Origin: a virus
Taxonomy: Duplodnaviria > Caudoviricetes
DNA length: 45,941 nt
Strand: one strand, 5' to 3'
IMG/VR virus record: IMGVR_UViG_3300022217_000002
Location: 1 to 45,941 of that record
The notes beneath the pieces are model-generated. The model was not told the origin of the DNA. It searched no databases and was given only the letters and a program-made list of their open reading frames with translations. This document shows positions 1 through 45,941 of this stretch, piece after piece. Each line of letters begins with the position of its first letter. Positions within the stretch are counted from its first letter, which is position 1. A program made the translations under genes and the position numbers.

Positions 1-39
1 TTAGGAATCCGCCGCTCTGTCCAACTGAGCTACCGGGGT
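1..39 (-). other. attP core: 5' half of tRNA-Arg(CCT)
   Basis: Minus strand reads ACCCCGG TA GCTC AGTTGGACA GAGC G GCGGA TTCCTAA, i.e. acceptor 5' strand, D arm, anticodon-stem 5' strand and loop. Across the circular junction it continues GCTGTATGG, not TCCGC. Lies about 240 bp from the integrase. Confidence 0.85.
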
Positions 40-127
40 ATTTATTAATATATTACACTCCCGCCTAGATATATCCCTGTTTTCCTAGCGATATCCGACA
101 TTGTAATATCTTGGTGTAATTTTCGCT
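1..127 (+). repeat. Terminal direct repeat, left copy (circular assembly overlap)
   Basis: Identical to 45815-45941; 127 nt is a common assembler k-mer length. Confidence 0.95.
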
Positions 128-215
128 TTACGCAGTAATCTGCATATGTTACATATTAATCTATCACGGCCCGAAACCGTCACCAAAAAGTTGACAGTTT
201 GGTTGACACTCTCTG

Positions 216-242
216 TTGACTCGCCCTTCATAAGGGTGTAGT
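216..242 (+). promoter_or_regulatory. Putative integrase promoter/operator, TTGAC-N10-TAAGGGTGTA
   Basis: Same motif and spacing recur at 2777-2801. Confidence 0.55.
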
Positions 243-277
243 TAAAGCATAAACCAAGCTCAGAAAGGAAGCCGGAA

Positions 278-1534
278 ATGGCCCAGAAGAAGCAGCTCCT
301 TACCAAGCTCTACGCCCGGAACAGCATCTATCAACTCGCATGGAAACCTTTCGGCGGAGAATGGGAATACCGAAGCTTGGGGACTCGAGACCCAGAAAAA
401 GCCAAGCGCGAACGACAAAAGCTCATCGACAACTATGTCCCCGACCGCCGCGACGAAATCGCGATCCTCAAAGCCAAGCTCGCCCGTCTCGAAGGAGAGC
501 AGCTGCGCGAAGAGGCCCAAGCCGCCCTGCATATTGATAACGTCTGGAAGGCGTTCATGGAATCGACAGACACGGAGCCCATTCAGCACGCCACCCTTCA
601 AGGGTATGCCAGCTATTGGAAAGGGAAAACCGGCCTCAAGCCCTTCATGGAGCGCAGGGGTATCGCAACGCTTGCGGATTTTGGGTCCGAAGACGCCGGC
701 GAGTTCATCAAGTACCTTGCTGCCGAAGGCATCGGGAAGGCTACGGCAACCAAGTACCTGACGTTCTTCCGCCGCCTGTGGGACACGATAGCCCCCCGCA
801 TCGAGAATCCCTGGAAGCGCAAGAAAGCACAGGGCTTCGGCGGGAAGGTCGGCAAGAGACCATTCACTCTCGACCATCAGAGCCAGATCATCCACGATAC
901 GGGCCGCTACTTCGAGCATGCGGACTACATGCCGCCGCAAGAGCGGGAGCAAGCGTCCATCGAATACAAGGCGCTGCACATCATCATGGCCTATACCGGG
1001 CTTCGCTTGGTCGATGCCTGCATGTTGACGCTTGAAGAGGTTTTCTTCGGGCGTGGCGTTATCGAACTCGCTCCCCAAAAGACCCGCTTCCGGGGCGACG
1101 ACCCCATGTATGCGAAGATCGGAATCCATCCCGTCCTCGGCGTGGTGCTGCGAACGCTCATGTTGGGGAGGACATCGGGATACTTCCTATGTCACATCGC
1201 ATCAGAGTACCAGCGGGATAAGTCTGCGGTCAGCAAACATATCCAGCAGCAGATCCACACGGCAACGGAACTGGCGTGCTGCGTCAGGGCTCCGGGCCGC
1301 AAGAGGGCCATTGCGGTCTACGGTGCGCATTCGCATCGCAAGGCGCTTTCCGACCGCATGCGCGAAGCCGGGATTGACATCATGGTCCGCTTGCAGATCT
1401 TGGGCCACAAGGACAGCCGCTCGGAAGCGCAGGACTATTCCCACGTCAGCGATCAGGAAGTCAGGGACGCCATCATGAAGTCCATGCCGGATCTTCTAAG
1501 AAACCATTCGGCTTCATCAATTTCACAAATTTAA
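278..1534 (+). CDS. int: Tyrosine recombinase (phage integrase)
   Basis: Catalytic motifs YTGLR, HSHR and LGH...DYSH; SD-like AGAAAGGA upstream; adjacent to attP. Confidence 0.95.
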   Translation: MAQKKQLLTKLYARNSIYQLAWKPFGGEWEYRSLGTRDPEKAKRERQKLIDNYVPDRRDEIAILKAKLARLEGEQLREEAQAALHIDNVWKAFMESTDTEPIQHATLQGYASYWKGKTGLKPFMERRGIATLADFGSEDAGEFIKYLAAEGIGKATATKYLTFFRRLWDTIAPRIENPWKRKKAQGFGGKVGKRPFTLDHQSQIIHDTGRYFEHADYMPPQEREQASIEYKALHIIMAYTGLRLVDACMLTLEEVFFGRGVIELAPQKTRFRGDDPMYAKIGIHPVLGVVLRTLMLGRTSGYFLCHIASEYQRDKSAVSKHIQQQIHTATELACCVRAPGRKRAIAVYGAHSHRKALSDRMREAGIDIMVRLQILGHKDSRSEAQDYSHVSDQEVRDAIMKSMPDLLRNHSASSISQI

Positions 1535-1537
1535 ATG

Positions 1538-1567
1538 TTGACATTTGTACACATGTTGTGGGAGATT
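1538..1567 (+). promoter_or_regulatory. Putative sigma70-type promoter
   Basis: TTGACA at 1538 within palindrome AAATGT-TG-ACATTT, then TGnGAGATT at 1559-1567. Confidence 0.4.
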
Positions 1568-1573
1568 CGTGAA

Positions 1574-1699
1574 GTTCTCGGCAAAGAACTAAGCGGAATC
1601 GCCCGCACAAAACCAATGTTGGTCTGTGCCTGCTTTACCCTTCGGGGTAGCATCCTTCCGTGATGTTCTTTGCCGAGAGTGGGCGCAGGCCTCTTTTTG
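1574..1699 (+). ncRNA. Structured leader / antisense-type RNA upstream of antirepressor
   Basis: 1576-1589 is the exact reverse complement of 1665-1678. A competing stem 1621-1636/1676-1691 is followed by TCTTTTT. Inner hairpin TACCC-TTCG-GGGTA. Confidence 0.55.
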
Positions 1700-2167
1700 T
1701 ATCCGGTAGGCAAATCAGGTGGTCAAAAACGAGAGGTCAACGCCGTCAATGAGTCGGGCATGTATTGCCTGATATTCAAGAGTCGGAAGCCAGAGGCCAA
1801 GGCGTTCAAGCGGTGGGTCACGCATGAAGTCCTGCCTGCGATCCGCAAGACGGGGTCTTACGGCCAGTTGCCGATCTCGATCCCCGGCAACGATACCCGA
1901 GACTACTGGGCAACGGGACGCATCGCATCCATGCTCGGCATCCAGTACCACACATTAGCCGGATGGCTGGAGACTCACGGGATGCTTCGGCGGGAAGGGT
2001 ATTGCTACATGCCTACGGACAAGGCGGCAACGAAATATTCGGGAGCCTTCGTGCTATTGCAGAACATCTACGTAAAGTGGACGCCACAGATGGCGCAACT
2101 CATCATGCAACGCTACCGCGAATTCTCCCAACGGGAACCCAAGTTGCTGGAAGGGGGTGCGGGGTGA
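1670..2167 (+). CDS. Bro-N family antirepressor, N-terminally truncated
   Basis: VNESGMYCLIFKSRKPEAKAFKRWVTHEVLPAIRKTGSY is the second half of Bro-N; the first half is missing and the start is uncertain. Confidence 0.75.
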   Translation: MPRVGAGLFLYPVGKSGGQKREVNAVNESGMYCLIFKSRKPEAKAFKRWVTHEVLPAIRKTGSYGQLPISIPGNDTRDYWATGRIASMLGIQYHTLAGWLETHGMLRREGYCYMPTDKAATKYSGAFVLLQNIYVKWTPQMAQLIMQRYREFSQREPKLLEGGAG

Positions 2168-2364
2168 GCAAAGAGATCAGAACCTATGCTGAATTAAAGC
2201 GAGCGAGGGAAATGATGTCGCATATCTACATGCTGGTTAAGGCGGTTCCCATATCCTTGGGCAAGGAAGAAAACCTATGCAGGGCCAAAGTGTTCCGCCC
2301 ACTGTGCATCGACTGCGAAATATTTAGCGAGTGCGGCGTATCGCTGCCACCCCATAAAGATTAA
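2164..2364 (+). CDS. Hypothetical Cys-containing protein
   Basis: GTG start overlaps the upstream TGA; CIDCEIFSEC motif. Confidence 0.5.
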   Translation: MSKEIRTYAELKRAREMMSHIYMLVKAVPISLGKEENLCRAKVFRPLCIDCEIFSECGVSLPPHKD

Positions 2365-2388
2365 TTCCCCACCCACCGAACGCCCCCG

Positions 2389-2646
2389 TCACTCGGCGGG
2401 GGCCTCTCCTTTATTCTCGAACAGCCAAGCGAATAGAGATGCATGTTCGCCGGGTTCTAGAATTTTTCCAGTGAAGCGGTTCACGCGAACAGCCTCGTCT
2501 TTGTAATAGCCACTCCAAGGCTCCGATAGACTGGGGCGTCCATGCCTGACGGCTGTGCGTTTGACAACAACCTCATATGGTCTGTAGGCCACCCCCAGCA
2601 ACAGCCCAACCAACAGCGCAATGGCCGCAACAATAAACGTTTTCAT
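2389..2646 (-). CDS. Membrane-anchored hypothetical protein (moron-like)
   Basis: MKTFIVAAIALLVGLLLGVAY hydrophobic N-terminus; GAGGTGGGG upstream. Confidence 0.65.
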   Translation of the reverse strand: MKTFIVAAIALLVGLLLGVAYRPYEVVVKRTAVRHGRPSLSEPWSGYYKDEAVRVNRFTGKILEPGEHASLFAWLFENKGEAPAE

Positions 2647-2776
2647 TATCCCCCACCTCTCGATTGAAATCGGGAGCGTAACCGGACTTTCGGCAGTCGG
2701 CAAGGATAAGGCTCAAAAAGAACTGTCTCCTTGAAGATCTTGGCCGCGACGGGCGATTGGCACAAAAAGAGCTTTA

Positions 2777-2803
2777 TTGACCCGCGAAGTGTAAGGGTGT
2801 ATT
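2777..2803 (+). promoter_or_regulatory. Putative promoter, TTGAC-N10-TAAGGGTGTA
   Basis: Second copy of the motif found upstream of int. Confidence 0.55.
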
Positions 2804-2833
2804 GGAGGGAGTCATCAAATTAGAGAGGTCGCA

Positions 2834-3466
2834 ATGAAGATCATACTTGCAGGATTGATTCTATTGTCGGCATTTACCGTAAATGCCGCGACCAACGCCG
2901 CCCCGACCGTTGGCTCCACCTACGAGGAAGTCATCCGATCCTTGGGCGAGCCCAACATCAACGCGGCAAGCGGGGGGAACCGCATAATGATGTACGACCT
3001 CGCGGAGTTCTCCCTGCAAAGCAACGTCGTTGTTACGGCGTATTACTACACCCGTGAAGAACTCGCCCGGAAACTGATTGCCAAGGTCGAGAGCGCCCGC
3101 ATTGCGAAGCAACAAAGAAACTCCGGCCAACCGAGCGCACTGGAAAGACAGCTTGAATACGAGCGCCGGTCGGCACTCGAACACAGGCGGAGGTTTGCGA
3201 AGGAACAGGCCGAACGGGACGAACGCCTGCGCTACGAGCTTCGGGTTCAAGAGGTCGGCAAGCAACAGGCCAACGAAGAGCGCCGCGTAAGGAACCTCGC
3301 CAAGAAATTCGTGCAGGGCGGCATGAGGCAGGGAGAGGCCGAGGCAAAGGCGCTGGAGATCGTTCGCCTCGAAGAACTCGAACGCAGGGTCGAAGCTGCG
3401 GAGTCCGCTGCCTTGAGCGCCAAACTGGCTGCCGACGAGGCCATGCTTGATAGTTTTAACGATTAA
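2834..3466 (+). CDS. Secreted protein with small N-terminal domain and coiled coil (moron-like)
   Basis: Signal peptide ending VNA; VGSTYEEVIRSLGEP resembles SmpA/OmlA-type motifs; charged helical C-terminus. Confidence 0.75.
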   Translation: MKIILAGLILLSAFTVNAATNAAPTVGSTYEEVIRSLGEPNINAASGGNRIMMYDLAEFSLQSNVVVTAYYYTREELARKLIAKVESARIAKQQRNSGQPSALERQLEYERRSALEHRRRFAKEQAERDERLRYELRVQEVGKQQANEERRVRNLAKKFVQGGMRQGEAEAKALEIVRLEELERRVEAAESAALSAKLAADEAMLDSFND

Positions 3467-3468
3467 CC

Positions 3469-6400
3469 CTACGGGAACGCGGGGGCGCGTCGCTTGGGCG
3501 CGGAGGGTCTGCGCCGAGAGCGGGAAGAACTTCCGCGCTGCAAGGCCGTCTTCCTGGGATCGGGCCTGTACTTCCTCAAATTATCCACCTTGCCGTAGCG
3601 GACGGCCTTGGCTTCGTCGGCACTGACATCCATCCCGTCCTTTAAGATGGCCTCAATCTCGTGGTCTTTCAGGATCCCGCCGAATGCGGTCTGGGCGTTT
3701 TTGAACACGCCCTCGGCCTTCTTGAGGTATTCATACCGCTTGGCCTGTCCAAGGCCGGCGCTCTTGTCCAGGTAGGCCGTAGAGTCGCCCAGGTTGCGCA
3801 ATGCCTTCTCTCGCATCGAAACCATGCCCTTGCTGGCCCTGAGCGCGTCACGCAAGCCAACAACCTTGTTCCTGACAAGTATGGAGGCTTCGTTCTTGTC
3901 GATGCCGTAGGTGCGTGTTGGGTTGGCAAGACTGGTCCAGACCTCGCGAACCGAACGATAAGGAGTATAGGTTCCCGCCCTCGGTTCAACATCCCCCGAT
4001 TGTTTCCGGCCAATGGCTCTTGTTTGCGTGACCTTCGGGCCAAACTGGCCGCCGAGTACATCCAGGCCCAGATTGATGGTGGCCTCCCTTATGATTTCGC
4101 TCTTGCGCGGATGTTCTCCGACAAGCACGTCCTGTATGCCCGTGCTCTTGTAGTCGCCGCCGAGGGAATCGCCGGTAAACCATTTATAAAGGGCGGAGGG
4201 ATACATGCCCGGACGGAGGGGGTTGATCTTGTCCCGCCACACTTGCTTCAAAACATTGGCGGGAGCCTCGATATCGCTTTCCTCGGCTTGCAGGGCACCG
4301 TATATCATGTCTTCAAGAGGGAAGGCGCTGTTGCCGCCAAGAGCCGTGTAGAAGACCGCCCTGCCGCCGTCCTTCTTGGTTTCCTCCCACACTATCAAGG
4401 GCGCGTCCTGATACCAATCCGGCATGAATTCGCGCAAGGCCGTCTGCCTGCCCCCGTCCTCCAGCAGTTCAACCTTGTCGATTTCGTCGTCATCGTCCCT
4501 GATGGCCTGCTGAATGGCAACCCAAGCCCCTTTTAGGCCGGTCGATATCAGGGCTATCTTGCCCGTCCGTCGCAGGGTGTCGATGGATGCGGAGGTCGTC
4601 AGGCCGACCATCGGAACGAAATCCCCCTTCTTGGCACTGTCCATCGCATGCCTGACCTGATTCGCCCTTATGCGGATCGAATCAACGAAATACCCTACAT
4701 AGTCGGTAATGCCGGTTCTGGACAGGCCGTGCGTGAATTCGGGAACGCTTTCCGGATTCTGGTAGAACTTGCGGACGTGTTCGACCGCTTGGGCCTCGGT
4801 CATGCCCCTATCCAGGGCCGACCAGTACGCCGCTATTTTTGTCGGGAAGTCGATTATGGAGTAAAGCTCCATGGCTCTCTGGAACTTTTGCCCCGCCCAA
4901 TTGCGGGGATCTGTCGTCAGGAGGTTCAACACCTCTTCGGCCTGCGTGTTCCCGCGAAGGGAGAAGACGCCTTTTTTGACCAGCTCGGAAACCTCGCGCA
5001 GAGCTTTCGGCTTCCGGGCGACAAAATCCCCGGCCAGCGCGTGCGCCTTCCTGATGTTTTTGCCGTACCCCTTCCGCAAGGCGTCGCCACTGCCAACGGC
5101 GAATCCGACATAGGCTTCCGTATAGTTCCGGCCAATGGTCTTCGGACCAAGGAGCTTCAATCCCCGCATGACACCCATCGGTTTGAACCACAGGTTCGAC
5201 CTAATCCATCCCGGCTTGGTGCCGCCCGTGACGGCGTCGTGGAGTTCCTTGGTGACATACTTGCCGGCCAGCTTCCCATATTTCATTTTGTCGGCGGGAT
5301 TTGTGGCCTCGCCCAATGGAACCTCTGTTCCGGCCTCCCTTGAGCGAAAGTCTGTCCAGACCTTTCCCCTCCCGTTCCGTGCCAGCAGATTGAACATTGT
5401 CATGTTGGCAATCAGCAGTTCCTGCGACTCGATGGTTTTGGCGGCAGCGAACTGCGGATCGGTAACCTCTTGATAGAGGACGCGGAACGCACCTTCGAGG
5501 AAGCGTTTCTTCAAGTTACTGGTGTCGATAGCGCCCCCGCCGGCCTGCTCGCGGTTCAAAAAGTAATCCACGGTGGACTGCGCGGCGTCCAGCAGGGCGT
5601 CGGTATTGGGTTCGACCCGCACGTTTCCGTCTTCATCATATGCGATGGACTCAATTACCTGGCTTAGCTTATCGAACTTATTGGCGACGCGCTGAATCTG
5701 CTCTCTTCTGGAATCACTCATGCCCTCAAGCATGGTAGCGTCTCGGGTTTGTAAATATCCGACAATGTCGATGGTCGTGCGCCGCTGCTTGCCCCTGGCT
5801 TTCGTTGCGGATTCCACGAGGTTCTCAAGGGACTCTTCAATCCCGGCCTGAATCTCCATCACAGCCGCGTCGTAATCCTCCTGCTTTGGAACGAATTCAT
5901 CACCAAGCAAGTGCTTCAAGTAGAAGCGCGACACGTAGTAGTCGTTTTCCGCCACTTTCGCAACGAGGTCGGCAGGGGCTCCCTGCTCTTCGAGTAATTG
6001 GGCCAGACGCTGGCTATTGGCCCTGCGCTGAATATTAAACCCATTTAGAGCCCGCACGGCGATATGATCGCGAGGCAATCCGAATTCGTTGCGGAATTCA
6101 TCAATGGTTTTTTCTCCATAGACGACATCCTGCATCCATTGGCCGACCTTCTGTTTGTCGTGCTTTTTGATTAGCCGCGCTCTAGCCCTTTGGAAGTCCT
6201 GCCTTGTTGCCTGCCCGACAAGTTTGGCGGCCTCACGGGCATGCTTGCGTTCGATTGTAGAGGCGTGGGTGTCGGCATCCATTCCACGTGTGCGCGTAAA
6301 CTTTCGACGGATCAAACGTCCGGCCTGCCGGACAATGCGGGACGCCCCAGCCCGGTCCGGGACACCGACGTATCCCGCCTTGCGCAGTTGTCGGGACCGC

Positions 6401-8463
6401 TCTTCAAGGGCGGGGTCCGCTCTTTGCGACTCATCTGTGCGCGGCAATTCGGTTTGCGACTCATCCGCCGCCGTTTGTGAGACACTAACCGTCTCAACCT
6501 CTTCGGCCTCCTTATAGCGGCGCAACTGGTCCACTACCGCCTTCTCTTGCTCTGGCGACAAAATGGGGGTACGGTCCGGATGTTCCCTCGATTGCCTTAG
6601 ATGACCCTTTAGAAATCGCCGGAGATGTTCAATGTGGGCCTCGCGAAATGTCTGATCGCCTTCCATCGCGATATTCCCACCCGTTTCGGAGACGCGGATC
6701 GTATGAACATCGCCCTCCTCGGTCGGGAACACTCCGCCGTAGACCGCCCCCACCTCTTCGGCTGCCGTCTGAACCTGCTCTTTACTGGATTTGTTTGTGG
6801 TCCGCGTGCCCTCAACGGCATAGACCCCGGACGGTGCGGGAGTCTGCGATGGAGCCGCCGCTTCTTCCTTCTGGGCAGGCCCTTGCTCGCTCCAGAACTT
6901 CTTATTGAGCGTCCGGGTCTTGTTGGGGCCGGTGCTGATCGTAACGGTGTTTTCATCTTCCGTGACAAACTCGCCCCTGACAGTGGTCTTCCCATCATCC
7001 ATAACAAAGGTGCGGACATTCGTTCCTTCAACATCTGAGGATGTAGAAGGCTGAACAGCTCTCGCGGATTTGGGTGGTTTGGCGGAATAGGAGGAAACCG
7101 CCTCATCTGGCGTCGGTTTCGCGATGGGCTGTTCAGCCTGTTTAAGCTCTTCGGTTGACCGGGACTTCGCTTCCTTGACCGGCTGCCCCCGATCATCTGA
7201 GACGACCTCTTGCTCCAGGGTAACAGGGCGGCCTTCGGGGGTCGTGACTCCGGGCTGGACAACCTTTTCGGTGAGGGGGGACTCTTTTGTCTTAGCGGCG
7301 GCCTGTATTTCCTTGTCAGCTTCTGGAGCTTCTATTGTTGGCGATCCTTCAACGGCACCCTTTTCCTTGGCTTGCGATTGAATAGCGCCAGCCTCTACCG
7401 GCAACCCGAGGGTCGCCATAAGTAAGCCTACGCCGGCCCCCTGCTTGAACGATTCCCCAAGATTTTCCCCCTCTAGCCCGGCGCGAACCCCCTGTTCACT
7501 GGCGATCTGTTCGGCCATCTTCTTTTTCATGTGGTTGGAGATGCCGCCTTGGCCCAGCTCTTCCAGCCCTTCCGATATGCCGCGTGGCAAGATTTTCAAA
7601 ATCTGCTTGAACGCCCCGGTTTTCTTGAGTGCATCAATAGTGGCGTCCTGCGCCTGCGTTCCTTTCAGACCCTTGAGCCACCCCTTCAACTGGTAGGCAT
7701 TTGAAGCGTATTCAACCGCGCCGGAAAGCATGCCGTATTTGGCCGCGTATTCGCTCGCGTACTTGTCGGCGGTTTGCTCATCAAGGCCCGCCTTTTTCAG
7801 TTGCTCGAAGGTTTCCTTGTAGAACGCCGCGCTTTCGTTGGCGGTCATGGCCGCATAGCCCGTGTACGCCCCCGCCGGACCACCCAATGCAGAAGCCGCC
7901 GCTGCCTCAACCATAATAAACGCGTTCTCGGCCAAGCCCAACAACGGGCTTGAGGAAGGGATCTCCTGCCTGAACCTGTTTACGTCCTCTTCCCACTTCT
8001 TGGTAGAGCCGGTTACCTTGTCGTAGAACTGCAAGGCTTTTTGCCGCTGCTGAAACGAGCGTTGGGAGGCTTTGTCGGCGTCTGCGCGTAACGCCGTGTC
8101 TTCAGGGTAGCGGTCCGCCAATTGCGCCAGAATCTCTGCCTCGGACATTCCGCCCGCAATCTTTGCGTCGCCGAATTGCGACAAGCCCAAGCCGGCACTA
8201 CCAACGCCTTTCGTCGTTCCGACAACTAAGGCTTTACCTGCGGTTCCAAGCGTCTCCAAAGCTGCGCCCGGAAGCTCTTTCATAACGCCCATCGCCCCGC
8301 CCGGAGAAGACGGCTCAAAAGGGGCAGGAGTCGGCTCAAGGCGAGCAGGAGGTGGCCCCAAGATGCCTTCCACCGTCGAAGCCGGATCTTCGGGCAACGG
8401 GCCCAGAACATCCTCGATCCGTTTTCGAGGCGGCGGCCCTAGAATGCTGTCAACAGTGGGCAT
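3469..8463 (-). CDS. Large 1664-aa protein, probable internal virion / DNA-ejection protein
   Basis: Long ORF at the end of the morphogenesis block with Ala/Gly-rich helical segments; function inferred from position. Confidence 0.7.
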   Translation of the reverse strand: MPTVDSILGPPPRKRIEDVLGPLPEDPASTVEGILGPPPARLEPTPAPFEPSSPGGAMGVMKELPGAALETLGTAGKALVVGTTKGVGSAGLGLSQFGDAKIAGGMSEAEILAQLADRYPEDTALRADADKASQRSFQQRQKALQFYDKVTGSTKKWEEDVNRFRQEIPSSSPLLGLAENAFIMVEAAAASALGGPAGAYTGYAAMTANESAAFYKETFEQLKKAGLDEQTADKYASEYAAKYGMLSGAVEYASNAYQLKGWLKGLKGTQAQDATIDALKKTGAFKQILKILPRGISEGLEELGQGGISNHMKKKMAEQIASEQGVRAGLEGENLGESFKQGAGVGLLMATLGLPVEAGAIQSQAKEKGAVEGSPTIEAPEADKEIQAAAKTKESPLTEKVVQPGVTTPEGRPVTLEQEVVSDDRGQPVKEAKSRSTEELKQAEQPIAKPTPDEAVSSYSAKPPKSARAVQPSTSSDVEGTNVRTFVMDDGKTTVRGEFVTEDENTVTISTGPNKTRTLNKKFWSEQGPAQKEEAAAPSQTPAPSGVYAVEGTRTTNKSSKEQVQTAAEEVGAVYGGVFPTEEGDVHTIRVSETGGNIAMEGDQTFREAHIEHLRRFLKGHLRQSREHPDRTPILSPEQEKAVVDQLRRYKEAEEVETVSVSQTAADESQTELPRTDESQRADPALEERSRQLRKAGYVGVPDRAGASRIVRQAGRLIRRKFTRTRGMDADTHASTIERKHAREAAKLVGQATRQDFQRARARLIKKHDKQKVGQWMQDVVYGEKTIDEFRNEFGLPRDHIAVRALNGFNIQRRANSQRLAQLLEEQGAPADLVAKVAENDYYVSRFYLKHLLGDEFVPKQEDYDAAVMEIQAGIEESLENLVESATKARGKQRRTTIDIVGYLQTRDATMLEGMSDSRREQIQRVANKFDKLSQVIESIAYDEDGNVRVEPNTDALLDAAQSTVDYFLNREQAGGGAIDTSNLKKRFLEGAFRVLYQEVTDPQFAAAKTIESQELLIANMTMFNLLARNGRGKVWTDFRSREAGTEVPLGEATNPADKMKYGKLAGKYVTKELHDAVTGGTKPGWIRSNLWFKPMGVMRGLKLLGPKTIGRNYTEAYVGFAVGSGDALRKGYGKNIRKAHALAGDFVARKPKALREVSELVKKGVFSLRGNTQAEEVLNLLTTDPRNWAGQKFQRAMELYSIIDFPTKIAAYWSALDRGMTEAQAVEHVRKFYQNPESVPEFTHGLSRTGITDYVGYFVDSIRIRANQVRHAMDSAKKGDFVPMVGLTTSASIDTLRRTGKIALISTGLKGAWVAIQQAIRDDDDEIDKVELLEDGGRQTALREFMPDWYQDAPLIVWEETKKDGGRAVFYTALGGNSAFPLEDMIYGALQAEESDIEAPANVLKQVWRDKINPLRPGMYPSALYKWFTGDSLGGDYKSTGIQDVLVGEHPRKSEIIREATINLGLDVLGGQFGPKVTQTRAIGRKQSGDVEPRAGTYTPYRSVREVWTSLANPTRTYGIDKNEASILVRNKVVGLRDALRASKGMVSMREKALRNLGDSTAYLDKSAGLGQAKRYEYLKKAEGVFKNAQTAFGGILKDHEIEAILKDGMDVSADEAKAVRYGKVDNLRKYRPDPRKTALQRGSSSRSRRRPSAPKRRAPAFP

Positions 8464-8472
8464 TGCATCTCC

Positions 8473-9162
8473 CTATTCGTATCCCATTTTCCGAAGCCTC
8501 GCCTCGCCTTCTTCACGCGACATCTTTCCGCTCCGCACGGCGGCTGCTATCTGGTCGGTTGTCATATCAGTTACAGCGGGCCCCCCTTGAGACCCCCCGC
8601 CCATCAACGCCTCGGTCTCCGCCATGGCCTTGTCCCGCAGTGCGGCGTAGCCCTTCTTGGCGAGATCGTCGGTCTCGGGATCGTTGATCAACTTTTGCCA
8701 TCCGTAGACCGCGTAGTTAAGCGCATCCAAACGCTTGACTGCGGCGGCCCCTTCCTTCCCCATGGCGTTGAGTTCGGCCATTCTAATATTTCCCCGCCCC
8801 CGCTCCCTCACTACTTCCAGATCAGAGGCCCCCTTCATGGCCTGCAAGCGTTCGTTCGCGCTTTCCGCAAGGCGTTGTCTTGTCAGGTCTTCCAGTGTCG
8901 ATTTGCGCAGTTCCTCGGTCGGCATGCGGCTTGCAAGGGCGGATTCATGCTGGTGCCGCATCTCAGGATTGGTGAGGGTGAACTCACGAATCTCGGCCAT
9001 GCGCTTGTCAAAAGCGGACGCAGCGGCTGCGGGTTTGCTGGACCCGACATACGCATAGGGTTGGGATTGAGTTTGAAGCGATGCCGTCAACGGGTCCGAG
9101 CCAGTCAGGGGCTGGCGGTCGAAGATGTTGCGCCTGCGCTTTTTGTCTATTGTCGATGGCAT
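8473..9162 (-). CDS. Hypothetical helical protein, possible ejection protein
   Basis: 229-aa ORF with SD, immediately before the largest gene. Confidence 0.65.
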   Translation of the reverse strand: MPSTIDKKRRRNIFDRQPLTGSDPLTASLQTQSQPYAYVGSSKPAAAASAFDKRMAEIREFTLTNPEMRHQHESALASRMPTEELRKSTLEDLTRQRLAESANERLQAMKGASDLEVVRERGRGNIRMAELNAMGKEGAAAVKRLDALNYAVYGWQKLINDPETDDLAKKGYAALRDKAMAETEALMGGGSQGGPAVTDMTTDQIAAAVRSGKMSREEGEARLRKMGYE

Positions 9163-9204
9163 GATGGCTCTCCCTCTTTTCCAACCCGTTGAACGGGGTG
9201 GGAC

Positions 9205-10203
9205 TTATTCCTCTGGTCCATTTGTGAAATCATATTCAACTAGTTCTCTATCCAAACTAGCTTTTCCTATCGACGAATCGGCCTCGAAAGGAGGGAAGTT
9301 GGGATTGAAATAGCCGATGCTGCCACCTGTCGTACTGACAAGTGAAAGCTTGCCATCAACTGTCACTCCGAGGCCGGCAAGGATGTCCGCTCCGTCACCG
9401 ACAATCGCGCCCTCCGCTTTGGCGTAGTATTTTCTTGAAACGATGGGTCCGTCGATGGGGGTCAGGCCCGCGGGAACCCCGCAGGCGTAAATTAAGCAGG
9501 CCCAAGAGGGCCCTATATAACCAACAGAGCAGTCAATAGTCCCAATGATGCAGCCATTCATCGTGCGGGTCTCTACTGGAGAACTATCTTTGGCGTTCGA
9601 GATTGCCTCTTCTCTCGACATACCCGACCCTATATATTTCCGCCATTGGCCTAAATTTTCGCTCCCGAACACGAATCTGTGGGTCATTACGTTAAAAACC
9701 GACACCAGTGAATCAATGATCCACGCACCGATGATGTCGCCTTCCTGGTGGGCGCCGCGTGTCATTACCGGATCGCCAGTCTCTTCGTTCACTTCAAACG
9801 ATCTCGGCCATCCGTAATCATCGTCATCGACGTAAAGCACGTCTCCTGCGCGTTCACATAGCTGCTTGAATGAAGCGTAAGGACCGACCTCATAATAAAA
9901 CTTTCCAGCCGGACTCAAATCGGGATCGCACCACGCCAGATAGTATGAATGCGCATAGTTCTGCAACCCGCCCCAGAACGAGGACGCCTGTAGATTGGTC
10001 CCTTCCGGCAAAACATCGTTTTCGGTACCGTCGCCATCCTGCCATTCCCAAACACCTTCTCCAGTCTCCTCGTCGGTAATGCGCCAAGCATATTTGCGGT
10101 AGTTCCCATGCGTTGCATGACGGCGCTCGGAATAGGCCAGCCGCAGCTCCTCGGCCTTTTCCTGCCAGTTGTCGTCGTTCACTGTAAAAGGCGTGCTCAT
10201 CAT
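9205..10203 (-). CDS. Hypothetical protein, probably virion-associated
   Basis: 332-aa ORF overlapping the upstream stop. Confidence 0.7.
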   Translation of the reverse strand: MMSTPFTVNDDNWQEKAEELRLAYSERRHATHGNYRKYAWRITDEETGEGVWEWQDGDGTENDVLPEGTNLQASSFWGGLQNYAHSYYLAWCDPDLSPAGKFYYEVGPYASFKQLCERAGDVLYVDDDDYGWPRSFEVNEETGDPVMTRGAHQEGDIIGAWIIDSLVSVFNVMTHRFVFGSENLGQWRKYIGSGMSREEAISNAKDSSPVETRTMNGCIIGTIDCSVGYIGPSWACLIYACGVPAGLTPIDGPIVSRKYYAKAEGAIVGDGADILAGLGVTVDGKLSLVSTTGGSIGYFNPNFPPFEADSSIGKASLDRELVEYDFTNGPEE

Positions 10204-10610
10204 TCTTCCGTTGCCGCCACGCTGCGCACGAAATCCCAGCCGTAGACAGGTGTTCCCTCGTCGTCGTCCAGTCGCTGGTAGACCATGCGTTCCTTCTCTG
10301 CGGTGCCCAGGTCTACTTGGGCGACCGCCTCCTCGACAACTTCCCGCTTGATGGACCAGTTGCTTCGTCCCGTTTCCGGGTCAACTTCGATGTCGATATC
10401 GTCGGATTGTATGCCGCCGACAAACCCGCTTACGCGGCTCAGTTGCGTGCCGATCATGTTAAGAACGGTGTAGATCTGACGGAGTTCCGCGCCGCGAAGC
10501 ATTTGCTCGATCAATTTGTCGTCGAGGCCGTGCTCAGACGGGTCGGCCCCTGGTTGTCGCTCGTGCTCTATCGGCGTAAACCGAAAATCAAAACTACCGT
10601 CGGTTCCCAT
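10200..10610 (-). CDS. Hypothetical protein
   Basis: 136-aa ORF tightly packed in the operon. Confidence 0.65.
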   Translation of the reverse strand: MGTDGSFDFRFTPIEHERQPGADPSEHGLDDKLIEQMLRGAELRQIYTVLNMIGTQLSRVSGFVGGIQSDDIDIEVDPETGRSNWSIKREVVEEAVAQVDLGTAEKERMVYQRLDDDEGTPVYGWDFVRSVAATEE

Positions 10611-10611
10611 A

Positions 10612-12255
10612 TTAGTTCCACCATGCGTGGTTGTTCACAACGCTTCTTTTTTCAAATAGTCCGTTGGAAAGACGCCTGACCTCGCCAACGGACGGTGCCG
10701 CCGGCTGGGTCGAAGAATAGGACACCGTGATTACCTGGCCGTCTATTTTCCATTGCTTGGAATAGTAATCCCAGTAACTGGAGACAACGCGGAATTTGTG
10801 ATCGTAGTAGGCAAAAGTTTCCTTGCCGTTCTCATCGACGCCGCTTATCACTTTTTTCTTCCCGTCCACATAGCTGTAAAACGCTCCGTCGTAGCCGTTT
10901 TCCCTAAACTGCTGCGCGTTGCGGTACTCTATATGCGACGGCGGAACGACGATCTCCGAATAATAGATGTCCCAATAACCGTCTTCGCCCGATTTCGACG
11001 AGCGCACATTCTCTATCAGCGGCAAGGCCGTGAGCGAGGCGACCTCACTCGCAAGATTGGCTTCTTTAACGTAGAGAATCACCTTGAGACTGGTCTTGAA
11101 CAGCCCCCCCGAGCCGCCGAGGGTCAATCCCATCCCCGTGGTTTTCAGCGTCCGGATCCGGACATAGACATCGAACACGTCGTCCCATCTCGTTTTCCTG
11201 AGATCGCTTGAAACGAGCACGGCTGAGCCAAGCGCGGTGTTTATGAGTGCGGAAACGCCTGATGCCGCGACATTGGGGTAAAGGGTCTCCAGCTCGATAT
11301 AATAGGCCGTCTCTTTTCTTCCCGACGGGATGCTGTCTCCGCCGGTGTTTACTGCAACAAGCGTGATATAGACATCGAACACGCCCTCCAAGTCCGTTTT
11401 TTGCGCATCGACATCCACCACCGCGTAGCTGCCAAGTGCAGCCAACGACGCGACCAGGCTGTCAACATGGGCCTCGGGTATGCGCTCGTAAAGCCGCCGG
11501 GTCTCCGTCGTCCGATCCGTTTTGCGCGAGCCCACCAATACGTAGGTGTGCGCTTCGTTGAGAATGTGCAGGGTCTGGTAGATCGTCCAAGTGCCCTTGT
11601 CGTCTTTCTCGGTCCAGACCTTGCCGCCTCTGTACGTGCCACCTCGTATTTTGTTATCCGCCTGCGGATCCACGACCGTGCCGTAGACTCCGGTACTGGG
11701 ATACACTTCTTCCGCCGCAACGCTTCCGCTTGTCGTGTAGTAAGGTCCCGTGTCGTCGGTTTGGAACCAGTCCTCCATAATGCGGCCATCGACCAGATTA
11801 ACATAGATTTTACCCGCCGCCGTCCAAACGGCTTCATCTATGTCTACGGGGGCATCGACTTGCGAGTTTGAAGCGTAAAGGACTTCATCCCACTCATTAC
11901 TAATCTGCCAGTAGTAATCGCCTCCGTCTTCGACTACCTTTAGAATGAAATCGTTGTTTGGCGTCTTCCGAACGGGATAACCCGCACTCGTTTCATGCAC
12001 ATCGAAATATTCGCCGCTCACATCATACGGCGAAGGCGATCCGGATACCTCCACCACTTCCTTGTTGTCGCTCGAAAGTACTGTTTTCAAGAATTCGCGG
12101 CAGTTGTCTTGGACCGTTTCCGGAATCCCCTCCCAATATCGAACCAACACGCCGTTTAAAGCCGAAACAACCTCGTCTTCAACGCGAGCCAATTTGGCTT
12201 TTTCTTCGGCTAATATTTCGCGGCACGCCGCCTCTTCTTGAAGGGTCATTGACAT
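10612..12255 (-). CDS. Hypothetical protein, probably tail-associated, with internal repeats
   Basis: 547 aa; three similar units ending GVFDVYI, DVFDVYV and GYWDIYY. Confidence 0.7.
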   Translation of the reverse strand: MSMTLQEEAACREILAEEKAKLARVEDEVVSALNGVLVRYWEGIPETVQDNCREFLKTVLSSDNKEVVEVSGSPSPYDVSGEYFDVHETSAGYPVRKTPNNDFILKVVEDGGDYYWQISNEWDEVLYASNSQVDAPVDIDEAVWTAAGKIYVNLVDGRIMEDWFQTDDTGPYYTTSGSVAAEEVYPSTGVYGTVVDPQADNKIRGGTYRGGKVWTEKDDKGTWTIYQTLHILNEAHTYVLVGSRKTDRTTETRRLYERIPEAHVDSLVASLAALGSYAVVDVDAQKTDLEGVFDVYITLVAVNTGGDSIPSGRKETAYYIELETLYPNVAASGVSALINTALGSAVLVSSDLRKTRWDDVFDVYVRIRTLKTTGMGLTLGGSGGLFKTSLKVILYVKEANLASEVASLTALPLIENVRSSKSGEDGYWDIYYSEIVVPPSHIEYRNAQQFRENGYDGAFYSYVDGKKKVISGVDENGKETFAYYDHKFRVVSSYWDYYSKQWKIDGQVITVSYSSTQPAAPSVGEVRRLSNGLFEKRSVVNNHAWWN

Positions 12256-12260
12256 TGTAT

Positions 12261-13664
12261 CTACGGCCTCCGCAACCCCTGAACTCCATATTGCCCATTG
12301 AGCTCCAAGTCGTATATGCGTGAAATTTCGTTAGAACCAAGGGAGCGATTGTAGAGATAGACGTTATCCACGCTTGCGGGGTCGAGCTCCCCACCATCAT
12401 AGGCACCGATGTAAACCAACCCGGTGTAATCAAAGTCCGAAGACACGTTGGTTGTGTAGATCCGGGACCCGTTATAATAAGCGAAGATATCTGCGCCATC
12501 CATAACAAGGCCGACGTGCATCCAGTTGGTTTGCGCCGACTCCGCCACTGAATGGGCGTGCTCTGCCGTTACTTGAGCAGCGCCATCCCAGGTGTCTACC
12601 GTATAGGTCAACTCCTCGGTGCTGGTATCGAGATATAGAACGACTTCATCTTCACTGTCGATAAGTCGGAAAAACCATACTCCGCCGCCTGCTCCGGTAA
12701 GATTGTTCGCCTTAAACCACGTTGAGATGCTCCAGTTTGTAAGCGTGCTAACCGATGGAGAGGTAATGCCGGCGTAATTGCCGTTCGAGTAGGTCAGATA
12801 GTTGCCCCGCACGTCATTGAAGCCGATATAGGCCGCACCGTTGTTGGTTGAGACGTGCCCGCCCCACCAGTCATTGGTCATATATCCGTCAAACGGGAAC
12901 GCAATTATTAGTTCAGATGGATTAACGGGATAATATACGGACCCTCCGCCGCCACCTCCTGATTGGGCCGCCCAAGATATCCCTCCCGCCCCATCAGCCG
13001 TTGGAACATGCCCGGATGTCGCCGACCCAGAAACAAGGTTGGTAACGTCGCTCGCCGCGACAACTGCCTGTGAAATATTGGTTACGGCCTGCGCGGACAG
13101 CATTTCGTTTGTGGCTCCCGCTATCGCAGTCTCATATGCAGTCGTTAGGCCGTTGGAAACAGTTGTATCCGAAGCCGTGTACGCAGTTGTTATCCCATTC
13201 GAGGCGGAAGTGTCTGCCGAAGTGAATTCAAGAACCAAGCCGTTCGAGACAGCGGTGTCGGCCAGCGTATAGGCTGTTGTTACGCCGTTCGAGACGGCGG
13301 TGTCTGCCGAAGTGAACTCAAGAACCAAGCCGTTCGAGACGGCGGTGTCGGCCAGCGTGTAGGCCGTTGTCATGCCGTTCGAGACGGAAGTGTCGGCCAG
13401 CGTGTAGGCGATTGTGTAGGCCACTGCCAAGGTGTTACTCAAGACGGCGTCGGCAACTACGAAAGCGTTGCTGGTGGAAGAGTTGTTGGCCGCATTCGCT
13501 ACGGTGTTCCAAGTATTCGTGTTGGTCTGTAGCGTATTTTCATTGATGTTCGTGCGGTAATACCCCCATGGAGCCCCATTTGTGATGGTTACCAAATCAG
13601 CGAACGCCAAAACGGGAAGCAGGGCCAGGCAGCCCGCCAGTAATCCAATTCTATTTGTTTTCAT
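12261..13664 (-). CDS. Signal-peptide protein with repeat stalk and C-terminal LamG/concanavalin-like domain (fibre/adhesin-like)
   Basis: Signal peptide ending AFA; repeats TAYTLADTAVSNG; LamG motifs WSISTWFK, WMHVGLV, YYNG and DNVYLYNRSL. Confidence 0.8.
   Translation of the reverse strand: MKTNRIGLLAGCLALLPVLAFADLVTITNGAPWGYYRTNINENTLQTNTNTWNTVANAANNSSTSNAFVVADAVLSNTLAVAYTIAYTLADTSVSNGMTTAYTLADTAVSNGLVLEFTSADTAVSNGVTTAYTLADTAVSNGLVLEFTSADTSASNGITTAYTASDTTVSNGLTTAYETAIAGATNEMLSAQAVTNISQAVVAASDVTNLVSGSATSGHVPTADGAGGISWAAQSGGGGGGSVYYPVNPSELIIAFPFDGYMTNDWWGGHVSTNNGAAYIGFNDVRGNYLTYSNGNYAGITSPSVSTLTNWSISTWFKANNLTGAGGGVWFFRLIDSEDEVVLYLDTSTEELTYTVDTWDGAAQVTAEHAHSVAESAQTNWMHVGLVMDGADIFAYYNGSRIYTTNVSSDFDYTGLVYIGAYDGGELDPASVDNVYLYNRSLGSNEISRIYDLELNGQYGVQGLRRP
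13210..13389. repeat. Two tandem 90-bp coding repeats made of 45-bp subunits
   Basis: Near-identical copies start at 13210 and 13300; degenerate units flank both sides. Confidence 0.85.
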
Positions 13665-13676
13665 GGTTCTCCTTGC

Positions 13677-14288
13677 TTACTGTGAATACGCATCGGCGGT
13701 ATCGGTGGGCTTGTGTCGATGCGCGGCGCAAACCGCCTTCATGGCATGTTCAAAATCGTAGGGTGTGATGAGGTCGGGAATGCTTTTGCCAACCAACTTG
13801 CAGACATCGACCTCGGGATCGAAAATGATTGTGGCGGACTCGCTACACGGCGGGGCGTTTGGAGTCGGCTTCATTGGCAGGAACGGCAAGTACTTTCTTA
13901 TCCCCATTCTCGGAAGTTGCTTGATTGGATAGACCCACACGAAAAGCATGTCTTCACAACGCGAGTGTTTGCGGCGTGCCGCCTCGCCGCTGATCAAGTA
14001 GGCCGGAATATCGTACATCGTGAATCGCCGCTTCTTCGGTTTTCGCGCCACCCACGCCTCCACCTTTTCCACGGGAATCGGTCCCAGCCAGCACTTGCCC
14101 TCGCGAGATTCGTAGATTTCGCGATGGCCATCGGCATAGATGAAGCCCACGCTTGAATGCGTACTCACGTCCATGGGTTTGAACCAGCGCCAAAACCACG
14201 TCGTAAAAACCATGATTACAGCGGCAACGAAACCTTCGGCGCGATGGCAGCCCCCGAACATTCCAATGATGGGTCCGTGGTGGTTCAC
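13677..14288 (-). CDS. Permuted papain-like (NlpC/P60, YiiX-type) hydrolase candidate
   Basis: His motif THSSV and IYES precede Cys motif CSE and ITP; GTG start overlaps the upstream TGA. Confidence 0.55.
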   Translation of the reverse strand: MNHHGPIIGMFGGCHRAEGFVAAVIMVFTTWFWRWFKPMDVSTHSSVGFIYADGHREIYESREGKCWLGPIPVEKVEAWVARKPKKRRFTMYDIPAYLISGEAARRKHSRCEDMLFVWVYPIKQLPRMGIRKYLPFLPMKPTPNAPPCSESATIIFDPEVDVCKLVGKSIPDLITPYDFEHAMKAVCAAHRHKPTDTADAYSQ

Positions 14289-14428
14289 GCCAGCAGCCTC
14301 CCCGCGACATAGCAAAGCAAGGCCCCGATGCCCGACAGAATGTACGCAGTCGGCGGGGACGAACAGAAGTGCGAACCCAGCACGCACGCCGCTCCCACAA
14401 ACGCAAGGACTATGGATTCAAAAAGCAC
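14285..14428 (-). CDS. 47-aa two-TM protein, holin candidate (not in ORF track)
   Basis: Hand-translated MLFESIVLAFVGAACVLGSHFCSSPPTAYILSGIGALLCYVAGRLLA; GGGGAG upstream; fills the gap between neighbours. Confidence 0.55.
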   Translation of the reverse strand: MLFESIVLAFVGAACVLGSHFCSSPPTAYILSGIGALLCYVAGRLLA

Positions 14429-14432
14429 GGCA

Positions 14433-14861
14433 CTACTCCCCTTGCCTGTAGACCGCCAGCGCATCCCTCACGCCCCGGAAAAACTCGTTCAAGACCTCTG
14501 GTTTTGGCAGGTCGGGATTGGCCCCGATCTGGTTGGTTATACGGGCAAGTACGGCCTTGTAGATGTTGAAGATCGCCTGCCGGGCTTCGGGTGTGGAGTC
14601 TGCGTATAGGCGGTCGATTTCGGCCCGCACGACTTCGTCCGGCAGGCCCTCGGTGCCCAATCCGATCTCTGCTGCGGCATAGACCTGGTCTATAACGAAC
14701 CCCACCTCTTCGGGTTGAAAGGGTTCGGTTATGGTGTCGAGGAGCACGAAGTCGTATCCCGCTTGGTACGGTGCACCCAGCCCGTCGTTGCCGTGGAACA
14801 AAGCGCAGCCAGCCGACAACAGCATGACCGCAGTGATTGTGATGTGTGCGATTGTCTTCAT
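14433..14861 (-). CDS. Lipoprotein
   Basis: MKTIAHITITAVMLLSAG-C lipobox; GGAGG SD. Confidence 0.75.
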   Translation of the reverse strand: MKTIAHITITAVMLLSAGCALFHGNDGLGAPYQAGYDFVLLDTITEPFQPEEVGFVIDQVYAAAEIGLGTEGLPDEVVRAEIDRLYADSTPEARQAIFNIYKAVLARITNQIGANPDLPKPEVLNEFFRGVRDALAVYRQGE

Positions 14862-14871
14862 CGTTCCTCCC

Positions 14872-15174
14872 TTATCGTCTGTTTTCCCTAACAACTGTCA
14901 TCACGTCTTTGCGCAGCCCCACTATCTGGTCGCGCATATCGCGCATCACCGCGTTTATGGCGTCGGTTTTTGCAGACAAAACCCTCACGTCGCCTTCGAC
15001 TACAGGAACGCGTTTCGCGAGGTCCGCAACGGTGCGGTGATCCGACGCAACGGTGTTTTTGGTCACCCCCACCGCAATAAACGCCGTGCCGGCGCAACCC
15101 AGGGCCAGAATCACCGAACAGACCACGGCCACAATGCTTCCGCTCCGATTTCCCGTCTCCGTTTTCCGCTTCAT
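14872..15174 (-). CDS. Single-TM coiled-coil protein (holin- or spanin-like)
   Basis: N-terminal TM segment followed by a heptad-like C-terminus. Confidence 0.6.
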   Translation of the reverse strand: MKRKTETGNRSGSIVAVVCSVILALGCAGTAFIAVGVTKNTVASDHRTVADLAKRVPVVEGDVRVLSAKTDAINAVMRDMRDQIVGLRKDVMTVVRENRR

Positions 15175-15196
15175 AAGTGCTCCAATGTTTTGATGG

Positions 15197-15565
15197 CTAG
15201 GGAAGCGGCGATGTATAATCCGCCGTTGTTATCAGTTCCTTGTATTCCTCAGCCGTCAGCCACGACGACAGGGGAACGCCGAGGTCGGTCAGGACCGACT
15301 CCCAAAGGGCCAAGTCTTCCTCCGTCACGGGCTTGTCCCTCGACTGGTTCTTCTCGGAGGCGGCAAGCAAGGCGGCACACTTTGTTCCGTCGAGCGACTC
15401 TCGCCAGTAAAGCAGGAATTCCCGCGCTATTTTTTGGCTGCCGTCGTCCCGCTGGCTCCACTTGATCCCATCCGGAACAACGGTATCCAGCATCGAGATC
15501 GGAACTTCCGCAAATGCGTAATAAGACCCGAGTTTCGGTACATAGAATTTGTCATACGCACCCAT
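15197..15565 (-). CDS. Hypothetical protein
   Basis: ATG overlaps the upstream stop (TGATG). Confidence 0.65.
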   Translation of the reverse strand: MGAYDKFYVPKLGSYYAFAEVPISMLDTVVPDGIKWSQRDDGSQKIAREFLLYWRESLDGTKCAALLAASEKNQSRDKPVTEEDLALWESVLTDLGVPLSSWLTAEEYKELITTADYTSPLP

Positions 15566-17061
15566 CACATGTTCTCCAGATAGGTGTTCAGATGCGCAAG
15601 CATCCCTCCCGTCAAGACCGGGCGATACCACAACAACTCAAGCATGTTTCCGTTTGCGTCGTAGATCGTGCGGATCAAATCCGAATCCCCGTTGTTGGCC
15701 GCCAGATAGGTATATGCTCTTCCGTCGGGTCCATCCCATTCCGGATAAGAGTAAGGATTTTGTTTGAACTCGACCGTGGCTATATCGGTTTCTGTTTCGT
15801 GCTCATACTCCCCGGTCGGATCATTATGGCCGTTGGAGTCCCAATCTACCCACACGAGAACGGGAGGTTCGCCGTCCTCGAATCCCTGCCACAAGTCAGT
15901 TTCCTCAACCTCGTTGTATTCGTAACTCAACGTGAATTCGCTTACCGCCTCCCATAGAACGGCTGTTACTTGGTCATAGTCTCCATTCCAAGATGTATAT
16001 CCTTCAGCATAAAACTCGACAACCGTAGAGGAATACGTCTTCTCCTCACCGACGTACAGCTTGTCCGAGGAGCCGTTGTGTAAAAACCCGCCGTCGTTGG
16101 TGAGGTCCCCGCCGCCTACGGGACCAGAGCCGTCGGCTAGGCTTGGAATCTGAACACCACCGCTTAACTTGTAACCCTTCCGGATATTCCAAGGATCCCC
16201 TTCGAGATGGTTATCCCAGCGCACCTCCACTCCGACAGACTGATAGAGCGTGGCTGTCAACCCGGAACCCGCAACGCAATAGAGTGTCGTTCCGGCACCT
16301 TCGGAAAAGTGTGTCTCGAACACGTCGGAACCCGACTGCACCTTAAGGTGCAACATGGTATGGGGAGTATAATAATTTTTTGAGCCGCCGTGTCTGCCTG
16401 CACCAACAAGCAACGTGAAACCAGATGCCTCTATGTTGGCCGGAATACCGGATGCGTCGCCACCCTCGGTCAGCGAGGTAATCTCCACGCCATCCACATA
16501 CAACTGGACGTTGGTTCCGGACTTGCTAAAACTAATCTCGCGCACTCCGGCGGAAACGGGTGTTGTGGGCTTGATCCATCGGTACTTGCCCGGATCGTCT
16601 GCATCGTACATCCACAATTTGATTTCGCCGATGTCCTGCATAAGGGCCCAGCCGCCGGCGGCATTCAGATCGGCCTTGCCGACCAAAGTCCGGTAGGCAG
16701 CGGTCGATTCCAACACCTCCCCGGTCCACTCGACTACTAGGTTGTTCGTCCCGGGCTCAAAGGAATTGGTGGTGCCCCCGACTTCCTCGTACTCGCAGAT
16801 CCCATTGTGCCCAAGCGACTGGGCGAGATAATATACGGGCGTGCCCCCCGCCTTTCGGCTCATCTCTCCATCGGAATACTCCGTTAGGGATCCGCGACCG
16901 ACCAGCCACTGTGTCAATCCGCTCTGCGGGGGATAAAGCACTGCGCCGCCGCCCGAAACACCGTTGAAGATGCCGATATCGTCGGCATCGCCAAGCATCG
17001 CCGGCGCTGAAATGCAGAGCATCCAATACACGGCGACGGACATTGTGGATCGCAGCTTCAT
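15565..17061 (-). CDS. Signal-peptide-bearing LamG-like protein
   Basis: Hydrophobic N-terminus; LVGK...GGWAL, VQLYVDGVE, LLVGA and FSEGAGTTLY motifs. Confidence 0.7.
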   Translation of the reverse strand: MKLRSTMSVAVYWMLCISAPAMLGDADDIGIFNGVSGGGAVLYPPQSGLTQWLVGRGSLTEYSDGEMSRKAGGTPVYYLAQSLGHNGICEYEEVGGTTNSFEPGTNNLVVEWTGEVLESTAAYRTLVGKADLNAAGGWALMQDIGEIKLWMYDADDPGKYRWIKPTTPVSAGVREISFSKSGTNVQLYVDGVEITSLTEGGDASGIPANIEASGFTLLVGAGRHGGSKNYYTPHTMLHLKVQSGSDVFETHFSEGAGTTLYCVAGSGLTATLYQSVGVEVRWDNHLEGDPWNIRKGYKLSGGVQIPSLADGSGPVGGGDLTNDGGFLHNGSSDKLYVGEEKTYSSTVVEFYAEGYTSWNGDYDQVTAVLWEAVSEFTLSYEYNEVEETDLWQGFEDGEPPVLVWVDWDSNGHNDPTGEYEHETETDIATVEFKQNPYSYPEWDGPDGRAYTYLAANNGDSDLIRTIYDANGNMLELLWYRPVLTGGMLAHLNTYLENM

Positions 17062-17063
17062 GG

Positions 17064-17582
17064 CTAGTAGTCCAACTCAACATTGACGGTCGCTGTTCCG
17101 TTTGAGACAACGCCCCGGACCTCGTTTTGATAGTCGGGGAACGAACGAGCGGGTCGAACGGTATCCAGAATAGATGCCGACGATGTCGGCGTTTTCCCGC
17201 CCTTTGCATAGTAGACCGTTGTTCCCAGATCAGCGAAGATGATTGCGTTCTCGCGCTGCTTTTCCTGATATCGCTTGTGCAGTTTAAGCCACTCAACCGC
17301 GTCGTTTGTCGTGTTGATTCCGTCGGTGTGCGTAGGCATGTTGGTTGATGTTCCGGGCGAAACCGCAAAGTATACGTATTCCGGGCTGTTGGTGTTCATC
17401 ACGTAATCGCCTTGGGCGACAACGAGCTCATTGCTCCATGTGGTTGTACTGGAAGGCTCGGTATCGGGAACCAACACAACCGCATTGATGCCGACGGATA
17501 CGCTGTAGTTCACCGTTCCGGCAAACGCCGCAATTTCGTGGCTTCCGAGTGCTGCAATTAATATAAGGCATCTTACTTTCAT
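17064..17582 (-). CDS. Putative signal-peptide protein with short carbohydrate-binding-like module
   Basis: N-terminus ending AFA; WSNELVVAQGDYV...YFAVSPGTSTNMPTHTDG...VEW. Confidence 0.65.
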   Translation of the reverse strand: MKVRCLILIAALGSHEIAAFAGTVNYSVSVGINAVVLVPDTEPSSTTTWSNELVVAQGDYVMNTNSPEYVYFAVSPGTSTNMPTHTDGINTTNDAVEWLKLHKRYQEKQRENAIIFADLGTTVYYAKGGKTPTSSASILDTVRPARSFPDYQNEVRGVVSNGTATVNVELDY

Positions 17583-17583
17583 T

Positions 17584-18294
17584 CTAGAACTCTCCCGTTT
17601 CCGCGAACATGCCCTCTTCGGGCGTGATCCGGTACTCCTTCGCTTCCTGCTCGCGGATGTCCCTTATCAATCCATTGAGTCCGTGTATCCAATCGCCGGT
17701 GCCTTCCCCACCCTTCCACTTTTTCAGTTCATTGGATATGAAGGCGACCAGCGGCGCATATGCGCGGTCGATCTTCCACGTCAGCACGCGATAGTCGTAG
17801 GGCGTGGCGGAAGGATTTCCTTCGTCGTAGGAGCTGTTTACTTCGGCTTGTACGAAGCGCCGGAATGCCAGAACCTTGTAGGTCGTGACTCCATCATCTA
17901 CGCATACCCTTATGCGACGGTTTCCGTTGTCGTCGTGGCTGAGATGGTCGAACCTGCCGGAACCAATCGAATCCCCGTTGATCGCCGACCGGATGGCGTC
18001 TTCGTTCCAGACAATCCCCTGGCTGTCGCCGTCGCTTGCAACGGCGCTGACCGCCCTTACCATATCGACATCAGAATTATCGCCGTCGAATACGATGATG
18101 CCGTTGGCGTCGGGCGTGGCGCTGATCTCATCGACCTTGCGATCATGCCAGGGCCACCTACGCCAAATAAACGGTTCGCTCTGATTGTAAAAATAGACGG
18201 CCTGCTGGATGTAATCGGGGGGAATGTTTTCGTACACCTTAAAGGCATCGCCTATTGCGGCCTTGATGATCTGCTCTACGGTATTATATGCCAT
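17584..18294 (-). CDS. Head-tail adaptor / tail tubular protein candidate
   Basis: Size, position downstream of the MCP, TVEQII start and WRRWPW motif. Confidence 0.55.
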   Translation of the reverse strand: MAYNTVEQIIKAAIGDAFKVYENIPPDYIQQAVYFYNQSEPFIWRRWPWHDRKVDEISATPDANGIIVFDGDNSDVDMVRAVSAVASDGDSQGIVWNEDAIRSAINGDSIGSGRFDHLSHDDNGNRRIRVCVDDGVTTYKVLAFRRFVQAEVNSSYDEGNPSATPYDYRVLTWKIDRAYAPLVAFISNELKKWKGGEGTGDWIHGLNGLIRDIREQEAKEYRITPEEGMFAETGEF

Positions 18295-18350
18295 GGCCCT
18301 GCAAAGCGGTTATAGGAAGGGGGCAAAGCCCCCTCCCTGGCTATGTGTTC

Positions 18351-18923
18351 CTATTTGCGAGCAGCGCGGCCCGATACCATCGTCGCCCCGGCAGCAGCCG
18401 GTACGTCAATTGCGGCGGGTGCGTCCCTGAATCCCTTGAACAAGAAGGGAATCGGCGTATTGCCCCATGTGGTTCGGACCGCGACAGAGACGGCGTCTCC
18501 TGCGTCGGCCACGTAGACGGGCTCGCCTAGTTCCACGGTCGCGGCGCTTGTTACCGTAACGGTGGTCGAACTCGCGCTCGCCGGACCCAGTGCGTGGATA
18601 TCCCGCAGCTGATCGCCGATGATTACGTAGTCGCTGGTGGTGACGGTAACGCCGTCGATCGTGTTGGTGCCGACCGTCGCCACGACAATGTTGGTTCCGG
18701 TCGATGCCACGGATGCCCCGGCGCTGGCCTTGCCGCGATGGATGGTAGCCGTCGCGTTGGTCTCGATACTAATGAGCACGTCCTGCGCACTGATGGTACC
18801 GCTGCCCTTGGTAATGACCACATCCGCCCCATAGGTTCCCGAGCCGAAGAACATGGTGTCTGCGGCACCGGCAATGCCGGCGGTCGCGATAAGCGCCATG
18901 ATCAAGCTAGTCGTTTTTTTCAT
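18351..18923 (-). CDS. Signal-peptide protein directly downstream of major capsid gene
   Basis: MKKTTSLIMALIATAGIAGA-ADT; Thr/Val/Ala-rich beta-type mature part. Confidence 0.75.
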   Translation of the reverse strand: MKKTTSLIMALIATAGIAGAADTMFFGSGTYGADVVITKGSGTISAQDVLISIETNATATIHRGKASAGASVASTGTNIVVATVGTNTIDGVTVTTSDYVIIGDQLRDIHALGPASASSTTVTVTSAATVELGEPVYVADAGDAVSVAVRTTWGNTPIPFLFKGFRDAPAAIDVPAAAGATMVSGRAARK

Positions 18924-19012
18924 TATTCATTCCTTGGTTTTGATTTTTAGAGTCGGGTTTCGGTTTTAATGAAGGGCGGGATTGCTCCCGCACCTCCATG
19001 CAACCGCCTCAA

Positions 19013-20170
19013 CTAGACAGCGGAGGGCAGCTCGAATCCGGCAAGCTGCTTGTTGTCCGCGCTGTAGTTGTTCGGCTTGGAAACCGTTACGGCATGCTTG
19101 ATGACCGCGCACCAATTGGGGTTCACGACTGCCTCCTGGTCGGGCACGAGATAGCCGATGCTCTTTTCGTAGCCCGTCAGGGTGATGTCCTGAACCTTGA
19201 ACTTCGGCTTGCCCTTGCCGTATCCGCCCAAATGGAACGAACCGAACGAGCTTCCGCCGAAACAGAAGGCGGCGTGGTAGTCGCCCCATTCGGCACGCTT
19301 TTCCTCGCCACCGGCGGAATCCATCGTGAACGGATGGTCGTCTTCGACGAAGTGCCATCCCGCGAAGGACGCGATCCACTGGTCTTCCACGCCCTTGATG
19401 AGCGGCTTGCTTCCGCCCTGCATGGCTTTGCCGAACGCCTCTCCCATTTCACCGTCGGAGAGCAGGTCGTACATGCCGGCGTCGGAAAGCACGCAGACAT
19501 ACTTGCCGTTGATCTTCGGTGCGCCCGAAAGCGATAGCTGGACGCGCTTGCGCTTGAGATCGTCCCACGTCAACTTGTTGCCGTCGGTAACCATGTCATC
19601 CCACGTATCGGCTCCGCCCGCATAGCTGACGGCGGCGGGCTGGAATGTCCAGGAGAAGCCGTACAGGGTTACGGTGGCTTCGGCCTCCGCGTCGAACGCG
19701 GTGGAAAGGTCGCCGTTGGCGTCGTAGACGCCGGGCTTCATGCGCCCGACAACCAATGCGTTCTGCATCTTTTCGTGCCGGCGTTTCCGGAGGGCTTCGG
19801 GAAGGTCGTGTTCCGCCCACTCTTCGAGGTCGATCCACGAAGTCATGTTGGCGACGGTACCGATCTTGAGGAACTCGTGAATGAACTCCAACGGAACCTT
19901 GACCTTTTCGCCGCCGAGAACCGCGCCGGAAAGCGGGTCGCTTCCCGAACCGCCCGGACTCGGCATGTTCTGGGGCCGGCGCAGGTGGTCCTTGCGGGTC
20001 ATTTCAATGTATTGGCCCTTGTGGTCGGGGATGGCCTTGGGCATCGCGTATGCGGTGTTTGCAAGAACCCCCTGTTCCTCTTTGCGTTCGAGGAAGACTT
20101 CATCCAGGTATTCGCGAACCGCGAGCCTGCCGCCGTCGCTGTCGAGGATGGTACTGAGATTGTTTGACAT
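19013..20170 (-). CDS. Major capsid protein
   Basis: 385 aa after the scaffold gene; KAIPDHKGQYIEM, GKYVCVLS...YDL and FAGWHFVE resemble HK97-fold (N4-gp56-like) MCP motifs; SD AAGGAG. Confidence 0.8.
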   Translation of the reverse strand: MSNNLSTILDSDGGRLAVREYLDEVFLERKEEQGVLANTAYAMPKAIPDHKGQYIEMTRKDHLRRPQNMPSPGGSGSDPLSGAVLGGEKVKVPLEFIHEFLKIGTVANMTSWIDLEEWAEHDLPEALRKRRHEKMQNALVVGRMKPGVYDANGDLSTAFDAEAEATVTLYGFSWTFQPAAVSYAGGADTWDDMVTDGNKLTWDDLKRKRVQLSLSGAPKINGKYVCVLSDAGMYDLLSDGEMGEAFGKAMQGGSKPLIKGVEDQWIASFAGWHFVEDDHPFTMDSAGGEEKRAEWGDYHAAFCFGGSSFGSFHLGGYGKGKPKFKVQDITLTGYEKSIGYLVPDQEAVVNPNWCAVIKHAVTVSKPNNYSADNKQLAGFELPSAV

Positions 20171-20182
20171 GTGGTAAACTCC

Positions 20183-21292
20183 TTATTCTTCTGCCATCAT
20201 ATTTTTAAGTCGTGTCTTGGCCGCTCCCTTGCCCGGCTTCTCGGTCTCCTGACCGGCTCCGGACGGGGTGCCGAGCCCCTTGTACTTCGCAAGCTCTTCC
20301 TTCAGCTTGGCGACTTCGGCACTCAGCAGGTTTTCTTTTTCGGTTGCGGCCCTTGCGTTGGTTTGCAAGACGCCGTGAGCGTGGTTTACGATCTGATGAA
20401 GCGCGTATGGATGGGTGTGCAGATACAGCGACAACTCTTCGGGCAATGCGCCCCCGTCGTCCATATCGCCGGTTTTGGGATCGAGTGTTCCGATCAAGTC
20501 GGACATGAACCTCTTGAGACTCTTGGCTGCGGCGGATTCTTCGTCGGCAAATTCGGGGAAGTCCGAAAGCGCCTGCTTCCGCTCGTTCTCCATGTTCTTT
20601 TTTGCGGCCTCGATTCTCGCCTTCTCCGCATCGAACTCCTGGGCCTCGCGTGCCTGTGCGACGGGAAGCAGGCGGGAAACGGCGTCGATCACTTCGTTGC
20701 AGTATTCGCCGTATTCGCCACTTGCCGCTTTCTGGTGAATTGCAACCAGGTCTTTCGATCCGGCATTGCGCAGTCTGGCGAGATGGGTGTTTTCATCGCC
20801 GCCCGACTCCAGCGCCTTGACGAACTTGGAGACCGTGTCTTCGACCGCCTCGCCCGAGGGGCGCGGCTTCTTCTCATATTGGGCAAGCCGTTCTTCGAGC
20901 CTCTTAACCTTGTGCCTCAAATGGGCACTGCCCTTGTTGCGCTCCCGTTCCTCGGCGGCGAGCCGTTCTTCCTCCGCCTCCTTTTCAGCGGCGGCCTTCT
21001 CGGCTTCTTCCCTGGCCTTCTGCTCTTCGGCGGTCCGTTCTTCCTCCGATAGGCCGGCAAGGCGCTCGGCTTCGGCGGCTTCCGCCTCGGCCTTTTCACG
21101 CGCTTCGCGTTCCTCGTCGGTTTCCCCGGACTGCTCGGCGGCGAGACGGGCGGCCTTTTCCTCTTCGGTTTCCGCATCGGAAACCCCGGGATCGCCCTCT
21201 TCCATCAGGGCCTGTAGCGCGGCCTTTTTTTCGCCCACTTCCTCTTCGAGTCCATCATCTTTACGTTCTTCATCTTTGCGTTCTTCGCTCAT
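20183..21292 (-). CDS. Capsid scaffolding protein candidate
   Basis: Very acidic Glu/Ala-rich coiled coil between portal and MCP. Confidence 0.7.
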   Translation of the reverse strand: MSEERKDEERKDDGLEEEVGEKKAALQALMEEGDPGVSDAETEEEKAARLAAEQSGETDEEREAREKAEAEAAEAERLAGLSEEERTAEEQKAREEAEKAAAEKEAEEERLAAEERERNKGSAHLRHKVKRLEERLAQYEKKPRPSGEAVEDTVSKFVKALESGGDENTHLARLRNAGSKDLVAIHQKAASGEYGEYCNEVIDAVSRLLPVAQAREAQEFDAEKARIEAAKKNMENERKQALSDFPEFADEESAAAKSLKRFMSDLIGTLDPKTGDMDDGGALPEELSLYLHTHPYALHQIVNHAHGVLQTNARAATEKENLLSAEVAKLKEELAKYKGLGTPSGAGQETEKPGKGAAKTRLKNMMAEE

Positions 21293-21390
21293 GGTTTCTT
21301 CCCTTTGGTTTTTTCCAGCCTTTTCCCTGGCCTGCGCTTTTCAGGGGTTTCGCGTCCCCTCTCGGGTTTCAAGGCCCCGGTCGCCTGTGT

Positions 21391-21690
21391 TTAAAAATCG
21401 TCTTCGTCTAAATCCTGCATGGAAACCTGCTCAGCACTGTCTTCGAGAGGCGCTTCCGCATTTCCTATGTTCTGGATGTCGGCCATGCACGCGAGGTAGC
21501 CCCGGCGGAAGGAATCGTTCACGCCGCGTAGGATGTTGGTAACGAGATAGCCGTTGAGCACGGCCACCAGTTTCAGGAACGTCGGGGACTTCACCAGTTG
21601 CTTGACACTCAGGGCGTCTTCCTGATCCCACTCAACCCTCGCGATCCGGACAACCTTCAGGGGATGTCTTTTCTTTTTCCTAAAGCGCAC
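21391..21690 (-). CDS. Small hypothetical protein after portal
   Basis: GTG start with GGAGG SD, overlapping the portal end. Confidence 0.6.
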   Translation of the reverse strand: MRFRKKKRHPLKVVRIARVEWDQEDALSVKQLVKSPTFLKLVAVLNGYLVTNILRGVNDSFRRGYLACMADIQNIGNAEAPLEDSAEQVSMQDLDEDDF

Positions 21691-23533
21691 CGGCAACCTC
21701 CGATCCGAGTTGCAGGGCCTGATCGACCCTCTTGGAATTCTGCTCGACATTGGCCGCAAGCTGCTCGACCTGCTGCTGGAGTCTCATCAGCACGGGCGCG
21801 ATGGGCAGTTCCCCGCTGTTCGGGTCGGGATAGAGGGTGTGGGCCAGGTTCGTATCGACCTTCTCCGTTACGCGGCGCAGCCCCGCGCCTATGTCGGCTC
21901 CAGTGACCTCCGCATGTTCGGCGTTCATCTCAATGATTTCGCGATCCTTGATGAACTGCATATCGGGGTTGAGCGTCTTTTCGCTTGCGGCGGGCACGAT
22001 AAGAAAGCGGTGTTTGTAGATGTCGGCGGGCATCATGCCCTCAAACTTCAACCCGGCTCCGATCATGGGAAGTTCGGTGCCCATGCGCCTGAGTTCGTTC
22101 CAGAGCATGGGGAAAAGCTGGCGGTCGGCGTCGTTGAAACGGTCAACGCTGGCGCTGGACACGGTATCGCCCTTGGCATTCTCCGACTTAACCTCGGTCG
22201 CCGTCTTTTCGAGCTTGCGGCTGGAACTGACCTCAGCCGAATACGTGCCCGCCCCGGAAGCCGTTCTTTGCGAGGCCAAGCGCCGCTGGTAGTCGTTCTC
22301 GAACGCGAGCTCCGCCGTGACGGGCTTCATGGTCACTGGCTTCAAGCCTTCGGGCAGCACAGTGCCGGGTTTGACGGTGACGTTCTGCTCGTTGGGGGTA
22401 CCGGTGCCCTCGAAAACGGGCATGGAGGCATAGTCGAGCTGGATGAGCTTGCCGTTTTGGATCGCGGTCGCGATGATTTGGTTGTCCATGCACGTGTGGC
22501 CGATGCCCCGGCTGTCGTACCACAGCAGCGAGCGGTTTTCGTAGCGGTGCTGGATATAGGGCCAGGGCTTGTCCCTGCCCCTGACTTCGCGCACAACATC
22601 GGGCTCGCGAGAGTCGAACTGCGCGCTCCGCATTTCGGCTTCGAGTTCGGCCCCCGCCAGATTCTCGAAGGTGCTGTCCTCGCGCCATGCGACTATGTGC
22701 AGGAGCTCTTCCGGACAGTCGGGGCAGACGGTCGAAACGCACTTGTCGCCCAAGCCGACGATGCCGTTTGATTTTTCAACATCCCATTGCGTTGCATAAT
22801 GGCAGATTTCCCAAACCACTATCTTGTCGTTGTCAACATCGGAGGTGTTGAGCCCGATCAACGCCTTCGTAACCGTAAACGTGTTTTCATCGTCGTGGTC
22901 CGATGTCGCGACCCGCTCGGTGCCCTCGGAGTCCTTGTGTACGAGCTTTTTAGCAACGGCGGCCACGGCCTTGCGGTTCCAGCCGCCGGTCTTGGGCTTG
23001 TCCTTGAACTCCCGCAATGAAAGCCGCATGACATGCGTGACGCGCTCGGCCCTGCGGATGTCCGTGGTGCGGGGCGGAACAATCAAGTCCTTGGGGTCCA
23101 CCGTATCGAAACTCGGGATGACGCCCCATTCGTCGGTATTCTCGGTAATCTGCTTCGTGATGGCGAAGCCGCGAGCGTTTTTGGTATCTACCGCCACTTC
23201 TTTTTTCTGGCGATAGCCGCACATGTGCCGCAGATAGGTGTTGAATCCCTTCTGCGCCATCGTCGTGTAGCTGGCCGGAACGTCGCCCAGCGGGATGAAG
23301 ATCGCCACCACCGGCGCATTGAGAATCATGCTGATTTCCTGGTCGGTCTTGTCGGTGGCGAGGTCGTTGATGATGGGATCAACGGTGTTCGGCGCGCCCT
23401 TGTAGGGCTTGTTGCGCTTCTTCGGGCGCTTGCCCAGACGACGGCCCAGAATGCCGTCGTCCTTACGGTTCCATTCCTGTCGCGCCTGTAGATCGGCGTC
23501 GGTGTCCGCGAGATATGGGCAGGAGGATTGCAT
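21680..23533 (-). CDS. Portal protein
   Basis: 617 aa after TerL; KPYKGAPN, VDPKDLIVP, SRGIG and KTATEV motifs typical of P22/T7-type portals. Confidence 0.85.
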   Translation of the reverse strand: MQSSCPYLADTDADLQARQEWNRKDDGILGRRLGKRPKKRNKPYKGAPNTVDPIINDLATDKTDQEISMILNAPVVAIFIPLGDVPASYTTMAQKGFNTYLRHMCGYRQKKEVAVDTKNARGFAITKQITENTDEWGVIPSFDTVDPKDLIVPPRTTDIRRAERVTHVMRLSLREFKDKPKTGGWNRKAVAAVAKKLVHKDSEGTERVATSDHDDENTFTVTKALIGLNTSDVDNDKIVVWEICHYATQWDVEKSNGIVGLGDKCVSTVCPDCPEELLHIVAWREDSTFENLAGAELEAEMRSAQFDSREPDVVREVRGRDKPWPYIQHRYENRSLLWYDSRGIGHTCMDNQIIATAIQNGKLIQLDYASMPVFEGTGTPNEQNVTVKPGTVLPEGLKPVTMKPVTAELAFENDYQRRLASQRTASGAGTYSAEVSSSRKLEKTATEVKSENAKGDTVSSASVDRFNDADRQLFPMLWNELRRMGTELPMIGAGLKFEGMMPADIYKHRFLIVPAASEKTLNPDMQFIKDREIIEMNAEHAEVTGADIGAGLRRVTEKVDTNLAHTLYPDPNSGELPIAPVLMRLQQQVEQLAANVEQNSKRVDQALQLGSEVAGAL

Positions 23534-23623
23534 TGCCCCCGCAAGTACGCAGGGGAACGCTTTTTGTCAACCTGTTGTATACGCGACGCACCCTGTTGTA
23601 TATCTTTGGGTTGCCTTGCTTCC

Positions 23624-25195
23624 CTAGCTCCCGGCCTCCCACCCGTGCCCGAAACCATCGTCCGACACCTCTTCTTTTTGCCTCCGGAATTCGTCCATGT
23701 ATTCCTTCACAGTGCCGCAGAGGCTGTGCCCGCTGCCCTCGCCCTTCCATGCGCGGGCCCCGGCGAAGGGCTCGTGGTCGATCAGCAGCCCGACAATGGT
23801 TTCCAGGCGGTCGGGGCTATCCTCCTGCCTTTCCCTCCGCGCCTTTTTCTTGTCCTCCAGCGAAATAAGGTTGCTGTCGTCGTTCTTCATGGTGTAGCGC
23901 CTGCGGCGCATTTGCCTGTGCAGGACATCGTCAACGGGCAGGATGATGGCGTGGTCGGACATGAGCTCCTTGAGCTCCCAGTGAAGTTCGGTGATTCTGG
24001 TTTTAAACAAGGTGCTGTTGATGGCCCCCGCCCCGAAGTTCACGCGATGCACCCTGTAGCCGCGCCGGTTCATTTCGTTGATGATCTGCGCCCCAAGTCC
24101 GCCGTTGTCGCAGTAGATGTCCTGTCCGTCGAGGTTGTGCGCCTTGAAGAGCCTGATGTATTTCGCGGCGGTTTCACTGGGCGGGGTGTGGCTGTCCGTG
24201 TTCCAGGCCACGATGGGATGGAACCTGTTGCCTTCGCGCAGGCCGAAGGTCAATTCGTCCCCGCCCCCGGAAAGGTCGCAGAACGCCTTGCGCCGACCCG
24301 GTATGTGGGGAATCAACCCGCTCTGGCATTCTTGGAGCGCGAGCATGTCGGCATCGGTGAATATCATGTGGTCGCCGCTGCGGAAGAATTCGGCCAGCAG
24401 GATCGAGCGGACAATGGGGTCGTTCGGGCCCTTGTTCTCCAGCATCGCCATCTTGCGCTCGTAGGTGTGGCCTATCAACAGGTGGGGGCAGTCCGTCCAG
24501 GGTATCTTGAACTCGATGTGCCTGCCCTTCCACACGCAGCCCGTCGTCCAGAGCCCGTCTTCGTTCATACAGGCGTCGTAGTGCCCGCCCGTGTCCTCCC
24601 CGCATGTGCTGATGCGAAGCTCCGCCGTTGGGTTGCAGCGTTCTATCGCGGTATAGATGTCGGACTTAATGGACTTGGCTTCGTCGGTGATGATAAGCAG
24701 GGGGCAGAAGCGTTCGTTTCCGTTTTCATCCGTATAGACGCGGTTGTGGAAGCCCTCGAAGGTCTCGCCGCTTCGCGTGGCGAAACACACGATTTCCGAA
24801 CGCGGCAAGCCGTCCTGCGGAGGCGCGTAGATCGTGTTGCCCGTCTTCTTCCAACCCCTGCGCCTCGATATCATGTTCTGGAACGAGGGTATGAGCTGCT
24901 TCTCGAACTGGCGCTCCGAAGCCGAGGTGACAACGACCTGCGATCCCGGAAACGCTGCGGCCCACGACAGGGCGAGGACGGGAACGCACACACTCGTTTT
25001 CCCGCTCTCGTTGCACGTCCTGACGGCCACCATCGCACCCGGACGCCAGCACGCAACCCATATCGCCTGCTGCCAGTCGTAGGGCGTGAAGGGACTCCAG
25101 TCGGCGGCCTGCACAACCGGGCCATTGCTCATGTCGAACAACACCTGGTTGATGTCGGCGGGCTTGACTATCCTGCCGTCTTCGCGTGAAAGCAT
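23624..25195 (-). CDS. terL: Terminase large subunit
   Basis: PYDWQ Q-motif, Walker A CNESGKTS, Walker B LIITDEA, nuclease motifs CDLSGGGD, CDNGGLG and SPDRLE. Confidence 0.93.
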   Translation of the reverse strand: MLSREDGRIVKPADINQVLFDMSNGPVVQAADWSPFTPYDWQQAIWVACWRPGAMVAVRTCNESGKTSVCVPVLALSWAAAFPGSQVVVTSASERQFEKQLIPSFQNMISRRRGWKKTGNTIYAPPQDGLPRSEIVCFATRSGETFEGFHNRVYTDENGNERFCPLLIITDEAKSIKSDIYTAIERCNPTAELRISTCGEDTGGHYDACMNEDGLWTTGCVWKGRHIEFKIPWTDCPHLLIGHTYERKMAMLENKGPNDPIVRSILLAEFFRSGDHMIFTDADMLALQECQSGLIPHIPGRRKAFCDLSGGGDELTFGLREGNRFHPIVAWNTDSHTPPSETAAKYIRLFKAHNLDGQDIYCDNGGLGAQIINEMNRRGYRVHRVNFGAGAINSTLFKTRITELHWELKELMSDHAIILPVDDVLHRQMRRRRYTMKNDDSNLISLEDKKKARRERQEDSPDRLETIVGLLIDHEPFAGARAWKGEGSGHSLCGTVKEYMDEFRRQKEEVSDDGFGHGWEAGS

Positions 25196-25951
25196 TTAAG
25201 AAGGCTCTCCGTATAAAATGGACTTTAATGCGGGGTGGCCCCGCTCTTCCAAGACTCTCATCATTCGCCTGCGACCGGGGCGGTACAATAGATGGGGACA
25301 TTCCTCCCACGAAACCGTCATGGATTTCCACAGCGGCGATTTCACGCGCCGATCGAGGCTGTCGTTTGGAGCACGGCTTGTCCCTAGCAAGACCATGATG
25401 CTGAGGGGATTGATCTTGTCCAGAACAGCATACGTGGCCTCGCTCACCGATTGTGCGCTATCGACAATAACCATGATGGGCGCGAAACGTTCGTTGCCTC
25501 GACAGTCCCTGTAAACTCTACTGCTAAAGCCCTCTAGCGTGTCGTGACTGTGCACCGCCGACAGGAAGATTATCTCGCTTTCCGGCAGCCCGTCTACAGA
25601 CGGAAGATAGAAGGTATTGCCACGCATTGAAACATGAGGGCCAACCGAGTTTTCAAAAGCAGGAACGGCCTGAGAGGCACGCTCATGCTCAGATGGTGAA
25701 ACAACAACGACTTGAGAACCGGGGTGCAGGGCAACGTGAATCAGAGCCAAGCCGGGCACGAGAACACTTGTTTTACCAGACTCGAAACACGTAGATACCG
25801 CAACCATGGCACCGAACTCTTGGGACCAAGCAAGAATGGTCTCCTGCCACTTATATAGGGGTTTCCCCCATAGAGGTGCTGCCGGTTTCGTGGCGGACGC
25901 CGCCAAAACCGGAACAGCCGACAGCATTGCGTTAAAGTTTCGGCGCTTCAT
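25196..25951 (-). CDS. Degenerate paralog of the TerL ATPase domain
   Basis: Collinear with the TerL N-domain (GAMVAVSTCFESGKTSVLVP vs GAMVAVRTCNESGKTSVCVP); Walker B is DS rather than DE; no nuclease domain. Confidence 0.85.
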   Translation of the reverse strand: MKRRNFNAMLSAVPVLAASATKPAAPLWGKPLYKWQETILAWSQEFGAMVAVSTCFESGKTSVLVPGLALIHVALHPGSQVVVVSPSEHERASQAVPAFENSVGPHVSMRGNTFYLPSVDGLPESEIIFLSAVHSHDTLEGFSSRVYRDCRGNERFAPIMVIVDSAQSVSEATYAVLDKINPLSIMVLLGTSRAPNDSLDRRVKSPLWKSMTVSWEECPHLLYRPGRRRMMRVLEERGHPALKSILYGEPS

Positions 25952-26109
25952 TTCCGCCCCTCTTTCTTCCTCCCGAATACCCGGTCCCAGTTGCGGGCAA
26001 ACTCCTCTTCACCAACCCCGCTGGGCCGGCGATGCAGGCCCTTGCCAACACGGTCGGCATAGTATCTTTTCTTCGGATCCCTTATTCCCGGATCAAGGTT
26101 GGTTCCCAT
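25948..26109 (-). CDS. Small phage protein (GKG..RP...F..NWD..F type)
   Basis: GKGLHRRP...EEFARNWDRVFG; stop overlaps the next ATG. Confidence 0.6.
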   Translation of the reverse strand: MGTNLDPGIRDPKKRYYADRVGKGLHRRPSGVGEEEFARNWDRVFGRKKEGRK

Positions 26110-26665
26110 TTCCAGACCCTCCCTCCCCGCCCCCTTCGCGGACCAATTCATCCGCCAGCCGCATCAGCGTAACGAAGTAATCGACAACTCTGGCGCGGCT
26201 GCACTGGCCGTTGGTTTCCTTCCAGTACGCGACAATGCGGTCCACCGCCTCCCACGCCTCCGGCAAAAGCACCAAGTCCTTGTGTACGAGACTGAATTGC
26301 CCCCTCTCGCGGGGCGGAATAACCGGAATCCTTCCGCCCAAACGCTCCAGACACCCGTCCACGCACTCGTGCAGGCCCCGCGTAAAATATCCCTGATACT
26401 TCTTCGGATCGGAGGGCAGCACGCGCTCGATTATGAAATCCACGTTTTCCGACGACAGATGCGCCTTCGCCCTCCTGCGGATGCGACGCCTGTTGGTCCC
26501 GTCCATGTTCTCCCACTTGCGCGGACGCAACGCGGGATCCAGATACTCGTACTTGGGACACCCGCCCTCGACCGTCCGACGACGGCCCCGGTAGCCGCAG
26601 GCCTCGTTCGCGCACCAGTGGCAACGGTGCAGCCTCTTCGTGTCGATTGAAGACGAGTGCCCCAT
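26093..26665 (-). CDS. Hypothetical protein with Cys-rich N-terminus
   Basis: 190-aa ORF in operon; CHWC...C...CPKY. Confidence 0.6.
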   Translation of the reverse strand: MGHSSSIDTKRLHRCHWCANEACGYRGRRRTVEGGCPKYEYLDPALRPRKWENMDGTNRRRIRRRAKAHLSSENVDFIIERVLPSDPKKYQGYFTRGLHECVDGCLERLGGRIPVIPPRERGQFSLVHKDLVLLPEAWEAVDRIVAYWKETNGQCSRARVVDYFVTLMRLADELVREGGGEGGSGNGNQP

Positions 26666-26674
26666 AACGCGCCG

Positions 26675-27049
26675 CTAGTCTTGGTCTCCCCCACCTTCGG
26701 TCTCCGCCGCCGGGGGGGCTGCGCCATCCACCGCCGCATACAGGATGTCGAAGACCTCTATCATATGCCCCCTGCTGCCGGGTTCGGGCGTGCGGATGCC
26801 CTTCGGGTCCATCAATTCCAGGGCCTCGCCAATCGCGGACAAGGCATTGGAATCAACACCCTCTCCGCCCGATTCGCCTCCACCCCGGCTTTCCAGTTCC
26901 TCTATGCGGTCCGCCGCAATCAACAGCTTGCCGGAAATGACCTTGGCATCGTCTTCCGACACCGTCGCCTCCGGCACGGACTTCGCAGCCAGCCTCAACT
27001 CCTCGACCAGCGTGATTTCCCGCTTCTCTCCCTTCTCCCTTTTTCCCAT
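26675..27049 (-). CDS. Hypothetical protein
   Basis: AAAGGAG SD; AADRIEELE motif common in phage proteins. Confidence 0.65.
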   Translation of the reverse strand: MGKREKGEKREITLVEELRLAAKSVPEATVSEDDAKVISGKLLIAADRIEELESRGGGESGGEGVDSNALSAIGEALELMDPKGIRTPEPGSRGHMIEVFDILYAAVDGAAPPAAETEGGGDQD

Positions 27050-27076
27050 GGTGCTTCTCTCCTTTGGTTAGGGTTG

Positions 27077-27301
27077 CTATACGATTCCAGACAATGCTTC
27101 CTTCAAAAGTTCCACCGGCCTCTTGGCAGCGCTCATACACCTCGCACAGGGATTGATTGAAAATACGGCGTTCTCCGTGAATGCAGAGTTTGATGTGAAT
27201 TTCGATTTCTGATTGTCGCACTCCAAGAGCGCACCGCACTCGCTACACTCAAGTTTAAATGTCAGTTCTGTTCTCATACTGGTTCCAACCATCTCCCTCA
27301 C
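27077..27301 (-). CDS. Small zinc-ribbon-like protein
   Basis: CSEC...CARC. Confidence 0.55.
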   Translation of the reverse strand: MREMVGTSMRTELTFKLECSECGALLECDNQKSKFTSNSAFTENAVFSINPCARCMSAAKRPVELLKEALSGIV

Positions 27302-27310
27302 ATCCCCCCT

Positions 27311-27553
27311 TCATTCCCTCACATCCCCTGTCGCACACCCCAACGGTGCCCCACTTATCCGGGGATAGCACCTAACTGCGTTCCCATACATGAAAACCAA
27401 ATTGCAGCACTGCGCCTCCACATCAACCCCAGCTTTCAAATTCAACTCCGCAACACGCCCCAACATGTCTTCAAAACACCAAACCCTCGACGGCCCCGAG
27501 ATAACACCCCAGCTCCCTCCACCAGGAAATTCGATTATCTTGCCGCAACTCAT
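27311..27553 (-). CDS. Hypothetical protein
   Basis: 80-aa ORF filling the operon gap; weak support. Confidence 0.4.
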   Translation of the reverse strand: MSCGKIIEFPGGGSWGVISGPSRVWCFEDMLGRVAELNLKAGVDVEAQCCNLVFMYGNAVRCYPRISGAPLGCATGDVRE

Positions 27554-27613
27554 TGCCCGCCTTGTGTCGCTTGTTCGTTCCAGCTAAACCCGCCCAGTTG
27601 GGGGATATATATA

Positions 27614-28336
27614 TTAGTGATCTGCGCCGGGGGGGTGCCCCCCACCTATAGAGGCGTCCCCCGCTCCACCACCAACGGACACCCCATCCGTAGCACTGCC
27701 CTCTGTACATTGAGCCACATTGCAGTACTCAACCGTATTGTCCTCAAACGTGATGGAGATCCGCGCCAGTCCCAGCGCGCGAACCAATGCCTTTGCCACC
27801 TTGCGCAAGCCGTGCGTCTGCATCAGCACACGGGCCGGGTCCTCGCCGTAGAGGTGGCAACGTGCGAGGACCGCGCACACACTGGCCGGGTCTACAGCCT
27901 CGTTTGGATCGGGCTGGGCTGCGTGATGCGCCAGCAGATCCTTGCACGCCTTGATTGACTCCGCATCCCTGCCGTGCTGCGCGATCCACTCCAGCCGCTC
28001 GCGGATGCCATCAGGCGTGCGGACATCAAAGACCGGCGGCGGAATCCGTCCTCCTATTTTTCGGGTGGGCGCGCCGTCGTCCACGTTGTTGCTTTCGGGT
28101 TTCGCGGTTGTTTTTTTATTGTTTTTCTTTTTAAGAGGGTTTTGACACAGCTTTCCATTGTCTTCTCTGAGCTCTGCGTTTCTGTTTTTGGCTCGGGTGG
28201 CGGTTTTCCGGACGGTGGGCGTTGGTTTGCGTTTTGATTTGGGCTTCGGCATGAGGGGTTTGGCATGGATTGATTGGGCCATGTCCGCCGGGGAGAGGTT
28301 GACAACCTCTGTGTCAGATGTTGGCGTTACAGCCAT
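27614..28336 (-). CDS. Terminase small subunit candidate
   Basis: First gene of the packaging block; basic N-half and ERLEWIA...ESIKACKDL helix pattern. Confidence 0.5.
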   Translation of the reverse strand: MAVTPTSDTEVVNLSPADMAQSIHAKPLMPKPKSKRKPTPTVRKTATRAKNRNAELREDNGKLCQNPLKKKNNKKTTAKPESNNVDDGAPTRKIGGRIPPPVFDVRTPDGIRERLEWIAQHGRDAESIKACKDLLAHHAAQPDPNEAVDPASVCAVLARCHLYGEDPARVLMQTHGLRKVAKALVRALGLARISITFEDNTVEYCNVAQCTEGSATDGVSVGGGAGDASIGGGHPPGADH

Positions 28337-28932
28337 GGTGTGTGTGATAGATCAGGATCTTACACCGTGTCAAGACCGGAGGGCAGGAATCTATGTGTGT
28401 AGGCCATGCCGGAACTGGCGAGAGCCAGTGAGCACTGGCCTGCCTCGCGGCGAGCGTGCGGGCGGCTGCCGATGCGGGTTACCTGGGCTCGGGGCGCTGG
28501 GATCTGTCTGGTGAGGTCGTGTTGAGGCCCACGAATGTCCGCCACGCCCGCTGCACCGCGCAAGCGGCGCATCGCTGAACTGCTCAATAGGCCGCTCAGA
28601 CGGTGTGCCCTTGGGTGAATTGGCGCGAGCAAGTCATGCCAAGCTGGAGTTGTCAAGCACAAAGTTACAATTTACGTGTTATCAAGGGTTTGTGAGGGGA
28701 ATGAACTTGTTAAGGATGGGGCGGTTGAGGAGCGGGAAAGGGGGCAAGGAGGGGTGGTTAAGAAGGGGATGGGCAGCGGGGTTTAAGGACTGTGGTTATT
28801 GGGTGGAGTTGAGTTTATGGGGGTGGCTGGCAATATTTTTTCGGGGGCCGGAACTTTGTAGCAATCCGTTGGGTGCGAAGAGGTTTGGCGTTATTAAACA
28901 AGGCCGTCATGGACGAAAACCCAAAATAATCG

Positions 28933-28962
28933 TTGACATCATGTGGCGCATTGCGCTATACG
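28933..28962 (+). promoter_or_regulatory. Promoter of acr-aca-like operon with palindromic operator
   Basis: TTGACA-N18-TATACG; palindrome GCGCA-T-TGCGC at 28946-28956 in the spacer. Confidence 0.65.
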
Positions 28963-29022
28963 CAACGGCCATAAACAAGGGGGCATCGGCGCGGCCCTAG
29001 ACAGCGCCAACGGAGCAACTAA

Positions 29023-29202
29023 ATGAAAACAGTAATCGTCAACGGACACGAGGTCGACATGGATGCGGCGGTCAACTTGATGGATGACAATATCCGCGAT
29101 TCCTTGCATGGGATAATGGCTCCATGCGGAGACCAAGAGTTTATAGATGCCTATTGCGCCGCTCATAGGGATAAATACGGTATTGAGTTTGAGGTTGTAT
29201 AG
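29023..29202 (+). CDS. acrIC5: AcrIC5-like anti-CRISPR protein, 59 aa (not in ORF track)
   Basis: MKTVIVNGHEVDMDAAVNLMDDNIRDSLHGIMAPCGDQEFIDAYCAAHRDKYGIEFEVV matches the recalled AcrIC5 pattern NG..ID.DAAVNLMD...R..LH.......DQEF.DAY..AH..K...EF; GGAG SD. Confidence 0.85.
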   Translation: MKTVIVNGHEVDMDAAVNLMDDNIRDSLHGIMAPCGDQEFIDAYCAAHRDKYGIEFEVV

Positions 29203-29274
29203 AGTGCGCAAGGCTCATGCGAGAAGCTGGCGACTGGTGGGCGGAAGAAGAACAGAATTTGGAAGAGGACTGAC

Positions 29275-29547
29275 ATGATCTGCCCGCACTGCGGAAAATC
29301 AATAGCGAAAAAGGAGAGCCACCCGCTTGTTGTGGCGGATCTTAAGAAGCGGGCCGACCGGGCCTTGGTGGCCTTGGCTCGCGATGGCCTTGGGGCGTGG
29401 CTCAAGCGGCGCAATTGCACGGCCTACCGTCTGGCGAAACTGCTGGGCACCAATCCCAGCACCGTGCGTAGTTGGATGGTGAGGGGCCACATTCCTCCTG
29501 TTGGGCTCGCAGCCATCAGGGGGCTTGTTCTTGAAGGCAGGGTCTAG
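29275..29547 (+). CDS. HTH protein, Aca-like regulator candidate
   Basis: TAYRLAKLLGTNPSTVRSW helix-turn-helix; N-terminal CPHC; directly after the acr gene. Confidence 0.75.
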   Translation: MICPHCGKSIAKKESHPLVVADLKKRADRALVALARDGLGAWLKRRNCTAYRLAKLLGTNPSTVRSWMVRGHIPPVGLAAIRGLVLEGRV

Positions 29548-29610
29548 CCTCTCGTGGCGTCCGCTCCACTTTTTTTATTCCCCGTGTAAGATATTCATCT
29601 AACTTCTGCG

Positions 29611-29640
29611 TTGACATCTGTAATCTTATAATGTTATACA
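29611..29640 (+). promoter_or_regulatory. Early promoter
   Basis: TTGACA-N18-TATACA with TGn extension; shares CGTTGACATC and TATAC with the 28933 promoter. Confidence 0.65.
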
Positions 29641-29723
29641 GCATGGCGACGCTTGAGAAAGGCAAGGGGGAGATACTCAGTCTCTCGGGAGTCGGAACCA
29701 AGCGAAACGGAAAGGGAAGATGA

Positions 29724-30062
29724 ATGGAACGTGAAATAATCCAACAACAAATTGCCATAGAAGACGCGAGACAGGCGGAACACGGCGCGAACGCCTCAAA
29801 ATTACGGGGGATGTATTGCGACAACTATTCAAAATACAAAAAAGGAACCGAGGTTTCCGTCATCAGGAAAACCGGACGCGTGATCATGCATTGCGTTATC
29901 TCTGGCGTTTTTATGCGGACACATTCAGCGAGAACAACCGGGATGCCTGACTGTGCGGATGATCCTGAATTTTGTTACACGATACATCAGAAAAGAACTA
30001 ATTCGCGGCCTGTTCAAATTCACCTAAGGAGTGGGGATAAAATAGCAAGGGTGGCGACCTAG
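29724..30062 (+). CDS. Hypothetical early protein
   Basis: 112-aa ORF with SD after the promoter. Confidence 0.65.
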   Translation: MEREIIQQQIAIEDARQAEHGANASKLRGMYCDNYSKYKKGTEVSVIRKTGRVIMHCVISGVFMRTHSARTTGMPDCADDPEFCYTIHQKRTNSRPVQIHLRSGDKIARVAT

Positions 30063-30136
30063 CCGCCTCAACCTTGAATGAGCCCAAGGAAAGAACACGA
30101 ACCAAAAAACCAAGCGAAACAGAAAGGAAAGCAGAG

Positions 30137-30250
30137 ATGAACAGGAGAGAAAAACTAGAACGAAGGGCCGAGCGGCGCGGGTCGTGGTGCGGGCGGCGCG
30201 AACGCCTCCCCGGAGCACTCAACAAGAAGATGGAAGAGGTGCCGTCATGA
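30137..30250 (+). CDS. 37-aa Arg-rich peptide, possibly a truncated gene
   Basis: AGAAAGGA SD; MNRREKLERRAERRGSW...; stop overlaps the next ATG. Confidence 0.4.
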   Translation: MNRREKLERRAERRGSWCGRRERLPGALNKKMEEVPS

Positions 30251-30423
30251 CCGCGAGCCACACAGACCTTGTCGGGGCCGTACAGGAGAGCCGGGAGGCT
30301 CTCAATGCGGCCAGAGGGCGGGAAGAGCGGCGCGCTTGCGCCGCCATCCTTGAAGACCGTCTCTTGACCCTACAAGGCTCCATCGAGTTGTCGCGGGCGC
30401 AATACTGGAGGGCTACGGCATGA
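30247..30423 (+). CDS. Hypothetical protein
   Basis: ATGA coupling at both ends; GAGGT SD. Confidence 0.55.
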   Translation: MTASHTDLVGAVQESREALNAARGREERRACAAILEDRLLTLQGSIELSRAQYWRATA

Positions 30424-30794
30424 CGACGAAAGCATTGGGCTACGCATTGATATTGTGGAACGGCCAGCAGATCGGGCAGCGTCCGAGAACAAAGCTGGCG
30501 TGGATCACGGAACGCAAAGGCAGGGATCTGCGTGCGGACATCGTAAGCGACAAGGGGTTGTCCCTGTACAAAAACGCACGAAAGAAAGTATCGGAAAGCG
30601 TGCTTGAAGAGGCCCGCAGTGCCATCGCCAAGGCGGAGGCAAGCGTAGATCCCGACACGCTGGATGCGATGAAGGAAATCTATGAAGCGGACGTGAGGGG
30701 AAGCACCAACCCAGAGAAAACGGCAGAGGCGATTGATCGCGCCGCGAAGCTGGGAACCACGGCCATCTTCAAAGCCGAAAGAGGTGGGTCGTGA
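30420..30794 (+). CDS. Hypothetical protein
   Basis: GGAGG SD; repeated AIAKAE/AIFKAE motif. Confidence 0.65.
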   Translation: MTTKALGYALILWNGQQIGQRPRTKLAWITERKGRDLRADIVSDKGLSLYKNARKKVSESVLEEARSAIAKAEASVDPDTLDAMKEIYEADVRGSTNPEKTAEAIDRAAKLGTTAIFKAERGGS

Positions 30795-30886
30795 ACGCCG
30801 ACATGATCAGGAAATCAACGTAAATGAGTAGATACCATAAAGCGATCTCAAGCGATTAGTTCGCGGAACAATTAAGGAGGAGACAA

Positions 30887-31189
30887 ATGGATAATAAAGC
30901 AAAGGGAGATGCGGCGGTAGAAGTAGAACCGAAAGATGTTTGGTGGTGTGAAACCTGCAAAACCAAAGAAGAACTAAGCCGTGATGAGATGATGGAACAC
31001 CTTAGATCAGAACATGGTTTAGACACTAAGAATCTGACGGGGACTCGCTCAATGGTCATGCACATGGATGGAGATACGTGGTTCAGCTATGTGTGGTCGT
31101 GGAAGTTTGAAACCGAAAAAGGTGAAGTTTTTTTACGGAATGAAACGCTACAGCCCCGAGCAATGGATGACATGATGCGATATACCTAA
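30887..31189 (+). CDS. C2H2 zinc-finger-like small protein
   Basis: AAGGAGG SD; CETC...HLRSEH. Confidence 0.7.
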   Translation: MDNKAKGDAAVEVEPKDVWWCETCKTKEELSRDEMMEHLRSEHGLDTKNLTGTRSMVMHMDGDTWFSYVWSWKFETEKGEVFLRNETLQPRAMDDMMRYT

Positions 31190-31250
31190 CGCCACGGATC
31201 AGGGGCGGGTGCCCTTATATCAAATTGATACAAATTGATATGGAGTTGAT

Positions 31251-31478
31251 ATGAAAGAATTTTGGGAAAACAAAGACGGGGTACACCTCGTGGGCAGATC
31301 AGTCCAGAGCGGGGGCGAGTTTACCCTTTGTGGCGACTCATTCGATATCGCTGGCACCGAGAGTGACTTCGAAGCTGGCGAGCTTGTCAAAACATCAAAG
31401 TCGCGCTCCATGATCTGGTTAGCCATGCCTGCGAACGCTGCAACGGAGATGGGTATTACCTTTGCGAGCTTAAAATGA
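31251..31478 (+). CDS. Hypothetical protein, probably chimeric
   Basis: GGAG SD; reads through an attC half-site at 31401-31424. Confidence 0.45.
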   Translation: MKEFWENKDGVHLVGRSVQSGGEFTLCGDSFDIAGTESDFEAGELVKTSKSRSMIWLAMPANAATEMGITFASLK

Positions 31479-31612
31479 TCGACGTCCCATGTCCAGATTG
31501 TGGCGGGCTTGGATGCGTTGAGGGTGAAAGTGAAGAAATGGAAATCTGGTAAGGCTAACAATAATTGAACGAACACGTGTCGTATATCAACGACGCCAAT
31601 TTGGGAATAAGC

Positions 31613-31846
31613 ATGGACAACGAAAACACCGAACACAGGCCCGACATCGTACCGCAGGCCATGGCTGGCCGGGTGGTCGGCAAGGACCGGGCATACGTCC
31701 ACACCCTGCTCAGTCGCGACCACATCCGACCTGTGGAGGTATACGGCGAACGATGGGTGAGTCTGACCGAAATCAGGGTGTGGATGGCGAAGATGGAGGT
31801 CCTGCAATGCAGGAACCGGGGCCGCAAAAGCCATTCCAAATTTTGA
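31613..31846 (+). CDS. Excisionase-like small DNA-binding protein candidate
   Basis: QAMAGRVVGKDRAYVHTLLSRDHIRPV...RWVSLTEI winged-HTH pattern. Confidence 0.55.
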   Translation: MDNENTEHRPDIVPQAMAGRVVGKDRAYVHTLLSRDHIRPVEVYGERWVSLTEIRVWMAKMEVLQCRNRGRKSHSKF

Positions 31847-31991
31847 GACGAATCCCAGGGTTCGATCCTGTCCGCTGGTGACAAAAACTGCCAAAGACAC
31901 CCGTGTTTTCACCAGATATTGAAGATTTTTTGCCATATTTGAACTAAAGGCTTAAATCATGCACACATTTGCATAGAAAAAGAGAGACCCC

Positions 31992-32267
31992 GTGAACTGC
32001 GAAGACTATATCTGGTCGTGGACGGTGGACGGCGGCGGCGTATTCACGCACAGCCACGGTGCTGAAAACGTGATAGGCATACCCGACGCCGCACTTGTAG
32101 GCAAACCGGCAAAAAGGCTGTCCCACATACTAGCGTGCTGCAAGAGAAGCAAGTGGTGTGATGCAATTCAGTATAAAGAGATGGAACTCTACTGCATTGC
32201 AGAAATGACGTTTTCTGAGAATGGAGGCGAGCACACGGGGTTCAGGGGGGTGTGCGCCAGATCCTAA
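31992..32267 (+). CDS. Stand-alone PAS-like domain protein
   Basis: WTVDGGGVFTH...AENVIGIPDAALVGK and C-terminal GEHTGFRGV PAC-like motif. Confidence 0.55.
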   Translation: MNCEDYIWSWTVDGGGVFTHSHGAENVIGIPDAALVGKPAKRLSHILACCKRSKWCDAIQYKEMELYCIAEMTFSENGGEHTGFRGVCARS

Positions 32268-32731
32268 CCCCTGCCCTGCCGCCGCCCTTCCCTCTTCTTC
32301 TTCATCAGCTCCTGGGCGAGGTCCACGTGGTGTTCGCCATCGGCCTTAAATCCACAACGCTGGGCCATGGACACCACCATTTCACGGTCGGCGGGCCTGG
32401 CCTCGTAGGCGATCCAGTGCGCGAGCTGCTCGTAGAAGGTGGGCCCCTTGACATGCAGCCCGACCGAAACCGTCCAGTCGCCCTCCCCGCCTGCCCTGCA
32501 ATAGGCCAGCTCTTCCTCGTTGAGGTATTTCCGGATATGGGGGAGCATGCCGTTCAGGGTACTGGCCCGTATCGCCGTGCCGCCGCCCTCCACAAGCCGG
32601 GCCAGTTGCGGAGCTGAAATGCCCAGCATGATGGCGATCTGCCGGTCGGAGATGTTGTTGCTGGACTGCTCTTCGTCTCGAAACGCGATTATTGCCTCTC
32701 TTATGGCGTCGATCAACTGAACTTCCGACAT
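32264..32731 (-). CDS. HTH repressor candidate (CI-like, no peptidase domain)
   Basis: AAGGAG SD before MSEVQ; SDRQIAIMLGISAPQLARL HTH; divergent from the early operon. Confidence 0.7.
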   Translation of the reverse strand: MSEVQLIDAIREAIIAFRDEEQSSNNISDRQIAIMLGISAPQLARLVEGGGTAIRASTLNGMLPHIRKYLNEEELAYCRAGGEGDWTVSVGLHVKGPTFYEQLAHWIAYEARPADREMVVSMAQRCGFKADGEHHVDLAQELMKKKREGRRQGRG

Positions 32732-32789
32732 GGCCGTCTCCTTCCTTGATTTGGCTTGGTCTGACCACAGAAGACACCCGCACGCGGTA

Positions 32790-32846
32790 GATTGCAATAT
32801 ATTTTTATATATTATTATTGACCGGCGATAGATAATTGTGTAACAC
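32790..32846. promoter_or_regulatory. AT-rich divergent promoter region
   Basis: TTGACC-N17-TAACAC rightward; AT-only tract between divergent regulator genes. Confidence 0.55.
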
Positions 32847-32881
32847 CTCCCACCACTTAACCAACCGAAAGGCCGCATCCA

Positions 32882-33055
32882 ATGTCCGAACCCCGAAGTA
32901 CGAGAGACGTTTTTACTACCATGGCGGTTACGCGCAGCAACCTCGAAATGGCGAAAAACCTCCAGCCAGAAGAGGCAAAGTTCAAGTTCTGGTTCAATCA
33001 ATGGCTGCGGGAAAAGCTCATGGCCGACTTGTATATCAAAAACCACGGGAACTGA
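32882..33055 (+). CDS. 57-aa Cro-position protein, ribbon-helix-helix-like (not in ORF track)
   Basis: GAAAGG SD; TTMAVTRSNLEMAK...FNQWLREKL. Confidence 0.45.
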   Translation: MSEPRSTRDVFTTMAVTRSNLEMAKNLQPEEAKFKFWFNQWLREKLMADLYIKNHGN

Positions 33056-33070
33056 TTTTTTTTATCCGCC

Positions 33071-33322
33071 ATGCAATATATTAATCTAAAACCCGAGCAT
33101 GTTTTGGCCGTCATCGCGGCTGCTGTGGTGGCGATTATCTCCGCCGCAATCGTGGGCTGCGTCTTCGCGGTCCTACTGATTGGGAAAGAGGATGAGGGTT
33201 GCAAGCCCGAGAAGCGGTGCAGCAACTGCGGGCGATTCGACAAGGAAAAGCCCGTGCCCCCCGAATGCGGGGTGTGCATGCCCCACTATCCCGTAGCCCC
33301 AAAGTGGATACCAAGAAAATGA
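33071..33322 (+). CDS. Membrane-anchored Cys-rich protein
   Basis: TM segment then CSNC...CGVC. Confidence 0.6.
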   Translation: MQYINLKPEHVLAVIAAAVVAIISAAIVGCVFAVLLIGKEDEGCKPEKRCSNCGRFDKEKPVPPECGVCMPHYPVAPKWIPRK

Positions 33323-33462
33323 TCGGATGCTACCCACCCGGATTCGGATCAAGCCGCGACTGGGCGCACGTCTGCGGCGAGGACTTGCTCGACGACGATC
33401 AAGAGGACCGCCCCGCGTTCGACCCCTGCGACGACGACGGGGGCTACTCTCAAAGCGACTGA
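33319..33462 (+). CDS. 47-aa acidic peptide
   Basis: ATGA coupling; YPPG start and Asp-rich tail. Confidence 0.45.
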   Translation: MIGCYPPGFGSSRDWAHVCGEDLLDDDQEDRPAFDPCDDDGGYSQSD

Positions 33463-33494
33463 TTAAAACAACCAAGCGAAAAGGAGAAAAGACC

Positions 33495-33671
33495 ATGCCA
33501 TCGAACACCCCAAGCAAGAAAACCATAGGCGTCAACATGAAGAAGGAAATGGCGGCTGAGCTGGAACGCCGTGCGGCGTCGATGAACCTCTCAACAGGCG
33601 CGTACTGCAAGATCATCCTAACCAGATGGATGGAGTCGGGCAAGAAGCTGACGTTGCAGGAGAAGAAATAG
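33495..33671 (+). CDS. Ribbon-helix-helix DNA-binding protein
   Basis: AAGGAG SD; KTIGVNMKKEMAAELERRAASMNLSTGAYCKIIL Arc/CopG pattern. Confidence 0.75.
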   Translation: MPSNTPSKKTIGVNMKKEMAAELERRAASMNLSTGAYCKIILTRWMESGKKLTLQEKK

Positions 33672-33678
33672 GAGAAAG

Positions 33679-33708
33679 AAAAAAGCCCCTCCTTGCGAAG
33701 GGAGGGGC
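33679..33708 (-). terminator. Strong hairpin, intrinsic terminator for minus-strand transcripts
   Basis: GCCCCTCCTT-GCGA-AGGGAGGGGC preceded by A6, i.e. a U-tract on the minus strand. Confidence 0.55.
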
Positions 33709-33811
33709 AACCAAGCTCCATCAGAAAGGATTCCGAAAGAACGGGGCGGATAGTGCCCGAAAATTTTGAACGAGTCAACAACAGATCAACAGAACAAGGA
33801 GAACCGGAACC

Positions 33812-34756
33812 ATGGACGATACAAAAAACAATATGCTGGACAAACCGAAAGAAACGCAAGAGCTGGCTCTAGTTGCCGGGTACGGCACCGCAGGCGGCTT
33901 TGAACTCATGCAGCGCCAAGCCAGGGCGCTTGCGGCTTCGCAGCTCATACCCAAAAACTTTCAGGGCCAAATCCCCGACTGCATCATCGCGCTTGAGATG
34001 GCGAGCAGGATAGGAGCGAGTCCCTTTGCGGTCTTGCAGAACCTCTACATTGTCCACGGCAAGCCCGCATGGTCGGCTCAGTTCCTCGTGTCCTGCATCA
34101 ATGCTTGCGGACGGTTTTCGCCCCTGCGCTACAAGCAGACAGGGAAGAAGGGAACCGACACTTGGGGATGCGTTGCGTGGGCCAAGGATCTGAACGACGG
34201 CGAAGTCCTAGAGTCGCCGGAAGTCACCATCGGAATGGCGAAGGCGGAGGGCTGGGTAAGCAAGGCGGGATCCAAATGGAAGACCCTGCCCGAACTCATG
34301 CTGCGCTATCGCGCCGCCACTTTTTTTGCCCGCACCTACGCCCCTGACGTGACGATGGGCATGGTCACAAATGATGAGGCCCACGAGATCGCGGCCCGCG
34401 ATGTAGAGGTTTCGGATTCCCCGGCAAAAGAGCATGCCGCCGACACGGACCTCGAAGAGCCCAGCATCCCGCCCTCTTCCGATGTGGGTGAAGAAAAGAA
34501 AAAGAGCGAACCCGCCAAGAAGAAGAAAGGGGAAGCCGCCAAAAAGCCCGCCGCCGCAGGGAGGGGCTTGCCGCCCGTTGACGAACTCGGCAAGCCCGCC
34601 TGTCTGGCGGAAATGGGGCTTCACGCCGAAAAACCTTATTATGCCGAGGTGCTGGCCCGGCACATATCGGGCGACTTCGCTCCCAAGGACTGCCCCGCTT
34701 CCACGTTGCGCGATGTAGTCGCGGACCTGAGGGCCGAGGCCGACAAGGAAACATAA
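33812..34756 (+). CDS. RecT-like single-strand annealing protein
   Basis: LIPKNFQG...LQNLYIVHGKP, KWKTLPELMLRYRA and PDVTMG motifs. Confidence 0.8.
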   Translation: MDDTKNNMLDKPKETQELALVAGYGTAGGFELMQRQARALAASQLIPKNFQGQIPDCIIALEMASRIGASPFAVLQNLYIVHGKPAWSAQFLVSCINACGRFSPLRYKQTGKKGTDTWGCVAWAKDLNDGEVLESPEVTIGMAKAEGWVSKAGSKWKTLPELMLRYRAATFFARTYAPDVTMGMVTNDEAHEIAARDVEVSDSPAKEHAADTDLEEPSIPPSSDVGEEKKKSEPAKKKKGEAAKKPAAAGRGLPPVDELGKPACLAEMGLHAEKPYYAEVLARHISGDFAPKDCPASTLRDVVADLRAEADKET

Positions 34757-34766
34757 GCATCAATTC

Positions 34767-34839
34767 AAAAGGGGGCCGGGAGTCCGGGCGGCGGTTTTTG
34801 CCTCATCCCCCCGCCGCTGCGAAAGCACCCCCGCTTTTT
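34767..34839 (+). ncRNA. Candidate four-way-junction small RNA
   Basis: Four contiguous helices with no unpaired junction bases, followed by TTTTT. Confidence 0.5.
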
Positions 34840-34860
34840 AAACAATAGGAGAACAAAAAT

Positions 34861-35436
34861 ATGAGTGACGACATTCTCAAGACCCTTGGAATCACCAAGG
34901 ATGAGATGCAAACGAGAATTATCAACCGCGCTGTGCAAGAACTACTTGCACGCGGTTCGCTTGATGATGGTGATGAGTTCGAGACAGGTGTTGTAGCTCG
35001 CAAGCTTGATGAGCTCCTGACTCAGCGCATAGAAGAAAAAGTCGGCGAACTCGCCGATAAACATGTCTTTCCGCAGCTCGACATGTATATCGAACAATTG
35101 ACCCTCCAAAAAACAAACGAGTGGGGCGAAGCGAAAGGAAAGAAAACCACTTTCATTGAATACCTCGTTGAGCATGCCAACGAATACATGCTCGAAGCGG
35201 TTGACTACGAGGGCAAAAGCCGGCACGAAACACGACGCTCGGGCTCTAGTTTCCGTGAGGCGGGAACACGCATCTCCTATGCAATAGACAAGCACCTTCA
35301 GTACTCCATCGAAACCGCAATGGAAGAAGCTCTCTCCGATGTGAACTCGCAGTTGGCCGAGGGTATCGCGAAGGCGTGCAAAATAAAAATCAAAGAACTC
35401 ACCGAAACCCTCAAAGTCAAAGTAGAGACAAAATAG
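34861..35436 (+). CDS. Hypothetical phage protein
   Basis: AGGAG SD; 191 aa. Confidence 0.75.
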   Translation: MSDDILKTLGITKDEMQTRIINRAVQELLARGSLDDGDEFETGVVARKLDELLTQRIEEKVGELADKHVFPQLDMYIEQLTLQKTNEWGEAKGKKTTFIEYLVEHANEYMLEAVDYEGKSRHETRRSGSSFREAGTRISYAIDKHLQYSIETAMEEALSDVNSQLAEGIAKACKIKIKELTETLKVKVETK

Positions 35437-35450
35437 GAGAAGCAATCATC

Positions 35451-36593
35451 ATGGCAGCAAAACAAAAAACAATCCGCACGTCCTCGCTTCCGAGACTGGC
35501 GCTCTGTCCGGGCTCGTTTGCCGCGTCCCAAGGGCTGGAAAGCAAGAAGACCGCCGAATCGGAATCTGGCGACCGCGTGCATCTCGCGCTGCAATCGCAC
35601 TATCTCGGCGTGGAGTTCGACGAATCGCGGTTGACCGACCGCGAAAGCATGGTCTTCCGCTGGTTCCGCAAGGAGGCCGACGCCCTTATCGAGAAGCACG
35701 GCGGCGCATCGAGCGTGTTGCCCGAATACGTACTCGGCAACCCCATCCCCGGAACAGATATTATTTTGACGGGGCACGTCGATTTGGTCGTGATCTGTGA
35801 AGACGGCATTATACTAATCTTTGATTGGAAATCGGGATTCCTCGAAGTCCCGCCCGCGAAGAATAACCTCCAGCTCGTGGGCTATTGCTGGGGCGTTGCT
35901 GAAACAATAAGGGAGACGGGGGAAGTTGGTTTTAAGCAAATCCACTCCTACCTTTTCAGTTCCGGCAGCGAAAAGGCATTCACGGGTGCGAGATTCTCGA
36001 AAGAGCACTTGGCCCAATCCGGCGAATATATCCGCAAAGTCGCCATGGACTGCATGGCCGAGGATGCGCCGCGCTGCCCCGGCAATGAGCAGTGCCGGTA
36101 CTGTCCGGCCAAATGTACCGACCGTTGCCCCGAGTCGCGGGACTGGGTCAGGCAGGCCGCTGTCGGCATGGAGCTGATGAAGACCGAGGAGCCCCGGCTT
36201 CCCGCCGACAAGCAGGAGGTTGTGAGAGTCTTCAAGGCCATCAAGCAGGTCGAGTCCTTCGGCAGAAAATTCATGTCCATGCTCAAGACCGAGGTGGTGG
36301 AGAACCCCGAGGCATGGGAGGGCATGTTCGAGCTCGAGCCCGGAAACACCGTGCGCTCCCTCGCAGACGTTCAAAGCGTCTACAACATTGTTGTGGGCGA
36401 CCACGGGCTTGTAGACACGGACACCTTCCTCCGCGTTGTGGCGCTCCCCATCGGCGATCTGGAGGCCCTACTCAAGGACCCACTCAAAGACGCGGGAGTG
36501 CTGGTGAAAAACCAGAAGGAATACCTTGCCGATATGCTCGGCGACTTGATCGAAACCAAGCAGAACTCGCCAAGCATAAAGGTGGTGGGCTAG
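35451..36593 (+). CDS. PD-(D/E)XK exonuclease (DUF2800/Cas4-like)
   Basis: CPGS, GHVD, DWKSG, NNLQLVGY and QCRYCPAKCTDRC motifs. Confidence 0.85.
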   Translation: MAAKQKTIRTSSLPRLALCPGSFAASQGLESKKTAESESGDRVHLALQSHYLGVEFDESRLTDRESMVFRWFRKEADALIEKHGGASSVLPEYVLGNPIPGTDIILTGHVDLVVICEDGIILIFDWKSGFLEVPPAKNNLQLVGYCWGVAETIRETGEVGFKQIHSYLFSSGSEKAFTGARFSKEHLAQSGEYIRKVAMDCMAEDAPRCPGNEQCRYCPAKCTDRCPESRDWVRQAAVGMELMKTEEPRLPADKQEVVRVFKAIKQVESFGRKFMSMLKTEVVENPEAWEGMFELEPGNTVRSLADVQSVYNIVVGDHGLVDTDTFLRVVALPIGDLEALLKDPLKDAGVLVKNQKEYLADMLGDLIETKQNSPSIKVVG

Positions 36594-36712
36594 TGCGCGA
36601 TCTGTCCATTTACGACAACGGGGCCGACCCCAACGTAGAGCGTGTGGAAGGCGAAGGCAATTACGGGGCGTTCAAGATCAGATTGGACGACACCCAAGGA
36701 AGGGAATAAATT

Positions 36713-37150
36713 ATGAACAAGCACGAATACGAAGGCGGCCCTGCCTTCCCGACGCAGACGGTAGAACGGATTGAAGGAGCCGCACAGAGTTTTGATATTC
36801 CGGGCATGACCTTGCGCGACTACCTCGCCGCGCATGCCCCGCCAGACCCGCAAAAGTGGTTCAAGCCGGTGGGTCCACAACACCCACTAATGCCGCCACT
36901 CGAACCGCCGAAAGAGATTGCAGACGATGCGGAAAGGCGGCTGCTCGCTAGTTGGCGGAGCGATCCTTGCTTCGATATCCGCCCCGCAGGCTGTTCGCCA
37001 GATGGTCTTAAATGGGTGGCCCGGTGGGAAGAATATTGGAAGGCCATTCTCAAATGGGAGGCCGGGAAATCCCGCGCCCTCTTCATCCAATGGCCCTACG
37101 CATGGGCCGACGCGGTACTGGAAGAGCAAAGAGGGTTGCAGGGGAAATGA
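36713..37150 (+). CDS. Hypothetical phage protein (GGPAFP...GMTLRDY family)
   Basis: Motifs GGPAFP, GMTLRDYLAA and YAWADAVL. Confidence 0.75.
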   Translation: MNKHEYEGGPAFPTQTVERIEGAAQSFDIPGMTLRDYLAAHAPPDPQKWFKPVGPQHPLMPPLEPPKEIADDAERRLLASWRSDPCFDIRPAGCSPDGLKWVARWEEYWKAILKWEAGKSRALFIQWPYAWADAVLEEQRGLQGK

Positions 37151-37353
37151 AGGTCACAACAACCAGAGAAATAACGACCAAGGAGTGTCCGTGGCTCAGG
37201 CAAGACATCCCGGCGGGAAGCACGTTTTTTGAATACCTGGGCCGGACCTATGGAGCGGTCTCCGCAACCGGAATCGCGGTTTCCGTCAGTGAAGGGAAGC
37301 GGCCATTCTTCGAGATCCCGGCAAACGCTGTCAAGAAGGGCGGTGGAGAATGA
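37147..37353 (+). CDS. Hypothetical protein
   Basis: ATGA coupling at both ends. Confidence 0.65.
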   Translation: MKVTTTREITTKECPWLRQDIPAGSTFFEYLGRTYGAVSATGIAVSVSEGKRPFFEIPANAVKKGGGE

Positions 37354-37592
37354 AGTTCATACACGGGTGGTCGTCCGCCTTCCACGACCGCGTTGATGGG
37401 GTCGTAGTTTCGTGCGCCATCTCGGTTCAGGCCCCGACAAGAGAGACTGCAATACGCAAGATGGCGCTACTTGGCTACGAAGTCGTCAACAAAGACCTTG
37501 TCTATGAAACCGTTACGATTGAATGCCGGGGCGGAATCAAAGAGCAGCGTTTGTTAGACGAACGGTTGGCTGTCAAGAGAGGCGGTGCATAG
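37350..37592 (+). CDS. Hypothetical protein
   Basis: Coupled ORF with SD. Confidence 0.6.
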   Translation: MKFIHGWSSAFHDRVDGVVVSCAISVQAPTRETAIRKMALLGYEVVNKDLVYETVTIECRGGIKEQRLLDERLAVKRGGA

Positions 37593-38026
37593 TGAGCGAA
37601 CAAACACACAAGAGAAACCTACGTTTTTTTGTTCCGTGCATCCCCCCGAAGGCCACCAGCCAACAAAAGGGAATCATGATGATTGGAGGGAAGCCGCGCC
37701 ACTTCAAAAAAGCACACGTGAGGGAGGCGGAGGACACCATAACTTCGCTCTTTGCAGAGCACCGTCCCGACATGCCGTTCCAAGGGGCGGTAAAACTAAC
37801 CGTTTACTGGACATACCCTTGGCGGAAATCGGAACCAAAGAAAAACAGGGCTGGCGGAAGAAAGTGGTGCGACACCCGCCCCGACTGCTCGAACATCGTG
37901 AAAATGGTCGAAGACTGCCTAACGCGGCTCAACTTCTGGAATGACGATTCGCAGGTAGCCGCCCTCCACGTTGAGAAAGGATGGGGAGATGCGCCGGGAA
38001 TAGGAATAAGAATCGAGGAACTATGA
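37592..38026 (+). CDS. rusA: RusA-family Holliday junction resolvase
   Basis: RPDCSNIVKMVEDCL and WNDDSQV motifs. Confidence 0.88.
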   Translation: MSEQTHKRNLRFFVPCIPPKATSQQKGIMMIGGKPRHFKKAHVREAEDTITSLFAEHRPDMPFQGAVKLTVYWTYPWRKSEPKKNRAGGRKWCDTRPDCSNIVKMVEDCLTRLNFWNDDSQVAALHVEKGWGDAPGIGIRIEEL

Positions 38027-38050
38027 TTAAAACAACAAAGGAGAATAGTC

Positions 38051-38323
38051 ATGGATCAGGGAAGTACCGCAAAGCGAAACCCCGAAGTAGTGCAGGCCCA
38101 AGATATGTTGGACCACGCAATCGACAAGCTCGGTTGCGTGGTGGATGAAATCCAAATAAAGGCTGCGTCTGTTCTGAGACAAGGGCCCTCAGCCAGCCCG
38201 GACGACACAACTAGGGAAACCCAGTTTGCAACGCCTCTGGCGCAAAGCCTTGAGGCTCTGGCGCACAAGGCTGAGCGATTCGCTTTCAATGGGGAGGATC
38301 TCCTCAACAGGATCGAGGTTTAG
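38051..38323 (+). CDS. Hypothetical protein
   Basis: AAGGAG SD; 90 aa. Confidence 0.65.
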   Translation: MDQGSTAKRNPEVVQAQDMLDHAIDKLGCVVDEIQIKAASVLRQGPSASPDDTTRETQFATPLAQSLEALAHKAERFAFNGEDLLNRIEV

Positions 38324-38327
38324 AATT

Positions 38328-38495
38328 TGCCGGGAACGGGGCGGAAGAGGTATTCGGCGGCCTCCCTTGAGGGGGCGGTAATCTTTCCGGCGAGATTAAT
38401 GTCACCGGCAACAACGGTGCGGCCTGGGTCAACGCACCGTTTGGACAAACAAGAACAAGCCGTGTGTACGACCGAACGGTCCCTGTTCCCCGGCA
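38328..38495 (+). ncRNA. Candidate structured RNA
   Basis: Closing helix 38328-38341/38480-38495 encloses two hairpin domains in an intergenic gap. Confidence 0.5.
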
Positions 38496-38560
38496 TTGTT
38501 TAGTACGAGCAAAGGAGTTCGCGTTCTCGCTTCTGTGAGGGGTTGCGGGAGGCACTGACA

Positions 38561-38686
38561 ATGGGCATGAACAAGCAAAAGGGCAATATGTTCGACTGGG
38601 TCACCCACACCCACACCCACATCGTCTACGAACTATTTAAGCTTGGCTTGATGGAAGAGGAAGGGGTCGAGCGATGTGTTGGATAA
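38561..38686 (+). pseudogene. Truncated DUF5131/Gp37Gp68-like gene
   Basis: GGAGG SD; MNKQKGNMFDWVTHT matches the recalled family N-terminus; the CxxxCxxC part is missing after an ACCCAC repeat. Confidence 0.5.
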
Positions 38687-39090
38687 AGCACCAAACCCAA
38701 CCAACAGACAACTCGTGTGTCGCGGCCTGCATTGCCATGGCCTGCAATAAACCCGTCAAAGAGATCATGGCGAAGTTCCACAACCCCGAGTGTGGCATCG
38801 CGTTTGACGAAACCATTAGCGCACTCGCGGATGAGGGCGTTCCATCTATTCAGTATGCAAGCGGTAGCTTTATGCCGTGGGGGAGGACGTTCCTAATAAC
38901 TGTTCCCAGCTTGAATGCCGAGGCTATGAACCATGCCGTCATCATACACGCCAATTCTTCTAAAGACGGGATCACCATATACGACCCGAATGACGGCAGA
39001 GAAGGCAAGAAAGTGTATGGCCGAGATTGTGACCTAAAATGCTACGCCGAAATTGTTGAGATATTCCCACCAGAAGAGGCCAAGCAATGA
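38674..39090 (+). CDS. Peptidase C39-like protein
   Basis: QTQPTDNSCVAACIAM, NHAVI and IYDPN give the Cys-His-Asp triad. Confidence 0.8.
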   Translation: MCWIKHQTQPTDNSCVAACIAMACNKPVKEIMAKFHNPECGIAFDETISALADEGVPSIQYASGSFMPWGRTFLITVPSLNAEAMNHAVIIHANSSKDGITIYDPNDGREGKKVYGRDCDLKCYAEIVEIFPPEEAKQ

Positions 39091-39431
39091 GCACCCCCGA
39101 CATTCTCTATCTAATACTCAAGAAGAAGTGGTTCGACCTCATGGTTGCGGGCAAGAAGGATATCGAGTACCGCGAGTGCAAGCCATACTGGAAACAACGC
39201 CTTGAATTTCCCGTGGTTGGTCCAATGCCTTTTGATGAGGTCCATATCTGCAACGGCTACGGAAGATGCCGACCGGCGATTGTGCGCACGTTTATTAAAA
39301 CGCACATGTATAGGCACGCTTTAAACCGCGAAAAGTATTTCCTGTACCCCCAAAATGGCGAGCCGCTCATTGAAGGCGGCTGGTACTACGCCATCGAGCT
39401 GGGGCCGATTACAGAAAGGCGGAACTGCTGA
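39087..39431 (+). CDS. ASCH domain protein
   Basis: LKKKWFDLMVAGKKDIEYRECKPYW and NGY motifs. Confidence 0.85.
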   Translation: MSTPDILYLILKKKWFDLMVAGKKDIEYRECKPYWKQRLEFPVVGPMPFDEVHICNGYGRCRPAIVRTFIKTHMYRHALNREKYFLYPQNGEPLIEGGWYYAIELGPITERRNC

Positions 39432-39514
39432 TGAGGAAGATCACTACACCCGAAATGGAGCCTCAAGCGTCAGGTTCTGGACCTTGAGAAACAACTAAGG
39501 GAGTTAAGGGAGAA

Positions 39515-40096
39515 GTGCCGGACGACCACATAGACCTGTACGACGGATTTTCAGAGTGGGGCTGGTTTCAGGACAGCGAGTGCGTGCATCTGTTCGTCTA
39601 CATGCTTCTCAAGGCCAGAAGGCGCGACGGTCAGTACCGTAACCGAAAGATAAAGCGGGGTGAACTCGTAACGAGCTGCGAAAAGCTGTCTACGGCAACG
39701 GGCATCTCCGAACGGTCGATTAAAACCCGCATTCGGCGGATGTGCGAGAGCGGAGAAATCGAAACCAGAACCATCGACACGGACAAAGGCAGGTTCGGGG
39801 TTGTTAAGATCGTGAACTACGGCAAATACCAGAGAGACCCAAAGGCGTCGCAAAAGACTAAGGCTGCGAACCAAGAAACCGCCCGACAATTCAAAAAGCC
39901 GACCATTGAAGAGGTACAAGCATGCATCGAAGAGCGCGTTGCCAAAGGCAAGCCGAAAGTCGATGCCGAACGGTTTTGGAATTTCTACGAATCCAAGGGC
40001 TGGAAGGTCGGGAATCAGCCGATGAAAGACTGGAAGGCAGCTGTTCGCACTTGGGAAAACAAGAATCTGAGAGAGGACTACTTGAACTATGAATAG
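39515..40096 (+). CDS. Phage replication initiator-like protein
   Basis: HLFVYMLLKA...KRGELVTS wHTH, IVNYGKYQ, and C-terminal FWNFYESKGWKVG..PMKDWKAAVRTWE. Confidence 0.8.
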   Translation: MPDDHIDLYDGFSEWGWFQDSECVHLFVYMLLKARRRDGQYRNRKIKRGELVTSCEKLSTATGISERSIKTRIRRMCESGEIETRTIDTDKGRFGVVKIVNYGKYQRDPKASQKTKAANQETARQFKKPTIEEVQACIEERVAKGKPKVDAERFWNFYESKGWKVGNQPMKDWKAAVRTWENKNLREDYLNYE

Positions 40097-40715
40097 CGCC
40101 GAGGTTGAAGAGAATTGGGCGGCGCTCATGGAGTGCCACTTCAATTTCAAGCTGGATATGAGCATGCAGGCCGTGTGGTTCAGCCAACTGCGCCGCATGG
40201 TCGGGGGCTGGGGATACGACGCCGAAACCGAAGATCCGACAAAGGACGGGAAGGCAAAGATCATCAACCGCCACCTTTGCAAGGTCATCCCCTATATCGC
40301 CGGGATGGAAAGCGTGCCGCGCAAAAGGGCGGGAAGAAAAGATCCCGGTAGCAGGTTCAACGTCGGCGACCTTGCCCTATGGGTGTGGATCTACAACAGG
40401 CACCACCAGTCTGCGGACGCCGGCATTGTCAGTTTTGTTTACTTGGAGTGTGTCAAGCGAACCATACAGGATTTGCTTGCCCAGGGACGCGATGAACACG
40501 CCGCGATAGTCGCGACGGGCAACACCACGGCCTATTGCGACGTTGGAGAACTCGGAAGCAATCGCGGCCCCACTCCTGCGGAAGCCCGAGCCATCCATGA
40601 ATTTTGTCGGGAGATCGACTTCGACGCGCACGGCGTACTGATGGCACCTCTCGATGAAGCACAACAGTCCGTTGTAGGCGACATGACGGAAGAACTGGCG
40701 GAACAATGTCTGTAG
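40089..40715 (+). CDS. Hypothetical protein after replication initiator
   Basis: Overlapping 208-aa ORF. Confidence 0.65.
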   Translation: MNSAEVEENWAALMECHFNFKLDMSMQAVWFSQLRRMVGGWGYDAETEDPTKDGKAKIINRHLCKVIPYIAGMESVPRKRAGRKDPGSRFNVGDLALWVWIYNRHHQSADAGIVSFVYLECVKRTIQDLLAQGRDEHAAIVATGNTTAYCDVGELGSNRGPTPAEARAIHEFCREIDFDAHGVLMAPLDEAQQSVVGDMTEELAEQCL

Positions 40716-41089
40716 ATAAAAAAAAGAGCGGGAACACCGCAGAGGTCATGATTGCCGTCGGCAACTTTGCAGCCGATCCCAGCCATCAGAACGGGGCCGA
40801 TCTAATCGCCGCCGTGTGCGAGACTCGGGGATTGGATAAGAACAGCCGTATTCGCGTGCTGGACGCCTACATGGGCCAACCCCGCAAGAGAATCAGGTTC
40901 AGCGAAGCCAGGCGGCTCTGCGGGCTGACAGACGCCCGCTCGTGGCATACCCGATGCGAACGCGATCCCCGGTTCCGCGAAGTCACGATTTACAGGGAAA
41001 CCGAAAAGTCACACTACTGCTGGGAAGACGAAGTCATGCGTCTGCTGGCAATGCTTAATCAAGGAGAGCCCATAAATGAAAATCCATAG
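40706..41089 (+). CDS. Possible DNA-binding protein
   Basis: IRFSEARRLCGL wHTH-like C-half. Confidence 0.55.
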   Translation: MSVDKKKSGNTAEVMIAVGNFAADPSHQNGADLIAAVCETRGLDKNSRIRVLDAYMGQPRKRIRFSEARRLCGLTDARSWHTRCERDPRFREVTIYRETEKSHYCWEDEVMRLLAMLNQGEPINENP

Positions 41090-41648
41090 ACAGTCTGCGT
41101 TCCTAACCATGGTCGTGTTGGCCGCTGCGGCCCTTGCAGACCCGCCGCCCATCCCCGAACCGTCTACGAACGGTGGTTTTGCCTCGGCGTTGATGGAAAC
41201 ATTCGATCCGGACGACGCACTGCTTATTATGAGCTATCCCACAAGCCTCTGGCCCGTGGTTGCATCGGCTCGGGCGAACGCGGATCCGATTCCGTTTCCT
41301 CCACCACCCGAGATCTCGGGAATCGTCTATGTCACGAATCCCCCGCCGCGCCGCATGGTGTTCGAGATCGTTCCCCAATACCGCAGAAGCACGAACGAGC
41401 AGTGGCAATGCACGGACATGAGCTTGTTCGCCGTGCTTGAAGGGCCGGGTAGTCGCTTTTACCAGTTGGTTGTCGAAGAGGAAAAAGACGGTCTGGTTTC
41501 CATTGGTTCGCGCTGGCGGGAGTCGATGACCGATACAAACTGGAACTACGGACACATCGCGTTAATCGTCGCGGGCCTAAGCACCAATCTTGAATACAAG
41601 ACTAGCTTTGGAATTGAGTGCCTTGGGGGTTTTAGGGGGGACAGGTAA
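41076..41648 (+). CDS. Secreted Pro-rich hypothetical protein
   Basis: Signal peptide ending AALA-DPPP; AAGGAG SD. Confidence 0.7.
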   Translation: MKIHRQSAFLTMVVLAAAALADPPPIPEPSTNGGFASALMETFDPDDALLIMSYPTSLWPVVASARANADPIPFPPPPEISGIVYVTNPPPRRMVFEIVPQYRRSTNEQWQCTDMSLFAVLEGPGSRFYQLVVEEEKDGLVSIGSRWRESMTDTNWNYGHIALIVAGLSTNLEYKTSFGIECLGGFRGDR

Positions 41649-41686
41649 ACAAGGAGAATGAAAATGGGATTGGATACTACACACGG

Positions 41687-41914
41687 ATGCCACGCGCTGG
41701 TTATCTGCCGGATTCCTCCTTTCGAGTCTCAAAGGGCGGATCAGGAAGAAAGTTCCATTTACTCGGAAAAGATGGACTGTCTTTGTGCGGAGGAATCCTT
41801 CTCTGCAACGATGAGCGCGGGGAAGATTGGGAGAAATTGCCAACAATCCTTAAATGCAAGAAATGCCAAAAGGCAGATAACGGTACGGGTGACCGGCAAG
41901 AAAGGGCTCAATGA
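41687..41914 (+). CDS. Small cassette ORF with Cys/His motifs
   Basis: KFHLL...LCG...CKKC; spans cassette 41700-41881; start uncertain. Confidence 0.5.
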   Translation: MPRAGYLPDSSFRVSKGGSGRKFHLLGKDGLSLCGGILLCNDERGEDWEKLPTILKCKKCQKADNGTGDRQERAQ

Positions 41915-42002
41915 TGAAACGTAAATCGAAGGAATTGCACACGGACGAAGTACACGAAAATGGCGGAGCCTTTTCTTGTACGAGTCCAGCCGCTGGTTCT
42001 GA
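41875..42002 (-). repeat. attC-like site
   Basis: AAC...GCAAGAAAGGGCTC pairs with GAGCCTTTTCTTGT...GTT; the loop holds the next start codon. Confidence 0.75.
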
Positions 42003-42267
42003 TGAAGATCAGCTCGAAAAAACCAAGGAACTATATGCTTATCTCACGGGCGCTGGGTTGCCAGAAGGTGTTACATGCCCAACTCCGAAATTGGATTCAA
42101 ACGTTGCTTTCAGCGTGATTTGGTTTTTGCAGGAAGTCACAGGGGTGCTCCCTGACCACTTCGAGAAATGTTGCGAATGCGACGACATTTTTGACACCCA
42201 CTGCGCGGGTGATTATGACGAAAAAACTGGGGAGCACCGCTGTGATTCCTGCTTGGGCTATTACTGA
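41911..42267 (+). CDS. Cassette ORF with C-terminal zinc finger
   Basis: CCEC...CDSC; starts inside the attC loop. Confidence 0.7.
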   Translation: MMKRKSKELHTDEVHENGGAFSCTSPAAGSDEDQLEKTKELYAYLTGAGLPEGVTCPTPKLDSNVAFSVIWFLQEVTGVLPDHFEKCCECDDIFDTHCAGDYDEKTGEHRCDSCLGYY

Positions 42268-42268
42268 A

Positions 42269-42356
42269 ACAGAACGACGGGCGTGACCTGCGAGGCACAT
42301 AAACTGCAAACGTGAGGACGGGCGTTTTCCTCGTAAGGTCAACGCCTTGGTTGGAG
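42269..42356 (-). repeat. attC-like site
   Basis: Minus strand CTCCAAC-5-CGTTGACC...GGTCACG-6-GTTCTGT, the canonical box layout. Confidence 0.85.
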
Positions 42357-42408
42357 CATGGATTTTGATTTAACAGAAAACACTTGCGAGAATTGAAAGG
42401 AGAATGAA

Positions 42409-42987
42409 ATGGCTCTTGAAGGGTGGAGTGTTAAGAAGGTTGATCGAAGGGAAGTGCGAGACTTCATTGAGAGGTGGCACTATTCTGGCTCGATTAACGG
42501 ATGTATTGCTGATTTTTGCTACGCACTACTTGACAGCGAAGGCAAAATGAAAGGCGCAATGTTTTATGGCAGAATGGCGACGGCGAACCAGTGGAAAAGG
42601 TTCTCTGACAAGCCGGATAACGTGATTGAACTCCGCAGACTGTGCTGCGTGGATGAAACTCCAAGAAACGCGGAAAGCTTTTTTATTGGGAGATCGTTAA
42701 GGCTCCTGAAAAAAGATTGGGGATCGGGAGTTGTGGTTTCATACGCCGACAAAGAATACGGGCATGGTGGAACTATCTACAAGGCCAGCAACTTTGAAAT
42801 GGTTGGAGAAATCAAAGGGGCGCGAGTGATTATGTTTGGAGGGAAGAGATACCACGACAAAACCATCCGCACAAAATATAAAGGAAAGCTCAAGCCTTTC
42901 GCAAAACGGATTAAAGAGGCGCTAGACACAGGAGAGGCGTTTTACAAAACCACAAAGGGTAAATTCACCTATGCGCGTAATATATAG
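42409..42987 (+). CDS. Mom-like (GNAT-fold) DNA modification protein
   Basis: FIERWHYS, IELRRL, PRNAESFFI and VVSYAD...GH.GTIYKASNF motifs. Confidence 0.8.
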   Translation: MALEGWSVKKVDRREVRDFIERWHYSGSINGCIADFCYALLDSEGKMKGAMFYGRMATANQWKRFSDKPDNVIELRRLCCVDETPRNAESFFIGRSLRLLKKDWGSGVVVSYADKEYGHGGTIYKASNFEMVGEIKGARVIMFGGKRYHDKTIRTKYKGKLKPFAKRIKEALDTGEAFYKTTKGKFTYARNI

Positions 42988-43128
42988 ACCCAACGCTGAG
43001 AGTGAGGGTTCCGATGGAAGTTGAACAATGCAGATGCTTTGACGGGGGATGGTGCCCTGTTCACAAGGATCAACCGATTGTGACCGTGACGCGCCTTCCA
43101 TCGGATACCCTCGACTCTTTTGTTGGGC
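42988..43128 (-). repeat. attC-like site (long)
   Basis: GAGAGTGAGGGTTCCGATGGAAG pairs with CTTCCATCGGA(T)ACCCTC(G)ACTCTT, leaving two extrahelical bases. Confidence 0.85.
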
Positions 43129-43210
43129 GTCATGCCGATTGCCCAGCACCAGACAGGGCGTGTCCTGGGGAACTCGACAACCGCATGTGTGCGCGGTGCA
43201 AATGGAAGAC

Positions 43211-43267
43211 GCCCAACAAAATTATGAGCCGCGAGCGTAGCGAGTAGGCTCCATGAACTGGTTGGAT
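43211..43267 (-). repeat. attC-like site (57 bp)
   Basis: Minus strand ATCCAAC-5-CATGGAGC-CTACTCGCTACGCTCGCG-GCTCATA-5-GTTGGGC. Confidence 0.88.
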
Positions 43268-43271
43268 TCAA

Positions 43272-43448
43272 ATGAAGATTGCATTAACAGACCATATGGG
43301 ATGGGCAATAAGGATGGCTGAACAAGATGGACTTAATCCTGTTGAGCTATGCGAGGCCGACTGGATGAAATATAACCGCGTGGGGTACCACACCGCGTGG
43401 GCCTTGTGCCGTTATTATGAGGATGCTCAAAATTATGAAAACCACTGA
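43272..43448 (+). CDS. 58-aa cassette ORF (not in ORF track)
   Basis: Hand-translated MKIALTDHMGWAIRM...; starts just after the attC core. Confidence 0.5.
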   Translation: MKIALTDHMGWAIRMAEQDGLNPVELCEADWMKYNRVGYHTAWALCRYYEDAQNYENH

Positions 43449-43593
43449 TCAGATAAATCATTTCGCAAAGGACCTGAACCGGCTGGTTGATCGCTACGCG
43501 ACGGAGTACGACTTACCTTTGGCGGCGGTGATAGGAACGCTTGAGATTAAGAAACAGGATTTAATCAATGAGCACGATGATGACTCGGAATAA
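43435..43593 (+). CDS. 52-aa cassette ORF (not in ORF track)
   Basis: MKTTDQINHFAKDLNRLVDRYATEYDLPLAAVIGTLEIKKQDL...; stop abuts the attC core. Confidence 0.6.
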   Translation: MKTTDQINHFAKDLNRLVDRYATEYDLPLAAVIGTLEIKKQDLINEHDDDSE

Positions 43594-43667
43594 ATCCAAC
43601 GCTACGGATCAGGGGCGGGTGCCCCAAAAGGAGACTTATGAAACAACCTAAACACGCGACGGGGCAC
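43594..43667 (-). repeat. Partial attC-like site
   Basis: One arm is nearly identical to the arms at 31188 and 44092; GTGCCCC/GGGGCAC stem present, outer partner arm missing. Confidence 0.6.
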
Positions 43668-43838
43668 AGTTGCAAGTTTAAGGATTTCGGCGGTGAAAAG
43701 AAGTGGGTGTGCCCCGGCTGCGGACACAAAATCTCCGATAAGGAGAAGGGGCTTGGCTCTAAATGTTGGCAGGGCTTTGAGTACGAACCTATTTGCACGG
43801 ATAACGCAGAGATGAGACGCGGGAAAGGCGGTGAATGA
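43638..43838 (+). CDS. Small zinc-finger-like cassette ORF
   Basis: AAAGGAG SD in the attC loop; CPGC...CSKC-like spacing (C..C and KCW). Confidence 0.6.
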   Translation: MKQPKHATGHSCKFKDFGGEKKWVCPGCGHKISDKEKGLGSKCWQGFEYEPICTDNAEMRRGKGGE

Positions 43839-43940
43839 AATGAGTGGTGCAACATGTGATACGTTAAGGCGTCTCGGCCGATGCCCGGAAAAAGAAAAGC
43901 GCGAGCCTTTACCCGTCGAATCTCCATCGGCTGGTTCTGT
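43799..43940 (-). repeat. attC-like site
   Basis: AAC..GATGAGA..CGGGAAAGGC pairs with GCCTTTACCCG..TCTC(C)ATC..GTT. Confidence 0.75.
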
Positions 43941-44145
43941 TTCTTCGGTTAGGCAGCAGCTTAACGCTGCAATGATCTCTGAGGCGGTGTTCATAGCCAT
44001 GTGCAGCAAAGAAGGGCTTGAGACCACCGATCAAATCAACGCATGTCGTAGGGTGATTATGAACCTCTGTAATCGGATCGAAAAGAAACAGAACGTCCCG
44101 GATCAGGGGCGGATGCCCGAAAAGGAGACTTATGAAACAAACTGA
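43831..44145 (+). CDS. Cassette ORF
   Basis: Starts in one attC loop and ends in the next. Confidence 0.55.
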   Translation: MNEMSGATCDTLRRLGRCPEKEKREPLPVESPSAGSVSSVRQQLNAAMISEAVFIAMCSKEGLETTDQINACRRVIMNLCNRIEKKQNVPDQGRMPEKETYETN

Positions 44146-44187
44146 AAACGTCGCGGGGCAGCCGTCCTCTGAAGATGCTTGTTCTAA
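44088..44187 (-). repeat. attC-like site
   Basis: AAC..TCAGGGGCGG.TGCCC pairs with GGGCA.CCGTCC(T)CTGA..GTT; SD and ATG in the loop. Confidence 0.75.
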
Positions 44188-44335
44188 ACCAACCATTAAC
44201 GATCTAAAAACGGCTCTATTCGAACTGGAGAGAGAAAGGCTCGTTTCCCAAATGTCAGGTCTTGAAACAGGCTTTGAGCACCCTAACACACAGGCGTTGT
44301 ATAACAGGGTGCTTAAGATAGCTCAAATGGTTTAG
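44132..44335 (+). CDS. Cassette ORF
   Basis: AAAGGAG SD; the TAG stop lies in the next attC core. Confidence 0.65.
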   Translation: MKQTENVAGQPSSEDACSKPTINDLKTALFELERERLVSQMSGLETGFEHPNTQALYNRVLKIAQMV

Positions 44336-44418
44336 AACGACCAGCCTAACCCGCGAGGCTAGAGACGTGGGCATCAAAAGGGGGCGTGGCACTCGTAGGG
44401 TTCAGGCTCTGGTTGTGT
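44332..44418 (-). repeat. attC-like site
   Basis: Minus strand ACACAAC-5-CCTGAACC...GGTTAGG-6-GTTCTAA, the canonical layout. Confidence 0.88.
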
Positions 44419-44486
44419 GGCCCTCTCAAACAAAGGTAAGCCGGAGTGAGGCACGAACTCGGGCTGGTAAAACAGAAACTGGACTT

Positions 44487-45368
44487 ATGATTATGCATGA
44501 ATTGCTTCCTACATTTGAACCAACCGATGCCGATCTTGTGGAGCAGGCTTTGGCCCAACCTCTTGATTTTAAGGTTAAGAACGCAATCGCGATTCTCCAA
44601 CAATTTGAAGGCCGCGCCAAAAAGTTATCTCCTTATGGATTCCATTTGGCGGATTCATTTGGAAAGGACTCTGGTGTGTGTCGAAAACTTCTTCAGCTTG
44701 CAGGTGTTGAATTTGGTGGCTGGCATAACAACACAACGATTGACGCCCCGGAATTGTTGAGATTTGGTAAAGCAATGCATCCAGATACGCAATGGTCGCA
44801 TGTTGGAAAACATATGGTGCTGGATCGTATGCCTGAAAAAGGAAATCCACCGACTCGTTGCGCTCGGTGGTGTTGCGCTGAATACAAAGAGTATGGCGGT
44901 GATGGGAAAGCGAAAGTTATTGGGGTGCGAATTGCTGAAAGCAAACGCCGCGCCGGAATCTGGAAACAGGTTAACGTCAATAAGCGCATGGGGTTGATTA
45001 TTGCTCCGATTGCGTATTGGACAGACAAAGATGTTTGGGATTTTACACACGGTGAAAGCATTCCTTACTCCGAATTATATGACGAGGGGTTTTCGCGTCT
45101 CGGTTGCATTGGGTGCCCACTGTCTGGACCATCTGGGCAGAAGCGAGAATTTGAGCGATGGCCGAAATACGAAAAACTCTGGATGATGGGTTTTGATCGT
45201 ATGTGGAAGCAATGGAAGGGAAGGATAGGGGTTCGATCTGGAACTGAGCGGTTTTGGTATAAGTTTGGTAGCCCTGAAGGGGTTTATGAGTGGTGGAGAT
45301 CGGGGACCGCAGATGGATACAACAACCGGGCGCAGTGCGTTTTTGAGGAGATGATGGAAAATGTGTGA
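44487..45368 (+). CDS. PAPS-reductase family (PP-loop, Fe-S) protein
   Basis: SFGKDS, PPTR..RWCC..YKE, GVRIAES..RA, PIAYW and RLGCIGCP motifs; start uncertain (44487 or 44493). Confidence 0.88.
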   Translation: MIMHELLPTFEPTDADLVEQALAQPLDFKVKNAIAILQQFEGRAKKLSPYGFHLADSFGKDSGVCRKLLQLAGVEFGGWHNNTTIDAPELLRFGKAMHPDTQWSHVGKHMVLDRMPEKGNPPTRCARWCCAEYKEYGGDGKAKVIGVRIAESKRRAGIWKQVNVNKRMGLIIAPIAYWTDKDVWDFTHGESIPYSELYDEGFSRLGCIGCPLSGPSGQKREFERWPKYEKLWMMGFDRMWKQWKGRIGVRSGTERFWYKFGSPEGVYEWWRSGTADGYNNRAQCVFEEMMENV

Positions 45369-45504
45369 AGCGTTGCGCAACCCTGTGCAAGCTGGCCGGA
45401 GGCACGACGGCGAGCGGGTGGTTCCGCTTTCTGTGCTTCTTAGGCCACACAACAGAGTAATAGGTGGAAAACTTTCCGCCATATCAAATATTGAAGGGCA
45501 ATAA

Positions 45505-45681
45505 GTGGAAGAATCAGCTACATGCAAGGCTTGTGGAAACGGCTCATTTCGAGTGACTACTGCGCGAGTTATTTGTACCAAATGCAACCGCTCAACGTGG
45601 TTCGGAAAAGTGAAACCCGGAGAAGAACACCTAGCTGCAAAGGCTGGCGATGTATTCCATCTGATTGATGACAATCATTGA
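45505..45681 (+). CDS. 58-aa zinc-ribbon protein (not in ORF track)
   Basis: GTG start; CKAC...CTKC. Confidence 0.5.
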   Translation: MEESATCKACGNGSFRVTTARVICTKCNRSTWFGKVKPGEEHLAAKAGDVFHLIDDNH

Positions 45682-45814
45682 TGTTTGAGGACATCGAACC
45701 CTAATGCCAAGACCCCTTCCGCCATGTAGCAGTTTGCACAAGTTGAGCGGCTGCGTCCTCAAAAAAGTAGACACTCCAAAACAAACCACTGGATTTGCTG
45801 CGATTCCATACAGC

Positions 45815-45941
45815 TTAGGAATCCGCCGCTCTGTCCAACTGAGCTACCGGGGTATTTATTAATATATTACACTCCCGCCTAGATATATCCCTGTTTTCCT
45901 AGCGATATCCGACATTGTAATATCTTGGTGTAATTTTCGCT
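45815..45941 (+). repeat. Terminal direct repeat, right copy
   Basis: Identical to 1-127. Confidence 0.95.

Follow-up and report, generated by a model that had tools for sequence, protein, structure and literature searches.

A nuclease-less, probably inactive copy of the TerL ATPase domain encoded directly upstream of terL in a sediment phage

Terminase motors are usually treated as homomeric rings of the large subunit, TerL, aided by the small subunit, TerS. The window analyzed here, a stretch of viral DNA of 45,941 nucleotides, encodes a complete TerL (P0002) and, directly upstream of it, a shorter protein (P0001) related to its ATPase domain. P0001 resembles the ATPase domains of the window TerL and of the TerL proteins of P74-26 (4zni/4znl), Sf6 (gp2; 4idh) and T4 (gp17; 2o0h/3cpe) in predicted fold and by homology, and shares with them the Q motif, the GKT of Walker A, the aspartate of Walker B and the CPHL motif. 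It differs from them in that the nuclease domain and the C-terminal tail are missing, and in that the catalytic glutamate, the lysine that follows it and the serine of motif III have been replaced. P0001 further differs from TerL by its signal-like leader and by evolving several times faster.

Full-text literature searches did not reveal any account of a TerL-ATPase copy that is catalytically dead and lies beside an intact terL; the sole related item was the vs.8 protein of phage T4. The excerpts available from a jumbo-phage overview (PMC7824862) and from a herpesvirus packaging review (PMC13595911) likewise contain no mention of such a copy. In the excerpts from Evans et al. 2026 (PMC13601566), vs.8 is presented as an uncharacterized stand-alone protein with homology to the T4 terminase's ATPase domain, with Walker A and Walker B conserved. 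Like P0001, it is encoded by a small gene separate from terL, is related by homology to the terminase ATPase domain of its own phage, and is taxon-restricted and uncharacterized, but it retains both Walker motifs (PMC13601566), whereas P0001 lacks the Walker B glutamate. When P0001 was used as a tblastn query against 50,697 phage records, no match was found at E 1e-3, and we therefore do not consider it a member of the vs.8 family. In T4, vs.8 presumably does not adjoin gene 17.

Another arrangement that has to be considered is a split terL, as in the Parabacteroides phage phiPDS1, where, according to the excerpts from the report on that phage, TerL is split and not duplicated (PMC10773633). 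In both cases an ATPase-only terminase ORF adjoins another terminase ORF, but in split forms the two ORFs are halves of one enzyme, whereas the neighbor of P0001 is a complete TerL of 523 aa with Walker A and Walker B. Because this neighbor is complete and has an active-type ATPase domain of its own, the short gene is an extra copy. P0001 also resembles TerS, in its position directly upstream of terL and in its presumed non-catalytic role in the terminase; however, the folds are unrelated, and a separate, weak TerS candidate is located 1.7 kb upstream.

The window is a complete virus record from a sediment phage, with direct terminal repeats (bases 1–127 are the same as 45815–45941). The gene set includes an integrase, an anti-repressor, a RecT-like protein, an exonuclease, RusA, a replication initiator and a Mom-like protein, and the virus looks like a temperate tailed phage. 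A long late operon occupies 3469–28336 on the minus strand and is nearly devoid of family matches in PHROGs and Pfam; the main features of its packaging region are listed in Table 1. All three stop codons are used as stops (TAG in 14, TAA in 10 and TGA in 8 of 32 genes). Matches to the RecT-like gene, considered as a pointer to the host, were scattered across unrelated hosts, and the nearest deposited relatives of the window TerL, from Akkermansia phages, are only 29% identical, too distant for naming a host. Over the region 21600–28400, three more runs of sediment or estuary origin, belonging to other studies (X3, X4 and X5), contained near-identical fragments of this phage at low depth; no RNA run with the phage was listed. 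These fragments showed no difference inside 25196–25951; the listed differences cluster at 26492–26693 and at 27330.

Table 1. Features of the terminase region of the window, with positions counted from its first nucleotide.
Feature	Position	Strand	Description
Portal candidate, 617 aa	21680..23533	-	Downstream of TerL; phrog_332, E 1.1e-6; SU10_portal match weak, below cut-off
Full-length TerL (P0002), 523 aa	23624..25195	-	phrog_2, E 1.9e-14; intact NESGKTS, IITDEAKS and nuclease half
Pseudo-ATPase gene (P0001), 251 aa + TAA	25196..25951	-	Nuclease-less paralogue of the TerL ATPase domain
CPHL motif, residues 218–221	25289..25300	-	Conserved throughout the TerLs and the short paralogues
Motif III region MVLLGTS, residues 186–192	25376..25396	-	Leu189 in place of the invariant TerL Ser
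Degenerate Walker B MVIVDSAQS, residues 160–168	25448..25474	-	Asp164 kept; Ser165 and Gln167 replace the catalytic Glu and the invariant Lys
Walker A FESGKTS, residues 56–62	25766..25786	-	GKT kept; TerL-invariant Asn is Phe
Q (adenine-binding) motif LYKWQ, residues 32–36	25844..25858	-	Kept
Leader MKRRNFNAMLSAVPVLAASAT, residues 1–21	25889..25951	-	Signal-peptide-like; pLDDT < 50
67-codon ORF	25948..26151	-	TGA overlaps the ATG of the pseudo-ATPase gene; no family match
TerS candidate, 240 aa	27614..28336	-	Position and weak tblastn similarity; no direct family match

The initial annotation had described P0001 as mirroring the ATPase domain of TerL along its whole length, and this was borne out by BLASTP against the adjoining TerL, in which residues 10–249 of P0001 aligned with residues 22–269 of TerL with 99 of 255 positions identical (39%, E 1e-50). 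A search of the phage's own genome with P0001, which begins with MKRRNFNAMLSAVPVLAASA, likewise matched TerL, at 43% identity (E 7e-46). The paired strings picked out in the initial annotation were all located at their positions in the two genes, ECPHLL and DCPHLL within WEECPHLL and WTDCPHLL, and VIVDSA and IITDEA within MVIVDSAQS and LLIITDEAKS at Walker B; Walker A reads FESGKTS in P0001 and NESGKTS in TerL. At the C-terminus, ...LYGEPS of P0001 aligns with ...LLAEFF of TerL, with the end of P0001 falling at TerL residues 269–271, the boundary between the ATPase and nuclease domains. Since P0001 stops at this boundary, it has no nuclease domain, as had been noted, and in spite of the divergence from TerL the frame is open over all 251 codons. 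No repeat linking the two ATPase copies was found at the DNA level.

The gene is closely joined to its neighbors at both ends. Its ATG overlaps the stop codon of the preceding 67-codon ORF (ATGA) and lies behind a purine-rich Shine–Dalgarno stretch, GGGAGGAAGAAAGAGGGG, while its TAA is immediately 5' of the terL ATG, and the GGAG upstream of terL sits within the YGE codons of the pseudo-ATPase gene. P0001 and TerL share one reading frame that is interrupted by a single TAA (25193–25198), and a read-through product would be 775 aa long. The GC content at third codon positions is 0.58 in the pseudo-ATPase gene versus 0.83 in terL and 0.79 in the portal candidate, with a range of 0.44–0.83 over 32 genes.

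An AlphaFold2 model of P0001, based on an alignment of 43 sequences, had a mean pLDDT of 87.2 and a pTM of 0.85. Residues 28–249 were modeled confidently, and only residues 1–21 fell below a pLDDT of 50. When the model was compared with the PDB by Foldseek, the first matches were the ATPase domains of TerL proteins, namely P74-26 (4zni, E 7.8e-11), Sf6 gp2 and T4 gp17, with TMq values of up to 0.72. The best 50 matches listed from BFVD were mostly named as large terminases or terminase-like proteins, about one-third having no name, and the nearest ESM Atlas clusters carry Terminase_6N. The model thus confidently predicts a TerL-ATPase fold for P0001. Pfam gave no match for P0001, and likewise none for the genuine TerL; among PHROGs, phrog_2 matched TerL alone.

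An exhaustive phmmer search with P0001 of 1.84 billion representatives, standing for ≈15 billion proteins, yielded 96 proteins at E ≤ 0.001, most of which were TerLs of ≈500 aa. Three were short homologues: P0006 (235 aa, ending in ...LYGEPA), P0003 (225 aa, ...LYGEIA) and P0013 (253 aa, ...IFGEFA). All three stop two residues past the same GE, at the domain boundary, and the frames of the four short proteins are intact at pairwise identities of 26–36%. Word-indexed protein searches added no further short member.

The matches also included proteins of other kinds. Seven (P0023, P0024, P0025, P0033, P0035, P0048 and P0051) are N-terminal pieces of TerL of 213–347 aa, with DEAKS intact, that stop shortly past STPG with ...AVDP(E/D)-like tails; instead of being fragments from contig ends, these may come from terL genes of another TerL subclade that are split or interrupted. 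P0011, an 884-aa relative of TerL, carries within its ATPase domain an additional ≈350 residues that may be an intein, and P0044 is a giant protein of 7462 aa in which 10 stretches match the ATPase query.

The four short proteins were compared residue by residue with 39 TerL-type relatives, mostly full-length. Three positions that are invariant in the 39 TerLs are replaced in every one of the short proteins: the catalytic glutamate at position 165 (S/S/C/A), the lysine at 167 (Q/Q/P/T) and the motif III serine at 189 (L/G/A/G). The exchange of IITDEA for VIVDSA in Walker B, noted in the initial annotation, thus puts Ser165 where 39/39 TerLs have glutamate. Some of the four also lack other residues that are invariant in TerL (N56, T84, H143 and R179). 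Y33, W35, Q36, G59, T61, D164 and C218-P219-H220 are kept in all four, and the Walker A lysine, K60, in three; P0013 has lost it (GAT), which means that ATP binding is not a requirement common to all the short copies. P0001, P0003 and P0006 are identical at 38 positions, including ESGKT, LYxWQ, VD.A.S and CPHL, and have in common P86, found in none of the 39 TerLs.

Judged as a functional TerL, P0001 possesses the Walker A GK[TS] and the terminase-type ASCE ATPase fold and homology, but neither the catalytic glutamate of Walker B nor the C-terminal RNase H-like nuclease domain. The earlier interpretation as a duplicated, inactive terminase ATPase domain therefore agrees with the fold and homology, with the loss of the catalytic glutamate and two further invariant residues, and with the missing nuclease. 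The pattern of residues kept and lost suggests that the domain in P0001 and its two closest short relatives is still folded and would still bind nucleotide, without hydrolyzing ATP.

We then considered how widespread such pairs are. A second ATPase copy was present in none of 29 other loci from viral and metagenome contigs, nor in the 19 of these with at least 760 bp of sequence upstream of TerL; one locus without it is L014, where 1.6 kb of sequence is available upstream and TerL is 53% identical to that of the window. None of 17 deposited-phage records related to the window TerL contained two matches, and in metagenome contigs the pair was found on the window's own contig alone. With the second copy absent from these related loci (0/19) and deposited records (0/17), the pseudo-ATPase gene is a rare accessory in its TerL family. 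The loci of P0013 and P0006 were not found in viral contigs, and a scan of genome contigs gave no locus. An adjoining short gene and TerL are seen directly in the window alone; P0013 and a full-length TerL of 513 aa, P0099, are both recorded on 45,372 bp from the same sources, from which we infer that they share one contig.

Two trees of ATPase domains were built, one of 34 rows (30 of the 96 matches, the window TerL and three locus translations, with P0011 excluded because of its insert of ≈350 residues) and one of 38 rows, to which four TerLs had been added. P0001, P0003 and P0006 formed a clade (support 99/93 with 34 rows and 99/98 with 38 rows) nested within a ten-row TerL subclade that includes the window TerL (99/99 and 100/100, respectively). 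In the 38-row tree, the clade stood beside P0002, weakly (69/91). P0013 fell into another TerL subclade (100/99), where it paired weakly (77/50) with P0099, to which it is 50% identical (125/248, E 1e-80). The four short proteins came together in none of 200 bootstrap trees, and a single clade of them was marginally rejected by the AU test (p 0.038, log-likelihood difference 38.5). Since P0013 groups with a full TerL that probably shares its contig, at 50% identity, a second origin is likely for the P0013-type copy, although gene conversion by the neighboring TerL could mimic this result. The terminal branches in the 38-row tree were long for the short proteins (0.93–1.54 versus 0.12 for P0002; for P0013, 1.15 versus 0.13 for P0099).

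What the protein does can be approached from its lost residues. Lacking those for ATP hydrolysis, P0001 is likely to work not as an enzyme but through binding, either to the motor or to partners of the motor. We tentatively favor a role in packaging, in which P0001, as an intact and conserved but catalytically dead TerL-ATPase copy, would be a putative non-catalytic binding partner that modulates the terminase. The proteins of the P0001 clade would bind ATP without hydrolyzing it and would be made together with TerL. They might work via their fold and surfaces, for example by pairing with TerL ATPase domains, and such pairing could hold back or organize motor assembly, ATPase activity or nuclease activity. 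The disordered, conserved leader might then be a targeting or docking peptide. The role as a packaging partner does, however, leave the signal-like character and conservation of this leader unexplained, and the optional presence of the gene, its fast evolution and its lower third-position GC content are at least as compatible with an accessory or conflict gene as with a part of the motor. We rank the modulation of packaging first, an immune or conflict mimic close behind it, and export as a minority reading.

A role in packaging also raises the question of the small subunit. For the six ORFs in 25948–28336, no family, TerS or other, was matched at E ≤ 0.001 (PHROGs) or 0.01 (Pfam), and four of them gave nothing above noise at E ≤ 5. 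The 240-aa ORF at 27614–28336 showed tblastn similarity at E 0.04–0.19 to ORFs upstream of TerL in four related loci (L003, L005, L006 and L007). Those of L003 and L006 in turn have weak matches to the TerS family phrog_51, as has an ORF upstream of TerL in L008. These similarities hint at a TerS candidate elsewhere in the operon, and for this reason the pseudo-ATPase may supplement the terminase genes as one more component instead of merely standing in for the small subunit.

The second possibility is that P0001 is an immune mimic or decoy. By analogy with described terminase sensing, a TerL-ATPase look-alike made with TerL might engage host sensors of the Avs1-3 or Upx type, or some other TerL-targeting factor, and blunt or misdirect them. 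According to the excerpts from Evans et al. (PMC13601566), EcAvs2 requires no more of the terminase than its ATPase domain and contacts the bound ATP and Mg, while vs.8, the stand-alone TerL-ATPase-like protein of T4, fits the same pocket and is toxic together with EcAvs2; the authors raise an anti-defense role for such proteins. However, the known stand-alone look-alikes, vs.8 and Ksap1/2, trigger Avs2 and do not block it (PMC13601566). Several properties of the gene would suit a mimic: it is optional and fast evolving, it probably arose on two occasions, the closest TerL to each copy is that of the same genome, and the junctions suggest co-expression just ahead of TerL. The nucleotide pocket of P0001, retained with hydrolysis lost, would be suitable as well, but the missing Walker A lysine in P0013 means that an ATP-loaded pocket is not universal among the short copies, and no anti-defense gene was recognized among the neighbors. 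Taken together, we regard an immune mimic as possible, though somewhat less likely than a role in packaging.

The third reading concerns the N-terminus, which the initial annotation had likened to a Tat signal. The leader of P0001 consists of KRRNF, 17 uncharged residues (best 12-residue Kyte–Doolittle mean 1.82) and ASA. By a crude rule of our own, requiring RR and a hydrophobic stretch and not equivalent to a validated predictor, it was the sole pass among 277 six-frame ORFs of at least 60 aa, and the leader motif was not found in other ORFs of the genome. P0006 starts with MKRRKFNAMM..., matching P0001 at 9 of its first 10 residues (MKRR(N/K)FNAM), which makes the leader the best-conserved segment between two proteins that are ≈29–40% identical overall. 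When the sequences are anchored at YxWQ, the N-terminal TerL motif (HPLxQAxxW type) corresponds to residues 22–31 of P0001, which makes the leader a clade-specific extension in place of the variable, mostly acidic N-terminus of TerL. P0013 has such an acidic, TerL-like N-terminus and no leader, and P0003, as called, also lacks one.

In the TerL family, the N-terminal motif has the form (N/H)xP(L/I/V)xQAxxW and lies ≈10–15 residues before YxWQ, and the C-terminus has a GG(W/Y)xG-type tail. The pseudo-ATPase has kept a remnant of the former (PLWGKP) and has no such tail.

The leader could serve as a Tat or Sec signal, cleaved after ASA (residue 20), that sends the folded terminase-like domain to the envelope. 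In this respect P0001 is like bacterial Tat signal peptides, in which a short basic n-region with RR is followed by 13–17 residues of moderate hydrophobicity and an AxA arrangement. The leader, moreover, lies upstream of the conserved TerL motif, so that a cleaved product would retain the whole domain, and in the model residues 1–21 are not packed against the domain (pLDDT < 50). Unlike typical Tat substrates, P0001 has no match to a signal profile and would carry a terminase-type ATPase fold as its cargo. No family in Pfam or NCBIfam matched the N-terminus of P0001 or P0006, including PF10518 and TIGR01409, which we take to be the Tat-signal profiles; the scans were run at E ≤ 1 (Pfam) and ≤ 10 (NCBIfam) for the whole of P0001 and at E ≤ 10 for its first 45 residues and for P0006, and the HMMER filters may drop matches above ≈0.1. 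The Tat consensus is S/T-RRxFLK, with a hydrophobic residue at position +4 after RR, where both P0001 (RRNFNA) and P0006 (RRKFNA) have asparagine. ATP is absent outside the cytoplasm, the gene is embedded among packaging genes and coupled to them, and the short homologues P0013 and P0003 are leaderless. We therefore consider export improbable. The leader itself is real and is conserved in one homologue, P0006, but it matches no curated Tat profile and is lacking in P0013, the short paralogue of probably independent origin; it may instead be a signal of the Sec type, a peptide for docking or a tag for membrane targeting.

A combination of these ideas appears very unlikely. In this scenario, a dead TerL-ATPase copy with a nucleotide pocket, derived on more than one occasion from the TerL of the phage itself and made just ahead of it, would occupy the sensors, and the strongly conserved RR-leader would route the look-alike and its bound partner to the export machinery and out of the cytoplasm.

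We rejected a decaying tandem duplicate without function, the outcome that the initial annotation had tied to homologues that are absent or evolving neutrally. It is true that catalytic residues are lost, that the terminal branches are long and that the third-position GC content is below that of the neighboring genes, and homologues are few, with four short proteins in a library standing for ≈15 billion. However, three homologues do exist, at 26–36% identity, and their frames are intact and end at the same boundary as the open frame of P0001. The residues that determine the fold and bind nucleotide have been selectively kept, the predicted fold is confident, and the start and stop of the gene are coupled to its neighbors, all of which makes decay highly doubtful. 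Least credible is a read-through fusion, with P0001 as the N-terminal module of a 775-aa protein of tandem dead and live ATPases, as the in-frame arrangement might suggest: a shared frame has a one-in-three chance of occurring, TAA is an ordinary stop in this genome (10/32 genes), the four short proteins all end at the same place, none of the 96 matches is a tandem-ATPase TerL of ≈750 aa, and TerL possesses an ATG of its own, with a GGAG upstream.

A selectively maintained, dead TerL-ATPase paralogue that is coupled to terL and has probably had two origins in one TerL family suggests either of two possibilities. The terminase of some phages may be heteromeric or regulated, or its fold may have been put to a further use as a binding module, directed for instance at terminase-sensing immunity.

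Other parts of the window yielded some minor observations. The late operon contains an ORF of 1664 aa at 3469–8463 on the minus strand without a Pfam or PHROG match at the cut-offs used, and most late-operon genes are likewise without an assignable family. Within a 467-aa ORF (12261–13664), three tandem 90-nt repeats, 66–78% identical to the first copy, occupy 13149–13418 and presumably encode a repeated domain of a tail or fiber protein. Three copies of a motif with CGGATCAGGGGCGG(G/A)TGCCC are found at 31179–31256, 43589–43666 and 44083–44160, two of them followed by AAAAGGAGACTTATGAAACAA, and these look like a repeated regulatory element and ribosome site ahead of small early genes.

Follow-up and report, generated by a model that had tools for sequence, protein, structure and literature searches.

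A probable reverse-polarity integron cassette array in a phage and its natural variation at left-edge AAC

Integrons have been studied as bacterial devices and, recently, as stores of anti-phage genes. The window analysed here, the whole 45,941-nucleotide stretch of a viral record (Caudoviricetes), raises the question of what a series of integron-type cassettes is doing in a phage, with which hairpin each of its genes travels, and which enzyme moves them. In our judgement it is probably a reverse-polarity integron cassette array of a temperate phage, with gain, loss and exchange of cassettes at the AAC of their left edge, likely by a host integron integrase.

Sites and cassettes of the array

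The array is read below from left to right, with bit scores from a covariance model in brackets.

41685-41706, minus: remnant of the oldest (anchor-distal) attC, the inverse-core arm alone being left, with a 10-base complement to 41872-41881
41875-42002, minus: attC A (23.3 bits); cassette A is 41881-42274
41911-42267, plus: predicted 118-aa Cys-rich ORF of cassette A, start within the attC A loop
42269-42356, minus: attC B (36.8 bits); cassette B is 42275-42993
42409-42987, plus: Mom-family DNA-modification gene, cargo of cassette B (Pfam Mom, E 8.9e-32; PHROG 1384; PDB 8bv8, E 4.6e-10)
42988-43128, minus: attC C, with textbook extrahelical G and T (44.0 bits); cassette C is 42994-43216
43002-43247, plus: predicted ORF of cassette C
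43211-43267, minus: short attC D (19.8 bits); cassette D is 43217-43599
43272-43448 and 43417-43593, plus: two predicted 58-aa ORFs of cassette D
43594-43667, minus: damaged attC E, inverse-core arm lost, no covariance-model match; cassette E is 43600-43804
43638-43838, plus: predicted ORF of cassette E, RBS and ATG within the site E loop
43799-43940, minus: attC F (19.4 bits); cassette F is 43805-44093
43831-44145, plus: predicted ORF of cassette F
44088-44187, minus: attC G, outer L box partly decayed (21.0 bits); cassette G is 44094-44337
44132-44335, plus: predicted ORF of cassette G, RBS and ATG within the site G loop
44332-44418, minus: attC H (34.8 bits); cassette H is 44338-45452 and adjoins the anchor
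44367-45368, plus: PAPS-reductase-family gene, cargo of cassette H (Pfam PAPS_reduct, E 5.6e-17; PHROG 424; weak PDB matches), true start probably near 44490
45447-45492, minus: site I, a fixed anchor at the array head, in attI position (42-base mini-hairpin; fold z -1.97)

The first-pass annotation had described eight pairs of complementary unit ends, and checking base by base found all eight in place, with perfect complementarity over 10, 6, 5, 10, 8, 12, 11 and 11 bases in order; of 12,481 GTT/AAC pairs taken at random from the window, 0.04% attain 10 complementary bases, and the cognate partner came top in six of the eight rows, was tied in one and was outscored in one. Its seven complete hairpins are attC sites: at E<=1 the covariance model gave eight matches in the window, of which seven were at exactly these coordinates (five of at least 20 bits) and the eighth elsewhere, at E 0.93. 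The model was built here from 47 bacterial chromosomal attC-like sites that a pattern derived from site G and its related loci had selected and our own scorer had oriented, so it is not equivalent to the independent model of IntegronFinder. Between 41600 and 45500 our L-box scorer found five sites at 11 or above, where 100 shuffles averaged 0.01. By plain folding energy attC C was unusual (z -5.9/-5.5), as was attC B on one strand (z -3.3), while the folding of the remaining five complete sites did not surpass that of shuffles (z -1.6 to +0.6). Scorer and covariance model together, through paired core boxes, an unpaired spacer and extrahelical bases, identify the units as integron-type attC cassettes, and each gives seven sites, where a CALIN has at least two. 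Both partial sites already suspected, near 41685-41709 and at 43594-43667, are genuine attC remnants, the former with no hairpin on folding of 41660-41709 and the latter almost identical to site G in its left arm and loop; the earlier list was thus sound, save that it missed a ninth, non-canonical site from 45451. That site, I, ends in ATT where attC has GTT, is without a GTT partner, and may be an attI or a degenerate attC; a profile built from 34 other viral array ends did not recognise it, 22-27% of background GTTs scoring equally high.

The cargo is phage-type by Pfam, PHROG and a DNA search of 41500-45941 against named phages, which returned 40 records, none spanning 80% of the query, the 30 matches listed all lying over the Mom or PAPS-reductase genes. 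For the Cys-rich ORF the Atlas alone gave a lead (viral clusters at 0.88). A search of metagenome contigs with a 208-aa gene found a sole relative, L561, which equals the window in length, is 100% identical over the query protein and is therefore not an independent one. No family was matched in an Rfam scan of the window, site D, searched as a 76-base query, found nothing beyond chance matches, and the first exact pattern scan gave 11 loci, attC-like only in L004 and L009.

Orientation of the sites relative to the genes

The covariance model places all seven sites on minus, opposite to the cassette genes, which are on plus, so that each gene moves with the hairpin ahead of it and the crossover is the left AAC. 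A canonical cassette differs in having the gene first and its attC behind it, both on the top strand. The complementarity of unit ends is identical under both polarities and is unable to tell them apart. In contrast, the extrahelical bases score higher on the plus-strand right arm in 7/7 complete sites with the L-box scorer (11.8 vs 2.4 at attC A); since this is the arm opposite the AAC of the plus strand, plus is the attC bottom strand, within whose AAC the integrase cuts (Nivina et al. 2016, PMC5027507). GC skew is likewise positive on plus in all seven, and positive skew has been reported for attC bottom strands (PMC5027507). As controls, a Vibrio integron and phage TJE1 came out in the usual orientation. 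The crossover at the right-hand G|TT of the gene strand, as first proposed, is contradicted by the extrahelical bases and by the natural breakpoints described below.

Across the viral loci sampled, 48/55 clusters have the backward polarity, vs 1/32 bacterial clusters; of these bacterial arrays, found with the same pattern, 17/32 are canonical. Protein-selected viral loci gave no covariance-model match under default filters (0 in 91 and 0 in 80) and carry no information on polarity, serving as a clean negative control for the model. With filters off, L370 had one weak minus-strand match, ahead of its Mom homolog, and L376, L381 and L384 had none.

Variation in natural phage populations

Contigs of a near-identical phage from two other studies, both of sediment, break at the left-edge AACs of the array. 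An X3 contig joins 44091 to 45451, so that two cassettes are absent, precisely AAC to AAC; 3 letters are shared at the joint and 209 bases match on its short side. Among the matches listed for X2 (8 of 43 pieces and 24 of 75 loose ends), 12 piece ends fall inside the array, nine of them within -2 to +3 of an AAC, three elsewhere and none at a GTT. A 227-nt X2 contig equals 42992-43217, exactly from the AAC of C to that of D, with 0 differences. Other X2 contigs end at 42278 (attC B, where a loose end also lies before 42272) and at 44338 (attC H), or run from 43803 to 44095 (attC F), where three contigs have a different sequence before 43803. Loose ends were found before 43215 and behind 43263 at attC D, the latter at the GTT of that site, and, in X1, before 43598 at site E; among the matches listed, those of X2 at 42395 and 43643 are at neither AAC nor GTT. 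Site I is retained at 45451 in both variant joints, with different neighbours, and the backbone and left array end are conserved in an X2 contig that spans 39489-42278 with 1 difference. X2 contigs gave no cover of the Mom, D and PAPS cassettes, which was not counted as absence. These variants are cassette gain or loss, the contigs not telling which of the two, and no excised cassette circles were seen among them.

In other phages, nine informative cassette pairs with bodies at least 88% identical keep the upstream hairpin better in 7/9; in one of the remaining two both right-hand neighbours are common and the break is at the left AAC, and the other keeps neither. Among more diverged pairs (73-82%, n=5) the downstream hairpin is closer in 3/5. 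Three cassettes stand in the order A-B-C in L466 and C-A-B in L476. The array is shuffled in nature, as its AAC-bounded variants attest, and these together with the reordered cassettes of other phages show that whole cassettes, delimited by the attC crossover point, are what moves, as in a CALIN; the earlier expectation of cassette change between relatives was borne out, but with AAC in place of GTT as the breakpoint.

Candidate recombinases and the meaning of the array

Two further features bear on the enzyme.

278-1534, plus: phage tyrosine integrase, not an integron integrase (PF00589, phrog_1; no TIGR02249 match)
45815-45851, minus: attP-like core next to the integrase gene, approximately the 5' half of tRNA-Arg(CCT), with matches in 32/401 Verrucomicrobiota genomes at <=2 mismatches, none exact

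It had been proposed that the phage lacks an integron integrase and that its own integrase has no IntI-specific feature, and both statements hold: the window has no match to TIGR02249 or, by tblastn, to Vibrio IntI, and hence no intI gene as in a complete integron, and the phage integrase, which contains the only tyrosine-recombinase motif of the window, matches no IntI model and aligns with Vibrio IntI across 45 residues only, with no similarity beyond box II. No relatives of it were found in viral contigs. ARAGORN found no full tRNA in the window, in which 45815-45941 repeats bases 1-127 (a 127-base repeat; circular assembly); in Verrucomicrobiota the attP-like core falls in tRNA-Arg(CCT) at 4/4 loci examined, and among five genomes with a tRNA at one mismatch to the core, four have IntI above the cut-off, one with an internal stop. 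From these sequences it appears likely that a host IntI acts in trans on the array.

In the mechanism we propose, the coding strand would be the folded, recombining attC bottom strand, host IntI would do the cutting, and cassettes would enter or leave at site I (45451), acting as attI, or at another attC. The genes would be read from the rightward early transcript of the phage, entering through the old end of the array, so that no Pc promoter would be required; a sigma-70-type consensus, which may not be that of the host, gave 3 promoter-like sites in 38000-45941 vs 6.3 expected, and none past site I on the minus strand. Several loops appear to supply a start to the gene of their own cassette as well as a stop to whichever gene runs in from the left, an arrangement that would preserve translatability after reshuffling. 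Starts within loops were also considered as a source of fusions spanning the crossover, an idea rejected because start and gene sit in the same cassette. The Mom and PAPS-reductase-family cargo likely modifies phage DNA against restriction.

Other explanations must be weighed against this one. The canonical array of the first-pass annotation, in which every gene precedes the attC that belongs to it and the gene strand is crossed over at G|TT, is consistent with the end complementarity, the X2 loose end at the GTT of site D and the three diverged pairs that keep the downstream hairpin better, and some attC sites do recombine through the top strand, at a low rate (PMC5027507); we nevertheless consider it extremely improbable, given that extrahelical bases, skew and model strand all set the bottom strand on plus, that the precise X3 joint and 9/12 listed X2 piece ends are at AAC, and that near-identical cassettes keep the upstream hairpin in 7/9 pairs. 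Shuffling by a recombinase other than IntI, such as the tyrosine integrase that the phage encodes, would fit the position of the integrase gene, whose start lies ~640 bases past site I on the circle and which points away from the array, as does intI in 4/7 IntI-bearing loci. It seems unlikely to us, since that enzyme is without IntI similarity beyond box II and has its own attP-like core, the array sites match IntI-type attC by covariance model, and a tyrosine-recombinase motif stood near only 1/115 viral array loci (~2.8 kb flank, crude motif, duplicates included). The array might also be a fragment captured from a host integron and inert by now, varying through RecT-type or slippage recombination between similar hairpins; the phage does have a RecT-like gene, sites E and G are near repeats, and two sites, the left-end one and E, are broken. 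However, the X3 junction has only 3 bases in common, host arrays of the same pattern are opposite in polarity and the cargo is phage-type, which makes this very unlikely.

Returning to the reverse-polarity array worked by host IntI, a wider reading is possible, although we hold it tentatively: many phages would run a cassette economy of their own on host IntI, with their own head site, and the backward cassettes would act as a firewall. If so, any host cassette (these are often anti-phage) that inserted into this array would run antisense to the transcript of the phage and stay silent, as would a phage cassette captured at a host attI, antisense to Pc. The recombining strand would then also lie on the lagging-strand template, allowing fast reshuffling of anti-restriction cargo.

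The claim that integrase-less phage attC arrays are new was overstated, for the phage CALINs of TJE1, PH101, P12002L and ctTUS972, attC clusters without an integron integrase, have been published with IntI1 assays, and PH101 sites recombined with IntI1 (Qi et al. 2023, PMC9892861); this was the only work on phage attC arrays found when open-access text, without figures, was searched for backward phage cassettes. The array shares with them a phage location, the lack of intI and DNA-modification cargo. In our analysis PH101 and ctTUS972 sites have the same backward polarity, TJE1, unlike the present array, is canonical, and the L-box scorer recovered no P12002L sites. The text of Qi et al. leaves sites pointing against genes unremarked and terms PH101 typical; Table S1 gives 2-4 sites per CALIN, and no natural gain, loss or reordering is presented there (PMC9892861). 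What is added here is cassette gain or loss in natural phage populations at attC crossover points. The attC anatomy, bottom-strand AAC crossover and concentration of variation at a fixed head site are those of bacterial integrons (PMC5027507; PMC8946536), which have intI, attI, Pc and attC cassettes, whereas here intI is lacking, the genes are antisense to attC and consequently the hairpin precedes its gene, often holding the start codon. IntI can also insert cassettes at GWT sites far from its own gene, and such attG insertion is a possible route for an array of this kind to begin, although the SALINs described are single cassettes or small clusters on bacterial chromosomes, in contrast to the eight cassettes and a remnant on one reused head site found here (Loot et al., bioRxiv 10.1101/2022.09.11.507474).

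Backward polarity, rare in bacterial arrays, is the rule in those sampled from viruses, and tools that assign a gene to the attC behind it would mispair genes and sites in backward arrays. A phage-borne array is also relevant to the still unanswered question of where cassettes are formed. The accessory region of this phage lineage varies in nature at its attC crossover points and, if host IntI is responsible, phages exploit an enzyme of their hosts to vary counter-defence genes.

Polarity of the attC sites and cassette limits

All seven complete hairpins proposed as attC sites in the first-pass annotation (41875-42002, 42269-42356, 42988-43128, 43211-43267, 43799-43940, 44088-44187 and 44332-44418) were matched within these limits by an attC covariance model, and the eight complementary end pairs which that annotation reported are all in place, well over chance level. 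The model was trained on 47 attC-like bacterial-genome sites, out of 74 candidates, and since these were found with a pattern derived from site G (44088-44187) and related loci, its matches are support rather than an independent IntegronFinder verdict. Under default filters it gave no match across 1.7 Mb of DNA from other phages; it gave one extra match elsewhere in the window (E 0.93) and none on two more long imperfect hairpins with AAC/GTT bounds (7030-7156 and 27747-27904). By folding energy alone, five of the seven sites were no better than shuffled sequence.

The integrase is described as cutting the attC bottom strand within AAC, with extrahelical bases on the arm facing that AAC (PMC5027507). 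In all seven sites extrahelical bases score higher on the right arm of the plus strand, the plus strand is G-rich and the model matches the minus strand; the cassette genes lie on plus. The plus strand is therefore at once coding strand and attC bottom strand, opposite to the arrangement in a normal integron, and each cassette consequently consists of a hairpin followed by its gene(s). Controls with the same model, a Vibrio integron (5 array matches) and the phage TJE1 (1 match), were matched on the gene strand, the usual polarity. The crossover at G|TT on the gene strand, as first suggested, has to be abandoned, as attC polarity is opposite and natural boundaries lie at AAC; the complementarity of unit ends is expected whichever the polarity.

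Cassettes of the array (coordinates; strand of gene and of attC; order of parts)
Cassette A: 41881-42274; gene +, attC -; hairpin then gene(s)
Cassette B: 42275-42993; gene +, attC -; hairpin then gene(s)
Cassette C: 42994-43216; gene +, attC -; hairpin then gene(s)
Cassette D: 43217-43599; gene +, attC -; hairpin then gene(s)
Cassette E: 43600-43804; gene +, attC -; hairpin then gene(s)
Cassette F: 43805-44093; gene +, attC -; hairpin then gene(s)
Cassette G: 44094-44337; gene +, attC -; hairpin then gene(s)
Cassette H: 44338-45452; gene +, attC -; hairpin then gene(s)

The end of cassette A (42266-42275) is complementary over 10 bases to site F's inverse core (43934-43943), against 6 bases to its own site, and the two cassettes may have a common past site. 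Sites E (43594-43667) and G have left arm and loop in common, including an ATG and its ribosome-binding site; L004/L009 contain a related site, likewise with ATG in its loop. A reading frame that begins at 41658, with a good ribosome-binding site, enters the remnant first site (41658-41700), and the array may have originated within a small phage gene or have truncated one.

Natural variants and the array head

Parts of the array region were present in four public runs, one of which (X1) was set aside because it may be the window's source. In X3, a sediment metagenome, a 686-base contig follows 43883-44091 with no difference and resumes at 45451, skipping 1,359 bases with 3 letters shared at the joint, so that cassettes G and H are missing AAC-to-AAC. 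In X2, another such run, one contig spans 42992-43217 exactly and another 43803-44095, and 43803 is entered from other sequence in three contigs. A variant joint links 43806 to 45450 through intervening sequence which, from the record length, would amount to some 600 bases of foreign DNA and represent a different cassette. Among the X2 piece ends listed in the array (n=12), nine fall at AAC (-2 to +3), none at GTT and three elsewhere; the loose ends listed (n=6) fall at AAC in three cases, GTT in one and elsewhere in two. The predicted cassette change in related phages was seen, gain being indistinguishable from loss in contig data, with breakpoints at AAC instead of GTT. An X2 contig also omits or replaces 811 bases (38677-39489; two small genes) remote from any attC, a second variable spot.

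The backbone and oldest cassettes (39489-42278) are conserved with one difference, and site I (45447..45492), the anchor at the array head, is retained in both variant joints; variation concentrates toward site I, like integron variation toward attI. Site I can be read as a mini-hairpin of 42 bases that closes with ATT (fold z -1.97) and has no GTT partner, and intI lies beyond the same array end in 6/7 IntI-bearing loci. It is attI-like in position and behaviour but not in the sequence tested, which gave no match to a profile built from the ends of 34 viral arrays. Many viral array ends have in common a short inverted-repeat motif without closing GTT, which is probably attI, because a similar motif adjoins intI in a Verrucomicrobiota genome (L269).

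Phage setting, cargo and proposed mechanism

The repeat of bases 1-127 at 45815-45941 indicates a circular 45.8-kb phage genome, which encodes a terminase large subunit, capsid-like protein, RecT, exonuclease, RusA, DnaD-like replication protein and tyrosine integrase. The array occupies the distal end of the rightward gene block, immediately ahead of the likely attP core, a 37-base stretch at 45815 corresponding to the 5' half of tRNA-Arg(CCT). With up to 2 mismatches this core was matched in 32/401 genomes of Verrucomicrobiota, the sole phylum searched, and exactly in none; the Atlas clusters closest to the phage integrase are mostly Planctomycetota, Lentisphaerota and Verrucomicrobiota. Across the structural region (3469-25951), Pfam/PHROG matches were obtained only for terminase, head-tail adaptor and N4-gp56-type capsid, and the phage seems far removed from described groups.

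Cargo with an assigned family comprises Mom-like and PAPS-reductase-like proteins, presumably with a role against restriction. L370 and L376 carry homologs of the window's Mom, at about 70% identity, flanked by 8-base complementary ends; in L370 a weak backward attC lies directly upstream.

The attC anatomy, backward polarity and AAC boundaries in nature are established, as is the lack of IntI in the phage, which the first-pass annotation had already recognized. A host IntI would act on the array in trans; IntI was over cut-off in 4/5 candidate host-group genomes and 1/5 in a mixed set. The cassette genes would be read off the rightward phage transcript. A location on the lagging-strand template reportedly favours attC folding and excision (PMC8946536), and, speculatively, a rightward fork from the replication module might place the bottom strand there.

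Backward cassettes in other phages

One pattern was scanned in viral contigs and bacterial genomes, taking 80 of the listed loci from each, and a second in viral contigs only; the loci listed gave at least 167 viral and 107 bacterial cassettes. With gene strand set by a simple longest-ORF caller, the gene lay on the bottom strand in 96 of these 167 viral cassettes (top 6, unclear 65), versus 9 of the 107 bacterial ones (top 67, unclear 31). Grouping gave locus clusters that are not phylogenetically independent, the second viral pattern favouring one phage group; the viral loci listed formed 48 backward, 1 canonical and 6 unclear clusters, and the bacterial ones 1, 17 and 14, respectively. IntI was present in 2/81 viral loci. 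In one viral contig (L100, 2666-5287) the cassettes are backward and an IntI of the contig's own sits at the usual position past the array head; from its sequence, this is a complete integron with inverted genes.

Four predicted window ORFs cross the next AAC, each reading it as a codon, and terminate in the next loop, three overlapping the next start. Among the viral loci listed, 84/96 predicted genes end at AAC or ahead of it; of the 12 predicted to cross it, 8 have it as a codon. The start lies inside the gene's own hairpin in 71/96, and 53 of these 71 cross the hairpin GTT in one frame; on these predictions the common frame is intra-cassette, away from the crossover.

Eighteen homologous cassette pairs were found among the loci listed, ten with bodies at least 88% identical, one of them identical throughout and hence uninformative. 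The upstream hairpin was better kept in seven of the nine informative pairs; in one of the others the neighbour on the right is common to both and the break falls at the left AAC, and one keeps neither. Five pairs at 73-82% were mixed (upstream 2, downstream 3), which suggests that hairpins are swapped too over longer times; three pairs below 50% were left out. L466 and L476 carry three identical cassettes of their own in the order A-B-C versus C-A-B.

Qi et al. 2023 reported 17 phage CALINs (attC clusters without integron integrase), with 5/6 sites recombined by IntI1, and the portion of their text consulted makes no mention of sites facing against genes (PMC9892861). Two of their CALINs are backward like the window array: PH101 (4 matches on plus, genes on minus) and ctTUS972 (4 matches on minus, genes on plus). 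A literature search found no paper describing a backward phage cassette layout. The cassette array in the window is real and looks active; arrays of this kind are known, and it is set apart by its reversed polarity and by direct evidence from the field that its cassettes change precisely.

Follow-up and report, generated by a model that had tools for sequence, protein, structure and literature searches.

The sedentary chromosomal integron consists of intI, Pc, attI and a series of attC cassettes. In a classical gene cassette, the open reading frame (ORF) occupies the top strand and precedes its own attC, and a group of at least two attC within 3 kb that lacks intI is known as a CALIN. The integron integrase IntI cuts the attC bottom strand at AAC; recombination of the top strand is less frequent by a factor of about 1000-10000, and no cassette flipped by that route has ever been observed according to Nivina et al. 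2016 (PMC5027507). Clusters of attC in phages have already been published (Qi 2023, PMC9892861), where bacterial IntI used five of six phage sites; both PH101 sites recombined with IntI1 and P12002L_attC1 failed. When these sites are mapped to their genes, the published bottom strand of both PH101 sites is the CDS strand, and PH101, P12002L_attC1 and MW202573 are reversed with TJE1 canonical. Two of the three reversed-type sites in the published assay therefore worked. Figures aside, the text of PMC9892861 contains no statement of reversed gene/attC polarity, and the reversed design, which appears to be common, also appears undescribed in the literature searched.

The window considered here is the complete 45,941-nucleotide stretch of IMG/VR record IMGVR_UViG_3300022217_000002 (Duplodnaviria; Caudoviricetes), a circular sediment phage genome with a 127-nt terminal repeat. 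It harbors eight small gene cassettes in an array closed by an attI. The locus is quite probably an integrase-less phage integron, with the attC bottom strand as its coding strand, in which whole cassettes are exchanged at the 5' AAC, likely by a host IntI acting in trans. As in the phage array of Qi 2023, an attC cluster without intI carries DNA-modification cargo; the window adds attI, bottom-strand genes and in-site starts. With seven sites in 2.5 kb and no IntI it is a CALIN, for which an attI is unusual. The sedentary integrons of the candidate host order and of Planctomycetota share its attC anatomy, an extra base that is mostly C (37 of 56 host-order sites, four of seven in the window), the attI sequence and the AAC crossover. 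In contrast to them, the window has no intI, the coding strand has each gene following its attC instead of preceding it, transcription would head towards attI, and the newest cassette would be read last. The inverted insertion of Nivina et al. 2016 (PMC5027507) also has a gene facing the attI/promoter side; there, however, attC is flipped along with the rest of the cassette, whereas in the window attC is in its usual orientation to attI and the gene alone is reversed relative to its attC.

All genes of the array lie on the plus strand, and its attC-type sites are described as read on that strand. The array opens with S0 (41687-41702), the remnant right arm of a decayed site resembling that of S1, which encodes the PRAGY at the start of ORF A (75 aa, 41687-41914). 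ORF A extends into the left arm of S1 (41879-41998; bottom-strand order, extra base C), where its TGA overlaps the starts of ORF B (117-118 aa, 41911-42267). S2 (42273-42352; extra base A) is followed by a Mom-like DNA modification gene (42409-42987; PF25680, phrog_1384). S3 (42992-43124; extra base G) begins cassette D (42994-43216), whose ORF D (77 aa, 43014-43247) stops in the loop of the short site S4 (43215-43263; extra base C). A single cassette (43272-43593) contains ORF E (58 aa) and ORF F (52 aa), each starting outside any site. The half-site S5 (43598-43666), with a left arm and inner stem like those of S7 and no right L box, precedes ORF G (66 aa, 43638-43838), which stops inside S6 (43803-43936; extra base C) one base ahead of ATG 43840. 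In cassette H (43805-44093), ORF H (101-104 aa, 43831-44145) stops in the loop of S7 (44092-44183; imperfect L box). ORF I (67 aa, 44132-44335), for which a homolog search found none, has a TAG adjoining the AAC of S8 (44336-44414; extra base C). The attI-proximal cassette carries a PAPS-reductase-like gene (44493-45368; PF01507, weak BrxP match), and the attI-like site (45451-45484, minus strand; crossover triplet 45451-45453) ends the array. The S5/S7 left arm occurs a third time at 31188-31214 (plus strand), isolated and lacking a right arm.

Seven full sites (S1-S4, S6-S8) run from AAC to GTT on the plus strand, and these seven of the eight sites have the attC anatomy of R boxes (AAC...GTT), 5-6-nt spacers, 7- and 8-nt L boxes and an extrahelical base; S5 does not. 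In all seven, the right arm holds the 8-nt L box that carries the extra base. The L boxes pair at seven of seven positions in S2, S3, S6 and S8, at six in S4, five in S1 and four in S7. An attC detector scores the order with plus as bottom strand above its reverse at every full site (S1 39/32.5, S2 34.5/25.5, S3 55.5/46, S4 27/9.5, S6 41.5/24.5, S7 35.5/30.5, S8 37/20.5), and its controls, the Vibrio, Shewanella, TJE1 and Pirellulaceae integrons, are all canonical. At a cut-off of 34 in the 2.9-kb region, it makes six calls at five sites (S3 on both strands), S4 and S7 not being called, against 0.05 calls per shuffle in 40 shuffles of the region. The model R2, a CM from 50 host-order attC in top-strand orientation, was searched against both strands of the 46 kb and at E<=1 gives five matches, all on the minus strand: S2 (35.2 bits), S3 (33.9), S8 (33.3), S7 (19.8) and S4 (15.3, E 0.18). 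R2 is lineage-specific, since with default filters it did not find the Vibrio, Shewanella, TJE1, PH101 and P12002L sites; a Planctomycetota model, R1, clearly matches S7 alone (19.6 bits, minus strand). Together the L boxes, the detector and R2 bear out the initial annotation in placing the canonical order on the minus strand. All cassette ORFs are on the plus strand, and hence on the attC bottom strand rather than the classical top strand. Folding energy alone is significant for S3 (z -5.9/-5.6) and the minus strand of S2 (-2.95) only, with five of seven full sites unremarkable, and the MFE is lower on the plus strand in six of seven. The plus-strand purine fraction of 0.51-0.61 is weak evidence because the coding strand is purine-rich regardless. 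A second extrahelical T is visible by eye in five of seven sites, as a TA step that precedes the 8-nt box by 2-4 nt, and is matched by R2 in S2, S3 and S8.

The same polarity is seen in other phages. Among 52 phage cassettes, 27 are bottom-sense, three top-sense and 22 unclear. The corresponding numbers are two, 10 and seven for 19 cassettes of genome arrays, and five, 31 and 13 for 49 from host-order integrons, where on inspection none of the five bottom-sense cassettes is a convincing reversed gene. This tabulation of ORF against attC orientation had been proposed with the annotation, and the contrast of phage with host supports the distinct reversed-polarity class that it suggested. About 180 viral stretches match one narrow pattern of the reversed design; another pattern search returned 19 loci, mostly chance, of which three matched the family. 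The annotation expected that phage cassettes would be silent if parked in a host integron; no such parked cassette was seen among the 49 host cassettes. Turning to the cargo, 26 of 32 Mom homolog loci have no site at a detector cut of 33; one locus, L157, has a single bottom-order site ahead of its Mom gene at a lower cut, and R2 found nothing in 12 Mom homolog loci including it. The 80 PAPS-reductase loci yield four scattered detector calls and no arrays. These cargo genes are thus usually not cassettes elsewhere.

Starts are predicted inside the site for five of the eight cassettes: S1 (ATG 41911/41914), S3 (ATG 43014, left stem), S5 (43638), S6 (GTG 43831/ATG 43840) and S7 (44132). The initial annotation held that all the genes start inside attC loops, which is too broad, since three cassettes have starts outside their sites: those of the Mom gene at 42409, of ORF E at 43272 and of the PAPS-reductase-like gene. 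For the last, ATG 44493 is the likely start, and its best homolog (L329) aligns from residue 43. The four sites said to hold the next ATG (at 41875, 43594, 43799 and 44088) do contain in-site starts, to which S3 is now added, although the one at 43594 is the half-site. The AAAAGGAGACTTATGAAACAA motif reported from two sites is present at 43626 and 44120, and the peptides SPAAGS, SPSAGS and PRAGY all occur, with PRAGY encoded by the S0 arm and hence outside the 41875-44418 interval given for them. ORF B needs its in-site start, because non-cassette homologs match from about residue 35 only and the next in-frame start past the site lies further on. For ORF B in S1, as in S3, the SD is predicted to lie hidden within the stem; S5 contains an SD with its ATG, and in S7 both lie in the open loop. 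An ATG in the site opens an ORF in 104 of 131 viral sites, against 25 of 140 and 10 of 56 host sites. The stop codons of ORFs A, D, G and H lie in the next site; judging from the sequence, these stops, and hence a predicted translational coupling, would depend on the neighbor cassette. In a review (PMC8876359), short ORFs in attI1 and attC are described as aiding such coupling. There, too, recombination sites help translate neighboring cassettes, but in the window the site holds the start of the main gene, which lies on the opposite strand and has an arm translated as its N-terminus.

Related phages offer natural junctions. One contig (X3) joins 44091 to 45451, a cassette to attI, with 0 differences and only AAC shared; this clean joint is the sole one of its kind, from one contig at depth 4.4. 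In a second relative (X2), the pieces 42992-43217 (cassette D) and 43803-44095 (cassette H) run from AAC to AAC with 0 differences, most piece ends are at the left AAC, and array parts without X2 cover were excluded from evidence. The AAC of S2 is the end of X2 and X4 pieces, and that of S6 is the entry point of three X2 contigs. Among 16 loose ends listed (20 more exist; one is the phage's own copy), seven are at most 3 bases from a left AAC. A further X2 joint, 43806-45450, has unknown letters in between, and a second read comparison of the relatives gave no further joint. Across 134 family sites, similarity is 0.84 for sites with the same downstream gene (n=39), 0.42 with the same upstream gene (n=6) and 0.40 for unrelated ones (n=8311); sites agree within 10 mismatches in eight of 13 gene groups by downstream gene versus one of six by upstream gene. 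Site sequence therefore follows the downstream gene, and the natural joint, the piece ends and this linkage all place the crossover in the bottom-strand AAC. The contig breaks and the one clean joint at the 5' AAC make it likely that recombination uses the sense strand as bottom strand; if so, the crossover falls at the left AAC, and the site with its loop ATG belongs to the downstream gene's cassette. The annotation had assigned the start to a neighboring site and expected shuffling to change N-termini. The joint, the X2 ends and the linkage speak against this: as the hairpin moves with the gene it starts, shuffling should alter stops and coupling instead.

A second class of junction lies just after GTT: of 45 near-identical site pairs whose genes are unrelated, 41 diverge within 0-3 nt past GTT, and X2 carries S4 with new sequence directly past its GTT. 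This class re-pairs sites and genes, and N-termini can change by that route; in five of 13 gene groups the gene is found with a different site. Along with the GTT phase, constant across 101 of 106 in-loop ORFs in part through shared family ancestry, it favors a scheme in which the site goes with the upstream gene, crossover occurs at the right GTT, and shuffling routinely swaps N-termini. We regard this as highly improbable given the extra base in the right arm of all seven sites, the cassette-sized pieces and clean joint ending at the left AAC, the linkage of sites to downstream genes, and the rarity of top-strand recombination (PMC5027507). Homologous recombination between similar repeats, with hairpins as shared homology only, is very unlikely. 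The phage does encode a RecT-like gene, S5 and S7 share 78 nt, and exchange inside sites could yield the different sites that accompany the same gene in five of 13 groups; yet the other sites are alike in structure rather than long sequence, the clean joint shares three letters only, and identity drops sharply at AAC. It is very improbable that the array has stopped recombining and that its hairpins survive as relics or act on translation purely at the RNA level. Decayed sites (S0, S5, 31188) and the buried SDs of S1 and S3 would fit, but relatives identical across a 1.7 kb flank differ in cassette content at AAC, and an Rfam search gave two chance matches and no family.

The identity of the enzyme is a separate matter. 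The same cassettes and crossover could be served by the phage tyrosine integrase or another non-IntI (Xer-like) recombinase, which we consider improbable. The phage integrase (278-1534, plus strand; PF00589), a prophage tyrosine integrase beside attP, starts about 730 nt past attI and points away, the position of intI in an integron; however, a tRNA-Arg attP between it and attI accounts for this position. It matches IntIA over 45 C-terminal residues only, and no IntI was found in the phage by TIGR02249 (control IntIA, 494 bits). Of a complete integron, then, the phage has the attI at the array end and lacks the intI gene. Both attI and attC style match host-order integrons. The phage attI is identical at 30 of 34 positions to the attI lying between intI and the first cassette in one genome of the candidate host order, G407, the next best match among 5.7 million positions being 25 of 34. 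The attI pattern is absent from the viral contigs searched and from 151 genomes of the class (G407 not among these). The order itself is a candidate from a 34-nt tRNA match, made without a control drawn from other phyla; the two exact matches to the tRNA half of attP both fall within it. IntI is above cut-off in 15 of its 33 genomes, and those 33 contain no terminase relative and no relative of the cassette DNA; no cassette proteins were found in the host loci searched. A scan for sigma-70-like promoters gave three matches versus 4.7 expected, none near attI.

In the integrase-less integron favored here, a host-type attI and eight attC-headed cassettes would share a coding strand that is the attC bottom strand. 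Each cassette would begin at the C of its AAC, take in the hairpin and the gene, and end with the AA ahead of the next site, with a host integron integrase likely acting in trans at the AAC of each hairpin's 5' end. The ribosome-binding site and start codon in five of eight hairpins would travel with their own gene, and four genes would take their stop from the next hairpin, leading to translational coupling that might be needed to open the stem-buried SDs of S1 and S3. Gene order suggests expression from an early transcript, which would run from the oldest cassette to attI, opposite to the usual integron order. An origin to the left of the array would be consistent with a lagging-strand advantage (PMC5371416).

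What is new here is the attI ending the array, the junctions at the 5' AAC and, as far as the literature searched goes, the reversed polarity, phage attC clusters being already known (Qi 2023). With its sites, host-matched attI, candidate cognate integrases and natural junctions, the genome is a compact test case that speaks to two open questions, namely the uniform direction of cassette genes and the way in which genes come to be joined to attC. The array would be an example of phages that parasitise the integron integrases of their hosts and so shuffle accessory genes, DNA-modification genes among them. More tentatively, phages may run a mirror-image cassette pool on the host integrase with polarity as an insulating code, the GTT junction fusing gene bodies to start-carrying hairpins. 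If so, host cassettes, of which many are anti-phage, would be antisense and silent on arrival at the phage attI, those of the phage would likewise be silent once inside the host integron, and in-frame fusion past GTT would make these arrays a place to watch cassette genesis.

The window holds the entire circular genome of a temperate phage with a 127-nt terminal repeat, and its gene set includes terminase, RecT-like, RusA, DnaD-like and tyrosine integrase genes. At the end of the early region, on the plus strand, lies an array of ten ORFs (A-J) divided by seven full attC-type hairpin sites (S1-S4, S6-S8) and the half-site S5. The GC content of the array is 49% vs 56% for the remainder of the window. 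Directly upstream, a 190-aa ORF at 41076-41648 has a proline-rich, signal-peptide-like N-terminus and no family match.

Site polarity was assigned with a strand-aware attC detector, written for this study and run on controls before the window. In all controls (a Vibrio prophage integron, Shewanella prophage arrays, TJE1 and a Pirellulaceae integron), the bottom strand lay opposite the genes. In the window, five sites were called with the plus strand as bottom, and 40 shuffles gave 0.05 calls each; S4 and S7, which fall short of the detector criteria, took the same polarity as the other sites upon forced scoring. With a covariance model trained on 50 attC sites from integrons of the candidate host's order, a scan of 46 kb returned five matches, every one an array site and every one on the minus strand. 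Folding energy taken alone backs S3 and S2 only. Together, detector and covariance model bear out the initial annotation, which had read the polarity as reversed at all sites; its proposal of a distinct reversed cassette class was also correct.

According to PMC5027507, the integron integrase IntI cleaves the attC bottom strand in the AAC. If plus is the bottom strand, each site is cut at its left end and goes with the gene that follows. Across 134 family sites, similarity was 0.84 for pairs sharing a downstream gene (n=39), 0.42 for those sharing an upstream gene (n=6) and 0.40 for unrelated pairs (n=8311), and identity breaks at the AAC. These pairs are not independent; counted by gene groups, sites lay within 10 mismatches for 8/13 same-downstream vs 1/6 same-upstream groups. 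Contigs from related phages, leaving out one set (X1) that may be the source of the window's DNA, bear on this directly. A second set (X2) contains cassettes D and H as whole AAC-to-AAC units (42992-43217 and 43803-44095, respectively), as well as an identical 1.7-kb flank that stops at the S2 AAC with other sequence beyond. One contig of the third set (X3) joins 44091 to 45451 with 0 differences and only the AAC in common, so that cassettes I and J are missing as one block; a second joint, in X2 (43806-45450), is interrupted by unknown letters. Among 16 listed of 36 loose ends, seven come no more than 3 bases from a left AAC, two fall just past a GTT, one is the third left arm that the phage itself carries, and six are elsewhere. 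These joints and ends are strain differences rather than recombination caught in the act. They contradict the initial annotation's view that shuffling would change N-termini since each start sits in the neighbouring site, a view that has the ownership of the start codon the wrong way round.

A second junction follows the GTT. Near-identical sites carrying unrelated genes diverge 0-3 nt past the GTT in 41/45 pairs, 5/13 gene groups have a different site, and X2 contains S4 with novel sequence immediately 3' of its GTT. Homogeneous attC sites on unrelated genes are described as normal for chromosomal integrons in PMC5027507, so this is the general junction of cassette genesis. In these arrays, it yields N-terminal fusions.

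Start codons lie within S1, S3, S5, S6 and S7, and those at S2, S4 and S8 are outside, so the initial annotation overstated the starts in having all genes start inside attC loops. For ORF B the in-site start is needed, because non-cassette homologs align from about residue 35, immediately past S1, and no earlier start exists outside the site. Folding predicts complete pairing of the SD for ORFs B and D (unpaired fraction 0.00 and 0.01, respectively), whereas those in S5 and S7 are predicted to be largely open (0.59 and 0.71). The ORF A stop falls on the ORF B starts, the G stop is one base ahead of H, and H overlaps I; the stop codons of A, D, G and H come from the neighbouring cassette. Ribosomes reading into the left arm may couple translation. 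In X2 relatives, arms like those of S6 occur with a replaced or skipped loop (43823-43912), and at 43643 the left arm of S5 is paired with another right arm; the N-termini encoded in loops therefore differ across the population.

At 41658-41702, a strong SD and an ATG at 41658 run into a remnant right arm in a frame differing from that of ORF A; this may be a distal cassette that has decayed or become fused. Two related small hairpins on either side of the PAPS-reductase-like gene (44438-44468 and 45389-45419) may be decayed sites. The left arm shared by S5 and S7 recurs a third time, distant from the array at 31188-31214; this copy has no right arm, and the TAA of its upstream ORF overlaps its AAC. 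Another locus, L157, encodes the Mom homolog of best E-value (74% identity); a bottom-order site that differs in sequence lies ahead of this gene (3944-3989), and what looks like a left arm comes just past 4576.

The landing site of the joints, the attI at 45451-45484 (minus strand), is identical at 30/34 positions to the stretch that separates intI from the first cassette in an integron of the genome G407, with the same GTT end; the runner-up among 5.7 million positions reached 25/34. The phage tyrosine integrase is not an IntI, and the window has no IntI-like reading frame. The attP (1-37 and 45815-45851) holds the 5' half of tRNA-Arg(CCT), to the anticodon loop. Within the phylum searched, that of the Limisphaerales MAG G002, which we take to be Verrucomicrobiota, this half was matched at ≤1 mismatch in 18/401 genomes. 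Both exact matches fall within one order, which includes G407 and in which 15/33 genomes have an IntI above cut-off. Given the attI match, the lack of a phage IntI, the tRNA-half matches and the IntI frequency, a host IntI likely acts in trans on the phage sites. Upstream of the attI, also on the minus strand, 45496-45512 is an imperfect direct repeat of its core, recalling the direct repeats of attI1. In another phage (L163:8200-8561), a sequence in the same orientation matches this attI at 25/34 positions; ahead of it lie a plus-strand ORF whose stop falls on its AAC and a stretch resembling a hairpin, which the covariance model did not score. Locus L419 has tRNA-Arg(CCT) intact, adjoining an integrase-like ORF.

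A narrow two-arm pattern occurs in an estimated 180 or so viral stretches. The AAC, absent from the query, was present in 106/124 distinct matches examined, and in 98/124 the loop contained a start codon. An in-site ATG opens an ORF at 104/131 viral, 25/140 genome and 10/56 host-order sites. Taking the strand of the longest ORF between adjacent sites as cassette orientation, 27 of 52 viral cassettes were bottom, 3 top and 22 unclear; this is not an unbiased phage survey, since the collection pattern was derived from reversed sites. Genome cassettes (n=19) gave 10 top, 2 bottom and 7 unclear, and host-order integrons (n=49) gave 31, 5 and 13, respectively, the five bottom cassettes proving gene-less or with top-strand genes on inspection. 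Anti-phage cassettes in integrons are reportedly the subject of a 2024 bioRxiv study (2024.07.02.601686). Our search of titles and abstract openings, largely outside subscription journals, did not find this polarity described. The text of PMC9892861 reports 17 phage CALINs, with IntI1 recombining 5/6 sites tested, and does not state a reversed gene/attC polarity, which its figures and Dryad file may show. When its published bottom strands were mapped onto the records, TJE1 and P12002L_attC2 were canonical. Both PH101 sites, functional in its assay, and P12002L_attC1, non-functional there, are reversed like the window array. By annotation, PH101 (L325:25900-28000) and MW202573 (L324:2000-3800) are published phage CALINs of the reversed type.

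The label of complete integron was rejected for the array, and its cassettes fail the orientation test for classical gene cassettes. As an integron array it is genuine and still variable, with no integrase of its own, genes in reversed polarity and an attI matched to the host. It is a CALIN-type variant that probably works through the IntI of its host.
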